Source of the DNA: a virus
Virus record (IMG/VR): IMGVR_UViG_3300017421_000001
Coordinates: 1 to 48,003 of that record
DNA length: 48,003 nt
Reading direction: 5' to 3' (one strand)
The notes below the pieces were generated by a model. It searched no databases. It was given only the letters and a program-made list of their open reading frames with translations, and was not told the DNA's origin. Shown one piece after another: positions 1-48,003 of this stretch (within the stretch, counting starts at the first letter, position 1; every line of letters begins with the position of its first letter). The translations under genes and the position numbers were made by a program.

Positions 1-112
1 GGCATCACTTATCACGAACGAAAGAAGGCAGCGTAACATGGCAGGCAGCGTCAACAAGGTCATCATCGTCGGCAATCTCGGCGCCGACCCGGAGGTCAAG
101 TCGTTCCAGAAC
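1..112. repeat. Terminal overlap copy A (identical to 47892..48003)
   Basis: Exact 112-nt identity read directly. It spans the end of the 224-aa gene and the first 75 nt of ssb. Confidence 0.95.
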
Positions 113-469
113 GGCGGCCGCATCTGCAATCTGCGTATCGCCACGTCCGAGAGCTGGAAGGACAAGGCCAGCGGCGAGCGCAAGGAGCGAACCGAGTGGC
201 ATAGCGTCGTCATTAGCAGCGATGGTCTGGTGGGTGTTGCAGAGCGCTATCTGCGCAAGGGTAGCAAGCTCTACATCGAGGGGCAGCTTCGCACCCGCAA
301 GTGGCAGGACCAAGCCGGCAACGATCGTTACAGCACAGAGGTCAATGTCGGCGGCATGGGCGGCGTGTTGACCATGCTTGATGGCGCGAAAAGTGGCGGC
401 GGAGGGGCGCAAGCGGGGTCGGATGATGGCTGGGGCGGCGCTGCCGCCGATGACGACGCTGGATGGTGA
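38..469 (+). CDS. ssb: Single-stranded DNA-binding protein
   Basis: 143 aa. OB-fold signature [21 protein letters not shown]...TEWH, Gly-rich linker and acidic C-terminal tail. Confidence 0.9.
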
Positions 470-828
470 CCATGTTCAAGGTCGATACTCGCCCGCGTCA
501 CCGCAACGCACCCCGGCCAGCATGGAAGGTCGCGGAGTCATTCAAGAAATGGCTAAGAGGCCGTCCTTGCGCCGCCGATGGTCACGGCCTGTGCGATGGT
601 AAGGTTCAGTCTGCTCATGTCGATCATGCCGGCGACAAGGGGATAGGCACCAAGGTAGCCGACCGCCACTGCATACCACTTTGCGCGGGGCATCACGCAC
701 GGCAGCACGCACGAGGCTGGGCCACGTTTGAGCGCGAGTGTCTTGGTGGTAAGCCCGCCGTCGCGCTGGCCGCTGCGTACTGGCAGGCCTGGCCTGGCCG
801 CGCCGATTGGGAGAGGCAGAATGGCTAA
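463..828 (+). CDS. His/Cys-rich HNH-like nuclease (DUF968/Ref-like), tentative
   Basis: 121 aa. The motif [33 protein letters not shown] resembles phage HNH-like recombination-associated nucleases. Overlaps the ssb end. Confidence 0.45.
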
Positions 829-1225
829 TGGAGGACAAACCCTCATCCTGGCGAACGCCCACATTCGCCGCCGCGCTCACGAGCTGATAGAATTGGCTCC
901 GGAGTGTGCGGTGGTAAACATCCGCGCCGCCAGTCGCACCAACGATCAGAATGCCAAGCTGTGGGCGATGCTCTCCGACATTGCGCGAGCCAAGCCGCAA
1001 GGACGCGTCCTCACCACCGAGACGTGGAAGGCTCTCTTCATGAACGCAGCGGGCTTCTCCTGCACGTTTGAGCCGACGCTAGACGGGCGTGGCGTCGTAC
1101 CACTCGGCTTCAAATCTAGCCGGCTTACCAAGGCCGAGTTCTCGGACCTGATCGAGTGCATCTATGCGTTCGGAGCCGAGCATGATGTGCAGTGGACGGA
1201 CCCAGTGGAGCGCAAAGCGGCCTAG
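821..1225 (+). CDS. ninB: NinB/Orf-family recombination mediator
   Basis: Internal ATG at 821 (ORF track starts at 728) overlaps the upstream stop. RTNDQNAKLWAMLSDIAR and AFGAEHDVQWTD match the lambda NinB signature. Confidence 0.8.
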   Translation: MANGGQTLILANAHIRRRAHELIELAPECAVVNIRAASRTNDQNAKLWAMLSDIARAKPQGRVLTTETWKALFMNAAGFSCTFEPTLDGRGVVPLGFKSSRLTKAEFSDLIECIYAFGAEHDVQWTDPVERKAA

Positions 1226-1725
1226 CGCTTGCGGCGGGCCGGAGGCTTCTTGGCGGGAGCAGCGGCCTTCTCTGGTTCAGCCGCCATCTTGATCTGTGTA
1301 TAGCGAAGGAAGGCGATGACAATTGTGCCGAGCGCGCCAATGAGAGCGGCAGACAGTTCCTGCCCTTGGCTAGCGCAGTAAGCTACCGTCCCGCAAAGCA
1401 ACACGAGCGCGAGGATGGCACCGACCTGAGAAGTGTAGCGAACGCCGTACTCATGCGTCACCATCTTACCTTCGTTGAGGTGGCGGTGCGCTTGCTCTTT
1501 CTCGGCCATCTGCAAGATGCGTTCTGCAGAGCCAGGATGTGCCGATTCATACTCGGCGTACATTTCAGGTGACGGTAGAGGGCCACTGTGTGACTTGCGG
1601 ACCATCGTCATGACGATCTCTATGCCCTGGTCGCGCTTATCGGGCCGGAAAAGAGGTTCGAGCGCCTCAACCGTGAGACGCTCGTCCTGTTCCTCTGCTT
1701 CGATCTTAGCCGGTGGCCTAGCCAC
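1222..1725 (-). CDS. DUF2335-type membrane protein
   Basis: 167 aa. SGPLPSPEMYAEYESAHPGSAERILQMAEKEQAHRH is followed by two hydrophobic helices. On the opposite strand to the flanking early operons. Confidence 0.6.
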   Translation of the reverse strand: MARPPAKIEAEEQDERLTVEALEPLFRPDKRDQGIEIVMTMVRKSHSGPLPSPEMYAEYESAHPGSAERILQMAEKEQAHRHLNEGKMVTHEYGVRYTSQVGAILALVLLCGTVAYCASQGQELSAALIGALGTIVIAFLRYTQIKMAAEPEKAAAPAKKPPARRKR

Positions 1726-1915
1726 TATATTCGACGGCCTTCATGGCTTTACGAACGTCGCGCCCAACGGCCTTCCAGTCGTCATCCAACGAGCCTAGAG
1801 TGATGCGAGGCGACCGAGGAAACAGGGTCAAACTGAAGCCGCCGTCAAGCATCTTGGCTTTGAGCTTCTTGCCCGCCACCTTGCGATCGAGGAGGCAGCG
1901 ATCATGGTATGACAT
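1718..1915 (-). CDS. Hypothetical 65-aa basic protein, upstream partner of the DUF2335 gene
   Basis: ATG preceded by AAGGAG (plus-strand 1922..1927). 8-nt overlap with the downstream gene. Confidence 0.5.
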   Translation of the reverse strand: MSYHDRCLLDRKVAGKKLKAKMLDGGFSLTLFPRSPRITLGSLDDDWKAVGRDVRKAMKAVEYSG

Positions 1916-2027
1916 GCGATGCTCCTTTCTACCTGATCCCTAAATGTGGATAAACTTGTACGCTGTCAATTCTTGACACCGGCTTAAGGCTGCCGGCGGC
2001 ACGAGTCGTGAAAAACAATCCCCGTCC

Positions 2028-2062
2028 AGACCGCCCCAGCTCAATGCTAGGGCGGTCTTTTG
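2028..2062 (+). terminator. Intrinsic terminator candidate (plus strand)
   Basis: 9-bp stem AGACCGCCC (2028..2036) / GGGCGGTCT (2050..2058), 13-nt loop, then TTTT. No U-tract in the minus-strand sense. Confidence 0.5.
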
Positions 2063-2087
2063 GTGTGTGGGTGGGGCGTGCAGGAAC

Positions 2088-2140
2088 TAGGCAGGCCTGC
2101 ATAGATAATGCTTGACTGCCTATGCAGCCCTGCCTATATC
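2088..2140 (+). promoter_or_regulatory. Operator-flanked early promoter (third repressor-controlled promoter)
   Basis: TAGGCAGGCCTGCATA (2088..2103) and TATGCAGCCCTGCCTA (2121..2136) flank and overlap TTGACT (2112..2117)-17 nt-TATATC (2135..2140). Confidence 0.55.
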
Positions 2141-2203
2141 GATCTCAACAAGCCCCGGTGAGCCGACAAGCGCAGACCCAGGGCACCGTTGGAGATCGCT
2201 TCA

Positions 2204-2350
2204 ATGCCCCATCCTTATTCTGACACGCCGGAAGCCGCCCCTACGGGCCGCACCGACTGGTTCCTCATCATCAGCCTGATCGTTATCGGCTTTGTCGCTG
2301 GTGCCGTTGTGGGTGTCAGCCTGCAGCCGACCTGGGTCACGTTCGCATGA
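2204..2350 (+). CDS. 48-aa single-pass membrane micro-protein (below the ORF-track cutoff)
   Basis: GGAGAT 7 nt upstream of ATG 2204. Sequence MPHPYSDTPEAAPTGRTDWFLIISLIVIGFVAGAVVGVSLQPTWVTFA. ATGA overlap with the next gene. Confidence 0.45.
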   Translation: MPHPYSDTPEAAPTGRTDWFLIISLIVIGFVAGAVVGVSLQPTWVTFA

Positions 2351-2640
2351 CCCGACACGACCAATCCCAATTCAACGAGGCTCTGTACCTCTCCACCCTG
2401 GCACATGAGATCGTGGACGAAAGCCCCCGCCGTGCCCTTCACGCCAACCTCTCCGACCGTGAGAGCCGCGAGTGGACCTGGGCAGCACGAGACTACCTTA
2501 ACGCCCTGAACGATGGCCTAGAGGATGATGGAGAGTTCGCCGGCATGGTGGACGAGTTCTTCAACCCTCCTGCCGATCAATCCTGGGCTCTGGACGCCGA
2601 CTTCCTTCGGGATGAGCGGGTTGAGAGGATGGCGTTCTGA
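2347..2640 (+). CDS. Hypothetical acidic 97-aa protein
   Basis: D/E-rich. Start overlaps the upstream stop and its stop overlaps the methyltransferase start. Confidence 0.55.
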   Translation: MTRHDQSQFNEALYLSTLAHEIVDESPRRALHANLSDRESREWTWAARDYLNALNDGLEDDGEFAGMVDEFFNPPADQSWALDADFLRDERVERMAF

Positions 2641-3389
2641 TGGCGCGCCCTCGGCTTATCGACCTGTTCTGCTGCGCTGGCGGTGCGGCCATGGGCTACC
2701 ACCAGGCCGGATTTGACGTGGTGGGGGTCGATGTCGCGCCACAGCCTCGGTATCCTTTCCGAAATCATGTTGGGGACGCGCTTGAGGTGGTCCGCGCGTT
2801 GCTTCGCGGTGAGAAGGTCGCGTTCGTGGGGCGCGATGGTTCGGTCGAGCATCTAGGCTTATCTGACTTCGCTGCCATTCACGCGAGCCCACCTTGCCAA
2901 GGCTACACTGCGCTTCGACACGCGCCTGGAGCAAAAGGTTCTCCCCGCCTGATCAAGCAAGTGCGCGATTTGCTCGATGCCACAGGTCTGCCTTGGGCAA
3001 TTGAAAACGTCGAGGGCGCGGCAAGCGAGATGGTCGACCCCATTGTGCTTTGCGGGACGATGTTCGGCTTGGGCGCGGAAGGTGCGGCTCTGCGTCGGCA
3101 TCGACTGTTTGAAAGCAGCATCCGGCTCACCGCGCCACGTGCCTGCGCCCATGACACGTCCAAGCCCACGGTCGGCATCTACGGCGGTCACGCTCGCATT
3201 CGCTCTGCCAAGCATGGCGGGCGATTGACACGGGATGCTTGGCCTGCTGGCCACAAGCCTGTCGCGCAAGAAGCGATGGGCATGGACTGGGGCACACTCG
3301 CTGAGATGAGCGAGGCCATTCCACCAGCGTACACTCGTTGGATCGGCGGTCAGCTTCGCGAACACCTGCAACTTCGGAGGGCAGCATGA
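2640..3389 (+). CDS. DNA (cytosine-5)-methyltransferase, short form
   Basis: 249 aa. Motif I DLFCCAGG, motif IV SPPCQGYT, motif VI AIENVEG, motif VIII RRHRLF, C-terminal AIPPAYTRWIG. Confidence 0.9.
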   Translation: MARPRLIDLFCCAGGAAMGYHQAGFDVVGVDVAPQPRYPFRNHVGDALEVVRALLRGEKVAFVGRDGSVEHLGLSDFAAIHASPPCQGYTALRHAPGAKGSPRLIKQVRDLLDATGLPWAIENVEGAASEMVDPIVLCGTMFGLGAEGAALRRHRLFESSIRLTAPRACAHDTSKPTVGIYGGHARIRSAKHGGRLTRDAWPAGHKPVAQEAMGMDWGTLAEMSEAIPPAYTRWIGGQLREHLQLRRAA

Positions 3390-3562
3390 ACGCGCCGCAC
3401 CCCATATCCACCTTCGGCACCCGTTGCCGCCAGTCTGTTGCAAACACGCCTGAGCCGCCGGCTGTCGAGCCCACCTTCACCTTAGACCGCCACATCGCGC
3501 GCGCACGTCGAGAGATGGGCGCTGATCGGTGGGCACAACTCAATTCGGAGTGGGAACTGTGA
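3386..3562 (+). CDS. Hypothetical 58-aa protein
   Basis: ATG 3386 forms an ATGA overlap with the methyltransferase stop. The ORF track lists a longer 3338 start. Confidence 0.4.
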   Translation: MNAPHPISTFGTRCRQSVANTPEPPAVEPTFTLDRHIARARREMGADRWAQLNSEWEL

Positions 3563-4116
3563 CTGGAAGCCCGGCCTTGGAGGCCCTTTGCTCATGCCCT
3601 GGGACTCACACTGTGCAAGGCGTCCCGCTTTTCGAGCATCTCGACCAAAACTTTCTAAACCGCTTTTGGTCACGGGTCGACGTTGGTGACAGTGGCGAGT
3701 GCTGGCTCTGGAAAGGTCAGAAAAGCGCTAAGGGTTATGGTAAGATCTTAAATGCAAACCGCCCCTTTATAGCGAGCAGAATAGCATTGGCTGTCAAACT
3801 GGGTCGCGATATTCTGCCCGGCCACTTCGCCTGTCATAAGTGCGATAATCCTCCCTGCTGCAACCCATCTCATTTATTTGAGGGCACCCCGCAGGATAAC
3901 AAAAATGACGAAATTGCTAAGGGCAGGCATCATAGATGGAAAGGTCATCGGAGTGGTGATGGCAACCCTAAAGCAAAACTTACTTCGAAGGATGTACGCG
4001 ATATTCGCGCGCGTAGAGCTTTCGTAAGCGGCATCGACTTGTCGAAAGAATACGGTGTTGCTGAAAACACAATATCAAACATCATTACTGGAAAAACATG
4101 GAGTCATTTGCCATGA
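3529..4116 (+). CDS. HNH homing-type endonuclease
   Basis: GECWLWKG...GYG...CHKCDNPPCCNPSHLFEGTPQDNKND plus a C-terminal HTH-like GVAENTISNIITGKTWSHL. About 43-53% GC by hand count. Start is ATG 3529 or GTG 3559. Confidence 0.8.
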   Translation: MGTTQFGVGTVTGSPALEALCSCPGTHTVQGVPLFEHLDQNFLNRFWSRVDVGDSGECWLWKGQKSAKGYGKILNANRPFIASRIALAVKLGRDILPGHFACHKCDNPPCCNPSHLFEGTPQDNKNDEIAKGRHHRWKGHRSGDGNPKAKLTSKDVRDIRARRAFVSGIDLSKEYGVAENTISNIITGKTWSHLP

Positions 4117-4253
4117 CCGAGACCGAACGTCGCGCCCGCTACGGCCCCGTCGAGCCTATGAACCCTACGCCCTACCGTACAGGGTTGATCGTGTGCTGTG
4201 GGGTGAGTGCCTTCCTGGTGTTCGTCGGCATTGTCGCTCTGGTGCTGTCATGA
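4113..4253 (+). CDS. 46-aa single-pass membrane micro-protein (below the ORF-track cutoff)
   Basis: ATGA overlaps at both ends (4113..4116 and 4250..4253). Hydrophobic C-terminal half GLIVCCGVSAFLVFVGIVALVLS. Confidence 0.45.
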   Translation: MTETERRARYGPVEPMNPTPYRTGLIVCCGVSAFLVFVGIVALVLS

Positions 4254-4573
4254 GTGGGCCCGACATGCAGCAGTTTCAACGCCGCATTGGTGACCTTCGA
4301 GCAACGCGCAAGATGACGCTTTCCGATGTTGCCAAGGCATCGGGCTTTACCAAGTCGCACATATGGGAGCTTGAAAGCGGGAAAGCGAAAAACCCGACAG
4401 TTCGCGCCGTGTGGCAGCTTGCTCATGCGTTTGGCGTGTCGCCAGCCTATCTTCTTGGGCTTGATGATCGCAAGGCTGATCTTGACCCTCTCGCATATCA
4501 ACTCGCCACTATCATCAACGTTGAAATGGCTCGCCGCCAGATCGAACTCGCCAAGACCGGAGGCGCAGCATGA
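4250..4573 (+). CDS. XRE-family helix-turn-helix transcriptional regulator
   Basis: MTLSDVAKASGFTKSHIWELESGKAKNPTVRAVWQLAHAFGVSPAYLLG is a classic HTH_XRE pattern. Start taken at ATG 4250 (track: 4055). Confidence 0.75.
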   Translation: MSGPDMQQFQRRIGDLRATRKMTLSDVAKASGFTKSHIWELESGKAKNPTVRAVWQLAHAFGVSPAYLLGLDDRKADLDPLAYQLATIINVEMARRQIELAKTGGAA

Positions 4574-4887
4574 GCGATCATAACGCAGAGGATAGCATTC
4601 GTGTTGATGGGGCCGCTAGGTTGTTTATGAAAGATGAGTTTGCAGATCGGTGGGACGATGTAGTCGAGGCCGAATATCGCTTAGTGAACGACGCGCAGGC
4701 TTTCTACGAGGAATGTGAAAAGGCAGGCTTGGCTGAGTTCACCCCTGTCGATGATGAGGCGCTAGACGACGCCTTTGCATACGAGCGCGGGATAGAAGCT
4801 GGCGGCATGATGTGGGCGCTCACTCGGGAGGGCCAGCAGCTCTACATGAACTGTCGCGCCGTCCTGATTTCGAAGGTGTCGTCATGA
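4570..4887 (+). CDS. Hypothetical acidic 105-aa protein
   Basis: ATGA-type overlaps at both ends. D/E-rich. Confidence 0.5.
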   Translation: MSDHNAEDSIRVDGAARLFMKDEFADRWDDVVEAEYRLVNDAQAFYEECEKAGLAEFTPVDDEALDDAFAYERGIEAGGMMWALTREGQQLYMNCRAVLISKVSS

Positions 4888-5462
4888 CCGATCAACACAC
4901 CTCTCTTAGCGTAGGCAGGAGCGGGGAAGGGGAGGGCGCTTCCTCTGGCGACGACCGGGCTTTCGTGCCTGCGGCATCGAACCCTGCGGTCTCGCCGGTT
5001 CCCGCTTCAATCCCTAGCGCATGGCGAACAGACATGCCGGATTTCGGTTCGACGCCTATCTGGCAGTATGTCTGGCTCCAAGGCGAGAAATACCACTCTG
5101 GCATGACATGGTTTCGACAAGGCTGGGGCACGGCTGCTATCCGTGTTGGTCATGCTGTCGACAACTACCGGGGCTATCGCAAGGCTGATATCGAGCGGAT
5201 CTGTGCTGACAACGATATAGATTTCGCTCTTCAGCCGGCAATTGTCGGATGGTTGCCTATGACCCCGCCTGCGCTTCTCAGCGAACAAGAATTGCCAGCT
5301 CTCCCTGTTCGTGATGATGGAGAATGGTCTGCGCAAGCGATCGAAGCCCGTAGGGCCGAGACCTTGGGCTCGGTTCACGAGAGCGTGGTCCGCCAGGATG
5401 CGCCCGACCATGAGCCCGCCCAAGCCACCAGCAACACTATATCCGAGGAGACGGGGAGGTGA
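4884..5462 (+). CDS. Hypothetical protein with a DUF551-like WLPMTPP segment
   Basis: Start taken at ATG 4884 (ATGA overlap; track: 4812). The IVGWLPMTPP motif resembles the DUF551 C-terminus. Confidence 0.45.
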   Translation: MTDQHTSLSVGRSGEGEGASSGDDRAFVPAASNPAVSPVPASIPSAWRTDMPDFGSTPIWQYVWLQGEKYHSGMTWFRQGWGTAAIRVGHAVDNYRGYRKADIERICADNDIDFALQPAIVGWLPMTPPALLSEQELPALPVRDDGEWSAQAIEARRAETLGSVHESVVRQDAPDHEPAQATSNTISEETGR

Positions 5463-5881
5463 GAACCGTTAGCATCATGCGCGCCGAGAATGCCGCCGTG
5501 CGATACCTCAAGGTCCAAGCAGGTGTCCGCTATTGGGAAGATGCCAGTGTCAACGGCGTCGAGGACGAAGATGGCTCGCTGATTCCCTGCCGAGATGGCG
5601 ATACCTGGGCGCCAGTGATCGACCTCGACACCGGCATCATACAGGATTGGCCCGCCGACACGATCGCGAGCATCCACTACAAGGTGTGCGACGATGGCTG
5701 TTACGCGTTGCTCGATGCCGACCGCAAAGAGGTTAAGTCGATCGATGGCTATGTGCCCAGCATCATGTGCCCCGGCGACAATGGCTATGGCGACTACATC
5801 ATCATGACTGTCGGCCCTGATGGTGCAATCCAGAACTTCGACGGTGATGATCTGGACGCCTTCGAGAGCCCGCGTTCATGA
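5459..5881 (+). CDS. Hypothetical 140-aa protein
   Basis: Long ORF, co-directional, overlaps the upstream stop. No motif recognised. Confidence 0.55.
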   Translation: MRTVSIMRAENAAVRYLKVQAGVRYWEDASVNGVEDEDGSLIPCRDGDTWAPVIDLDTGIIQDWPADTIASIHYKVCDDGCYALLDADRKEVKSIDGYVPSIMCPGDNGYGDYIIMTVGPDGAIQNFDGDDLDAFESPRS

Positions 5882-5909
5882 CCCCCACCCCCCATAAGGA
5901 GCGCTCGGA

Positions 5910-6197
5910 ATGACGGCGCAGGCGCTTGCCTCCAAGTTCCGCCGTGCCCTCCGCAACGAGACCGGCGCAACATTTACCCTTGAGCAGATGCGCGAGCTGT
6001 CCTCGTATGGCGTGCTGCCAATGATCCTTCAAAAGGAAGCCGAAGAACTGTGTCCCGACGTACAGATGAATTCAGGGTCGGAGACTACTGGCTCACCAAG
6101 CGGCGAGATGGCAAATCACCGGATATCTGGCAGATCGCCCACTACTCGGACAAGTCGCGGTCCGTTGTCTATCGCAGCACTAAGTGCAGGACTGTAG
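5910..6197 (+). CDS. Hypothetical ORF overlapping the integrase start (possible directionality or regulatory factor)
   Basis: Strong AAGGAG (5896..5901) lies 8 nt before ATG 5910. The last 148 nt overlap int out of frame and translate poorly. Confidence 0.3.
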   Translation: MTAQALASKFRRALRNETGATFTLEQMRELSSYGVLPMILQKEAEELCPDVQMNSGSETTGSPSGEMANHRISGRSPTTRTSRGPLSIAALSAGL

Positions 6198-7276
6198 ACC
6201 TTGAGGAAGCCCAAGCATCCTTGCGGGCCTATGAGGCGGCGCAGCGCTCCAAGTCGAAGGACCAGGACGCGCAGCATGCCGACCTTGTGCCGCATCTGTT
6301 CAACTACCTGCGCGAGCATGGCCCAGACGTCAAACGGCTCGACACAATCAAGAGCAGCTTTCGCGCATGGATTGGCTTCCTGATGCAGGACGAGCTTGGA
6401 ACCGACGCGAAGGTAGGCGACGTGACCAAGAGCATGGTCGCGCGTTTCCGGCGCTGGCGCATGGGCGAGCATAGCTATGCCGTCGAATGGAACGGCAAGG
6501 TGTACCGGCAGCAGTCCAAGGGCGTCACCGGCGAGACGGTGCAGAGGAACATCGAGGACTTGCGCGCCGCTTTGCATCATGCCGAGGCCGAGAAGCGCAT
6601 CGTCGCCCCAAGCGTGCCATCAGTCCCGCGCAAGAATCGATCGCAGCCGCGAGATCGAGTGCTGTCCGTCCAAGAACTTGGATCAATTCTAGGGTATAGC
6701 CAGGACGATGTGGGCGCATATCGCTACGTCACCTGCATGCTCTCGACCAGCGCTCGGCCTGGCGCGGCGTTGGCCTTCGACCCCGCGACACAATGGCTCG
6801 ACGACGTGCTTGAACTACATGCAGACGGTGCCGACCGCACAGATAAACGCAACCCGATGGTGCCGGTGATAGCGCCTATGATCCCGATCCTGACGGACTG
6901 GCGGGATAATCCGCACACGCCCGTAAAGAGCCGCAAGCGCTGGTGGGGCACGATGACCCGCGCGCTCGGCTTCGGTCGCCTTGACGCGTATGCGATCCGG
7001 CACACCGTACTGACCTACCTTGACGACCAAGGTGTGCCCGGAGCCCAGATATCGGGCATTGGCGGGCACATACCGAAGGGACGCGGTGTCTCGCGCACTA
7101 CGAGCAAGAACTACTTCCATTACAACCCGCACCAAGCACCACAGGCCAAGCGGGCATTGACCAAGCTGTTCCAATCCGTAGAGCGTGAAGCGGCCAAGTG
7201 GCGCGCGGACCATTTGCGGACCATACCTGTCAGAGGCAAGCCGATTATGGTTGTCAAAGCGGGTAAGAAAGCATAG
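6050..7276 (+). CDS. int: Tyrosine recombinase / phage integrase
   Basis: 408 aa, GTG start. C-terminal AYAIRHTVLTYL...GGH...KNYFHY matches the R..H-x-x-R..Y catalytic region. Lies next to the tRNA fragment. Confidence 0.9.
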   Translation: MSRRTDEFRVGDYWLTKRRDGKSPDIWQIAHYSDKSRSVVYRSTKCRTVDLEEAQASLRAYEAAQRSKSKDQDAQHADLVPHLFNYLREHGPDVKRLDTIKSSFRAWIGFLMQDELGTDAKVGDVTKSMVARFRRWRMGEHSYAVEWNGKVYRQQSKGVTGETVQRNIEDLRAALHHAEAEKRIVAPSVPSVPRKNRSQPRDRVLSVQELGSILGYSQDDVGAYRYVTCMLSTSARPGAALAFDPATQWLDDVLELHADGADRTDKRNPMVPVIAPMIPILTDWRDNPHTPVKSRKRWWGTMTRALGFGRLDAYAIRHTVLTYLDDQGVPGAQISGIGGHIPKGRGVSRTTSKNYFHYNPHQAPQAKRALTKLFQSVEREAAKWRADHLRTIPVRGKPIMVVKAGKKA

Positions 7277-7302
7277 GGTAACAGCGCGTTTCAGGACGTA
7301 TC

Positions 7303-7343
7303 GGGCGGTTAGCTCAGTTGGTAGAGCATCTCGTTTACACCGA
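7303..7343 (+). other. attP core candidate: 5' 41 nt of tRNA-Val(UAC), not an intact tRNA
   Basis: GGGCGGT-TA-GCTC-AGTTGGTA-GAGC-A-TCTCG-TTTACAC-CGA gives the acceptor 5' arm, D-arm, anticodon stem 5' arm and loop (anticodon TAC at 7336..7338). Homology ends inside the 3' anticodon stem. No T-arm. Confidence 0.65.
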
Positions 7344-7403
7344 TAAAACGTAGCTGAAACGCGCACTTCTCTGTCCACGGACAGAAGAACGGAGCGTGAT
7401 TCA

Positions 7404-7712
7404 ATGGCGAACATCGAAGCATCTGCGGACCATTCGCGGACCACGCCCAAGGTCGGCATTGTTGAGCGGCTTAGAGAGCCGGCAGTCGAAGGCGTGCCGC
7501 TGCCGCTTTGCCATCTTTTGGACGACGCGGCTGACTGTATCGAAGCCCTTATTCGTCGCGTTGGCGAGCGCCTTGCCATGCGCTGCAGGATGCCGGGTGA
7601 CGACAACCAGCTTTTAGCATCCGAACTGGAGTGCATGCTGGCGGAAATGAAGTGCATCTCCGATGCCACCCCCACCCGCCTGAACGCGGAGGGCGCAGAT
7701 CGTGGCCGGTGA
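7404..7712 (+). CDS. Hypothetical 102-aa protein
   Basis: First ORF downstream of attP. No motif recognised. Confidence 0.5.
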   Translation: MANIEASADHSRTTPKVGIVERLREPAVEGVPLPLCHLLDDAADCIEALIRRVGERLAMRCRMPGDDNQLLASELECMLAEMKCISDATPTRLNAEGADRGR

Positions 7713-8067
7713 GGTGTTCCGTTGGATCGGCATCGTTACGATCGGGGCGATCCTGACCGGCGCGCTCATGTACGCCTCGCTCTGGCTATACGCGAACCTG
7801 ATCTACCAGCGGTTCGGTGCCATTCTGTTTCGCAAAAGCGAACGTCGGCTGTCCCTCGCATCTTGGCATGCGACCAAGCTGATGCGGAAGGGCGAGCAGA
7901 GCGACGACGATTGGCCGGCTGACGACTTCCCGATCAATGAACGGCCCTTCTACCTCTCATACCAGATCGGCCAGCGCCGCTTTTTCATGATGCTTGGCTG
8001 GCTTGGGCCGCATCGTTCCGCGCCGATCAAAGGGCGCCATCCGTTTGTCGATAGGAAGCTCCCATGA
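7702..8067 (+). CDS. Hypothetical membrane-anchored protein
   Basis: N-terminal hydrophobic helix WIGIVTIGAILTGALMYASLWLY. GTG start overlaps the upstream gene. Confidence 0.5.
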   Translation: MAGEVFRWIGIVTIGAILTGALMYASLWLYANLIYQRFGAILFRKSERRLSLASWHATKLMRKGEQSDDDWPADDFPINERPFYLSYQIGQRRFFMMLGWLGPHRSAPIKGRHPFVDRKLP

Positions 8068-8630
8068 CCACCCCAAAGACATCCCCGGTAGCTGAGAGCG
8101 TGGTGGAGAAGGTGGCGGCTATCATACGCGACCACAACCCGAAACCTTGCGGCGTAGAGTGGCCTCGTAACGCAGCTGTTGCGATCCTCGCGGCCATGCC
8201 CTGCCCCATAGAGGACGATACCCCCACCGATGAGCTAGAGCGAGGCAAAGACGAATTGCGCCGCTTGATGGAGAGTATTTGGCGCGCCGAGTACCGAAAG
8301 GATGCGCCCAACTGGAAACCTCTCGAAGATCTGCCTGGGATGATTTCACAGATCGACAACATGTATGCCGGTGTTCGCCAGCAGCGGGATCAGGCGCGAT
8401 GGGACTTGCACAACCCGCCGGCAGCCACAGCAGGCCTCGTGGGGGAGTTGGTCGAGGCGTTGCGTAAGCTTGAGCAGGCTAACGACGATCTATGCGCTAC
8501 AAGGTCACAGGTGACCTACAATAGCATGATCCATCACGACAAAGCGCACGATCATCTCCTGGCGCTGGACGAAGCTCGCTGCAACGCCCGCACCGCCCTC
8601 TCCAAAGCCAAGGATCTCCCTCATGGTTGA
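8064..8630 (+). CDS. Hypothetical 188-aa protein
   Basis: ATGA-type overlap with the upstream gene. No motif recognised. Confidence 0.55.
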   Translation: MTTPKTSPVAESVVEKVAAIIRDHNPKPCGVEWPRNAAVAILAAMPCPIEDDTPTDELERGKDELRRLMESIWRAEYRKDAPNWKPLEDLPGMISQIDNMYAGVRQQRDQARWDLHNPPAATAGLVGELVEALRKLEQANDDLCATRSQVTYNSMIHHDKAHDHLLALDEARCNARTALSKAKDLPHG

Positions 8631-8862
8631 GCAAGTCATACCTGACGCCGGGAAGCTGGTGGAGTTGGCGGATGACTACGACGATTACGAGGACGGCTGC
8701 TATGAGTGTGGCGGCGAGGGCTTCGTGTCCGATTGCGTCGAGGAATGGGCGTGCGTCGATCCTGAGTATGGCTGCGACTATTGCACGCGTCGATGCCCAC
8801 TGTGCAATCCCGCCCGCGCCCAATCATCCTCCGATACCGCTAAGAGTGAGGGGGAGGTATGA
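8623..8862 (+). CDS. Small Cys-rich zinc-finger-like protein
   Basis: 79 aa. CYECGGEG (the DnaJ-type CxxCxGxG motif) plus CDYCTRRCPLC. Acidic N-terminus. Confidence 0.55.
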   Translation: MVEQVIPDAGKLVELADDYDDYEDGCYECGGEGFVSDCVEEWACVDPEYGCDYCTRRCPLCNPARAQSSSDTAKSEGEV

Positions 8863-9080
8863 GCAACATGCGACGCATCGCCTACGCCGCGTTCTCATCA
8901 GCTGAAGCCCTGAGATTGGCTGCGCAGATCCAGCAGGGGCCTGCGCCTACCTTCCATCATCCATGCGGACGTAGGTCTGTGATCGTCGGCAAGTGGGGCC
9001 ATCAGCTCGCGCACCCCAGCGACTGCCCTGACTGTGCCGCAGTCGCCAAGCCCTTGCAGAACAATACCGGAACAAGCTAA
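8859..9080 (+). CDS. Hypothetical 73-aa protein
   Basis: Overlaps the upstream stop. Co-directional. Confidence 0.45.
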   Translation: MSNMRRIAYAAFSSAEALRLAAQIQQGPAPTFHHPCGRRSVIVGKWGHQLAHPSDCPDCAAVAKPLQNNTGTS

Positions 9081-9089
9081 TCCCCATGA

Positions 9090-9350
9090 ATGTCCCGCAA
9101 CCGAGTCGACGAAGGGGCAGTCACCCGAGCCCTCAGCGTGCTAACCGAGGCGCGTGATGCCGACGAACCGATGCAGACCAAAGGCGTTGCCCTCGCTCTC
9201 TATGTGCTTCGTGGACATTGCCCCGATGATTGGCTGCGGTACTTCTGGGATGCTGCCGGTACAGACCATGACATCGGTAGAGCGCAGAGCATGCACGCGG
9301 CTTACAATGGGGTGGAGTTGCGGGTGAAAGGGAAGGATAAGAGGCCATGA
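9090..9350 (+). CDS. Hypothetical 86-aa protein
   Basis: Co-directional ORF. No motif recognised. Confidence 0.5.
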   Translation: MSRNRVDEGAVTRALSVLTEARDADEPMQTKGVALALYVLRGHCPDDWLRYFWDAAGTDHDIGRAQSMHAAYNGVELRVKGKDKRP

Positions 9351-9466
9351 CGTGGGAAATTGCTTTCACCATAGCCTGCCCCCTGCTGACAATGTGGGGA
9401 TGGTACTGGGGCCGCAAGTATGAGCGAAAGCTTGCGGGTGAGGCAAGGACGATTAGGGATAAGTGA
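9347..9466 (+). CDS. 39-aa hydrophobic micro-protein (below the ORF-track cutoff)
   Basis: ATGA overlap at 9347..9350. Sequence MTWEIAFTIACPLLTMWGWYWGRKYERKLAGEARTIRDK. Confidence 0.4.
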   Translation: MTWEIAFTIACPLLTMWGWYWGRKYERKLAGEARTIRDK

Positions 9467-9672
9467 TGGCACACGATCACGCAGTAGGCGCCATCAAAAA
9501 AGTCGTTCTATACGACAGCGGGCTAGGTGGCCGGTATCGCATTCGGTTCAATTGCGGATGCTTTGGAGCCTGGACGCTTGAAGGCAAAAGCTTGACCGGC
9601 GGTGACGATATGGTCGATTTTGATACTGAAGTGCTTGCCGCCAAGCTCGTAGAGGGTGAACTTACGCCATGA
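9466..9672 (+). CDS. Hypothetical 68-aa protein
   Basis: ATG 9466 overlaps the TGA of the micro-ORF (the track uses GTG 9463). Confidence 0.5.
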   Translation: MAHDHAVGAIKKVVLYDSGLGGRYRIRFNCGCFGAWTLEGKSLTGGDDMVDFDTEVLAAKLVEGELTP

Positions 9673-9920
9673 CCGACACACCCCTACACCGCGCCGCCCG
9701 AGCCCTCATGAAATCGCAGAGCGGTGTCGATGACTTCGATGCGCTTGATGACGAGATGCAGCAGGGCTTGCTGGATGATGTGCGGGCAGTGCTGGAGTTA
9801 GGTTTTAGGGCTGGCTATCAGGCGGCGGTGGATGAAAAGGTGCAGCATGGATATGATGCCTCGCGCCATTTGCCTTTCGAAGATCTAGCTTGGAACAGCT
9901 ATCTAAATTTATCCAAGTGA
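9669..9920 (+). CDS. Hypothetical 83-aa acidic protein
   Basis: ATGA overlap with the upstream gene. Last clear gene of the plus-strand block. Confidence 0.55.
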   Translation: MTDTPLHRAARALMKSQSGVDDFDALDDEMQQGLLDDVRAVLELGFRAGYQAAVDEKVQHGYDASRHLPFEDLAWNSYLNLSK

Positions 9921-10349
9921 GACTACCCCGCGCCTACCTGCGGTTCCTTGGCGTGCTGCTGGTGGCTGCGGTGCTGATCGAGCTTGCGCGGGGGATGGCG
10001 ATGTGAGATTCTGCGTGGGCTGCGGCGGCCTAGCCGAGCGAGGGATCTCGAAAGAGACACCGCCCTGTCAGTCGGGAGTTGCGCCCCGGCACGCAGCTAT
10101 ACAGCCGGAAAGACGGTGCTGATCTAGCGCTGGATCAGTCGGGATGGTGGATAGGCTCACCGTATGGGGGACGCGTTCGGGGAGTACCGAGCAACACGCG
10201 ATCCCGACCAGTTTAGGTCCCTGCGCTGCTTCGGCATCAGGCTTGTGTAGCTGCGGCGTGGTCAGCCCTGTTGGTCCGCAAAACCAAAGCGCACTGTGCA
10301 AAGTGCCGCCGCAGCTTCATTACCGTCCATTACCGATTACTATATCACC

Positions 10350-10637
10350 TCAACATGTCGTGCTGCATTCGGTGCGTAGGGGCTGCATAGCGATGTTGGG
10401 CCACTGCAATGGCGGACTTCCGATGCCAGGCCGCATGTGATGGTTCGGGCCGTCTTTGACAATCCCGGGTACGTACGGCACCGCTGCAGGAAGGCGACTT
10501 AGATCAACGGGAGGCGTAACTTTCACGAACACCGTCGCAAGGTGTTCGCGCATCGACTGCCATTGTGCAGCCGTTGGCGGTTCCGAGTTGAGCTCAGCAA
10601 AACCTTGCATCCAGTAGGCGAATTGTTCTGCGGTCAT
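10350..10637 (-). CDS. Hypothetical 95-aa protein (last gene of the leftward unit)
   Basis: Internal ATG 10637 forms an ATGA overlap with the upstream stop. The N-terminus MTAEQFAYWMQGFAELNSEPPTAAQW looks like a conserved phage family. Confidence 0.5.
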   Translation of the reverse strand: MTAEQFAYWMQGFAELNSEPPTAAQWQSMREHLATVFVKVTPPVDLSRLPAAVPYVPGIVKDGPNHHMRPGIGSPPLQWPNIAMQPLRTECSTTC

Positions 10638-10978
10638 GGCCTGATCTCCTCTGCTCGCTCTACAGCAGCGTCTGCGACCTGATCGGCAGCTTCCACCGCG
10701 CTCTTGGGCACAACGCCCCCCACCGCCGCTGTAGCAGCCTGCTCGGCTATCCTGGCGCTGCTCTCGGCCATTTCGCCGCCGCTCTTGGTTGCTTGGTATG
10801 CCCAGCCTACAGGACCGTTCGCCCAACCAGTGATGACGATCGCGGTGGCCAGCACCAGGAAGGCATTGTTGTCGAGCAAGCTCTTGTCGATCGCGATCAT
10901 GGCCAGCACGATCAGGACCAGGACGAAGCAGCCGGCGCCGATCCAGCCTCGCGCGTCGGGCCAAGCAAAACGGGTCAT
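10634..10978 (-). CDS. Two-helix membrane protein of the lysis cassette (spanin-like or accessory, function uncertain)
   Basis: ATG 10978 overlaps the endolysin stop. Hydrophobic helices WIGAGCFVLVLIVLAMIAI and AFLVLATAIVITGWA. Confidence 0.45.
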   Translation of the reverse strand: MTRFAWPDARGWIGAGCFVLVLIVLAMIAIDKSLLDNNAFLVLATAIVITGWANGPVGWAYQATKSGGEMAESSARIAEQAATAAVGGVVPKSAVEAADQVADAAVERAEEIRP

Positions 10979-11571
10979 CGTGCCCAAGCTCCCGTCTTGC
11001 CGTGCAGCCACTTCAGGAACTGCCCCACGGTCTTGTTCTTGAGGATGGTCGGGTTGGCGCTGGTAGCCGCAGCCCCGGCGATCAGATCGGCCCGAGCGTC
11101 CACATCAGCGCTGATGATCTTGACTGCCATGCCAACGCCGAGGAAGTGCGCAGCGTAGAGCGAGGCGTTGTTGATCGGGATGCCCTTGGCACGCAGCACC
11201 TTGGCGTTCTTCTCGGTGAACGACTTGGCCCGCTGGGTCTGTTCCGCTTCCGAAGGCCGCAAGCCACCGAAGGGCTCGCTCATGTCTGGGCCCCACTTGC
11301 CGCTTTCAGCGATCCAGGTAGTGCGGATGAACTGGTATAGGCCCGATGCGCTGGACGTGCTGGCCTTCACATAGGGACGGTTGCCGCTCTCGATCTTGGC
11401 GAGCAACGGCCAGTAGCTGTCGGGAATGTCAGACATCGGCTTAGCCTCTCTCTCGGCGCCGAGCGCGTCCAAGATGTTGTGTAGGGCGAGCATGTTGCCC
11501 GGGTCGTTGAACACGCCAGGCGGGGCGATCTTGCGGACGGCCTCGAAAACGGGGGTGCGGGGATCGGTCAT
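10975..11571 (-). CDS. Endolysin, lytic transglycosylase (SLT-type)
   Basis: KIESGNRPYVKASTSSASGLYQF matches the SLT catalytic E-S...GLxQ motif. Flanked by small membrane proteins. Confidence 0.75.
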   Translation of the reverse strand: MTDPRTPVFEAVRKIAPPGVFNDPGNMLALHNILDALGAEREAKPMSDIPDSYWPLLAKIESGNRPYVKASTSSASGLYQFIRTTWIAESGKWGPDMSEPFGGLRPSEAEQTQRAKSFTEKNAKVLRAKGIPINNASLYAAHFLGVGMAVKIISADVDARADLIAGAAATSANPTILKNKTVGQFLKWLHGKTGAWAR

Positions 11572-11885
11572 CGCGCGCTCTCCTGCAGACGGCGAAGTGC
11601 AGCCTGCTTCTGGCGATGGTTGTTCAGCTTATGGCGCGTGAGGCGACCGACGAAGTAGACCGCGCAGCCGATGCGAAAGAGGGCGATCGACCAGTCATCA
11701 AAGGGCGATGGCTTGAAGGTGATGGGCCCGATCGTCATCACGCAACCAGCGGCGAGCAGGCCCATGCCAAGGGACTCGACCCAAGTGAACGCCTTGGGCT
11801 TCCACACCAGCTTGAAACTCACGATGCAGAACACCGTGAACGACGCGACGACGTTGAGGACGTCGAATGCTACAGTCTCGGTCAT
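11568..11885 (-). CDS. Three-helix membrane protein (holin/antiholin-like)
   Basis: Internal ATG 11885 (ATGA overlap). 105 aa with three hydrophobic segments. Immediately upstream of the endolysin. Confidence 0.5.
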   Translation of the reverse strand: MTETVAFDVLNVVASFTVFCIVSFKLVWKPKAFTWVESLGMGLLAAGCVMTIGPITFKPSPFDDWSIALFRIGCAVYFVGRLTRHKLNNHRQKQAALRRLQESAR

Positions 11886-12211
11886 ACCTCCTCCTCTGGC
11901 TGTACGCCTCCGAGAAGGGTCTTGACCCGGCGCACGGCAAACGGGATCAGGATGTTGGACCCGGAGGCCATGAGGTAGTAAATCGCTCCGACGACGCGGA
12001 TCTCGGGCGGCTCGTATCCGAACACCGAGTGAGCGACCCAAGGCGACACGAACCACGCGAAGGTCGTGCCCACGAACAGCGCCATGAGAATGTCAGCGGG
12101 CGACATGCGCGAGTAGGGCCGGAACGAAAGCGCAGTGACCGCGCCGGCCAAGCTGGCGAGCAGAGGCCACAGCCATCGGAGCAGAGGGTTGTCTTCGCTC
12201 ATAGGTCGCAC
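11882..12211 (-). CDS. Membrane protein (holin-like)
   Basis: GTG 12211 is preceded by GGGGAG; ATG 12202 is an alternative start. Several hydrophobic helices. First gene of the lysis cassette. Confidence 0.5.
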   Translation of the reverse strand: MRPMSEDNPLLRWLWPLLASLAGAVTALSFRPYSRMSPADILMALFVGTTFAWFVSPWVAHSVFGYEPPEIRVVGAIYYLMASGSNILIPFAVRRVKTLLGGVQPEEEV

Positions 12212-12300
12212 AGGGCTCCCCCTTGGCTTTGCGCTGGGCTGTCAGGCATCAGCTCGTTCTCTCGATCATGGGGCGGTGGGGCCACGGGTGGGGCGGCTCA

Positions 12301-15300
12301 TCACCGGTTCAAACGGCGGATTGCGCTCAGGCGGAAGTAGACCGTCGCGGATGTCGGGACCGCGTTTGCCACCACCGCTCGCACGCGCATCTGCAGGTTT
12401 GCTGGCTCGCCAGTCAGCGTCACGGGCAAAGTCCGAAGGACGCCCGAGTAGCTGTCAGGGCCGAGCTGGTATCCGGCCGTAGCAGCAGCAATGTCGGATG
12501 CGCCGTCAAAGATGTTCGGACCTACGATCATCATGTCGAAAGAACGAATCCCGGAAGGTGTCTCCACCATCACTTCCAGGGTGGCATCGATCACGTCACC
12601 AGCTTGGAACTGGCTTTTGTAGAGGTCGATGTTCACCGTCCAGCGATGAAAGACCGGAGATGCGTCTGAACCGCTCGGAGTACCAGACAGCACAGCTTTC
12701 TGCCATTTGCGGCCGACCGCATCGGTATAGATGCTGTTGGCTGCGGCAGCGGACCCGCCGGCCGAGTTGGTGTAGGAAAAGTTGTCTACTACGGTGCCTA
12801 ATCCCGCCATCAGGGCATTCGGTAGCAGGTTGCCGTTTCGGGCAATCATCTGCACGCCGTCGCGCGGAACAACCTCCCGAGCGCGCGGCAGGAACATCGC
12901 CAACGCGGCGCGGACTGCACGACCTTGAACGAAGGTCCCCCGCACCGTCATATGGATGCCATCGACGGTGGCCCAGGACGCTGCAATGGTCGGGTCTGTG
13001 CTGTCCGCCAGCGCGTTCCAGGTGTCAGCCACAGCCACGCCGCCAAACGGGTTATGCATGGCGTTGATGCCGTCGCGCACTGCAACATGCTCGGTCTTCA
13101 ACGCGCCGCTTAGATCGGTTCGCGGCGTTTCGTTGGAGATGACGACCCGGATGCCCGCCGTCTTGAGCATGTTGATCATGGCGGTCAGATTGGCGAGCGA
13201 GTCGGCAGAGGTGTATTTCACGCCCGTCGCGGGGTTAGTGGCATTGCGATCGTTGGTGCTCGCGAGCAGGCAGCACACCTCGACGCTCGCCGCCTTCATT
13301 GCCGCGATGTCGGCAGGAAGAACCGCAAGCAGTTCGTCCGTTCGCCAACCGGAGCGACCGAAATTCAGCGCTGGCGTGGTGTCAAAGTTCTGCCGCGAAA
13401 GCATCCGCAGCCAATGCACATAGGAACGGTTCGACAGGTACTTGAGGCCTGAGCCGATTTGGCCCTGGATAGTCCTGCTATCGCCTTCAAACGCCACCAC
13501 TGGGCCACGTAGCTGATCCTCAATAGCTAGCGTTCGCGCGCTGTTGACCGCGAGCGCCAAGTCAGCCTGGAGGAAGCGCAGGAAACCGAGAGATGATCCT
13601 TTGAAGATGATCGGCGCGGCCAGAACCCCGGAGAACAGATCACTTGCCGCAGCTTGGGTTCGCAGCATGAAGCCATTGATCGAACCGGACGATACAGTGT
13701 CGGCAATATCGGCAGCACTCAGAGTTCGCTGCACGTAATAGCAGGCCCAACCATTACCCACTTCGACCGAGGTGGTCATCGGGATGTTGGCCCTGTTCAC
13801 ACCCATGTTAAAGCCAAACTGTGCGTATTTCGTCGGGTCCACCAGCGGGTCTACCGTGAGGGCACGGGTGAAGATGGCCAGCGTCACGACATCGCCTTGT
13901 GCAAACCCGCTGTCGCTCAAATCAATAGGCGTGAAATACGGAGACACGATCTCAACGCGCTGTTGCTTCGCTGGATCCTGTAGCTCAAATTGGTAGCCGA
14001 ATAGGCCGGGGATCGGGAATAGTTGGTTGTCGAGGTTGACAACCGAACCTGCCTGCACGGCGCCGGTGCCACTCGATGCAGCGATGGCCCAGTTCGATGC
14101 AAGCTTTACATCGGTAGCCGGCATCAACTGAGGTGAAGGAGCGTCCGACAGCATACGCGCGACGAGAGAACCCGTTGCCAATTTTCTTAACCCGACTTCG
14201 TATCCGTACCCCACGCCGGTGGTGACCGGCTCGGATGTCGACGCAACAGGCTCCTCCGGGTAGATCGCGGGCTGCGTCCGCTTGCCCATTAGCGTGAACA
14301 GTGTGGAGGACGTGATCACAGGCGGGCGCTTGCGCTGCTGACGCCAGAGCAGCCAAAAGGCCTTCTCCAGCCCCTCACCCTTGGCGTTGTAGTGCACGTC
14401 GTTGGAGGTGGTGGTCTCCATGACCGAGCGGGGATTGATCCCGGCATCGTAGTCGGTCTGGTCGTTGCTCGAACCATCGCGGCCGAACCAGCGCACGTAG
14501 TCCGAATTGTTGTACTTCTGCCCGCCTACCGTGACGATCGCGTACCGATCGCCGAACAGCTGGTAGAACTGGCCATCCGTGTAGCCGTTCGCCTGCGTGC
14601 CGTTGAGGTAGCGCAGCGCGGTGTAGAACGGCGTGCCGGTGGTCCAGTTGTTCTGCGGGCTGAGGCCAAGGACCGTGATGGGCTGGCCGACCGTCTCAGC
14701 CGCGATGAGTTGCAGGTCCTCCAGTACGCGCGGGTTGATGTCGTTCGGGAACACCGGATTGCCAGGACCGGCAAAGGCGTAGTTCTGGCTGAGACGCGCC
14801 GTGACCTCATGTGTCTTCAGGCGCGCGAGGTTGTCCGGCACGAACGGCGACTGCGGATCGATCGGCGTGGCGCCCAAGCCATCATCCGCCGTGAACTTGT
14901 AGGACGGCGTTCCACCGTTGGGCACCGACATGAGGCCATGCCGCCCGCCCCAGGTGCCAGCCTCCGAGCAGTGCGTCGAGATCGTGTCGCCTGCAAACGT
15001 GCTCAGGAAGCCATGAGCCGCGAACAGGTCGAACGACGCGGGGTTGTCCCCCACCGCCGAAGCAGAAGGCGCAACACCGTTGATTGACGTGACAGCCACG
15101 CTTGTGCCGCTTGCCGGGATCGTATTGCCGGCTGCAGTGCAGAGCAGCTTGCGTACGCCCAGGCGATAGACCTGCTTGGCGCCGCTGCTGTACTTGGCGA
15201 CCACCACGGCGTCGCGGCCCAGGTCGGCAGCGGCGCTTGCAGCCCAGGTGTTGTCGAGCATGCTGTCGCCAGTGAACAGCAGCGGACGCAATGCGTCGTA

Positions 15301-15999
15301 GTCGAACGCCTGCGTGTCAATTGCGCGGATGCCGCCCCCAATCGGCAGGGTGAAGTTGCCCCACGACAGCGTGAAACCGTCCGCCTCACCGTCCCACTCA
15401 AGCATGGCACGCAGAGGCGAAGTGGTGGACAGCGCTATGGCACGAAAGCCGTAGATGCGAGGTTGGTATAGCTCACCGATGTTGGCGAGAGCGGTGGGCA
15501 TCTGCTCCACGTTCGCAGCAGGCAAAGTGCCTTGGAACGGAATGATGTCAAGCTGCTGCCGCTCCCGCTCGGTCCATAAAAAGCACCACTGTGCTTGTGC
15601 GAGGAACCCGCCCTCGCGGGTGGGCCCGTCACGATCACCCGCAAGCCGCCACTCATATTCGCGCCATTCTTGGAATAGCCCGCTTGCGTCTTGCGTGACC
15701 TTGAACGTCAGGCCGCGCTTGCGTTGGTCGAGCGGGATGGCGTCACGATCAGCAATGCTGCCGGAGCGCGCTATTCCAGGAAGAGAACCGTTGAAGGTCG
15801 CAGCGGCAGCATTCGTCTGATCGATAGCTTGCTGGATTAGAGCCAAAGCTTCGGTCGGATCGCCTTGCTCTGCGACGACGGCCGCAACAAGCACATTGAG
15901 CTCAGAGAACGCCGCAAGCACGCCCTCACGCGAAGGCTGCTTCGTAAGCGAAGGCGGATTGCCGAAAAGTGCATCCCGAAGGGTGTCTATTGCGCTCAC
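12301..15999 (-). CDS. Large tail fibre / host-recognition protein with SGNH(GDSL)-hydrolase domain(s)
   Basis: 1232 aa, GTG start. VVAFEGDSRT...STNDRN...VDGIHMT form an SGNH block I/III/V pattern. A second GDS motif, LLFTGDSMLDN, lies N-terminally. Follows the J-like gene. Confidence 0.75.
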   Translation of the reverse strand: MSAIDTLRDALFGNPPSLTKQPSREGVLAAFSELNVLVAAVVAEQGDPTEALALIQQAIDQTNAAAATFNGSLPGIARSGSIADRDAIPLDQRKRGLTFKVTQDASGLFQEWREYEWRLAGDRDGPTREGGFLAQAQWCFLWTERERQQLDIIPFQGTLPAANVEQMPTALANIGELYQPRIYGFRAIALSTTSPLRAMLEWDGEADGFTLSWGNFTLPIGGGIRAIDTQAFDYDALRPLLFTGDSMLDNTWAASAAADLGRDAVVVAKYSSGAKQVYRLGVRKLLCTAAGNTIPASGTSVAVTSINGVAPSASAVGDNPASFDLFAAHGFLSTFAGDTISTHCSEAGTWGGRHGLMSVPNGGTPSYKFTADDGLGATPIDPQSPFVPDNLARLKTHEVTARLSQNYAFAGPGNPVFPNDINPRVLEDLQLIAAETVGQPITVLGLSPQNNWTTGTPFYTALRYLNGTQANGYTDGQFYQLFGDRYAIVTVGGQKYNNSDYVRWFGRDGSSNDQTDYDAGINPRSVMETTTSNDVHYNAKGEGLEKAFWLLWRQQRKRPPVITSSTLFTLMGKRTQPAIYPEEPVASTSEPVTTGVGYGYEVGLRKLATGSLVARMLSDAPSPQLMPATDVKLASNWAIAASSGTGAVQAGSVVNLDNQLFPIPGLFGYQFELQDPAKQQRVEIVSPYFTPIDLSDSGFAQGDVVTLAIFTRALTVDPLVDPTKYAQFGFNMGVNRANIPMTTSVEVGNGWACYYVQRTLSAADIADTVSSGSINGFMLRTQAAASDLFSGVLAAPIIFKGSSLGFLRFLQADLALAVNSARTLAIEDQLRGPVVAFEGDSRTIQGQIGSGLKYLSNRSYVHWLRMLSRQNFDTTPALNFGRSGWRTDELLAVLPADIAAMKAASVEVCCLLASTNDRNATNPATGVKYTSADSLANLTAMINMLKTAGIRVVISNETPRTDLSGALKTEHVAVRDGINAMHNPFGGVAVADTWNALADSTDPTIAASWATVDGIHMTVRGTFVQGRAVRAALAMFLPRAREVVPRDGVQMIARNGNLLPNALMAGLGTVVDNFSYTNSAGGSAAAANSIYTDAVGRKWQKAVLSGTPSGSDASPVFHRWTVNIDLYKSQFQAGDVIDATLEVMVETPSGIRSFDMMIVGPNIFDGASDIAAATAGYQLGPDSYSGVLRTLPVTLTGEPANLQMRVRAVVANAVPTSATVYFRLSAIRRLNR

Positions 16000-16233
16000 G
16001 CCATCGCCTTTAGAAGTATGTTACGTGCACATACTCTGCGGTGACATATTAGACAAGCTTGTTGAAATAATCGGAAAGTCAGTTTGCTTTGGCGATGACT
16101 TTTTGTTGCGGCAAACCCGTGCTTGAGGGCTCGACACGATAGGTCCATTGCGCCGATGGATCTGGGCCCGCAACCGGCTGCAGCTTCCCATCCTTGTGGA
16201 TCATCGCTCCAACGATCGGATTAGCCTTGGCGG

Positions 16234-18396
16234 TCACGTTACGGTGCCGCTCACTGGGCCGGTCGGTGCTGCTTCTAGATCGGCCCCGTCTGTCGCCACC
16301 ACCCAATAATACCACGTTCCCGCCGCGACCGTATCTTCGACTGACTGCACTTGGCCGACGCCTCCACCAAAGCTGTCTACGACCTTGGTTGCCGAGCCGA
16401 AGTCTGAACTCGAATTACGCCAGACGTCGGACGAGAAGAACCGCAGATCATTGGGGTTCTTCCATGTGACGGTTGCCTGTCCGGTGCCGCCTTCGATTGT
16501 CAGGTTCGTGGCAGGTGGTAGCACAGCCGTTGTCGATTGAACTGCGTACTCGAACGCCGGCCCGCGTCCTGCAGTGGTGACGTAACGATATCGGACGGTG
16601 TAGTCCTGCCCTTCCAGCAGAAGCCCGCTGGTAGCGGTAGTCTGGTTGATCGACATGGGCATCCAGGGATCGGACTCATCGCCCGTGATATCCGCCGTCA
16701 GGATGTACTCGGCGGTGTAGGTCGCATCGTCCCGGGCCAGCGCCGGGAAGTCTATGCGGATCGCGCCGTCTGACAGGTAGACGTTCTCACCCGTGATAGC
16801 TGGATAGGCCGCTGTTGTGGTTGATCCATCCACCACCGGCTTAGGCTGCTCCTCCCCGGCAAGCAGCGTCCATCGGCTAGAGCTGATCGGCACCGCGCCA
16901 AACCCCGTGAAGATGCCTGCGCCATCAAGCTCAACCGGCGTGGCGATCTCATAATCACCGGCAAAGGTGTTGTCGTAGTTCATGGTGATTATGCGCTCAT
17001 GCCGCGCCTGCAGGCCGCGCAAGTTCACGGTCGGGCCGATCTTATGCCGAGGCTGAGAGCGCATGCCGATGCCCTTGGCGAGGCGCATGGCCTGGTTGTG
17101 GTTCTGGCAGGCCTGAATCTCGACCGTGAGGAACTTGGGCGTGGTCAGCGGATCATAATACAGCGGATTGATCCAAGCGGCCGAGGGCTGCACCGTGTAG
17201 TTCGCATCGGGCTCGGTATATTTGACGATGACACCCTGCGTCTCACTCTCGCCGTCTTGAGCCTCTACGCTCGACATGGCCATGATGTCGCGGTTGCGAG
17301 AAAAGGAGAGGGTGGGCGTGTACCAATAGCCTACGCGCACCCACGACTTTCCATCCTCGTCGAACACGATCTGGCCGTCGCAGGCCAGCAGGATTTCCTT
17401 CTCGGCGTCGACCCGGCGCTTGCTGTCAACGATCGAGACGCCAGCCTCGTACCGCTTCTGCGTACCCTCGATCCCTTCCACGTCCTGGTCGCAGATAGTG
17501 GCCTGCTCGCCTATGCGCTGCCAGTTGATGGAGCTTTCCGGCTTGCCTCGCCCGAATGGGTGGGTGCGAAACCATGCCCAGATCAAGGCTGCATTGCGGC
17601 TTGGCTTGTAGGTGGAGCGATTGCCGAGAACCTGGCTAGGATCGCGCGGATCGTAGACGTTCGCCCAGTCGCCCAGAACGCTGATCGCCGGCTCACCAAG
17701 GCCGAATGGCCCGCGCCAGCGATAGATCTTATAGCGATGCTCAATCTTGAGCGCGTCCATGCAGACGACGGTATAGGTGGTGCCGGCAAGTAGATGCTCG
17801 GTGGCTGTCCACTGGGGGAGAGCGGCGGTCAGCTCGGCTATGCCGGGAGGGACAGGGTTGGCCTCGCTGTAGGTTGTGGTCCAAAGGCGAACATAGCCCT
17901 TACCTTGGCCGTCAGCGTCGGCAGGGTCCTTGTCCTTGTTCTCCTTGAGGCGGAACTCTTTCTGCTGAACGTAACGATCTGCTCCGACTGTGACCGGCTC
18001 GTCGTCTAGGAAATAGCCGTACGAGGGTTGCAGGATCTCATCGCTGTTGGCGACAATGTACCAGAAGCGGCCTTGGGCATCGAATTCACCAAACATGGCG
18101 CCGCCACCGGACCTAGCGCGACCGGCGTGCAGCCAGCGGGGTGGGTCCGATATCTTAACGTTTGTTTTGCCGGCTTCCATGGAAGGTGAGCGGACACCTC
18201 CCATCAAAACGGATTGAATAATGTATGTACCAGCGGCGACAATTACGGTCCCGATTACGGACGCAACAAATGCGCTGGATGATCCAATAGCCGCTGCGAG
18301 ATTGGCGGCAAACAGGCTCGTCGGCCCCGCAAAGTAGATCAGCGCGGCTACCGCCACCAGCGCGACGATCTTCTTAAGAAATCCCACGCCAAACAC
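16234..18396 (-). CDS. Host-specificity / tip-attachment (gpJ-like) tail protein
   Basis: About 720 aa, placed after the NlpC/P60-like gene. Hydrophobic N-terminus. Start uncertain: GTG 18396 or 18387 (track: 18465). Confidence 0.65.
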   Translation of the reverse strand: MFGVGFLKKIVALVAVAALIYFAGPTSLFAANLAAAIGSSSAFVASVIGTVIVAAGTYIIQSVLMGGVRSPSMEAGKTNVKISDPPRWLHAGRARSGGGAMFGEFDAQGRFWYIVANSDEILQPSYGYFLDDEPVTVGADRYVQQKEFRLKENKDKDPADADGQGKGYVRLWTTTYSEANPVPPGIAELTAALPQWTATEHLLAGTTYTVVCMDALKIEHRYKIYRWRGPFGLGEPAISVLGDWANVYDPRDPSQVLGNRSTYKPSRNAALIWAWFRTHPFGRGKPESSINWQRIGEQATICDQDVEGIEGTQKRYEAGVSIVDSKRRVDAEKEILLACDGQIVFDEDGKSWVRVGYWYTPTLSFSRNRDIMAMSSVEAQDGESETQGVIVKYTEPDANYTVQPSAAWINPLYYDPLTTPKFLTVEIQACQNHNQAMRLAKGIGMRSQPRHKIGPTVNLRGLQARHERIITMNYDNTFAGDYEIATPVELDGAGIFTGFGAVPISSSRWTLLAGEEQPKPVVDGSTTTAAYPAITGENVYLSDGAIRIDFPALARDDATYTAEYILTADITGDESDPWMPMSINQTTATSGLLLEGQDYTVRYRYVTTAGRGPAFEYAVQSTTAVLPPATNLTIEGGTGQATVTWKNPNDLRFFSSDVWRNSSSDFGSATKVVDSFGGGVGQVQSVEDTVAAGTWYYWVVATDGADLEAAPTGPVSGTVT

Positions 18397-18769
18397 CCCG
18401 CCATTTGACAAGCTTGAGCGGCACTTCAATCGTGCCGCGTTCAAGACGCACAACGACCCGATCACCCGTGCAAAGAGCCGGGATCACGTAATCTGCGTCT
18501 GCAAGTAAGCCGACAACGTCGCCTCGCCGTGGATCGTCATCGACAGGCGTGCCTCCTACGATTTCCATAGTCGCTTCCATGCCGCCCAGCTCGGCAAGCA
18601 AGACCATGGCCTCGTCATTATCGCAGTAAGTGCCCGCGAAATCGGGCATGGCCGGTGCAGCGCCCAAGCTGACAAAGTACGCTGCCGCCGACAGAACGCA
18701 GTCATTCACGCCGTATTGATGAGGATGCCGCCGCCACTCTTGCAGCGTTTGATCGACGATATCCATCAA
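18374..18769 (-). CDS. Tail-associated NlpC/P60-like cell-wall peptidase
   Basis: 131 aa. YGVNDCVLSAAAY carries a candidate catalytic Cys, plus GDVV. Position is equivalent to the GTA/lambda gpK-type peptidase. Confidence 0.55.
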   Translation of the reverse strand: MMDIVDQTLQEWRRHPHQYGVNDCVLSAAAYFVSLGAAPAMPDFAGTYCDNDEAMVLLAELGGMEATMEIVGGTPVDDDPRRGDVVGLLADADYVIPALCTGDRVVVRLERGTIEVPLKLVKWRGVWRGIS

Positions 18770-19431
18770 GGCACCTGGTAAGTCCGGTTGGCCAGCAAGG
18801 CTAAGAATTCAGCGCCACGATCAATCGGCACACCTAGCTGAGCGGCGCGACGTTTCTGCATTGTGTCAGCATAAGTGCGATCCGGCGTTTCGCTCCGGCC
18901 ATGGTTGTTGTCTTTGGCAGTGATTGAAACAGTGTAGGTTTTTACAACCGCGCCTGATGCAATACGAGCGATTGTCTCAGAGAACTTAGGAGAGAACATT
19001 GTCATCTCCTTATAGAAAGAGAGCGGGGTATTCGGACGCAGGCCCTCGCCCTCTATAAACAGTGCAAGGTAACAGGTGAGTGATCGGCCAAATACCTGTG
19101 CCTGTTCAGACTTCAGCCCTTCGTATAGGGCAAGTATCTCATCTTCTTGTCCCGGCATTGTTGGGATATTGAACGAGAACGCGTACGAGGCTGAAGTGCC
19201 GTCGCGACCATCCTGCAGCGAGGGGGTCTTGTGCAAGTTAGTACCGTTTGCGTCGAGCGTCCCCAGCCACTCGTTCCCAGCACTGTCCGTAAAAGAGCCT
19301 TGCCCATCCCAGAGCCGCACTGGCTCGCTCTTGAAATCATAGAGCCAGCATTTGCGCACAGTGGCGATGATATCGGTGACGTCACCCGACGAGCCGAGTA
19401 TTTCATCAAGCTGGGAATAAAACTCGCTCAC
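18766..19431 (-). CDS. Minor tail / hub-like protein
   Basis: GTG start. VRLWDGQGSFTDSAGNEWLGT...DGTSASYAFSF resembles siphovirus tail-hub proteins. About 38-45% GC in sampled lines. Confidence 0.5.
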   Translation of the reverse strand: MSEFYSQLDEILGSSGDVTDIIATVRKCWLYDFKSEPVRLWDGQGSFTDSAGNEWLGTLDANGTNLHKTPSLQDGRDGTSASYAFSFNIPTMPGQEDEILALYEGLKSEQAQVFGRSLTCYLALFIEGEGLRPNTPLSFYKEMTMFSPKFSETIARIASGAVVKTYTVSITAKDNNHGRSETPDRTYADTMQKRRAAQLGVPIDRGAEFLALLANRTYQVP

Positions 19432-19487
19432 GCACGATTGTTACGCCTGTAAGCAACTTTCTGCAACTATGAACAGGCTAGAAGGGT

Positions 19488-19868
19488 CTAGCCACGATCA
19501 ACATGCGACACACGAAGGCATTGCGAGCGCAATTTTGCCACCTCTTTGTCAATCGCCTTTGACTTGACGGGATGGCGATAGAAGCTGCGAAGAAGAGTGG
19601 CGCCGCCAACTGACCGGACTTTGTAGCTCTGCCAAGGCCCAGATTTTGGCCAAGTATGCGGCGCGACATCGATATCGTTGCCGCTATCAACTGGGATAAC
19701 TATTGCATCTGCGCGCCGGCCAAGCTCCCGCGCTATGCATGCTGTCGCATCGGCCACGGTCATATCCAGTGTCATCACCTGCCCCCAGTCGCGGTGTGGG
19801 TAGTCAGTGTCCGACCGTGCTGACGCGGTGGTGGCGACTACGGCGAGGATGAGGGCTGGCCATTTCAT
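19488..19868 (-). CDS. Secreted/periplasmic 126-aa protein of unknown function
   Basis: Sec-type signal peptide MKWPALILAVVATTASA. ATGA overlap with the upstream 299-aa gene. Low GC. Confidence 0.6.
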   Translation of the reverse strand: MKWPALILAVVATTASARSDTDYPHRDWGQVMTLDMTVADATACIARELGRRADAIVIPVDSGNDIDVAPHTWPKSGPWQSYKVRSVGGATLLRSFYRHPVKSKAIDKEVAKLRSQCLRVSHVDRG

Positions 19869-20764
19869 AACACTTGCCCATCATCGTTGAGTAGGTTCAG
19901 TTGGCGGGGCGCGGCGACGTGCCGCTTGACCTTAGTGACTACGTTTTCCGTGACCAGCCCTTTAGGCGTTTGCTTTTGAGTAAACTCAACCTCGCAAATG
20001 AGTACATCGCCCTTTGCGAACCGGATCTGATTGCGGTCCACACGTGCAAGAAACTCTTCATCTCTGATGACTGCGCTCACTGCGCTAGAACCGTCATGCA
20101 GCCGCCACTTGTTATCTTCTTTGAAAGCAAGTGACAAAATAGAAAAGGCGGCTTCTCGCGTGTCTTTGACTAACACCCGCTCTGGTATTTCCGGCGCACG
20201 AAAGGACTCAGCCTCTTCTTTTGTTACACGCTGATCAGGTAGAGCGCGATCTCCAAACTCGACTAACTGGATGCCCGGCGCTTGCAGCGGCTTGTGAACC
20301 ACGCGTTCAAGGGCCGAACGAACGGCCAAATCTTGATAGAGCCTTAATAGTTCAGTCGGGACGTCAAAGCTCTCGTCGCCGTACGTGACACGCAACATGT
20401 TGCCGGCAAGTCGCTCGACTCGATCAGGCGCTCTGCCGCGATGCCTGCGAAGCCACCATACCAACCCCGTGGCGCCAATCAGCAGCTCTTTCAGGTTTAT
20501 GGCGGCTGTGACCATATCGCCGGAGAGGAGCGATATGGCACCATCTTTCCAGCCCTGAACAATGTCGAAGATTACGCTGAAGCATCCAGGTTCATGCGCT
20601 CGAACATTGACCTTCACCTCTGCCGACTCACCATTCAGCAGCAGGTTCATGGCGTCGAACAACTCGCCAACGCCAAGCATGGCGGGTGCTAAGTCGCGAA
20701 CGTCCATCTCGTGGTTCTTGAGCGCAGGACCGTCGTAGGTCAGGGTGAAGTCAGCGCGGCTCAT
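19865..20764 (-). CDS. Orphan 299-aa soluble protein of unknown function
   Basis: ATG 20764 (track: TTG 20773). Begins MSRADFTLTYDGPALKNHEMDVRDLAP. No motif recognised. About 47-55% GC against about 63% in neighbours. Confidence 0.65.
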   Translation of the reverse strand: MSRADFTLTYDGPALKNHEMDVRDLAPAMLGVGELFDAMNLLLNGESAEVKVNVRAHEPGCFSVIFDIVQGWKDGAISLLSGDMVTAAINLKELLIGATGLVWWLRRHRGRAPDRVERLAGNMLRVTYGDESFDVPTELLRLYQDLAVRSALERVVHKPLQAPGIQLVEFGDRALPDQRVTKEEAESFRAPEIPERVLVKDTREAAFSILSLAFKEDNKWRLHDGSSAVSAVIRDEEFLARVDRNQIRFAKGDVLICEVEFTQKQTPKGLVTENVVTKVKRHVAAPRQLNLLNDDGQVL

Positions 20765-20830
20765 AGCTCTCAATATGCTGGGGGCACTGCGATCGTAAAG
20801 CGGAGATGTGTGGCCTAGGGCTGGCCAGGA

Positions 20831-21490
20831 TCAGACCACAGCTTCCTGCAACACAATGTTCCCCGGTTTGACGTGTCCTAAATTGTTGTAGGCGGCGCGG
20901 ATATCGGCGCCATTGCTGATCCGCCCGGTGAACCAAGGCCGTAGGTAGCAATTGTCACCAGCCACGATATTCCGGCGCAGGGGCGGTGTCACGATCGCGG
21001 TAGCGACGTCGCCATCATAGGTCACGTCATCGATCAGATATGTGTCGAAGTCATGGCCTACGACATGACCCGGCGTTACGACCGGCCCTACGCCAGTCAG
21101 ATCGAACTTCATCACCACCGAGCCCTTCAGCGCGTCAGCGGCGTACCGGCCTGTGAAGTCGCCGTCCCAGTTCTCTTGGTTGGACCAAGCCTGCTGGTTG
21201 CTCCACGGCACGGCCACTTTGCCACGCTTGCGGCTGTAGGCAATCTGGGGCGTCGGCGCGAGACGTACCCGGAACACCTGCCCGCTGATCTTGGACATGA
21301 TCCACGACGCTAGCGGGAAGTCCCACTCGGTATCGATGATGGCCGGAGCGATCTCAAGCACGCCGAAGCCGCCCGGTTCGGGCGTGATGAACTGCGCGCC
21401 GCCTGACGTCAGCCCGCCATCGTAGCCAGCGCCAGGCGAATGGAAGAGCTGCGTCTCAATGCGAAAGGTGGGGAACTGGTAGACCTTCAT
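20831..21490 (-). CDS. Tail protein following the tape measure (distal-tail-like)
   Basis: ATGA overlap with the tape-measure stop. The call rests on position. Confidence 0.5.
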   Translation of the reverse strand: MKVYQFPTFRIETQLFHSPGAGYDGGLTSGGAQFITPEPGGFGVLEIAPAIIDTEWDFPLASWIMSKISGQVFRVRLAPTPQIAYSRKRGKVAVPWSNQQAWSNQENWDGDFTGRYAADALKGSVVMKFDLTGVGPVVTPGHVVGHDFDTYLIDDVTYDGDVATAIVTPPLRRNIVAGDNCYLRPWFTGRISNGADIRAAYNNLGHVKPGNIVLQEAVV

Positions 21491-24099
21491 GACGCGAACG
21501 ACCCATCCGTGTCGAGCTGCTGAAGCAGCGTCTGCAGATCCCGTTTCACCTGATTGTATGTCGCCTCGCCGCCCTGGCGCACCATCGAGGCGATGCCATC
21601 GAGGCCTACCGCCCCTGCGAAGCTGAAGGAGTTGTGCACGTCACCCATGCGGATAGCGGGCTTGCCGCCGCCGCCATGCGACTGCACCCCCAGCTTACCG
21701 TTCGGGCCGCGCGTGAGAGGCATGATCGCCTCAGGGCCAGCTTCCCCCATCTCGCCAAGCTGGGCACCCTTGGCAAAGCGGAACAAGGTGGGCTGGCTTA
21801 CCACTGTGTTGGTGAACGCTCCGCCCTTGGCGAAGCGCTCGGCGGTTCCATAGGCACCCCCCAACGCGTTGAGCGTGACGTTACCGGCGCTCCACCCGGA
21901 TGTGTCGACGGCCTTGAGCCCCCCGCCGCCGCCTGCGAAGATGCTGTCGAGGAACCCGTTGAGCGTCTTGTCCAGCAGCTTATCGATGATCCGGTTGAGG
22001 CTATTGATCGCGCTATCGGCAAAAGCTTTAGAGGCATTGCCGCCCTCGCGCACGCCGTTGATCCAGTCAGAGAAGAAACTCTTCGTCACCTCGCGGGCGT
22101 CCGCGATGGCCTTTGCCTGCTGGTCTATCGCATACTTGGCCTCGGCATACGCATCGGCTTGGCGGTTGATCCTGGTGAAGTTGATGTCTTCTTCCGCAAC
22201 CCCGGCGGTGCGCTGTCGGTTGATCTCCTGTTGAGCATACGCGTAAGCGATAGCGGCCTTCTCACCCAGCCCAAGCGCTCCACGCTCGGCATCAAGCTGA
22301 CGCATGGCGACGTTGTGCGAGTAGTCCCGATCGGCATCCGCTTGCTTGAGCAGGTTCTGGTATTCCTTGTCTGCCAAGGCGTTGGCGGCGCTGCTGATCA
22401 CCTGCCGATCGTTGTCAGTGAGGGGCAGGGCGTTCTTGCCACGAGCTGCCTTCAACATCTCTTGTTCGTGACGCAGCGCGGATAGATCGCGATTATAGAT
22501 GCCGATCTGTGCCGATGCGTCTTGCAGCGCCGCGAATTCCTCAATGGCAGCCTGCTTCGTGTCTTCGCGGAAGGTGGCGAGCCGGTTTGCCTCCGATAGT
22601 TTGGCAAGATCGGCGGCGATGCCCGAGATAGAGGCGCGCTGGGCGGGAGACAACTTGAGGCCATGCTCGGACGCTTTGTTGAGCAGATCCTGCTCGTAGG
22701 TGACCCGGGCCAGCGCTTCGCCATAGAGGCCGATTTGCATGCGCGCCTTGTTCAGGTCGTTCTCGGTCTTGGCGGCGTCCTTCAGAAGGTCGTCGAAGCC
22801 GTAGGTGTCCTTTGCCTTCTTTTCGCGGGGCTTGTCGTACATGGCCTTCGCCATTTTGTCCTGCCGATCGCGTGCATTCTTCTGCGACTGGCCGACGACA
22901 TCATCCATGAATTTCTGCGCTTCTCGGTACTGGTCCTTGAAGCTCCCGCCGACAATCTCCAGCAGGCTTTCCTTCTTGCCCGTTTTGATGTTGTCGAGGA
23001 TGCGTGGGATGACGTTCTGCAAGCCAGTGAACGCGGCATAGACGCCAGCGAGCGAGAACCGCACGGCAGTCACCAGCCAATCGGTGAAGCTGCTCCACTT
23101 CTTGCTCAGGTCATCTGTCGTGATCCCGAACGCGTTGGCGATGCGCTCCCAGCCTACTTGGAACACAGCCTTTGCTGTATCCCCCCAAGTGACCGTAACG
23201 GCATTTAGCTTGGCCACCTCCGCCTTGGTGTAACCCATGGCCGTGGTGTACTTCTTCAAGCCGCTGTCATCGTTGGCCTGAGCGGCCAGTGCAGCGATGC
23301 CAGCAGCGGCAAGCGCTAGTACCGCGATCAGGGGGGCAAGCGGCGCCAGCATGGCCAGAATTGACGCAGCTGCCGCTCGGAACACCGCGCTCACACTGGT
23401 GCCAGTAGCGACGGCCTTCTCTTGCAAAATATCAAAGAGCTGAGGGCCCTGCTGCACGGCTATCAGGAAGGGGGACATCCCCGACGCTGCGGTCACACCA
23501 ATGTCGGCAAGCTGCCGTGATGCGTTGAGGCCCTCGCGAGCGGTGAACCTGATGGCAGTGGTGGCACTGTTCGCCCCCTCAGCCACCTTACCCAGGCTCT
23601 CACGGTATGCGACGATGTGAGCGTTGCTCTCTGTCTGGCTGCTAGCCTGACCTTGGAGGCTCTGCCTATACGCAAGCACATGGGCGTTCGCGTCACGCTG
23701 CGCCGAGGCCATTGCCGCTAGATGCTGCGTGTAGGCGACCACATGAGCGTCTGAGGCCACCAAGGCGGTTGATGCCGCCTTTTGAGAGATCACCATCGTT
23801 TCGAGGTGCTGCCGATAGGTGGTCACATGAGCATCGGCGTTACCGAACGAGCGTGCCGTATTATCATTCGCTGCTGACAGCGCCTTTTCAGACGCTGTCG
23901 CTTTGTCCAAACTGCCGATGATCGCATTTAGCTTAGCGTCCATTGACTGAACGCTGGCCACCAGCTTGGCGATCGACCCTGATGTAGGGCTCGCTGCAGC
24001 GCCAGCACGCTTGGCCGAGTCTGCAAAGCGATCAAGGTCATTGGCAGCGGTTACGACCGTGCTGCTGTCGATCGACAAAGAGAGGGCGGCAACGTCCAT
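21487..24099 (-). CDS. Tail tape measure protein
   Basis: 870 aa, Ala/Gln-rich and helical with a central hydrophobic stretch. Follows the G/T chaperone pair. Confidence 0.9.
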   Translation of the reverse strand: MDVAALSLSIDSSTVVTAANDLDRFADSAKRAGAAASPTSGSIAKLVASVQSMDAKLNAIIGSLDKATASEKALSAANDNTARSFGNADAHVTTYRQHLETMVISQKAASTALVASDAHVVAYTQHLAAMASAQRDANAHVLAYRQSLQGQASSQTESNAHIVAYRESLGKVAEGANSATTAIRFTAREGLNASRQLADIGVTAASGMSPFLIAVQQGPQLFDILQEKAVATGTSVSAVFRAAAASILAMLAPLAPLIAVLALAAAGIAALAAQANDDSGLKKYTTAMGYTKAEVAKLNAVTVTWGDTAKAVFQVGWERIANAFGITTDDLSKKWSSFTDWLVTAVRFSLAGVYAAFTGLQNVIPRILDNIKTGKKESLLEIVGGSFKDQYREAQKFMDDVVGQSQKNARDRQDKMAKAMYDKPREKKAKDTYGFDDLLKDAAKTENDLNKARMQIGLYGEALARVTYEQDLLNKASEHGLKLSPAQRASISGIAADLAKLSEANRLATFREDTKQAAIEEFAALQDASAQIGIYNRDLSALRHEQEMLKAARGKNALPLTDNDRQVISSAANALADKEYQNLLKQADADRDYSHNVAMRQLDAERGALGLGEKAAIAYAYAQQEINRQRTAGVAEEDINFTRINRQADAYAEAKYAIDQQAKAIADAREVTKSFFSDWINGVREGGNASKAFADSAINSLNRIIDKLLDKTLNGFLDSIFAGGGGGLKAVDTSGWSAGNVTLNALGGAYGTAERFAKGGAFTNTVVSQPTLFRFAKGAQLGEMGEAGPEAIMPLTRGPNGKLGVQSHGGGGKPAIRMGDVHNSFSFAGAVGLDGIASMVRQGGEATYNQVKRDLQTLLQQLDTDGSFAS

Positions 24100-24102
24100 G
24101 GC

Positions 24103-24453
24103 TTATGAGGCCCGCCGATGGGACGATGCGCTGCGAAACGCCTCCATGGGAGATGATGCCTCTGGCGGGGCGTCTTCGGTCTTGTTCGCTCGCATCAGGT
24201 AGACCCCATCCAACTCGCGAATGCAGAACTCGAAGGTCTCCGCGTCCTCATCACTCCACCCGGCGGTGTGCCGGTCAATGGCGCTAGCCGGGATTGGTCC
24301 AATGCCCATTCCGATCTGCCGCTCGGTCGATAGCCGCCAGAAGTCCTCAAGCCACCCGCTAAGCCCTTCAAGGATTTCAGGCGGCTCAAGTTCATCTGGC
24401 AGATCCAGTCCTTCAACCTCGGCCTGCTCCTGGGCCGCTTTCCACTCTTCCAA
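24103..24453 (-). CDS. Tail assembly chaperone T-segment (expected to be expressed as a G-T fusion by -1 frameshift)
   Basis: Its frame is -1 relative to the upstream chaperone gene and stays open across that gene's stop. It has only a TTG as an independent start. Confidence 0.65.
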   Translation of the reverse strand: MEEWKAAQEQAEVEGLDLPDELEPPEILEGLSGWLEDFWRLSTERQIGMGIGPIPASAIDRHTAGWSDEDAETFEFCIRELDGVYLMRANKTEDAPPEASSPMEAFRSASSHRRAS

Positions 24454-24482
24454 GTGGTCGAGGGTCCAAAGCAGGGCCGCTG

Positions 24483-24917
24483 TTAGTTTCCCGCCGCCTC
24501 CTTGGCGGTCTCGGCAATTCGTTCAGCGACACTGTCGCCAGCCCATTCGACGCCGCGCCGGAATGCCTCGCCAATGCCGAAGTCATCATCAGCAGTCAGG
24601 ATCGCAGCCGCCTTCTTCGCGTCAAACTTGAGCGGCTTGCCGTTTTCGGTCACACCGGACCAGTCTAGAAGGATGTGTTCGGCCAACGGGCTGCCGGCGG
24701 AAACCCCGAAGGCGACAATGCCCTGATCGGTGCGGAGCTTCTTGCCGCTGCGACGCGCAAGACCAGCAGTCGCCACCTTGAACGGCTTGTAATTGGTGCT
24801 GCGGACCTTGAAGCGGATACCCTCCATCTCAGGAATGTCGTCGACCCACTCACCTTCGTTGAGGTCAACCTTCTTGCCGATGTTGCCGATGTCCATGTTT
24901 GCTCTCTCTCGGGCCAT
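24483..24917 (-). CDS. Tail assembly chaperone (gpG-like)
   Basis: Lies between the major tail protein and the tape measure. ATG 24896, preceded by GAGAGAGAG, is an alternative start. Confidence 0.75.
   Translation of the reverse strand: MARERANMDIGNIGKKVDLNEGEWVDDIPEMEGIRFKVRSTNYKPFKVATAGLARRSGKKLRTDQGIVAFGVSAGSPLAEHILLDWSGVTENGKPLKFDAKKAAAILTADDDFGIGEAFRRGVEWAGDSVAERIAETAKEAAGN
24486..24492 (-). promoter_or_regulatory. -1 programmed ribosomal frameshift slippery heptamer G GGA AAC
   Basis: The minus strand reads GCG GGA AAC TAA. XXXYYYZ heptamer ends at the chaperone stop, and the -1 frame continues into 24103..24453. Confidence 0.6.
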
Positions 24918-24923
24918 TCGGGT

Positions 24924-24961
24924 CTAAGAGCGGCAAAGGACCCGAACCCTGCCGCTCTTAG
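24924..24961 (-). promoter_or_regulatory. Perfect 12-bp stem-loop between the major tail protein and chaperone genes
   Basis: CTAAGAGCGGCA (24924..24935) pairs with TGCCGCTCTTAG (24950..24961) around a 14-nt loop. No U-tract follows in the mRNA sense. Confidence 0.5.
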
Positions 24962-24966
24962 CTCAA

Positions 24967-25695
24967 TCAGATTTCGACGATGTTGGAGTCGACCGCGATC
25001 GACCAGGACCGGAGCAGGGGGGTGTTGGCTGCGCCGCCGCTCTTCGAACCGGGCATGGCAAGGCCGTAGAACAGGTCGGTTTGACCTGCTGGCTGCGCGG
25101 TAGCTGTGATGGAGGTCGCAGTCCCAGCGGCAGTGGTGGCGACGGCCGAGCCGCCAGGCGTTGCCGATACGTTGAACGTTGTGGGGGTGAGCCCCGCCGA
25201 CAGGACGTAGTAGACCGTACCAGCGACCAGCCCAGTCGGCAGCGTGCCCCCGGTCGGCGTGAAGATTACGGGGGAGCCAGCGTCCAAGCCATGGCCATTC
25301 TGCCAAGTGACAACCGCAGGCGCTCCGACGCTGACGGTCACGATATCGTCGGCAGCGCACCCGGCACCCCACTCGACCTTGAAGGCGTAGGGCGAGCAGC
25401 TTTCGATTGCTTGCTTGAACTTGATCTGGCCGGGATCATTCTGGCGCGGCGCGAACGTGTTTTCCATTGAGGCGCCAACAAGGGTGCCCTTGATCTGGCG
25501 AGTACGATTGCTGTCGATGAAGTCTTGGCTGATCATCTGTTGAGTGTCGCCAAGCGAGCCGCTTTGCGTCCACCCGCTGATCTCGGTCCACTGGTTTTCC
25601 TGCCCTACGAAGTCAGCAAGCGCGACCTCATCTTTGGGAGCGACCCGAGTTCCGATATAGATCTTTGATCCTGCGACAGCTTGCAGTGATGCCAT
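24967..25695 (-). CDS. Major tail protein
   Basis: 242 aa, immediately upstream of the G/T chaperones. Thr/Gly/Ala-rich C-terminal extension. Confidence 0.75.
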   Translation of the reverse strand: MASLQAVAGSKIYIGTRVAPKDEVALADFVGQENQWTEISGWTQSGSLGDTQQMISQDFIDSNRTRQIKGTLVGASMENTFAPRQNDPGQIKFKQAIESCSPYAFKVEWGAGCAADDIVTVSVGAPAVVTWQNGHGLDAGSPVIFTPTGGTLPTGLVAGTVYYVLSAGLTPTTFNVSATPGGSAVATTAAGTATSITATAQPAGQTDLFYGLAMPGSKSGGAANTPLLRSWSIAVDSNIVEI

Positions 25696-25814
25696 GACAA
25701 GGCGCTCCCGTGGCCCAGGCCATGGCTGGGCGGTTCCTGAACTATCGGAACATTACACATAAGCATCTCGTAACGCAACATTCGTGCGTGACCGCGAATG
25801 ATTAGTTCTCACAC

Positions 25815-26090
25815 CTAGTCAAAGATGGAGTGTGACACCTCTTTTTCGCTGATGTTGAAGCGCTTGCTTATGAAGTCGATGACTTGCTTACCCGCAAGAG
25901 TGGGCGCCATCTTATGGCCCTTGCAGGTTAGGCAATGGATGCTCGGGGCGAGCTCATAGGTGTTGGTCTTGCGATACTTGCCGGTGCCGCCACAATCGGT
26001 GCAGGGCTCCTCCAGTGGCGGCAGTCCTGAGTTATGACCTTCTATCATTCTGCGTCCGTTCTGTTGCTGACGATCATAGATTGAAGGCAT
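25815..26090 (-). CDS. Small DnaJ-type zinc-finger protein (moron candidate)
   Basis: 91 aa. Motifs CTDCGGTG and CLTCKGHK. About 50% GC. Non-coding DNA on both sides. Confidence 0.6.
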   Translation of the reverse strand: MPSIYDRQQQNGRRMIEGHNSGLPPLEEPCTDCGGTGKYRKTNTYELAPSIHCLTCKGHKMAPTLAGKQVIDFISKRFNISEKEVSHSIFD

Positions 26091-26117
26091 TGCGGTGGCG
26101 TGTCTACGGACGGTTGA

Positions 26118-26591
26118 TCACATGGATGACCAGAGCACTCGAACGGGCAACACGCGGTAGGCCCCGTCCACATAGGCAGACATGGCCGCCGCATCTTGCG
26201 TCACTCGCAGCCGCGACGGCCCAAAACTCATGCAGGTGTCTGCCGGAAAGTGCGCGGCGATCTGCCCCCCAATCTCCTTGAGCTGAACGTGAGATACCGG
26301 CCTGGTGATCGGCCACTGCACCGTGATCATCAGCGTGCCGCTCCGCACATGATCAACCCCCGAGATGCCCATACGCTGCGGTTCATTAGTCACATCGCTT
26401 AACAGCAGGAACGGCATGGGTAGGCCGTGGTTATCCTGGCCCTCCTCATTGGGCGAAGGCCCTTCGCCTTCGGTATGCACTGGAGGGGTGATGACCTCGC
26501 CAGGATCAAAGCGCAGCATCGCGGGGCTAGTCACCAAAGTGTCGACACGAGCCTTGAGGGCAAGCCAGTCAGTCGTTTCGAGCGAGGGCAT
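26118..26591 (-). CDS. Tail terminator / tail completion protein (gpU/DUF4128-like)
   Basis: 157 aa, between the gp10-like gene and the major tail protein. Call rests mainly on position. Confidence 0.5.
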   Translation of the reverse strand: MPSLETTDWLALKARVDTLVTSPAMLRFDPGEVITPPVHTEGEGPSPNEEGQDNHGLPMPFLLLSDVTNEPQRMGISGVDHVRSGTLMITVQWPITRPVSHVQLKEIGGQIAAHFPADTCMSFGPSRLRVTQDAAAMSAYVDGAYRVLPVRVLWSSM

Positions 26592-27025
26592 TATCGGCCT
26601 CCCATCTTAGCGGCCTGACGCATAACGATCTCCGGCCACTTTGCTGCCGTCGCATCGGCAAAGCCAAAGCCGGCCTGGTTGTAGGTGCGACCCAAACTGT
26701 CCGTGCCGACGAAGCCAAAGTTCTGCCGCCGCGAGTAAGCGGCCTGCCAACCCAGATATACCGTATCGCCAGGCTCAATCGCCGCGATGCCGGATGTCAG
26801 AGCGGCATTGAACGGCCCTTCCTTGATGGTCGGAGGCTTGGTGTCGACGATGACAGAGCGCCCAAGGTTACCTGTCTTCACAGGCACCCGGCCACCGTTC
26901 GGCAAGGTGCGTCCTGCTTCGTTCGCAAGCTCTTGCACGCTGTTGCGCAGGAGGGCCGTAAGGTTGCCGGTGGCGGCACTGGCCCACACAAGCGGGTCTA
27001 TGCCGGTCCAGCCCTCCGCGCCCAC
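26591..27025 (-). CDS. HK97 gp10-like tail completion / neck protein
   Basis: VKTGNLGRSV and the overall pattern resemble the HK97 gp10 family. 1-nt overlap with the downstream gene. Confidence 0.65.
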   Translation of the reverse strand: MGAEGWTGIDPLVWASAATGNLTALLRNSVQELANEAGRTLPNGGRVPVKTGNLGRSVIVDTKPPTIKEGPFNAALTSGIAAIEPGDTVYLGWQAAYSRRQNFGFVGTDSLGRTYNQAGFGFADATAAKWPEIVMRQAAKMGGR

Positions 27026-27214
27026 TTACTTGGCCTTGGAAGCGGGCTTGCTCTCGGCAGCCTCAGCGGCTTCCTTGCGGTGGTCAGCACCTGCGTCGAT
27101 CCCGATCATGACCCGTAGGCCTTCTACGGTGATGTCCATCGCTTCAGCCATCTTCCCGTGCATGATCGCATCGCGAAGGGTCTTGCGGCGCTCTGAGCAG
27201 TCTTTGCATGCCAT
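27026..27214 (-). CDS. Hypothetical 62-aa protein
   Basis: Co-directional small ORF with CxxC at the N-terminus. Confidence 0.45.
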   Translation of the reverse strand: MACKDCSERRKTLRDAIMHGKMAEAMDITVEGLRVMIGIDAGADHRKEAAEAAESKPASKAK

Positions 27215-27226
27215 GGTACGTCCTCC

Positions 27227-28393
27227 TTACAGCCCGAAGGCCCAGTTGATGTCTTGCTGCCCTCGGCAGCGGCAATTCGCGTTGTTCTTCACGCCCCCGG
27301 CAGGATCGTGCGGGTACAGCATCACCGAGCCGTCAGGCAGGAAGAAGTACCCGCCTAGACCATCGACAGAGCGCCCATTCATGCTGAAGTGCCAATCGCG
27401 CGCGTGACGAATGCCGCCTTGGTGTATCCAGGTCTTGGTCACGGCATCGTCGGGGAGCCCGACCTTGTCGAGTGATTGTTTCGTGGCTTCGGCGCGGGCC
27501 ATCTCCACCCCCTGTGCAGTCTCGGTGCGAGCGATATCCTCAGCACGGCGGGCAAGCAGGCGATCGGAGTACTTCGCGGCCATCTCATCGACCTTATCAC
27601 GGGTCAGCGGGTTCGGCTTGCCAGCGGCGACGTCCCGAACAGCCTTCTTGATGGATCGATCAAAGCGGCGGTCACGAAGCGTCATGCCAGTGCCTTCCTT
27701 CCACTTTCCGTCCTTATCAAAGCTGCCCAGCACCTTGGCCATCTCATCAGGGTCGTCCGAGAGGAGGCGCTTCCGCATGCTGTCGACATAGGTCACCTGC
27801 GGATCGGACAGACCGATGATACCTCCCTCGCGCTTGCCGCTGAGAGGGTTGATGCGGCCGGCGATGTCAGTGGCGATCGTCTGAGGACCTTCTCCACGCT
27901 GAAAGCCGTCTGCGATGACCTTGCGCGCTTCCTCGATCTGCTCGTCAACGTAGCCTGCAACACGCGAAGCCGCCTCAGTCCTGATCTTCGCCTCGGCGCG
28001 CGGGTTGGTCATGTCGAAACGAAACTGGATGACGGTCGGATTGCCACCATCAAGCGCAGCGGGGAGCGGGACAGGCGCGCGTGGACCCGCTGGCCCTCTA
28101 GATCGCAGATCAGGGCCATCACGCTTGAGGACAGCAGTGCGATCGTCGGTCAAGCCGCGAGATACGACCGCACCAGCTTGGGCAAAGGCTGACTGCCGCT
28201 CCACCGCGTACTGCGAGAACGCGCCTGGCTCTATGTTAAGTGCGTCGATCGCTGCGTCGATGTCGTTACGGCGCAGGGCCTCCACAAGCGCAACGAAGTC
28301 GATGCCCGAGCGCAGCAACAGGACCGCCGTCAGAAACGCCGCAAGGAGTGCAGGCTCAAGATCCTGCAGCAGTTGGTCAAGCTCGTCATCCAT
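27227..28393 (-). CDS. Minor head / head morphogenesis protein (Mu F / SPP1 gp7 family)
   Basis: The C-terminal TWIHQGGIRHARDWHFSMNG...NANCRCRG matches the Phage_Mu_F signature. Confidence 0.8.
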   Translation of the reverse strand: MDDELDQLLQDLEPALLAAFLTAVLLLRSGIDFVALVEALRRNDIDAAIDALNIEPGAFSQYAVERQSAFAQAGAVVSRGLTDDRTAVLKRDGPDLRSRGPAGPRAPVPLPAALDGGNPTVIQFRFDMTNPRAEAKIRTEAASRVAGYVDEQIEEARKVIADGFQRGEGPQTIATDIAGRINPLSGKREGGIIGLSDPQVTYVDSMRKRLLSDDPDEMAKVLGSFDKDGKWKEGTGMTLRDRRFDRSIKKAVRDVAAGKPNPLTRDKVDEMAAKYSDRLLARRAEDIARTETAQGVEMARAEATKQSLDKVGLPDDAVTKTWIHQGGIRHARDWHFSMNGRSVDGLGGYFFLPDGSVMLYPHDPAGGVKNNANCRCRGQQDINWAFGL

Positions 28394-28396
28394 GAC

Positions 28397-28792
28397 TCAC
28401 CTGCGAGCCACAAATTGGATAGCGCACGCCGTACCTGCCGCTGGAATATTCTTGCATGACAGGATCGTCACCGGCGAACCGTCCACCTCGATGGTATCGG
28501 TCGGCTTATATGATCCCGACCATGGCGCAACGGTAAGAAGCAGATCGGTCGCAACGATCTGGCCGCCGTTCTCGACAGGTGCCCCGACCATCTCCTTGCC
28601 GACGCCGCGCGCTACACCGTCAAGCGGCGTCACCTGACGCACAGGCTCAAGCGGCGCATCCCATAGATTTGGCGGAGGTGGGGCAGGCGTATAGCGCACC
28701 AGCTCGATCTTGCCCTGACCCAGGCCGCCCTTGTTCGTCGGCGCAAGTAGCCGCTGAGAGGTGGCCCGCATCCTGGTGTAGATGTCGGCCAT
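28397..28792 (-). CDS. Hypothetical head-tail joining region protein
   Basis: Start taken at ATG 28792 (track: 28858), just after the upstream stop. Confidence 0.45.
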   Translation of the reverse strand: MADIYTRMRATSQRLLAPTNKGGLGQGKIELVRYTPAPPPPNLWDAPLEPVRQVTPLDGVARGVGKEMVGAPVENGGQIVATDLLLTVAPWSGSYKPTDTIEVDGSPVTILSCKNIPAAGTACAIQFVARR

Positions 28793-28793
28793 G

Positions 28794-29615
28794 TCAGCTA
28801 CCAAGGCTCCACATGAAGGCACCGCCGGACTGATCGCAGATGAACTGTCGAAGGGCACCGTCTATAGCAGGGTCGACGAAGCTCACTGCCGCACCCGTGG
28901 CTGACTTGCCATCGTCGAAGTATTCCACCTCGACCGCGCCATCTACCTTCTCGCGCCGCACGCGTTCGCCAGGGGTGACAGCCGAGCCGAACAAGATGCC
29001 TGGCGATGATGCCTCAAGCCATGCCGCCCGGTAGCTGGCATTCACCACAGCAAGCGGGATCACATCATCCGCGATTGCGATAGTGCAGTTCAGCGATGCG
29101 CCGGTGCGCGGCCAGCCATTGGCCTGATTAACCCCATCTGTGCGTTGGCCCGACCACATCTCTTCATACAGACTATCGAGATAGGCCGAACCGCGAGCGC
29201 GTAGCACTGCTGGGCCTGGGCTATCCGATGGCAAGGTGTAACCCATGCTTGCCAGCCACAGGCCAAAGCTGATGTCGTCACCGTACCCTGGGAACAAATC
29301 CGGCGATGCCGCCGAGCCGAATGTATCAGCGGGCCGGATACCTAGAAGAATGCTTTCCTCCAGCTTGCGTCCGGCGCTCGTCTGTATCTTTACATTAATT
29401 AGATTGGTTTCGCCCCCCTCTCCACCTGCGAGGAGGTAATCGACGTAGCCGCTTGTAGCTGTGGCAGGAAAGGTAGATTGATTGATCACAACCGTGCCAA
29501 TGGCAACAGTCGCATCATATGCTGTGGCGGTTTCACCAGCGTCCAACAAGGCGGCGAATTCGTGTCGCCGCGTATCAATCTCTTGAGGAGCTTTGGGCAC
29601 CCAGCTGATAGCCAT
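28794..29615 (-). CDS. Head-tail adaptor-like protein with an N-terminal beta-rich domain
   Basis: C-terminal MWSGQRTDGVNQANGWPRTGA resembles the gp6/DnaT_2-type adaptor. The N-terminal KAPQEID...TSAGRKLEESILLGIRP pattern is common in phage virion proteins. Confidence 0.4.
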   Translation of the reverse strand: MAISWVPKAPQEIDTRRHEFAALLDAGETATAYDATVAIGTVVINQSTFPATATSGYVDYLLAGGEGGETNLINVKIQTSAGRKLEESILLGIRPADTFGSAASPDLFPGYGDDISFGLWLASMGYTLPSDSPGPAVLRARGSAYLDSLYEEMWSGQRTDGVNQANGWPRTGASLNCTIAIADDVIPLAVVNASYRAAWLEASSPGILFGSAVTPGERVRREKVDGAVEVEYFDDGKSATGAAVSFVDPAIDGALRQFICDQSGGAFMWSLGS

Positions 29616-29624
29616 GTATTTCTC

Positions 29625-30782
29625 CTATCGCCCGAGAGACACGGCTAGGCGGCTGCGTCCGAAGCTCGCGCTTACGCGTCGCAGGTAAGCACTGTGGGCG
29701 GTTCGGCGCTCGGGCGAATATAGCGGGCCGTTCGGTGCCCCAATCCCTGATGCGGCGGCGATGACGCCAATTAGCGAGACATTAGCCGAACCAGCAACAG
29801 CAAGTTCACCGCCTGCGGTTGCGATGAGCGGAGCCAGGATTGATACTGATTCACCGGCCAGCCTGATCGCGCCGTTTGCACTGCTTGAAAGCGGTGAGAG
29901 CGTGAGGGCTGCGGTGCCCTCGATGGCGGCTTGTGCGGCAAGACTTCCGGATGCTGACCCGGTGAGAGCCGCCAAACCGCCCGCAGCTTGCCCTCGAACA
30001 ATCAGCGAACCCGATGCAGCCCCGCTTGCTGCCAGCAAAGCGGTGTAAGATGCGGCGGCGATCGTAACCGCACCGCTAGATGAAGCAGCTAGTATCCCGA
30101 GCACCGCGGCCGCGCTTGCAGACAGCAGCATCCCGCCCGCAGCTGAGCCCGTCAGGCTGGCAAGCGCGGATGATGCCTGACCGATTACGCCAGATGCGAC
30201 TGCGGCACGGATCTCAATGCTGGAGGTGCGATAGCGGAAGCCGGTGCCACCGCCCGTCACGGCAGACCAAGACGTGACTCCGCCGTTTGTATCGTGGCCA
30301 GCTACTTCGGCGCTGGTTCCAATGATCTGGTCAGAACGATTGACCGAGCCGGATGGTGGCGTTTCAACAGGTTGGCTGGCAACGCGAATACCGACGAACG
30401 ATGCCACCCATGACGTGCCATCGGTGTTTTGTAGCGTCAGCGCGGGATAGGTAACGGCGGCGATATTTGTCGCGGTTGCGCTGGCACCGATCGGTATCGA
30501 TTGATCTGCACCGCGATAGACGTGAGCGATAACACCGGTTGCGTTAGTCCAAGAGCCCGATGTTTCAGATGACGATGCGGCAATCTTATAACCGAGCCGA
30601 TGGCCTTGTGTATTGGCGGCGCTGTTTTGGCCTCCTGCCGTTGTGTAACCAGCAGGCAGCGCTGGCGCGAGGCTAGCGCTATCGTTGTAGGCAAATATGA
30701 CAATGAGATCGCCAGCGACATGCGAAGGCAAAGCGACGTTATCTGCCGCTGCCGCCGTTTGTCCAGTAAACGAAATCGCCAC
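29625..30782 (-). CDS. Hypothetical protein with an Ala/Ser/Gly-rich repetitive C-terminal half
   Basis: 385 aa. Globular N-terminus, then reiterated ALTGSASGSLAAQAA-like segments. Confidence 0.5.
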   Translation of the reverse strand: MAISFTGQTAAAADNVALPSHVAGDLIVIFAYNDSASLAPALPAGYTTAGGQNSAANTQGHRLGYKIAASSSETSGSWTNATGVIAHVYRGADQSIPIGASATATNIAAVTYPALTLQNTDGTSWVASFVGIRVASQPVETPPSGSVNRSDQIIGTSAEVAGHDTNGGVTSWSAVTGGGTGFRYRTSSIEIRAAVASGVIGQASSALASLTGSAAGGMLLSASAAAVLGILAASSSGAVTIAAASYTALLAASGAASGSLIVRGQAAGGLAALTGSASGSLAAQAAIEGTAALTLSPLSSSANGAIRLAGESVSILAPLIATAGGELAVAGSANVSLIGVIAAASGIGAPNGPLYSPERRTAHSAYLRRVSASFGRSRLAVSLGR

Positions 30783-30796
30783 CGCGCCGGCCTAGA

Positions 30797-31204
30797 TCAA
30801 GCGTTCGCGTCGGTGAGCGAGTACGCCGAGATCGAGAACGCCTGCCCCAACGCAAACGAGGTATTATCGACCGTCATGTCACCACCGCCGCCTGTAGCGG
30901 TCACAGTGCCTTGGACGTGGCAGGTCGTGCCGTCGCTGGTGTAGATGCGATAGTGCGCCGCCGTGCCCGTCGCGTCGGCACTGGTGTCCTCCCAAGTTCC
31001 CGACTTGGCCTTCGTACCGCCCGATGCGGCGGCCATCCAGTCAGCCGGCAGGTTAAGGGTGGCCAGCACCGTACCCGAGTCGGCAGTGCCGCAGCTCGCG
31101 GGGGGAGCGCCGGTCCTGATCTTGAGGATGGCGGACGTGCCAGTTGCTGCTTCGATAGCGTCAAGGCGAGCATTGCGAACGGCAGTGGATAGCTGGATGG
31201 TCAT
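30797..31204 (-). CDS. Conserved phage hypothetical protein (135 aa)
   Basis: STAVRNARLDAIEAATGTSAILKIRTGAPPAS matches a widespread phage family of unknown role. GGAGAT SD. Confidence 0.55.
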   Translation of the reverse strand: MTIQLSTAVRNARLDAIEAATGTSAILKIRTGAPPASCGTADSGTVLATLNLPADWMAAASGGTKAKSGTWEDTSADATGTAAHYRIYTSDGTTCHVQGTVTATGGGGDMTVDNTSFALGQAFSISAYSLTDANA

Positions 31205-31216
31205 GGCGATCTCCGG

Positions 31217-31300
31217 TCAGTTGATGAGGGCAATGATGGTGGCCCAAAAGATGAGGGACACGGCGAGAGCGGAGATGAGACCGTAACGGCGCACGGCCAT
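31217..31300 (-). CDS. 27-aa membrane micro-protein (below the ORF-track cutoff)
   Basis: Sequence MAVRRYGLISALAVSLIFWATIIALIN. Starts 1 nt after the upstream stop. Confidence 0.35.
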   Translation of the reverse strand: MAVRRYGLISALAVSLIFWATIIALIN

Positions 31301-31301
31301 A

Positions 31302-31820
31302 TCAACTTCCCGGCAGCGCGAGGACATCGAACTGCACGCCAGCGGCAGCGGTGGTCAGCGGCGCTACCACGGCCCCCAAAAGGCTGACGGTGACAGCCTG
31401 GGTCGACCAGCACTTGATCGTCGCACCCGTCACGGTGACAGTTCCAGTCACGGGAAGGCATATGGGAGCCTGGAGCGCGTTCGAGGCAACATAAGGCGTC
31501 ACCGTCAGCTTGGGCACAGAGGGCATCTCCGGCCACGTAACTACCCCCGTCCCGCCTGTCGCGGTTACGCCAGACACGGTCCGCGAGATGCGCGGAGCCT
31601 GAGCATCAATCGGGCGATACTGTGGCGAGCTTCCCACTGCGCCTGCCGTAGACATGTCAGCAGGCGGGACGCTCGTAGCCGGCTGCGGAATTTGCGACTG
31701 GACCGCCTGTACTTCGGCCTTGGTGGCGATTGTTGCCGAGTCCACCGCAGGGGGCGGATAGACGACCTGTCCGAAGGCGGGACTGGCGGTCAGCGCGAGG
31801 AAGACTGCGAGCCTCTTCAT
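31302..31820 (-). CDS. Secreted 172-aa protein (Sec signal peptide)
   Basis: MKRLAVFLALTASPAFG|QV. Pro/Thr/Val-rich mature part with two Cys. Confidence 0.6.
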   Translation of the reverse strand: MKRLAVFLALTASPAFGQVVYPPPAVDSATIATKAEVQAVQSQIPQPATSVPPADMSTAGAVGSSPQYRPIDAQAPRISRTVSGVTATGGTGVVTWPEMPSVPKLTVTPYVASNALQAPICLPVTGTVTVTGATIKCWSTQAVTVSLLGAVVAPLTTAAAGVQFDVLALPGS

Positions 31821-31821
31821 G

Positions 31822-32202
31822 TCACTGCCTCAGCGTCTGAACGCAGGTGATCATGCCCGCTGCACCATAAGCGGTTACTGCATTGGCCGGCGGCACCGGG
31901 AACATGTAATATGCGCCGGCAGCGCTAGTCGCCCAGTCGGGGGTGGTGTTCGCGGTCGTGCCCACCGTGGCCTGCGTAAGTGTGCCGCCATTGAAGCCGA
32001 CGCCGACGCCCGACACTGTGAAGAACACTTCGGTGCGGATGACCTCCGATGCCGGGGCAGGGCAGATAGCAGTGCTGGTGTTCGCCACCAAGTTGGTCTT
32101 GGTGATGACGCGGTTCGTCGGCCCAGCCACCTGCGCCAGAGCCGGCAGGCACAAGAAGGCCGCGACACCCGCGACGGCCTGTAGGATACGTCGAAGGGCC
32201 AC
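31822..32202 (-). CDS. Secreted protein (Sec signal peptide), about 126 aa
   Basis: AAGGAG (plus-strand 32210..32215) lies 7 nt before GTG 32202, giving MALRRILQAVAGVAAFLCLPALA|QV. The ORF track uses GTG 32220. Confidence 0.6.
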   Translation of the reverse strand: MALRRILQAVAGVAAFLCLPALAQVAGPTNRVITKTNLVANTSTAICPAPASEVIRTEVFFTVSGVGVGFNGGTLTQATVGTTANTTPDWATSAAGAYYMFPVPPANAVTAYGAAGMITCVQTLRQ

Positions 32203-32225
32203 GGCCTTACTCCTTGTCACAAATG

Positions 32226-32804
32226 TTAGGCGGGGCGCTTGGCGTCCGGCGATGCTTCGGTGATGGCAGCACGTGTCACGGCCTTACCGGTGATCTCGGC
32301 CACGGCATCAACTGCGGGCAGGCCAGCGGCGGTCCAGTGCGCGTCGGTCTTGGCATCGAGCATGGACACAGCGGTCTTGATCTCGTCCGCCGTCGCCGCT
32401 GCGCCCGAGCCATCGCCCTCTTCGTACACCCGCAGCTTGAGGTTCAGCGCCTCAATCTGCTCGTTGGCGTGCTGGAGGTCGGCCTCTGCCTTGTCGGCAC
32501 GGGCAGTCACGGCGCGCAGATCCAGCTCGTGCTGGTGCGTCACCTGCTCGATCTTCTCCTGAGCCTGCTTGCCGATCTGGTTGCGGATGCGGCCTTCCTC
32601 AGTGCCATCATCCTCGGCAACGATGAACTCGGCGCCTTCCTTGGGCTCTTCGCCCACGATGACAGCGCGGCCGACCCAACCGGCGGGGAGGTCCGAGTCC
32701 GTTTCGAACTCGTGACCGATCGGGTACTCGCCAGACGGATTGTCGTCGGTTGGCTTGAGGCCATGGATGCCCGAGCCGGTGATGCGGATGCGATGTTTGC
32801 CCAT
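32226..32804 (-). CDS. Hypothetical 192-aa protein with a central coiled coil
   Basis: Overlaps the capsid gene stop. No motif recognised. Confidence 0.55.
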   Translation of the reverse strand: MGKHRIRITGSGIHGLKPTDDNPSGEYPIGHEFETDSDLPAGWVGRAVIVGEEPKEGAEFIVAEDDGTEEGRIRNQIGKQAQEKIEQVTHQHELDLRAVTARADKAEADLQHANEQIEALNLKLRVYEEGDGSGAAATADEIKTAVSMLDAKTDAHWTAAGLPAVDAVAEITGKAVTRAAITEASPDAKRPA

Positions 32805-33850
32805 TAGACGTTCACCGAGTAGCCGACCGCGGTGCGGCCATTGAAGTCGGCGCGGATCTCGATGCCCAGCGCGCCAGCAAGATCGAACTGGTAGTTCGCA
32901 CGAGGACGATCACGCGGGATGGCGGTCGTGGTGACGGCCATGCCGACGATCGGGCGAATGTAGTCGGCATTGGGCACGAACCAGAAGAATTCGTTGCCGG
33001 TCAGCTCGAACGTGACTTCGATCTTGTTGATGCGGCGGTTCTTCAGCAGGAAGTCGCGGACTGTGCCGTCCTTGAAGCCTGCCGAGCCCGAATAGGTCTT
33101 GTCCCATGCCCGCGCGATCTCGGGCGAGATGTAGAGGTTGACGCCACCGGTGATGTAACTGCCGTCCAGCAACGCGCCGAAGGGGCCGTTGAAGAACGTG
33201 TCCATGGCGTCGGGCGTGGCCGTCGTCATGTTGATGTTGAACCCGCTTGCGCCAACGTTGATCGGCTTGGAAAGCGGGTGCGTGCGGATGCCGTAACCCT
33301 GATAGCCCTGGAAGACCATCGTGGCGTCGCCGTTCAGCACGTACAGCGCCATGTCGCGCTTGATCTTGGCGGCATGGGCCTCCTGATCGTCTGCGAGCGC
33401 GTCGAAGTTCTCCGACTGCAGCGTGTTCCACTCGCGCCATTCGCGACCGTAACCGGTCAGGAACATGGGAACGAGCGTGCCGCGGTAGTCGTAGGTCACC
33501 TTGTCGAGCGGCACCGGGTTCTGTCCGCTGATGGAACGAACGACACTGCCAGCATCAGAGGCAACACGGTTCAGGTGGACGATCTTGCCGATGTTCACCG
33601 GCTTGGCCAGCGGCATCAGGTCATTCATCCAGGCGGCGCCTTCATCCGAACGCATAACGCGGCGGGTGATGTTGTCCATGTCGAGCCAGGCGTCGCGCGG
33701 AAGCACGGAGGCGGCATTGCCGATACCCTCGTACTCGGCCAGCGCATCCTCCGTGACCTGGAAGTGGTCGCGGATGCCCCACATTTCGGCATTCCATGCG
33801 CCGTGCTGGCGCGGGTGGGCGGCGATCAGGGCTTCGTCGAAGTAACGCAT
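32804..33850 (-). CDS. Major capsid protein
   Basis: ATG 33850 is preceded by AAGGGGA (track: 33892). About 348 aa, downstream of the portal/protease/decoration genes. Confidence 0.75.
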   Translation of the reverse strand: MRYFDEALIAAHPRQHGAWNAEMWGIRDHFQVTEDALAEYEGIGNAASVLPRDAWLDMDNITRRVMRSDEGAAWMNDLMPLAKPVNIGKIVHLNRVASDAGSVVRSISGQNPVPLDKVTYDYRGTLVPMFLTGYGREWREWNTLQSENFDALADDQEAHAAKIKRDMALYVLNGDATMVFQGYQGYGIRTHPLSKPINVGASGFNINMTTATPDAMDTFFNGPFGALLDGSYITGGVNLYISPEIARAWDKTYSGSAGFKDGTVRDFLLKNRRINKIEVTFELTGNEFFWFVPNADYIRPIVGMAVTTTAIPRDRPRANYQFDLAGALGIEIRADFNGRTAVGYSVNV

Positions 33851-33863
33851 GTCGGTGGTCCCC

Positions 33864-34313
33864 TTACGCCGCTGGCAGGTTGGTGTTGGCAACCCGCACG
33901 GTGACGAGCTGATCGGCGCCGCTCGTGTTGTTGTAGGTTTCGAGCGCGTAGAACAGGATACGCTGTCCGGTGGTGGCCTTGACCAGCTTGCCGGCGGCGC
34001 TGGTGGTCAGGTTGTCGCCTGCAACAAGACTCTGACCGGTCGGGACACGGCCAGCGTAAAGTTCATCGTCCTGCGGGTGCAGAGCCACGACACGGTCACC
34101 AGCAAGCCAAGCGTCATCAACGCCCTTCATGGCCAAGTAGTTGTCCTGCACCAGGTAGAACGCGCCAGGCGTGTTGGCACCAGCCTGAGCGAAGTTCGCG
34201 CCGCTGATCACCACCACGGTTCCGGGCAGGACAGCGGCGGCACAGATGGCCTCGCGCACCTGGGGCTTGTTCTTGTCGGCAGGGCCGCGAAAGATCTTGT
34301 TGTAGCGCGCCAT
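33864..34313 (-). CDS. Head decoration / capsid accessory protein (DUF2190-like), tentative
   Basis: 149 aa, between the protease/scaffold and capsid genes. Confidence 0.45.
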   Translation of the reverse strand: MARYNKIFRGPADKNKPQVREAICAAAVLPGTVVVISGANFAQAGANTPGAFYLVQDNYLAMKGVDDAWLAGDRVVALHPQDDELYAGRVPTGQSLVAGDNLTTSAAGKLVKATTGQRILFYALETYNNTSGADQLVTVRVANTNLPAA

Positions 34314-34316
34314 GGA

Positions 34317-35456
34317 TCAGGCCTCCGCCTTGAGGGCGAGCGGCTTACGCTCGTCGGAATTCGCAGCCGGCTTGAAGGCGGCGTTGACGCGGTATGCGGC
34401 CTTGGGTGCCGCAGCGTTGGCGAGCAGGGCCGTGAGAACCGGTGCGGGCGATGCCTTGGCCAGATCTTCCGTCAGCAGACCAGCCTCGACCGCCTGATTG
34501 ACCAGGGCGGTATGCTCAGCGTCAGCCTTTTCCTTGTCGGCCTGGGCCTGAGCCTCGAACTTGTCGGTGAGCGGCTTGAGCGCGTTGGCAACGATCTGGC
34601 CAACCTTCTCTTCCGTGAGGCCGGGGCCCGCCTTGGTGAGGTCGTCGACCTTCGCCAAGAGTGCGTCGAACTGCGCCTTATCCATCGCCTCATGCTCCGT
34701 GTTCAGGATAGGTTCCTGAGGTTCATCGAGGGTCGGGCCACCCTTCACAAGTCGCAGCATATAACTTTTAATCTGTTCGATCAATGGTTGTTGTTCTTTT
34801 CTTTCAACGGCGCGCACGATACTTTCAGCGGCCCATGTTATCTCCCGCTCGATATCATCATCAAAGGTGGAGTTGATCACCTCCAGTTCTTCGCCGGCCG
34901 CGTTTACGAACACTCCCACTCCCTGCTCCGGCGTCGCTGCTCCGGGCTGATCGAGCAGGAAGCAATCGTGATCGAGGATCATGCTCTCGACTTCGAACGA
35001 GGCCGTGGTGTCGTTGGCGAGCGGCTTGAATGTGGCGAGCAGCCCGGTCGACGTGTGGATGGCCTTCTGCTGCTCGATCGCGGCTAACACCGCCTTGCCG
35101 CCTTCCGACTGATTGGCGAAGGCCACATCAATCACCTTGTCGAGCAGGACGCGTCCGCCCTCTTGGCGCACGTTCTCGTTGTGAGCGCCGACGAAGCCAC
35201 GTACGATGCCTTCAGGGCTTGATGCCGACACGTACTTGCCGTTGACCGTAGGGTGGCCGAGCGGGGCAGGGCGCCCCTCAAGGCTCTTGTAGCTCTCTGC
35301 GATGACAGACGCGGGATAGCGCACCTTGTTCATCACCACGTTGTCGGGGAGCGTGGCGCTGGGCACGATGATGACGTCGCGACCATCACGCTTCTCGCGG
35401 CGGATCTTGCTGGCGTTGACCAGAGTGCTGACGTGGACGCGGGCTTGCTTGGTCAT
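34317..35456 (-). CDS. Prohead protease/scaffold-type protein (DUF2213-like)
   Basis: 379 aa immediately after the portal (ATGA overlap). C-terminal third is helical and charged, like a scaffold. Confidence 0.55.
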   Translation of the reverse strand: MTKQARVHVSTLVNASKIRREKRDGRDVIIVPSATLPDNVVMNKVRYPASVIAESYKSLEGRPAPLGHPTVNGKYVSASSPEGIVRGFVGAHNENVRQEGGRVLLDKVIDVAFANQSEGGKAVLAAIEQQKAIHTSTGLLATFKPLANDTTASFEVESMILDHDCFLLDQPGAATPEQGVGVFVNAAGEELEVINSTFDDDIEREITWAAESIVRAVERKEQQPLIEQIKSYMLRLVKGGPTLDEPQEPILNTEHEAMDKAQFDALLAKVDDLTKAGPGLTEEKVGQIVANALKPLTDKFEAQAQADKEKADAEHTALVNQAVEAGLLTEDLAKASPAPVLTALLANAAAPKAAYRVNAAFKPAANSDERKPLALKAEA

Positions 35457-36847
35457 TGAGTCACCTCATCAGGCGGAATGTTCTGTGTGGCGGTATCTTC
35501 AGCCATCTGCTGCAAGCGCTCGGCACGATCGGCTAGGAACTCGTCGAAGCCCTCCACCTCGTCGGATGGGGCAAAGCCAGCGGTCTCCCGGATCTCATCG
35601 GGTAGGAAAGCCGGCTCTGCGCCCAGCGAAGAGTTGATCGTCGCCATCTTCTCGGCGCGGGCCAGCTTATCGTCAGGGGATGCCTCGCTGAGATCATCCC
35701 AGCCAATGGTCCAGTCTTTGCGCTCCAGCACACCCCAAGCAACCAAGCGCTCGATGAAGTCGTACAGGATCGGCAGTACGCGGTTCTCACGACGCGACAT
35801 GTTCGTTTGCGCCCACTCAGCGGCATCTTCGGTGCTGGCGCGCTCGCCGGTCACGTTACCGATAAGCACCTTGAACGGGATGCTCATGGAGGCCGCGAAC
35901 CCCTGCACGCAGGGCTCCCAGAACTCCTTGGGCTGGGGCAGCGAGATCGTGAGGGGAGACACGCTGAAGCTGCCCAGCATCAGAGCCTTGTCGAACCCTG
36001 ATTGGAAGTCGTCGACGGTCTCGTTCAGCTTGTCCAATACTTCGGCAGGCGTGTTGGCATTCATGCCACGCTGGACGTCATTTTGCGTCACGCCCTTTGG
36101 AGCTTCGATGATCGGTGCGCCACGCGACGACTTCCAGAAGCCCTCGCCACCAGCGCCCTTGATCTTCTCGGCGTCGGTGAGGTCGTTGAACCCCGGCTCA
36201 AGCGCGGATCGGCAATTCAGCGTGCCATCATCGGACCAAATCAGCACGCGATCGCGATGAATGCGTACCTGGCTCTTCACGGCGTTCTGTGTTTCGCCCA
36301 CCGCCTGTTCGTCGAACTGGAAGTACAGCGGCTCACCGTACGTATCGCTGGTCTCGATCTGATCCCACTCGACAACGGATAGCTGGCCTTCCCATGCGGG
36401 AATGATGCCAACAACACTCTCGATGCCCCTCGCAACGCGAGTGACGGGCTGATCAAGTTTCTGACCATCGCGCAGCAGGATGATAGCCCCAGCATACGAG
36501 CCAACCAGACTGCGGCGGTCTGCCTCCATAAGGGCGCGCCAGAGCTTACGGCGCGCAAAGTGCTTGGCGATTTCAGCTTCTGCAGGGCTCTTCCCCGGCT
36601 TCTCCGACTCCCAAAGCGCCGGCATCGTCTGCCAGGTCTTGCCGATGGTCTTATCAACCGCAGACGCCGCGATGCCCGAGCGCGAGTACATGCGGTGAAA
36701 GTGTTCGAACTCAAGCTGCTCAGGCCAGCCATAGTCGCTGGCGTAGTCGTGCTTGGTGCTTGCACCGTATGCCCAAGGGAACACACGCTTGAGACGGCTA
36801 CGAACCACAGCCGAGGCATTTGCGATCATGGAGCCATGCTGAGACAT
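35453..36847 (-). CDS. Portal protein (DUF1073-type)
   Basis: 464 aa directly after the terminase large subunit. The N-terminal pattern is typical of DUF1073 portals. Confidence 0.8.
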   Translation of the reverse strand: MSQHGSMIANASAVVRSRLKRVFPWAYGASTKHDYASDYGWPEQLEFEHFHRMYSRSGIAASAVDKTIGKTWQTMPALWESEKPGKSPAEAEIAKHFARRKLWRALMEADRRSLVGSYAGAIILLRDGQKLDQPVTRVARGIESVVGIIPAWEGQLSVVEWDQIETSDTYGEPLYFQFDEQAVGETQNAVKSQVRIHRDRVLIWSDDGTLNCRSALEPGFNDLTDAEKIKGAGGEGFWKSSRGAPIIEAPKGVTQNDVQRGMNANTPAEVLDKLNETVDDFQSGFDKALMLGSFSVSPLTISLPQPKEFWEPCVQGFAASMSIPFKVLIGNVTGERASTEDAAEWAQTNMSRRENRVLPILYDFIERLVAWGVLERKDWTIGWDDLSEASPDDKLARAEKMATINSSLGAEPAFLPDEIRETAGFAPSDEVEGFDEFLADRAERLQQMAEDTATQNIPPDEVTQ

Positions 36848-36866
36848 GGTAGATAGTTACGTTAAG

Positions 36867-36882
36867 TTGCGCGAGCGCGCAA
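36867..36882. promoter_or_regulatory. Inverted repeat TTGCGCG-AG-CGCGCAA in the TerL-portal gap
   Basis: 7-bp arms with a 2-nt centre and AT-rich flanks, within a 40-nt intergenic gap. Confidence 0.3.
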
Positions 36883-36887
36883 TATTA

Positions 36888-38393
36888 TTACCGTGTTAGT
36901 AGCCAGCCTCCTTGGGCGTTAGTCTCTGCCAGCATATCTGCGATGGCATCCATTAGCGGGTCAACCTGGTCATCCCATCCGGTGCCAAGCCCGTCGAACA
37001 TCTGCAACTCGGCGCGCAGAGCAACGGTGAAGTCCTGGTCGGCCGGTAGGTGCACCATCCCCGTGGCGATCCAAGGCGCGGCATCAAGCCCACGGGTGTA
37101 CTTGTCGCGGTCACGAGGGATGCCGACCACAGGGACGCCCTTCTTGCGCAGCGACTGGATAAGGCCAGTTCCTGACGCCTTATCCTCGACGTTGAAGCCG
37201 CGCACATACTTGCCCTTGTGCTTGCCCCAGAAAGCCAGTGCGGTGTCGTCGAGCTGAGGCGCTTCCCATTTGCCCCGGACCTGATCCACCAGATAGATCC
37301 CGTCCTTGGCCTTGCCCCAGAGCTGGATGACAGAGAAATCGTTCCGCTCTCCGGTCTTCTGGGCCGTGTCCGCGTAGATCGAATACCACTCAATAGCTGG
37401 CAGCTCGCTCCACCACTTGAACCCGCCCATGTCGAACAAAGCACCTTCGATTGAGACAGGGCGTTGCATGTACTGGCTGGCGAATGTGTAGGCATCAGCC
37501 TTCAGCACCTCGATCTCTGTCGCGCTGTGCTTTTCGTCCCACAGCGGCCCATCAGGCAGACCGTGGACGATCGGTATTCCATGCGTCCACTCTGGCGGAT
37601 ATTCCTCCGAATTGTTGATTAAGACGGGCAGATTGAGATGGTGCCACTTCTCGCCCATGCCGCCGGTCAGCAGGTGCCCCACGAAGTCGTCTGAATGCAG
37701 GCGCTGCATGATGACGATGATTGGCACGTCGTCATGCGCCAGGCGCGATCGGAAGGTGTTCGTCGCCCGCTGGTTCACCGTCTTGCGCTTAGTGACCGAG
37801 AAAGCGTCATCCGGCTTCAAGGGGTCATCAATGACCAGCGCGCCGGTAAAGATGCTGCGATCCATGTACCCAGCTCTAAAACCGGTGATAGGACCGCCTG
37901 CCGCTTTGGCCAGCATGCCGCCGCCCTCTGCGGTCTTCCAACGATCCTTTGCCTTACTGTCGACGCGAATGGTGACCGGCTTTACGGCCTGATATCCCTC
38001 CAATGCGATTAGCTGCAGCACCTTGTCGCTATTCTCGCGCGCCAGATCATCTGAAAACGTTGAGTGAATAAAGCGGGCCTTCGGGTTTACGTGGAAGCCC
38101 TTGGCAATGAAATTAACTACTGCCGCCTCGGTCTTGGTGTAACCGGGTGGCACAGTGATGATCAATCGGGTGATCTCGCCCGTTAGAACTCGGTCTAAGG
38201 TGTGACCGATCACTCGGTGATGTGGACCCTCTATAAAGTCCATGCCCTCACGCTCAGGGAAATACCAGCGCGCGAAGTCTAGCAACTTTCCTTCTGGTGC
38301 AAGGGCTTCTTTTTTCCGTATAGCAACTAAGCCAGCGAGAAGAGCAATCCGTGATGCATGGTCAGAGGCCGAGAGTGACTGGGTCGATGCCAA
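36888..38393 (-). CDS. terL: Terminase large subunit
   Basis: 501 aa. ATPase Walker B-like ALVIDDPLKPDD and a C-terminal nuclease region. Follows terS. Confidence 0.9.
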   Translation of the reverse strand: MASTQSLSASDHASRIALLAGLVAIRKKEALAPEGKLLDFARWYFPEREGMDFIEGPHHRVIGHTLDRVLTGEITRLIITVPPGYTKTEAAVVNFIAKGFHVNPKARFIHSTFSDDLARENSDKVLQLIALEGYQAVKPVTIRVDSKAKDRWKTAEGGGMLAKAAGGPITGFRAGYMDRSIFTGALVIDDPLKPDDAFSVTKRKTVNQRATNTFRSRLAHDDVPIIVIMQRLHSDDFVGHLLTGGMGEKWHHLNLPVLINNSEEYPPEWTHGIPIVHGLPDGPLWDEKHSATEIEVLKADAYTFASQYMQRPVSIEGALFDMGGFKWWSELPAIEWYSIYADTAQKTGERNDFSVIQLWGKAKDGIYLVDQVRGKWEAPQLDDTALAFWGKHKGKYVRGFNVEDKASGTGLIQSLRKKGVPVVGIPRDRDKYTRGLDAAPWIATGMVHLPADQDFTVALRAELQMFDGLGTGWDDQVDPLMDAIADMLAETNAQGGWLLTR

Positions 38394-38799
38394 GACGTCG
38401 CGCCTCCTCGATCAGCGTTGCTGCGTTGACGTCTTCGGTTTGGATCGGCCCGCCATTCTTGCCGGTATGCTCCACCTTGTCGCGGAGGTGGCCGTAAAGC
38501 TTGGCTAGGCCCATCGTGGCGCTGACGGCCGCAGCAGGGGTGCCACATCTCTTGGCGAACTCCCTATCTTCTCGCAGCATAGCCGCAATGCCGTCGACAG
38601 TGACGTCGTGCCGTTCAGAGTGCTGGGCCTTGATCTCGTCTACTCGTGCCGTGATCTTGCCGTTGTCTAGAAGCTCTTTAGCCTTACGATTGATCGACGC
38701 AGCGCTCATCGCGGCAACGTCGTAGGCCTGACGATAGGCCTCAGATGCATTGCCAAGCTCGATATACAGAGCGCAGAACTTCTCTTGCTTCGGTGTCAT
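38362..38799 (-). CDS. terS: Terminase small subunit (P27/Terminase_2 family)
   Basis: MTPKQEKFCALYIELGNASEAYRQAY is the family's N-terminal HTH signature. ATG 38799 forms an ATGA overlap (track: 38823). Confidence 0.85.
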   Translation of the reverse strand: MTPKQEKFCALYIELGNASEAYRQAYDVAAMSAASINRKAKELLDNGKITARVDEIKAQHSERHDVTVDGIAAMLREDREFAKRCGTPAAAVSATMGLAKLYGHLRDKVEHTGKNGGPIQTEDVNAATLIEEARRLGIDPVTLGL

Positions 38800-39011
38800 T
38801 CCGGCCTCGTAACGTCGGCCCACAACATGGCGCCTTTTACTTCATGACCAACCGCATCATACCACGCGTCATCCCATGAACACAGCACGGGATAGCCGGC
38901 GCGAACCCACAGCAGCATGTCGCGTCCATCTTTGCGGTCGATCGGAACAGGCACGTCAAACACGGAACGCCAAGCGACCGGTGCAGGCTCGATGGTGGCC
39001 ATGGCGTTCAT
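38796..39011 (-). CDS. Hypothetical 71-aa protein (DUF551-like)
   Basis: Internal ATG 39011 forms an ATGA overlap with the upstream stop. Confidence 0.4.
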   Translation of the reverse strand: MNAMATIEPAPVAWRSVFDVPVPIDRKDGRDMLLWVRAGYPVLCSWDDAWYDAVGHEVKGAMLWADVTRPE

Positions 39012-39313
39012 GACTTGCCGCTCCTCCAGTATGCGACGGCCCAGGCCCGCATCCAGGCCCGGTAGCGTTGCGCCTCGGAACTCATCTTGCGCGGGTTCAC
39101 CCGGCACGGCAGCACGGTAACCACATGTCCATCCTCGAGCGCGATGCGGTTTCCGGTGGCAAGGCGCACGTAGATCGAACCAGCAGGTGCGAACTCTGCC
39201 GCCTGTGCCACCGCGCGGCTTGAGAGCAGGTGTATGGCATCATCCTCGCACTTGCAGCCGGGTATGCGCTCCATGGCTCTTTCGATCGCATGTGAGGTGA
39301 CATGAAGGGCCAT
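39008..39313 (-). CDS. Hypothetical 101-aa protein
   Basis: Co-directional ORF. No motif recognised. Confidence 0.5.
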   Translation of the reverse strand: MALHVTSHAIERAMERIPGCKCEDDAIHLLSSRAVAQAAEFAPAGSIYVRLATGNRIALEDGHVVTVLPCRVNPRKMSSEAQRYRAWMRAWAVAYWRSGKS

Positions 39314-39314
39314 G

Positions 39315-39569
39315 CTATCCCTCCTTCAGCTTGCGTATCTGTGAGGCGGCGTCCTTTGCCGTGCCTTCTCTCTGTGCGAATCCAAGGCCGTGCTTGGTCT
39401 CGACCCAACATAGCTCCGCCACCTCAGCCGCCTCATCGAGCGCTCTCTCGCGGGCTGCTTGGCGGTGGCGGGCGAGCATCTGTACGTCGGGGTCGGTATC
39501 GTCCAACGGAATGCCCCAGCGCGCTTCTGCCGCTTCCCGATCCTCTTGGGTGATCTCGATCTCGCTCAC
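39315..39569 (-). CDS. Hypothetical 84-aa protein
   Basis: GTG 39569 forms a GTGA overlap with the upstream stop. ATG 39599 is an alternative start. Confidence 0.4.
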   Translation of the reverse strand: MSEIEITQEDREAAEARWGIPLDDTDPDVQMLARHRQAARERALDEAAEVAELCWVETKHGLGFAQREGTAKDAASQIRKLKEG

Positions 39570-39751
39570 AGTCTTAGCTCCGCAATGTTGATGCGCCATC
39601 CAAAGGCTATCGGAATGACCTTCACCCGCAGGCTGTGCCGCTCGCTGAAGATTGGTCGGCACCAAGGTGCCTTGAGCTTGTACATCCGGCCACGCACCCG
39701 GAGCACAGCGTGCCCATAACCCGGGGAAAGGCGGAAGCGCACATACTGCAT
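39566..39751 (-). CDS. Hypothetical 61-aa basic protein
   Basis: Internal ATG 39751 lies just after the upstream stop (track: TTG 39847). Confidence 0.4.
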   Translation of the reverse strand: MQYVRFRLSPGYGHAVLRVRGRMYKLKAPWCRPIFSERHSLRVKVIPIAFGWRINIAELRL

Positions 39752-39756
39752 CTCGC

Positions 39757-39999
39757 TCACCGCTTGTCCCCTTGGTCTTTGGTGGTGGGTGGTTCGGGGA
39801 GAGGCTGCCAGTGGGTGGGCTCCCAAACGCCGTGTGGACCCTTCCAAGAACCTTTCGTCGGGTTCTTATGATAGCTCCAATTCACGATGTTGTAGGCCGT
39901 CCAGCCTTCCCCAATTGCTACACCGAGAATGGACGGGCCAGAGCCGTAAGGTGCTGGCTTGCCCCTCGGCGCGCTCTCGATCGGTTGCCACTCAGCCAT
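39757..39999 (-). CDS. DUF551-like protein
   Basis: MAEWQPIESAPRGK...THWQPLPEPP is the classic DUF551 pattern. ATG 39999 (track: 40203). Confidence 0.55.
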   Translation of the reverse strand: MAEWQPIESAPRGKPAPYGSGPSILGVAIGEGWTAYNIVNWSYHKNPTKGSWKGPHGVWEPTHWQPLPEPPTTKDQGDKR

Positions 40000-40207
40000 G
40001 GTGTGGGGTGCTTTCGTTGGGGGTGGTGAGGGCGCCGTGTATGAACGAGCGCATGGCGGCATAGGCCTGGCTCTGACCAAGCTGCTGACGGTACTGCGCA
40101 TCATCGGTAGAGCCACCGCCCATGATGTACGGCTCCATGGTCTGAAGCAGATCGGCTGACCGCTTCCGGCACCAGTCGTCCATCGCGTGCCAGGCTTCCT
40201 CACTCAC
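39992..40207 (-). CDS. Hypothetical 71-aa protein
   Basis: GTG 40207 is preceded by GAGGAG at about 5 nt (track: 40291). Confidence 0.45.
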   Translation of the reverse strand: MSEEAWHAMDDWCRKRSADLLQTMEPYIMGGGSTDDAQYRQQLGQSQAYAAMRSFIHGALTTPNESTPHHG

Positions 40208-40241
40208 GCCGTCTCTCCTCTTGTGGTCAGGCCTGCTTGGG

Positions 40242-40637
40242 TCACTTGGCGTCAGAGGCGGGCGGCGTGTCACCAGCGATCTGCCGGTCAAGCCAAGCGT
40301 CCAGTGCCTTCACGGCCTTGCCAGCGGTAGGTGTGTTAATGACATCTTCGCCCATCTCGGCAGCAGCAATCGCATAGATCGTGTTGCGCCCAGGAATGAA
40401 CGAGGCCACCAACGCCGCCGCAATAGCGGCAGGGAAGAAGCCTTTGCCGGCCTTCCAACCAGTGGCCAGGCATGGCAGTTTGTCGCGTGCGCCGATGTTG
40501 TCGAAATCTGTCTTAGCCGTGATGGCGATGACAGAGACAATACCGCCGATGCCAGCGCCGACCGCAAGCAGCGTTGCGACAGTGGAAACGCTGCCCGCGA
40601 CATCAGCGAGATAGATCATCCAAGATAGATTGTTCAT
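40242..40637 (-). CDS. Multi-pass membrane protein, unknown function
   Basis: 131 aa with 2-3 hydrophobic helices. Confidence 0.55.
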   Translation of the reverse strand: MNNLSWMIYLADVAGSVSTVATLLAVGAGIGGIVSVIAITAKTDFDNIGARDKLPCLATGWKAGKGFFPAAIAAALVASFIPGRNTIYAIAAAEMGEDVINTPTAGKAVKALDAWLDRQIAGDTPPASDAK

Positions 40638-40822
40638 CGTTCGGTTCCTTTGATGCCTGCTTGGGTGGTGGAGAAGGTGGCGAGGGCGGCGTTCAGGTCA
40701 GGATACCGGCCATCGCGGAAGTTCTGCTCAAGGACGGCTCTGGTAATCCCGTTCGCCACATCGCCAAGGAAGCGACCGTTGCCCTGGCCTATGGTGAGGT
40801 CGATGGTACCGCGAGCCGTCAC
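40634..40822 (-). CDS. Hypothetical 62-aa protein
   Basis: ATGA-type overlaps at both ends. Confidence 0.45.
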   Translation of the reverse strand: MTARGTIDLTIGQGNGRFLGDVANGITRAVLEQNFRDGRYPDLNAALATFSTTQAGIKGTER

Positions 40823-41253
40823 TCTGCCGCCTCGCGCTCTTCGGTGATCGGGTGCTGTTGGCGCCAGTTGTAGCGCTGGCGTTCACGCTCGCGCTCTTCC
40901 GCGATCTCCTTTGTGCGACGCTCGCTCCAGTCCTGGCGATCCACCAAGCGCAAGTTGCCCTGCCCATCCCGTATCCACTCAATATCGTCGCGCTGCAGGC
41001 CGGCGTTCATCTCATCAAGCCGCTGCCGCTGGGATGTGGACATGGGCCGATCTTGAAGCTGGCGACGATGGAGAACCGAGCCGACCAGAGCTTGCAGATC
41101 GGATGCCTTGGGGAGGAACGGACGTTCGCGGACCCAGATGGCAATCGCCTGCTCGAGCGCATCAGCCGGGGCGTCGAACAGGTCTTCGGCCAGCAGAGCG
41201 ACACGTGCAGCGTGAGCATCAAGGTCAGCGCGGCTAGATGGCTCGAAGCGCAA
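40819..41253 (-). CDS. Hypothetical Arg/Glu-rich protein downstream of the replication initiator
   Basis: The track ORF runs to 41391 but would overlap the initiator by 158 nt. TTG 41253 is the first start near the initiator stop. Start uncertain. Confidence 0.4.
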   Translation of the reverse strand: MRFEPSSRADLDAHAARVALLAEDLFDAPADALEQAIAIWVRERPFLPKASDLQALVGSVLHRRQLQDRPMSTSQRQRLDEMNAGLQRDDIEWIRDGQGNLRLVDRQDWSERRTKEIAEERERERQRYNWRQQHPITEEREAAE

Positions 41254-41995
41254 GCCGAGGCGACTGATCAGCGTCCGGATACTCGCCGGAACGGATCTCG
41301 GCTTCTGCCTCGTAGAGCATGTCGAGACAACGATTTCGCCGCTCGCCACGCGATCCGGCAGGTTGCGAAAGGTTTCGGGATTGTGTTCCATGGGGTACTC
41401 GCGGTTCGAAGAGGCCGGTCCAACTGTTCTCAGTGGACGTGTCGAGGATCACGCCGATGTCGTGGCCGTCTGCGAGCCAGCGCTCCAGCTTGCCAATCAT
41501 CAGTTCGATAGCGCGGGGCGTTGCGGGCTTGCCGATACGGCGACGCATTTCGAGGTAGCCAGCAAAGGGCTCGGCAGGGAGCCAGTGAGGAAGCGAAGCC
41601 TTTGCAGGCTTGGCTTTGTCCGGGCGCTTAGGTTTATCGTTAGATAAACCGTTAGTGGTGGTTCTTGGTGTTTTGGGTGCCAAATTGGCAGGGGTCTTGG
41701 TCGTTTTTGGCAGGGGTGCCGGATTGGCAGGGGTGCCATTATGGCAGGGGTGCACATGATATTGCGTGCTGGTGCCGTCACGATGCTGTCGGGTAAGAAA
41801 GCCCTTGTCCTCAAGGGTTGCTAGGGCGCGGCGAACAGTGCGCTCACCTTGGCCAGAGCGGCGCCCTATGGTGTCCACTGACGGCCAGCACTGACGGCCC
41901 TCATCGTTCGCCTGATCAGCCAACGCGAGCAGCACAAGCTTCTCACCAGGAGGAAGGTCAAGGTCCCAGACCTGCGACATCAGCTTGACGCTCAT
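41234..41995 (-). CDS. Replication initiator, lambda O-like (N-terminal winged HTH)
   Basis: LPPGEKLVLLALADQANDEGRQCWPSVDTIGRRSGQGERTVRRALATLEDKGFL. Iterons lie in the Pro/Thr-rich linker coding region. Confidence 0.7.
   Translation of the reverse strand: MSVKLMSQVWDLDLPPGEKLVLLALADQANDEGRQCWPSVDTIGRRSGQGERTVRRALATLEDKGFLTRQHRDGTSTQYHVHPCHNGTPANPAPLPKTTKTPANLAPKTPRTTTNGLSNDKPKRPDKAKPAKASLPHWLPAEPFAGYLEMRRRIGKPATPRAIELMIGKLERWLADGHDIGVILDTSTENSWTGLFEPRVPHGTQSRNLSQPAGSRGERRNRCLDMLYEAEAEIRSGEYPDADQSPRLALRAI
41685..41754. repeat. Four iterons (T/A)TGGCAGGGGT(GC): candidate origin of replication inside the initiator gene
   Basis: Copies start at 41685, 41707, 41724 and 41741 (spacing 22, 17, 17). 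They encode the repeated PANPAPLP/PANLAP linker. Confidence 0.6.
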
Positions 41996-42450
41996 TGGAG
42001 GCGTCCTTGGTGCGCAAGGTGGTCAGCCCAGGCGACATCGGCGCGCCATCCTGAGAGCGCGAAGCCATCGGCGGAATCAAGCCATTCGTCCTCACCGCAA
42101 AAATCAGGGTGGGGCGGCTCATCGCCAGAGATGTTATCTATGGCGTCTAGGAATTCGCTTTGCGTAAGCGGGCGCTCACCAAACGCTTGGCCATAGACGT
42201 CGCCAATAAATGCGAGCAGCTTGCCATCTGTTCGGAACCACTCGCCATGCGACCTTACCGGGGCGAAGACGGAGTGAAGAAGCTTCTCAAGATCGCCATC
42301 GCCCGCAACATAGCCATAGATTTCCAGTGGGGCCGGAGAGCCGGTCTGAAAATTCTTCAAGCGCTGACTTGGATGAGATGAGGTGACGCCGATCTTGACG
42401 ACACCATGCCGCCAATCCTTTGGGCCAATAAAGTAGACGAAACCGGTCAC
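41992..42450 (-). CDS. T5orf172 / GIY-YIG-like domain protein
   Basis: FVYFIG...VVKIGVTSSHPSQRLKNFQTGSPAPLEIYGY...LEKLLHSVF...HGEWF. Confidence 0.7.
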   Translation of the reverse strand: MTGFVYFIGPKDWRHGVVKIGVTSSHPSQRLKNFQTGSPAPLEIYGYVAGDGDLEKLLHSVFAPVRSHGEWFRTDGKLLAFIGDVYGQAFGERPLTQSEFLDAIDNISGDEPPHPDFCGEDEWLDSADGFALSGWRADVAWADHLAHQGRLQ

Positions 42451-42453
42451 GTA

Positions 42454-42801
42454 CTAGCCCCCGATCTCGATAATAAAGCGGCCCGTGCGCGGGGAGGCGA
42501 ACTCGACGACAGGCGTCTCGAAGTGCTTGTCGTCAATGCCCAGGGCGGCGGCGATGCCGTCCTGATACGCCTTCACCGACGAGACCACGTTGTCCTTGTC
42601 TGGTAGCGGCCCACGCGGCTTGGCGTGCACGGTAATGCGGAGGCCGATCTTGTCGCCACGAACGAACGCATTGCGTTCGGCTAGGGCGGCGTAGTGCGCC
42701 CATTGGCGATGTGCCTTCTTTTGCGCAGCGACGGCACGCGGGTGTCCGCGAGAGCCGTTCGGCCACAGAAGCTTGTGCGGGTAGGGAAGATCCACCTGCA
42801 T
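42454..42801 (-). CDS. rusA: RusA-family Holliday junction resolvase
   Basis: 115 aa. PDKDNVVSSVKAYQDGIAAALGIDDKHF matches the RusA catalytic Asp cluster. Confidence 0.8.
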   Translation of the reverse strand: MQVDLPYPHKLLWPNGSRGHPRAVAAQKKAHRQWAHYAALAERNAFVRGDKIGLRITVHAKPRGPLPDKDNVVSSVKAYQDGIAAALGIDDKHFETPVVEFASPRTGRFIIEIGG

Positions 42802-43025
42802 CAGAACATCACCAACTGCTGGTCAGGATTGTTCGCGATGAACTGGGTGCGTTCGGCCTTGGCGTGGCACAGGGCGATCAGGGCAGCGATATGCTCGGCG
42901 CGGGCTGCATCCAGCTTGGCGGTGGCGCGGCGCTGCCGCTGTTCAGCACAGCGCACCAGCTCCTCGCAGCGCTCAAGCGTCAGCGGAGCGGCAGTCAGGC
43001 CGCGTTCGAATGCGGCGACGTTCAT
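42801..43025 (-). CDS. Hypothetical 74-aa helical protein
   Basis: Co-directional. Overlaps neighbours by 1-4 nt. Confidence 0.45.
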   Translation of the reverse strand: MNVAAFERGLTAAPLTLERCEELVRCAEQRQRRATAKLDAARAEHIAALIALCHAKAERTQFIANNPDQQLVMF

Positions 43026-43156
43026 GGGCGACGCTCCTGCAAGAGGTCACGGAACCCGTACCGTTCGGCTTCACGCTCCAGCATGACGACCTTGCGGCGC
43101 GCATTCTCTAGCATCTCAGGCAGACGCCGGATGCGGCGGTATTGCTGCTCGGTCAT
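43022..43156 (-). CDS. 44-aa basic helical micro-protein (below the ORF-track cutoff)
   Basis: ATGA overlaps at both ends. Sequence MTEQQYRRIRRLPEMLENARRKVVMLEREAERYGFRDLLQERRP. Confidence 0.4.
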   Translation of the reverse strand: MTEQQYRRIRRLPEMLENARRKVVMLEREAERYGFRDLLQERRP

Positions 43157-43482
43157 GCTGCAGCCCCTTCTTGCCGGCGCACCAGCTCGCGGCGCAAATC
43201 CATCATGGAGTAGTCGGCAAGGACCTCCTTGAGGGGCGCAGTCGTGATCTGATGCTCGATCTTGACCGGCGCCAAGACCTCGATCGCGCGCTTACGGTTG
43301 GCCATGCGGCGGATGCAGCCGCGCTCTTCCAGCGACTTGACGAGGCGGCTGATATCTCCGCTCGACCGGATGTTAAGCGCAGCCATCATTTGGCGATAGG
43401 ACGGGCAGAACCCTTCTTCGCTGATGAACCCAGCGATGAACTCAAGCAGCTTGGATTGCCGCGAGGTGAGGCCATAGTTCAT
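43153..43482 (-). CDS. LexA N-terminal DNA-binding-domain protein lacking the S24 peptidase domain
   Basis: LTSRQSKLLEFIAGFISEEGFCPSYRQMMAALNIRSSGDISRLVKSLEERGCIRRMANRKRAIEV matches the LexA winged-helix domain. Only 109 aa. Confidence 0.65.
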   Translation of the reverse strand: MNYGLTSRQSKLLEFIAGFISEEGFCPSYRQMMAALNIRSSGDISRLVKSLEERGCIRRMANRKRAIEVLAPVKIEHQITTAPLKEVLADYSMMDLRRELVRRQEGAAA

Positions 43483-43904
43483 GCCGCCACCGCCCGCAGG
43501 TGCGCGACCTTGCCGTTCAGCTCAGCAATCTCGCAGGCGCTAAGCTCGCGTCCAGCGGGGCTGTCGGGATGGTGTGCCTTGCCCTTGGTAGCGAGGATGT
43601 CGCGGCAAACCGTCTCAAGCTGATCGTGGTCGATACCCTCGGGTACACGCACCAGAACGCAGCCGGTCGGCAGCAGAAGCGAAAGCAGATCATCAGGGAT
43701 GGCCTTACTCTCGGCGCAGGCATAGACCGCGCTCATCGGCATCATGACAGGATCGCGGCCACCTTCCTGAGGGAAGTAGGTCAGCAGGGTGGGGTAGGGC
43801 AGGCCAGCGTCGAAGCTGATAGCCTTTAGCGCGATACCACGGCGGTCCAGCTCGCGGCGGATAGCCGACTGACGCTGGCGCACGATCTCATTCGCGTCGC
43901 TCAT
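43479..43904 (-). CDS. CII-like (CP76-type) regulatory protein, tentative
   Basis: 141 aa. The layout AGLPYPTLLTYFPQEGG...MPMSAVYA...LLP resembles phage CII/CP76 regulators. Similarity judged by eye only. Confidence 0.35.
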   Translation of the reverse strand: MSDANEIVRQRQSAIRRELDRRGIALKAISFDAGLPYPTLLTYFPQEGGRDPVMMPMSAVYACAESKAIPDDLLSLLLPTGCVLVRVPEGIDHDQLETVCRDILATKGKAHHPDSPAGRELSACEIAELNGKVAHLRAVAA

Positions 43905-44167
43905 GATTTTTGCTGCTCCTGCGAAGTAGATGTCGCTGCATGAGCGAAGGATGGAACGATGAAGGCGCCGACTGCTGCTGGCAGGGGGGAGGGTTGGGCA
44001 GCAGCCGGCGCAGGGTTGCCGGCATGGGGTCCGGTCTTGAGGCGCGTTCGAATGACGCGCGTAACTTCGGCGATGTCGCCCGACTGGTGGTGGGCAGAGT
44101 CCGCCAGTTCGTGGACCTTGGACCGGTCACAACGGCGGATGAGGATCTGTGCGTCAGTGAGGGGCAT
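43901..44167 (-). CDS. Hypothetical 88-aa protein
   Basis: Starts immediately after the methylase stop. Confidence 0.45.
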   Translation of the reverse strand: MPLTDAQILIRRCDRSKVHELADSAHHQSGDIAEVTRVIRTRLKTGPHAGNPAPAAAQPSPLPAAVGAFIVPSFAHAATSTSQEQQKS

Positions 44168-44932
44168 CTAAGCGGCCCTCGACGCGAACAGAGGGCCACC
44201 CTCGGTGCGAAGACGCTCGCAGGCAATCTCGTAGATCGCCGGGTCTTTCTCTACGCCGATGAAATTGCGCCCACACCGAGCGGCAGCGATGCCAGTCGTT
44301 CCCGAGCCCATGGTGAAGTCGAGGATGGTCTCGCCTGCACGGCTGTAGGTCTTAATCAGATACTCCATCAGATCGACGGGCTTCTGAGTCCGATGCAAGC
44401 TGCTGTTCTGTGTGTCGCTCGAGAACGTCAGGACGGTGCCAGGATAGCGCTCGGTGCTATCGTAGTGGTAGTCGCCAGCCATGTGCCCGTAGACTTCGGT
44501 CTGCAGGTGCTTGCCGCGAAAGGTCCGCTTGCGTTCGTGCCCAGTCGTCTTCTGCGGGTAGTAGTTCGATTGCCCGTCGCAGAAGAGGCTGACGATCTCA
44601 TGCTTTCGCAACGGCTGACGCTTGGCGTTCAGGAAGCCGGTGCCCTTGGGCTTGTTCCAGATCCAATCGTGCTTGAACTGGCGGAGGTTGGAGGTGCGCA
44701 GCAGAGACGAGAATGGCTCGGCCCCAAACAGGACAACGGGAGTGCCGCGCTCGGTGACATGACCGATCGAGCGCCACATGTCGTCGAAGGGAATGACCGC
44801 ATCCCACTTGCATTGCGTGGTGCCGTAAGGGATGTCGGCTATTACCGCGGCCACCTTACCCAGCGTCGGCAACACATCCCGGCAATCGCCCAGGTACAGC
44901 GTAGCGCGCCCGATCTGCTCGACCCGGCTCAC
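44168..44932 (-). CDS. DNA N6-adenine/N4-cytosine methyltransferase (beta-class, PF01555-like)
   Basis: GTG start. Motif IV VIADIPYG. C-terminal motif I ILDFTMGSGTTGIAAARCGRNFIGVE. No adjacent endonuclease. Confidence 0.9.
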   Translation of the reverse strand: MSRVEQIGRATLYLGDCRDVLPTLGKVAAVIADIPYGTTQCKWDAVIPFDDMWRSIGHVTERGTPVVLFGAEPFSSLLRTSNLRQFKHDWIWNKPKGTGFLNAKRQPLRKHEIVSLFCDGQSNYYPQKTTGHERKRTFRGKHLQTEVYGHMAGDYHYDSTERYPGTVLTFSSDTQNSSLHRTQKPVDLMEYLIKTYSRAGETILDFTMGSGTTGIAAARCGRNFIGVEKDPAIYEIACERLRTEGGPLFASRAA

Positions 44933-45090
44933 GCTTTCACCCCACGGCGGTCGCTTTGAAGGTGCCGCTCCAACGCCCTGGCATGAGCCCGTGTGAGGGA
45001 CTTTCCGCGAAAGCGTACAGGATCAGCAAAGGGGTTTGCGTCCAGTGCTGCCTTGATCTGTGTGAGATCGTCAGAGGGAAGGGGGGTCAT
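44929..45090 (-). CDS. 53-aa protein between cro and the methylase (below the ORF-track cutoff)
   Basis: ATGA overlap with the cro stop and GTGA overlap with the methylase start. Begins MTPLPSDDLTQIKAALDANPFADPVRFRGKSLTRAHARALERHLQ. Confidence 0.4.
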   Translation of the reverse strand: MTPLPSDDLTQIKAALDANPFADPVRFRGKSLTRAHARALERHLQSDRRGVKA

Positions 45091-45290
45091 GCGGCGCGCC
45101 TCTCATTGAGGATCGCGTTGAGCGCCGTTTCCAGCTTGTTCACTGCCTCAACGGTCGCGCCATTCTTCTTGCGCTTCCAACGTGAAGGCGTGGTAGGATC
45201 AACACCAGCCCGGTCGCAGATGTGCGACATCGGAACCCGGCTTGTGCGAGCGCGCTCAAAGAAAGCTGCGATAGGGTCGGTGGTCTGCAT
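45087..45290 (-). CDS. Cro-like HTH regulator
   Basis: 67 aa. HTH PMSHICDRAGVDPTTPSRWKR. Divergent from the repressor across the operator cluster. Confidence 0.7.
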   Translation of the reverse strand: MQTTDPIAAFFERARTSRVPMSHICDRAGVDPTTPSRWKRKKNGATVEAVNKLETALNAILNERRAA

Positions 45291-45293
45291 ACT

Positions 45294-45368
45294 TAGGCAG
45301 AGTATAGGCAGGCCTGCCTAAATGCAAGTGCAGAGTTGCCTAGCGCCTCAAATAGGCAGGTTTGCTAA
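45294..45368. promoter_or_regulatory. Immunity operator cluster with divergent promoters
   Basis: Perfect palindrome TAGGCAGGCCTGCCTA at 45305..45320. Partial sites at 45294..45300, 45337..45342 and 45353..45368. Minus-strand TTGCAT (45327..45322)-17-TACTCT (45304..45299) puts the perfect operator in the promoter spacer. Confidence 0.65.
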
Positions 45369-45378
45369 TCCCGCCTTC

Positions 45379-46032
45379 ATGGCAGGTTCTGTAGCAGACG
45401 ATATCAAGCTTGTGCGCGAGCTGGTGAAATGGGCTGATGTGAGCGTTGCCGAAATGGCGCGGCGCATTGAGGTTCACAACACCACACTCAACCGGTTCAA
45501 CAAAGGAACAGCTACCACCCGCTTGCACCGCGACACACTTGCGAAGCTCAAGGCCAAGTTCCCGGATTTCCCTGGCTTTGGCGGTGATGAGGAAGCCGAG
45601 GACGAGGCGGCAGTCTCACCGCAAGCCTACCTTTTTGTTGAGGTTTTGCCTTCCTACGCTGGCATGGGCGGCGGCGGCACCGGCGACGGCGATCGGAGCC
45701 AAGCTCTTATCTCGCGGTCCTTGATCGAAGATGAGTTGCGGGCAAAGCCTAGCGACTTGATCCTGATCGAGGCGCGCGGCGAAAGCATGATGCCAGACTT
45801 CCACCACGGAGATCAGATCCTCATCGACAAGCGGGATCGCGATCCCGTGCAACCTGGCGTGTTCGCGCTCTGGGACGGTGATGGGTATGTGGTGAAGCTA
45901 GTCGAGCGCGTACCTCACAAGAAGGGCTTTTATCGCGTGTTCTCGGCCAACACGCGCTTCTCGGCCTATGAGGTCGCAGAGGAATCGGTACGCATCATGG
46001 GGAGGCCGGTATGGTTTGGAAGACGGCTCTAA
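45379..46032 (+). CDS. CI-type repressor (HTH plus LexA/S24 autopeptidase domain)
   Basis: N-terminal HTH VSVAEMARRIEVHNTTLNRF, Ala-Gly cleavage site in PSYAGMGG, Ser in GESMMPDF and Lys in YVVKLV. ATG 45379 preferred over 45322, which lies inside the operators. Confidence 0.85.
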   Translation: MAGSVADDIKLVRELVKWADVSVAEMARRIEVHNTTLNRFNKGTATTRLHRDTLAKLKAKFPDFPGFGGDEEAEDEAAVSPQAYLFVEVLPSYAGMGGGGTGDGDRSQALISRSLIEDELRAKPSDLILIEARGESMMPDFHHGDQILIDKRDRDPVQPGVFALWDGDGYVVKLVERVPHKKGFYRVFSANTRFSAYEVAEESVRIMGRPVWFGRRL

Positions 46033-46379
46033 TCGCTGCCTCGCTGATATCAGCACCAGCTAACGCACAAACTAGCTGCCAATGGTATGGCTCGATATGG
46101 CGTTGTGACGCCGCTCCTACCGCGCCGCCTCCAGCAACAGGGGCGATGTGGAACAACTACATCAAGGGTATTGAGGCTCAAAATCAGCGCACGTTGGAAA
46201 GCCAAAGAGACCGCCAGCAGCAGTTTGAAGCGCAATCACAGACAATGGCAACCACTGCATTACGCCAGCGAGTGGCGGGTGAAATACGAGCTGGCAGATG
46301 CCAAGCGGCGATTGATATGGCCCTAAGCGCCGGCGATGTCGAACTGGCTGCGCAAACTAAATCAATCTGCCAAGGATAG
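46011..46379 (+). CDS. Secreted 122-aa protein downstream of the repressor
   Basis: Signal peptide MVWKTALIAASLISAPANA|QT. 22-nt overlap with the cI end. Its stop codon TAG is the first triplet of the operator at 46377. Confidence 0.6.
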   Translation: MVWKTALIAASLISAPANAQTSCQWYGSIWRCDAAPTAPPPATGAMWNNYIKGIEAQNQRTLESQRDRQQQFEAQSQTMATTALRQRVAGEIRAGRCQAAIDMALSAGDVELAAQTKSICQG

Positions 46380-46430
46380 GCAGGCCTGCATAGATAACGC
46401 TTGACGAGCTAGGCAGGCCTGCCTAGAACT
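46377..46430 (+). promoter_or_regulatory. Operator-flanked early promoter of the recombination operon
   Basis: TAGGCAGGCCTGCATA (46377..46392), TTGACG (46401..46406), and perfect TAGGCAGGCCTGCCTA (46410..46425) overlapping the -10 region. The first 29 nt are nearly identical to 2088..2116. Confidence 0.6.
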
Positions 46431-46470
46431 ATTTCCATCAGGGCGCGGTGCCCTGCATGGAGATCCTTCC

Positions 46471-47253
46471 GTGAACGCCCATTCTACAATCGAGCCGCCT
46501 AGCTTGGCGCTGCTCCGCAAGCCGTTCCCCGACCATCACATCAGCAAGCTGCCCAAGGAGACGCGGGCGCAGATCGATGCCCGCAAGACCAACAAAGACC
46601 TGATGGTCTGGAAGTGCGGCGTCTGCGGCGGCGCGCACCACAAGGATGCAGTGCACCTCGACTACGTTGGTCACGCCGCTCTTACTGATCGCCTGCTCGA
46701 AACCGATCCCGAGTGGTCCTGGGAGCCTGTCGCGTTCGACGCTACCGGCCTCCCCGCGATCGACAACAACGGCGGGTTGTGGATCCGCCTGACCGTGCTG
46801 GGCGTCACTCGCCTCGGTTACGGCGATGCCGAAGGCAAGCAGGGCGGTAATGCCGTCAAGGAAGCCATCGGTGACGCGCTGCGCAACGCAGCCATGCGGT
46901 TCGGTGCTGCGCTCGACCTTTGGCACAAGGGCGATCTGCACGCCGACGATGATGATGGTGCTGCAGCCGATGCTAGCGCGTCCGATCATTCGGCTCCCGG
47001 CAATGGCGCGGTCAACGCCGCCCAACTCTCCAAGCTCAAGCTCATGCTGGACGCGCTCAAGCTGACCGAGACCGAATGGCTGCGCAAGTTTGGCGCGCCC
47101 AAGGGGGCCCAGCTTCACCAGTTGCCGGAATCGCAGTTCCGCAGGGCTGTCGATGACCTTGAAGACCGTCTCGCCCATGCCGCCCGCCAGCAGAGCAATG
47201 GCGCAGCGCAGAACGGCGAGAACTTCAACATTGATGACGAGGTGAAATTCTGA
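46471..47253 (+). CDS. Single-strand annealing recombinase (Rad52/Sak-like), tentative
   Basis: GTG start with GGAGAT SD. KEAIGDALRNAAMRFGAALDLW resembles the Rad52-family SSAP core. Lies in an operon with ssb and ninB. Confidence 0.55.
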   Translation: MNAHSTIEPPSLALLRKPFPDHHISKLPKETRAQIDARKTNKDLMVWKCGVCGGAHHKDAVHLDYVGHAALTDRLLETDPEWSWEPVAFDATGLPAIDNNGGLWIRLTVLGVTRLGYGDAEGKQGGNAVKEAIGDALRNAAMRFGAALDLWHKGDLHADDDDGAAADASASDHSAPGNGAVNAAQLSKLKLMLDALKLTETEWLRKFGAPKGAQLHQLPESQFRRAVDDLEDRLAHAARQQSNGAAQNGENFNIDDEVKF

Positions 47254-47927
47254 TGGCCGATCAGAAGCACAACAATCCGCCGGCGGATGCCGCATTCTCG
47301 ATCCATATCGACGAGCTGTTCACGCTCCTTTCGGATGCCCTGTCGGGACGTCCTATCGAGACGGATGAGCAGGAAGAGGCGATCGACGCTCTGCTGGGCG
47401 ACTTCCACAAGGCGTGGAAGGACTCTGATGGCGCCCGTGCGGCCGAGAAGAAGCCCCACGATGATGCAGGCAAGGCTGTCCAGGCCAAGTGGAAGCCGAT
47501 CGTGGACAAGGCCGATCGTGGCAAGAAGGCCTGCAGCGAGGCCCTGACGCCATACCGGCAGGCCAAGCAACGCGCGAAGGATGAAGCCGCCCGTAAGGCC
47601 CGCGAGGAAGCGGCAGAACGGGAGCGTGCCGCACAAGAGGCGCTGAAGCAGGCGGACGATCTGGAAACTCGCTTTGAGGCTGAACAGCAGTTTGAAGCCG
47701 CCAAGAAACTCACTGCGGTGGCGAACAAGATCGACCGCGCGCCCACCGGGCTTCGCACCTCATGGGAGGCGGAGATCACCGACCGCACCGCTGCGCTCAA
47801 GCACTATCTCTCGCAGCAGCCGGAAGCGTTTGTCGCCCTCATTCAGGAGCTGGCCGACCGCGATGCCCGGGGCGCTCGACCGCAGCGCCCCGGCATCACT
47901 TATCACGAACGAAAGAAGGCAGCGTAA
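47253..47927 (+). CDS. Hypothetical 224-aa charged helical protein
   Basis: ATGA-type overlap with the upstream gene. Lys/Glu/Ala-rich centre. Confidence 0.55.
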   Translation: MADQKHNNPPADAAFSIHIDELFTLLSDALSGRPIETDEQEEAIDALLGDFHKAWKDSDGARAAEKKPHDDAGKAVQAKWKPIVDKADRGKKACSEALTPYRQAKQRAKDEAARKAREEAAERERAAQEALKQADDLETRFEAEQQFEAAKKLTAVANKIDRAPTGLRTSWEAEITDRTAALKHYLSQQPEAFVALIQELADRDARGARPQRPGITYHERKKAA

Positions 47928-48003
47928 CATGGCAGGCAGCGTCAACAAGGTCATCATCGTCGGCAATCTCGGCGCCGACCCGGAGGTCAAGTCGTTCCAG
48001 AAC
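47892..48003. repeat. Terminal overlap copy B (identical to 1..112); includes a truncated second copy of the ssb start (ATG 47929)
   Basis: Exact identity with 1..112. Offset is 47,891. Confidence 0.95.

Follow-up and report, generated by a model that had tools for sequence, protein, structure and literature searches.

The window analysed here is a 48,003-nt viral sequence from IMG/VR (record IMGVR_UViG_3300017421_000001) that carries, at 19432..20830, two minus-strand genes inside its tail-tip module. The question they raise is whether they serve the tail or were carried into it, and what their products might do. In the original prediction, they were read as a low-GC cassette of horizontally acquired cargo, with superinfection exclusion, defence or receptor/envelope modification as possible roles. 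The ends of the window form a 112-bp exact terminal repeat, which indicates a complete, circularly assembled genome. Given that it encodes both an integrase (6050..7276, plus strand; phrog_1 integrase, E = 2.4e-18, and our own integrase HMM, E = 1.5e-8) and a CI-like repressor (45322..46032, plus strand; phrog_4 transcriptional repressor, E = 3.8e-19, with phrog_6201 CI-like repressor also matched), the phage is temperate. We identify the window as the complete genome of a temperate Sphingomonadales siphophage (Sphingomonas-type). The temperate-phage or prophage setting of the MichelleMyBell gp29-gp30 system discussed below is thus found here too, in the form of an integrase, a CI-like repressor and a complete genome.

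Both genes lie between tail genes at the predicted coordinates. The upstream one encodes 299 aa from an ATG (19865..20764, minus strand; 302 aa if the TTG at 20773 is used), and the downstream one encodes 126 aa (sp126; 19488..19868, minus strand), the two sharing an ATGA overlap at 19865..19868. Non-coding gaps of 66 nt (20765..20830) and 56 nt (19432..19487) bracket the pair, as had been claimed, and scans of both gaps for sigma-70 promoters, terminators and Rfam families were all negative. Upstream of the pair are the tape-measure gene (21487..24099) and a 219-aa gene (20831..21490), the first tail-tip gene after the tape measure, whose product has no match in Pfam or PHROG. Downstream come the second tail-tip gene, which encodes 221 aa, occupies the hub position (18766..19431) and has a weak match to the tail family phrog_2048, then a DUF6950 gene (18374..18769) and a 743-aa fibre/J-like gene (16234..18465), all of them on the minus strand. 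Synteny identifies the 219-aa and 221-aa genes as the flanks of a slot and not as part of its cargo. The leader of 56 nt that separates sp126 from the 221-aa gene recurs in the lineage of one relative, L006, whose slot also carries an sp126 homologue; about 45 nt before the hub start align between the window and L006 (TTGCAnAAAGTTGC...GTAAnAAT...GTGCGTGAGCG). Both ORFs are real genes, the family of the 299-aa protein comprising 4434 clusters at 50% identity and that of sp126 113 members. Plus-strand ORFs of 55–88 aa over the interval were taken as shadows of these conserved minus-strand genes.

The status of the two genes is best judged from the synteny of the slot, which we compared across 11 related tail modules. 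The 219-aa gene always comes after the tape-measure gene, with 77–98% identity in ten of the related loci and 58% in L020, and the 221-aa gene is 67–84% identical in all of them. In five of these modules (L005, L015, L017, L019 and L020) the slot is empty, and the 219-aa gene ends immediately before the 221-aa gene begins or runs into it, with 0–3 bp between the genes; the flanks of the pair are, therefore, adjacent in relatives, as is the case for morons. Other relatives hold other cargo: a 156-aa reverse gene with sp126 in L006–L008, a lipoprotein gene in L016, DUF3800 and secreted proteins in L018, and Arc, Bro-N and AntA with sp126 in L014/L182. Because the slot is empty or differently filled in relatives, the 299-aa and 126-aa genes are cargo, and the survey of related modules that had been proposed bears out the idea of horizontally acquired accessory genes in the tail-tip module. 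It is this comparative synteny, not GC content, that provides the real proof. In three lineages sp126 is the slot's resident gene, on the hub-proximal side, and the 299-aa gene is the recent arrival. A cargo hotspot can thus be defined between the first two tail-tip genes in this group of temperate Sphingomonadales phages of about 48 kb. The same phage group has a second hotspot, flanked by the tail terminator and the tube gene. In Sphingomonadales hosts, a search for defence and exclusion genes could naturally start from these two sites.

Base composition, which had first drawn attention to the interval, is less informative. The interval 19432..20830 has a GC content of 0.556 and the window as a whole one of 0.604, which puts the interval at the 4th percentile of stretches of its length, a departure of about 2.2 sd. 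The dip is real, but its size had been overstated, at 47–55% against 63% instead of 55.6% against 60.4%; the tape-measure gene itself has a GC content of 0.606. In GC3, the two genes (0.600 and 0.606) are the 10th and 13th lowest of 59 genes, for which the median is 0.685 and the sd 0.075. The sliding-window GC and codon-usage check proposed earlier, therefore, does find a deviation, of a modest size that argues only weakly for foreign origin by itself, and the pair differs in composition from its neighbours, as morons do, by about 1–2 sd. The lowest GC in this region (0.535) belongs to the 221-aa gene at the hub position, and its GC is 2–5 points under the locus mean in seven of eight relatives (3 points in L005); the shift is also present in four of the five relatives with an empty slot. 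The low GC of 18766..19431 had been taken as a continuation of the same foreign DNA, a view that does not hold for a core hub gene that is AT-shifted in nearly all relatives. The cargo in other occupied slots has a GC content of 0.54–0.57. Given that the deviation is modest and that the conserved hub gene is equally AT-shifted, the GC dip is not diagnostic, and we rejected GC and GC3 as proof of foreign origin.

The 299-aa protein had been described as an orphan without a motif, but it gives full-length matches to profiles from PADLOC, NCBIfam and PHROG. It matches PADLOC PDC-S42 (PDLC05015) with an E-value of 2.4e-113 (residues 1–291 of 299 against profile positions 1–298 of 302), NCBIfam NF053583 (LAPAL) with 262.8 bits against a curated cut-off of 60, and PHROG 3243 (phrog_3243) with an E-value of 5e-60. 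A weak match to Pfam DUF7946 (PF25678) covers residues 6–69 only and, at 22.3 bits (E = 1.5e-4), lies under the gathering threshold of 27 bits; one homologue, P0105, carries a precomputed DUF7946 match. BLASTP aligns the protein with gp29 of the mycobacteriophage MichelleMyBell (MMB) over 268 aa at 23% identity (E = 6e-8), hhalign with MMB gp29 gives a probability of 96.4% (E = 1.2e-9, 258 columns), and gp29 matches the same PADLOC model, PDLC05015, with an E-value of 1.6e-16. Judged by these alignments, the protein is a member of the MMB-gp29-like / PDC-S42 / NF053583 / PHROG 3243 family and a homologue of MMB gp29. The family was thus already catalogued, and what the window adds is a proteobacterial phage copy beside the sole experimentally validated relative, MMB gp29. 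Membership of a catalogued defence-candidate family homologous to gp29 makes it probable that the suggestion of defence or superinfection-exclusion cargo was right. This cytosolic protein is the product of a solo defence-candidate gene. Literature searches for PDC-S42, DUF7946 and LAPAL gave nothing relevant. Georjon 2023 and other papers use 'gp29-gp30' for the Phrann (p)ppGpp system; as this differs from the MMB system, it was set aside.

The most conserved part of the family is an N-terminal motif, YDG.A....M.VR.LAPA (codons 10–28; 20681..20737, minus strand), whose positions are 89–99% conserved in 110 non-redundant members. The window reads YDGPALKNHEMDVRDLAPA, followed by M, so that D24-L-A-P-A-M29 gives LAPAM where the consensus is LAPAL, with L expected at position 29. 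MMB gp29 lacks the YDG/LAPA motif, and thus the two proteins may differ in function. In the AlphaFold model of the 299-aa protein (pLDDT 84.3), codons 196–283 (19916..20179, minus strand) are predicted to form a beta1-beta2-beta3-helix-beta4-beta5 domain of OB-like topology, and the C-terminal part contains a near-invariant polar/aromatic cluster (F214, K219, W220, R221, D224, G225, D235, F238, K251, D253 and H282). The best Foldseek matches in the PDB are all OB-fold nucleic-acid-binding domains, namely Rim1 SSB, the LysRS anticodon-binding domain, ExoVII, CST and the M. tuberculosis SSB, none of them a strong match (lowest E-value 0.017, TM on target 0.61). Neither protein model had a significant full-length counterpart when Foldseek was run against the PDB, a sequence-profile search of the PDB that used the family alignment returned nothing at E<=10, and a BFVD search matched only uncharacterised phage proteins, one of them from the Cluster N phage Pipsqueaks. 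Similarity to Dit, Tal, hub or baseplate proteins, which would tell against cargo, was looked for in both proteins with Pfam, PHROG, PDB sequence and Foldseek searches, and none was found.

The genomic contexts of family members point to mobility of the 299-aa gene. Its closest relatives, copies of 87–90% identity, stand alone next to integrases of prophages (L009, L184 and L010/L101), and a copy of 75% identity lies between IS1595 transposases. In six cultured temperate viruses, one of which is a tail-less Vinavirales element, the homologue is in or beside the lysogeny/integration region. No virion gene was a nearest neighbour in any of 72 bacterial loci, where these positions are taken by transposases, integrases, repressors and housekeeping genes, and many copies are isolated among housekeeping genes or adjoin IS1595. 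Known defence genes, as called by PADLOC, make up 2 of 144 nearest neighbours in bacterial genomes, and this sample gives no support for defence islands. We also rejected the idea that members are always at a prophage edge: our own iterated HMM placed an integrase no more than 6 kb away in just 6 of the 80 genome loci and 19 of the 80 viral loci. Among 155 loci, no partner gene is conserved downstream. In six or seven loci only, and not in the window, the 3′ end of the gene is overlapped by a small acidic ORF of about 55 aa, and five members precede lipoprotein, secreted or TM genes.

Upstream of the 299-aa gene, the 66-nt spacer (20765..20830, minus strand) contains a promoter-like block, and the stretch between about 20807 and 20765 moves together with the gene. 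In an alignment of the window with L184, L009 and L010, which represent unrelated contexts, the upstream homology stops about 45–50 nt before the ATG; CTTTACG and GCATATTG are invariant, and the intervening spacer is variable. The conserved block thus offers a -35-like TTTACG (20799..20794) and, after a variable spacer of 16 nt, a -10-like CATATT (20777..20772), from which 7 nt lead to the ATG. In the wider family, TANNNT hexamers cluster 6–7 nt before the start codon in 23 of 114 non-redundant upstream regions, compared with a background of about 2 per position. A consensus promoter scanner called no promoter in 20765..20830. We infer that this spacer holds the gene's own promoter, which would direct a leaderless or near-leaderless mRNA.

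The second gene appears to encode an exported protein. Its N-terminus (MKWPALILAVVATTASA) has the shape of a Sec signal peptide (residues 1–17; 19818..19868, minus strand), as had been recognised, and this shape is kept in 30 aligned homologues. There is no lipobox, the cleavage region ASA/RSDTDY having no Cys and the first Cys being C44. In the 30 homologues, the mature domain opens with an invariant DTDYPHRDWG and contains two invariant cysteines, C44 and C117. Family members are about 125–135 aa long, and those that are named or lie on long contigs are all from Sphingomonadales; searches of Pfam, PADLOC, PHROG and NCBIfam gave no match. The structural model is a globular alpha/beta domain, with pLDDT >90 for the mature domain and <50 for residues 1–25. 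Its fold matches, to the Francisella lipoprotein Flpp3 and to KA1 domains, are weak, and neither homology nor a confident fold match connects it to any exclusion protein. These features suggest that sp126 is exported by the Sec route as a disulfide-bonded protein of the periplasm and is confined to this phage group. Several loci carry it in the absence of a gp29-like gene (L005, L006–L008, L016, L019 and L181–L183), at two different tail-module slots.

Each of the two genes is thus found elsewhere without the other, and the cassette of the original prediction dissolves as a unit: the 299-aa and 126-aa genes are two independent morons side by side, not one system. Considering all of this, the explanation that we favour, and regard as probable, is an occupied moron slot that combines a prophage-expressed defence gene with an envelope-acting protein. 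The 299-aa gene would have come as a unit of about 950 bp with its own promoter-like block. Most likely, the prophage would express it constitutively, possibly from a leaderless mRNA, and the protein would act in the cytoplasm, most likely in an abortive-infection-type defence against other phages. Its modelled C-terminal OB-like domain might bind nucleic acid or another infection cue, and the active protein might harm the cell, by analogy with the toxicity reported for MMB gp29. sp126 would act at the envelope, most likely in superinfection exclusion or in interference with the receptor or with entry.

Alternatively, the two genes could form one two-component system analogous to gp29/gp30, in which a co-translated partner at the envelope restrains or triggers a cytoplasmic toxic or sensor protein, the two-TM gp30 being replaced by a periplasmic protein. 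The ATGA in the window would couple their translation, the small envelope-targeted gp30 likewise overlaps the 3′ end of gp29 in MMB, and the lipoprotein, secreted or TM genes that follow a few other members would fit such an arrangement. We nevertheless give it little credence, given that sp126 stands alone in the loci listed above, that the closest gp29-like copies are solo, that no downstream partner is conserved, that sp126 and gp30 have no similarity and that the junction between the 299-aa gene and sp126 occurs in no other database contig. A bolder proposal has two forms. Either the pair is a new architectural variant of gp29/gp30-type defence with a soluble, periplasmic, disulfide-bonded partner, which would couple an envelope-level signal, phage entry, to a cytoplasmic OB-domain effector; or the whole family may be a self-promoted, often leaderless single-protein abortive-infection module, with the K-W-R/D/D/H cluster on the OB-like fold as a new nucleic-acid-targeting active site. 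We consider this proposal, taken in either form, a long shot.

Prophages could also keep the 299-aa protein for a role other than defence, for instance to stabilise the element as an addiction or toxin-like factor, to regulate induction or to add to host fitness. The toxicity of gp29, as described in PMC11856565, fits an addiction module, and the small acidic ORF present in a subset of loci could be an antitoxin-like partner; moreover, defence genes seldom adjoin family members, and many copies are isolated amid housekeeping genes or by IS1595. Against this, the one experimental result on the family is the defence conferred by the MMB prophage, PADLOC counts the family among its defence candidates, and the small ORF is missing from most members, the window copy among them; we regard a non-defence role as unlikely. 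It is highly improbable that either protein, or both, belongs to the virion or helps to assemble the tail, even though the genes lie on the same strand as the late tail operon around them and NF053583 is named 'LAPAL motif-containing putative phage structural protein'. Five relatives with tail genes of 67–84% identity have an empty slot, family members adjoin integrases, occur in a tail-less Vinavirales prophage or stand between housekeeping genes, neither protein resembles Dit, hub or baseplate proteins in fold or sequence, and sp126 is predicted to be Sec-exported, whereas virions are assembled in the cytoplasm. The 'structural' label of NCBIfam is contradicted by the genomic context of the members, with their lysogeny settings and solo copies by IS1595, and is probably wrong.

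Under the favoured reading of two independent morons, the locus is prophage cargo of an ordinary sort, if well resolved, and it changes no paradigm. It does provide handles on a mechanistically uncharacterised family: the near-invariant polar cluster of the OB-like C-terminal domain and a putative portable promoter whose position would suit leaderless translation.

Among known systems, MMB gp29-gp30 (DefenseFinder 'MMB_gp29_gp30') is described in PMC11856565, which cites Dedrick et al. 2017, as a toxic gp29 with a membrane protein gp30, and PMC6426606, citing the same work, calls this prophage defence Abi-like. The window resembles it in the homology over almost the whole length of gp29, in a temperate-phage-encoded protein of about 300 aa and in a small envelope-targeted ORF that overlaps the 3′ end. 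It differs in that identity is 23% and gp29 lacks the YDG/LAPA motif. Moreover, no gp30-like small membrane protein (67 aa and two hydrophobic segments in gp30) lies beside the 299-aa gene, the downstream position being taken by the unrelated, secreted sp126, which gives no alignment with gp30. The window copy is in a tail-tip module, whereas the MMB pair is between lysis and integrase. Compared with PDC-S42 / NF053583 / PHROG 3243, the window protein is a plain member by sequence, with LAPAM for LAPAL, strong full-length matches and the single-gene architecture of most members.

Morons in siphophage tail modules are a concept that comes from HK97 and HK022, with HK97 gp15, a superinfection exclusion protein, and lambda lom as examples. 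The two genes resemble such morons as extra genes of lower GC between genes that are adjacent in relatives, with a promoter-like block that moves with the gene and with products probably aimed at the host or its envelope and not at the virion. They differ from them in that no terminator was found, in that the ATGA overlap fuses two morons and in being unrelated to gp15 and Lom. Periplasmic and outer-membrane superinfection-exclusion proteins encoded near receptor-binding genes include T5 Llp, T1/phi80 Cor and T4 Sp. sp126 has no homology to these, no lipobox and a fold that is only weakly Flpp3/KA1-like, but, as they are, it is small, exported and encoded within the tail/adsorption module, and the cargo of the same slot elsewhere likewise includes a lipoprotein (L016) and secreted proteins (L018).

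An exact direct terminal repeat of 112 bp was detected (window positions 1..112 and 47892..48003), and the window is therefore a circularly assembled, complete genome of ~47.9 kb. As it encodes an integrase (6050..7276; phrog_1, E = 2e-18) and a CI-like repressor (45322..46032; phrog_4, E = 4e-19) along with tail genes, it represents a temperate siphophage. Other genes encode a DNA methyltransferase, a terminase, a tail terminator, a tube-like protein and a tail chaperone, and its proteins find their nearest relatives in Sphingomonas, Novosphingobium, Sphingopyxis and Erythrobacter.

In minus-strand order, the tail-tip module runs from the tape measure (870 aa, PF06791) and a 219-aa gene (20831..21490) through the pair under study to a 221-aa gene in hub position (18766..19431), a DUF6950 gene (131 aa), a tail-fibre/J-like gene (743 aa, phrog_5616) and the gene for a 1232-aa protein (12301..15999). 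The 299-aa ORF (19865..20764) would encode 302 aa from an upstream TTG at 20773; its ATG is favoured, since the homologue consensus opens MSxAxFT. The ATG of the 126-aa ORF (sp126, 19488..19868) overlaps the upstream TGA as ATGA, and the pair is flanked by 66 nt (20765..20830) and 56 nt (19432..19487) of non-coding DNA, all as placed by the original prediction. The C-terminal 400 residues of the 1232-aa protein match the PHROG ‘lipase’ family phrog_6102 (E = 4e-34), and this protein, with its lipase-like C-terminal domain, probably serves as an esterase-bearing tail fibre or spike. In a related locus (L013; L handles denote fetched comparison loci), Lipase_GDSL_2 lies in a protein adjoining a large tail-module gene.

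The low GC content ascribed to the pair is real, though weaker than claimed: 0.556 in the interval vs 0.604 in the window, at the 4th percentile among windows of equal length, with GC3 values of 0.600 (299-aa gene) and 0.606 (sp126) vs a gene median of 0.685 (sd 0.075). Low GC does continue into the 221-aa gene (0.535), as had been noted, but not as an overspill of foreign DNA. Homologues of this conserved gene lie 2–5 GC points under their own locus in seven of the eight relatives examined (among L005–L020), four of the five without an insert among them, independently of slot occupancy. Elsewhere on the genome, a plus-strand 195-aa ORF (3529..4116) has the lowest GC and GC3 of all (0.498 and 0.485), deviating more than the interval itself. 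It has a weak HNH_3 endonuclease match (E = 5.7e-5) and probably represents an HNH insertion of the homing type.

Mapping the tail proteins of the window onto 11 related tail modules showed that the slot between the 219-aa and 221-aa genes is a cargo hotspot. It is empty in five modules (L005, L015, L017, L019 and L020), where the flanking genes abut or overlap, with 0–3 bp between them and stop and start sharing GTGA/ATGA. The other contents differ: a reverse-strand 156-aa gene with an sp126 homologue at 39% identity (L006–L008); a reverse-strand lipoprotein whose signal sequence ends LAGC (L016); and a DUF3800 protein (7731..8564; PF12686, E = 2e-10) with three small secreted or unknown proteins (L018), which is further accessory or defence-type cargo. 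The closest relative, L014 (tape measure 94% and 219-aa gene 98% identical), carries an Arc-type repressor and a Bro-N protein, while L182, a contig from the same sample, has an AntA antirepressor and then an sp126 homologue (76% identity) directly upstream of the 221-aa gene. From these contents, sp126 is a resident hub-proximal gene in three lineages, and the part on the 219-aa side is exchanged. The suspicion that the pair is acquired cargo with a possible defence or exclusion role was right, as the slot is empty or differently filled in related modules; the term cassette was not, as sp126 homologues occupy slots with other neighbours, and the interval is two morons side by side.

The tail region has another cargo slot, bounded by the tail terminator (26118..26591, PF13554) and the tube-like gene (24967..25695). 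This second slot is filled by an sp126 homologue in L005, L016 and L019, and in the window by a minus-strand gene (25815..26090, local GC ~0.54–0.55) for a 91-aa Anti-TRAP-like/DnaJ-type CxxC zinc-ribbon protein (PF15777; E = 1e-15, 57.9 bits, cut-off 32).

The 299-aa protein, formerly considered an orphan, matches the PADLOC model PDC-S42 (PDLC05015) over its full length (E = 2.4e-113), NCBIfam NF053583, the ‘LAPAL motif-containing putative phage structural protein’ (262.8 bits, cut-off 60), and PHROG 3243 (E = 5e-60); a DUF7946 match at its N-terminus is below threshold. We refer to this family as gp29-like, after gp29 of the gp29/gp30 prophage defence system of mycobacteriophage MichelleMyBell (MMB). 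It comprises 4434 clusters (50% identity, E ≤ 1e-3), nearly all of ~300 aa and of a single architecture, ranging over Alpha- and Gammaproteobacteria, Dehalococcoidia, cyanobacteria and others.

The structural label given by NCBIfam is contradicted by the contexts of these genes. Six cultured temperate viruses carry the homologue in or beside the lysogeny/integration region and not among structural genes: between endolysin and int in Lactobacillus phage A2, between a superinfection-immunity gene and int in Listeria phage vB_LmoS_188, 0.1–1.5 kb from int in Bifidobacterium phages Bbif-1 and PMBT6, ~0.8 kb from int, across two small ORFs, in the tail-less Vibrio Vinavirales element PE001, and flanked by the lysis cassette and the integrase in MMB. 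The closest relatives of the 299-aa protein (87–90% identity) stand alone at a prophage edge, convergent with a 417-aa integrase (L009/L021, L184 and L010/L101), and a 75%-identical copy is flanked by two IS1595 transposases. A Pfam census around 72 bacterial loci, limited to the nearest neighbours, returned IS1595 transposases (6), integrases (3) and S24 repressors (3), together with HTH proteins and various housekeeping genes, and not one virion family; known defence genes made up 2 of 144 immediate neighbours. The gp29-like gene is thus a mobile single gene, and its location in a tail module is the unusual feature of the window. In L013, it is bracketed by IS1595-family transposases (DDE_Tnp_IS1595; 6508..7428 and 8999..9889), which hints at composite-transposon movement.

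The window copy and the integrase-adjacent copies share DNA homology from ~45–50 nt upstream of the ATG to within the last few codons. In the part before the ATG, two blocks (CTTTACG and GCATATTG) are invariant and the 16–17 nt between them variable, with a −10-like CATATT 7 nt from the ATG (block within 20772..20799). A simple consensus scan called no promoter at this block, and scanning found no terminator at the pair. Among 114 non-redundant upstream regions from L021–L180, 23 have a TANNNT hexamer 6–7 nt ahead of the start codon, a strong concentration (vs ~2 per position elsewhere), and genes with the hexamer there almost never show a Shine–Dalgarno-like 4-mer. This pattern suggests that many gp29-like members are leaderless, self-promoted units; the 299-aa gene is probably such a self-contained, putatively leaderless unit, one that could be transcribed in the lysogen apart from the late operon.

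In L013 (8902..9069), L022, L023, L056, L039 and L049, the gp29-like gene has a small acidic ORF (~55 aa, MTNLREALEQNKLKKFVAE...SSxDDCDD) overlapping or abutting its 3′ end. These are sphingomonad copies 75–77% identical to the 299-aa protein and copies from two very distant hosts, a cyanobacterium and a Marinamargulisbacterium. The window lacks such an ORF; where present, it could act as a partner or antitoxin for some gp29-like genes.

The AlphaFold model of the 299-aa protein (pLDDT 84.3) comprises an N-terminal alpha/beta region with the near-invariant YDG.A....M.VR.LAPA, a middle alpha/beta region and a C-terminal domain (residues 196–283, b1-b2-b3-helix-b4-b5). For this last domain, the top Foldseek hits in the PDB, weak throughout (best E = 0.017), were without exception to nucleic-acid-binding OB folds (Rim1, M. 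tuberculosis SSB, the LysRS anticodon-binding domain, ExoVII and CST). It also holds a second conserved block (F214, K219, W220, R221, D224, G225, D235, F238, K251, D253 and H282), mostly kept in MMB gp29. Taken together, the OB-like hits and this block point to a predicted role in nucleic-acid binding or catalysis.

The sp126 family has 113 members, all of 120–150 aa, with named members and long contigs all from Sphingomonadales, and no match in any family library. Many contigs with an sp126 gene measure 45–51 kb, consistent with a single phage group. The predicted Sec signal peptide is borne out by its conservation in homologues, where the pattern ends AxA and precedes an invariant DTDYPHRDWG; two cysteines are also invariant. 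We argue that sp126 cannot be part of the virion because it is predicted to be exported and disulfide-bonded. Its confidently modelled mature domain (pLDDT above 90) resembles only weakly the Francisella lipoprotein Flpp3 and KA1 domains. Tentatively, sp126 may be an envelope-acting lysogenic-conversion or exclusion factor, by analogy with the lipoprotein and secreted proteins that other tail modules carry in the slot.

The lead to MMB came from a depositor's annotation, ‘MMB_gp29_gp30__gp29’, on a Vibrio Vinavirales prophage homologue. MMB gp29 (KF986246, 310 aa) aligns with the 299-aa protein over 268 residues (BLASTP E = 6e-8), matches the same PADLOC model (E = 1.6e-16) and agrees with the family profile at an hhalign probability of 96.4% (E = 1.2e-9), whereas sp126 and MMB gp30 are unrelated. 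The MMB system is described as a toxic gp29 with a putative membrane protein gp30 (PMC11856565, citing Dedrick 2017), and as abortive-infection-like, since adsorption and injection proceed (PMC6426606). The defence assignment is made because of the MMB experiment, the PADLOC candidate status and the lysogeny-associated context, and the 299-aa gene is an ordinary member of a catalogued defence-candidate family akin to this validated mycobacteriophage system.
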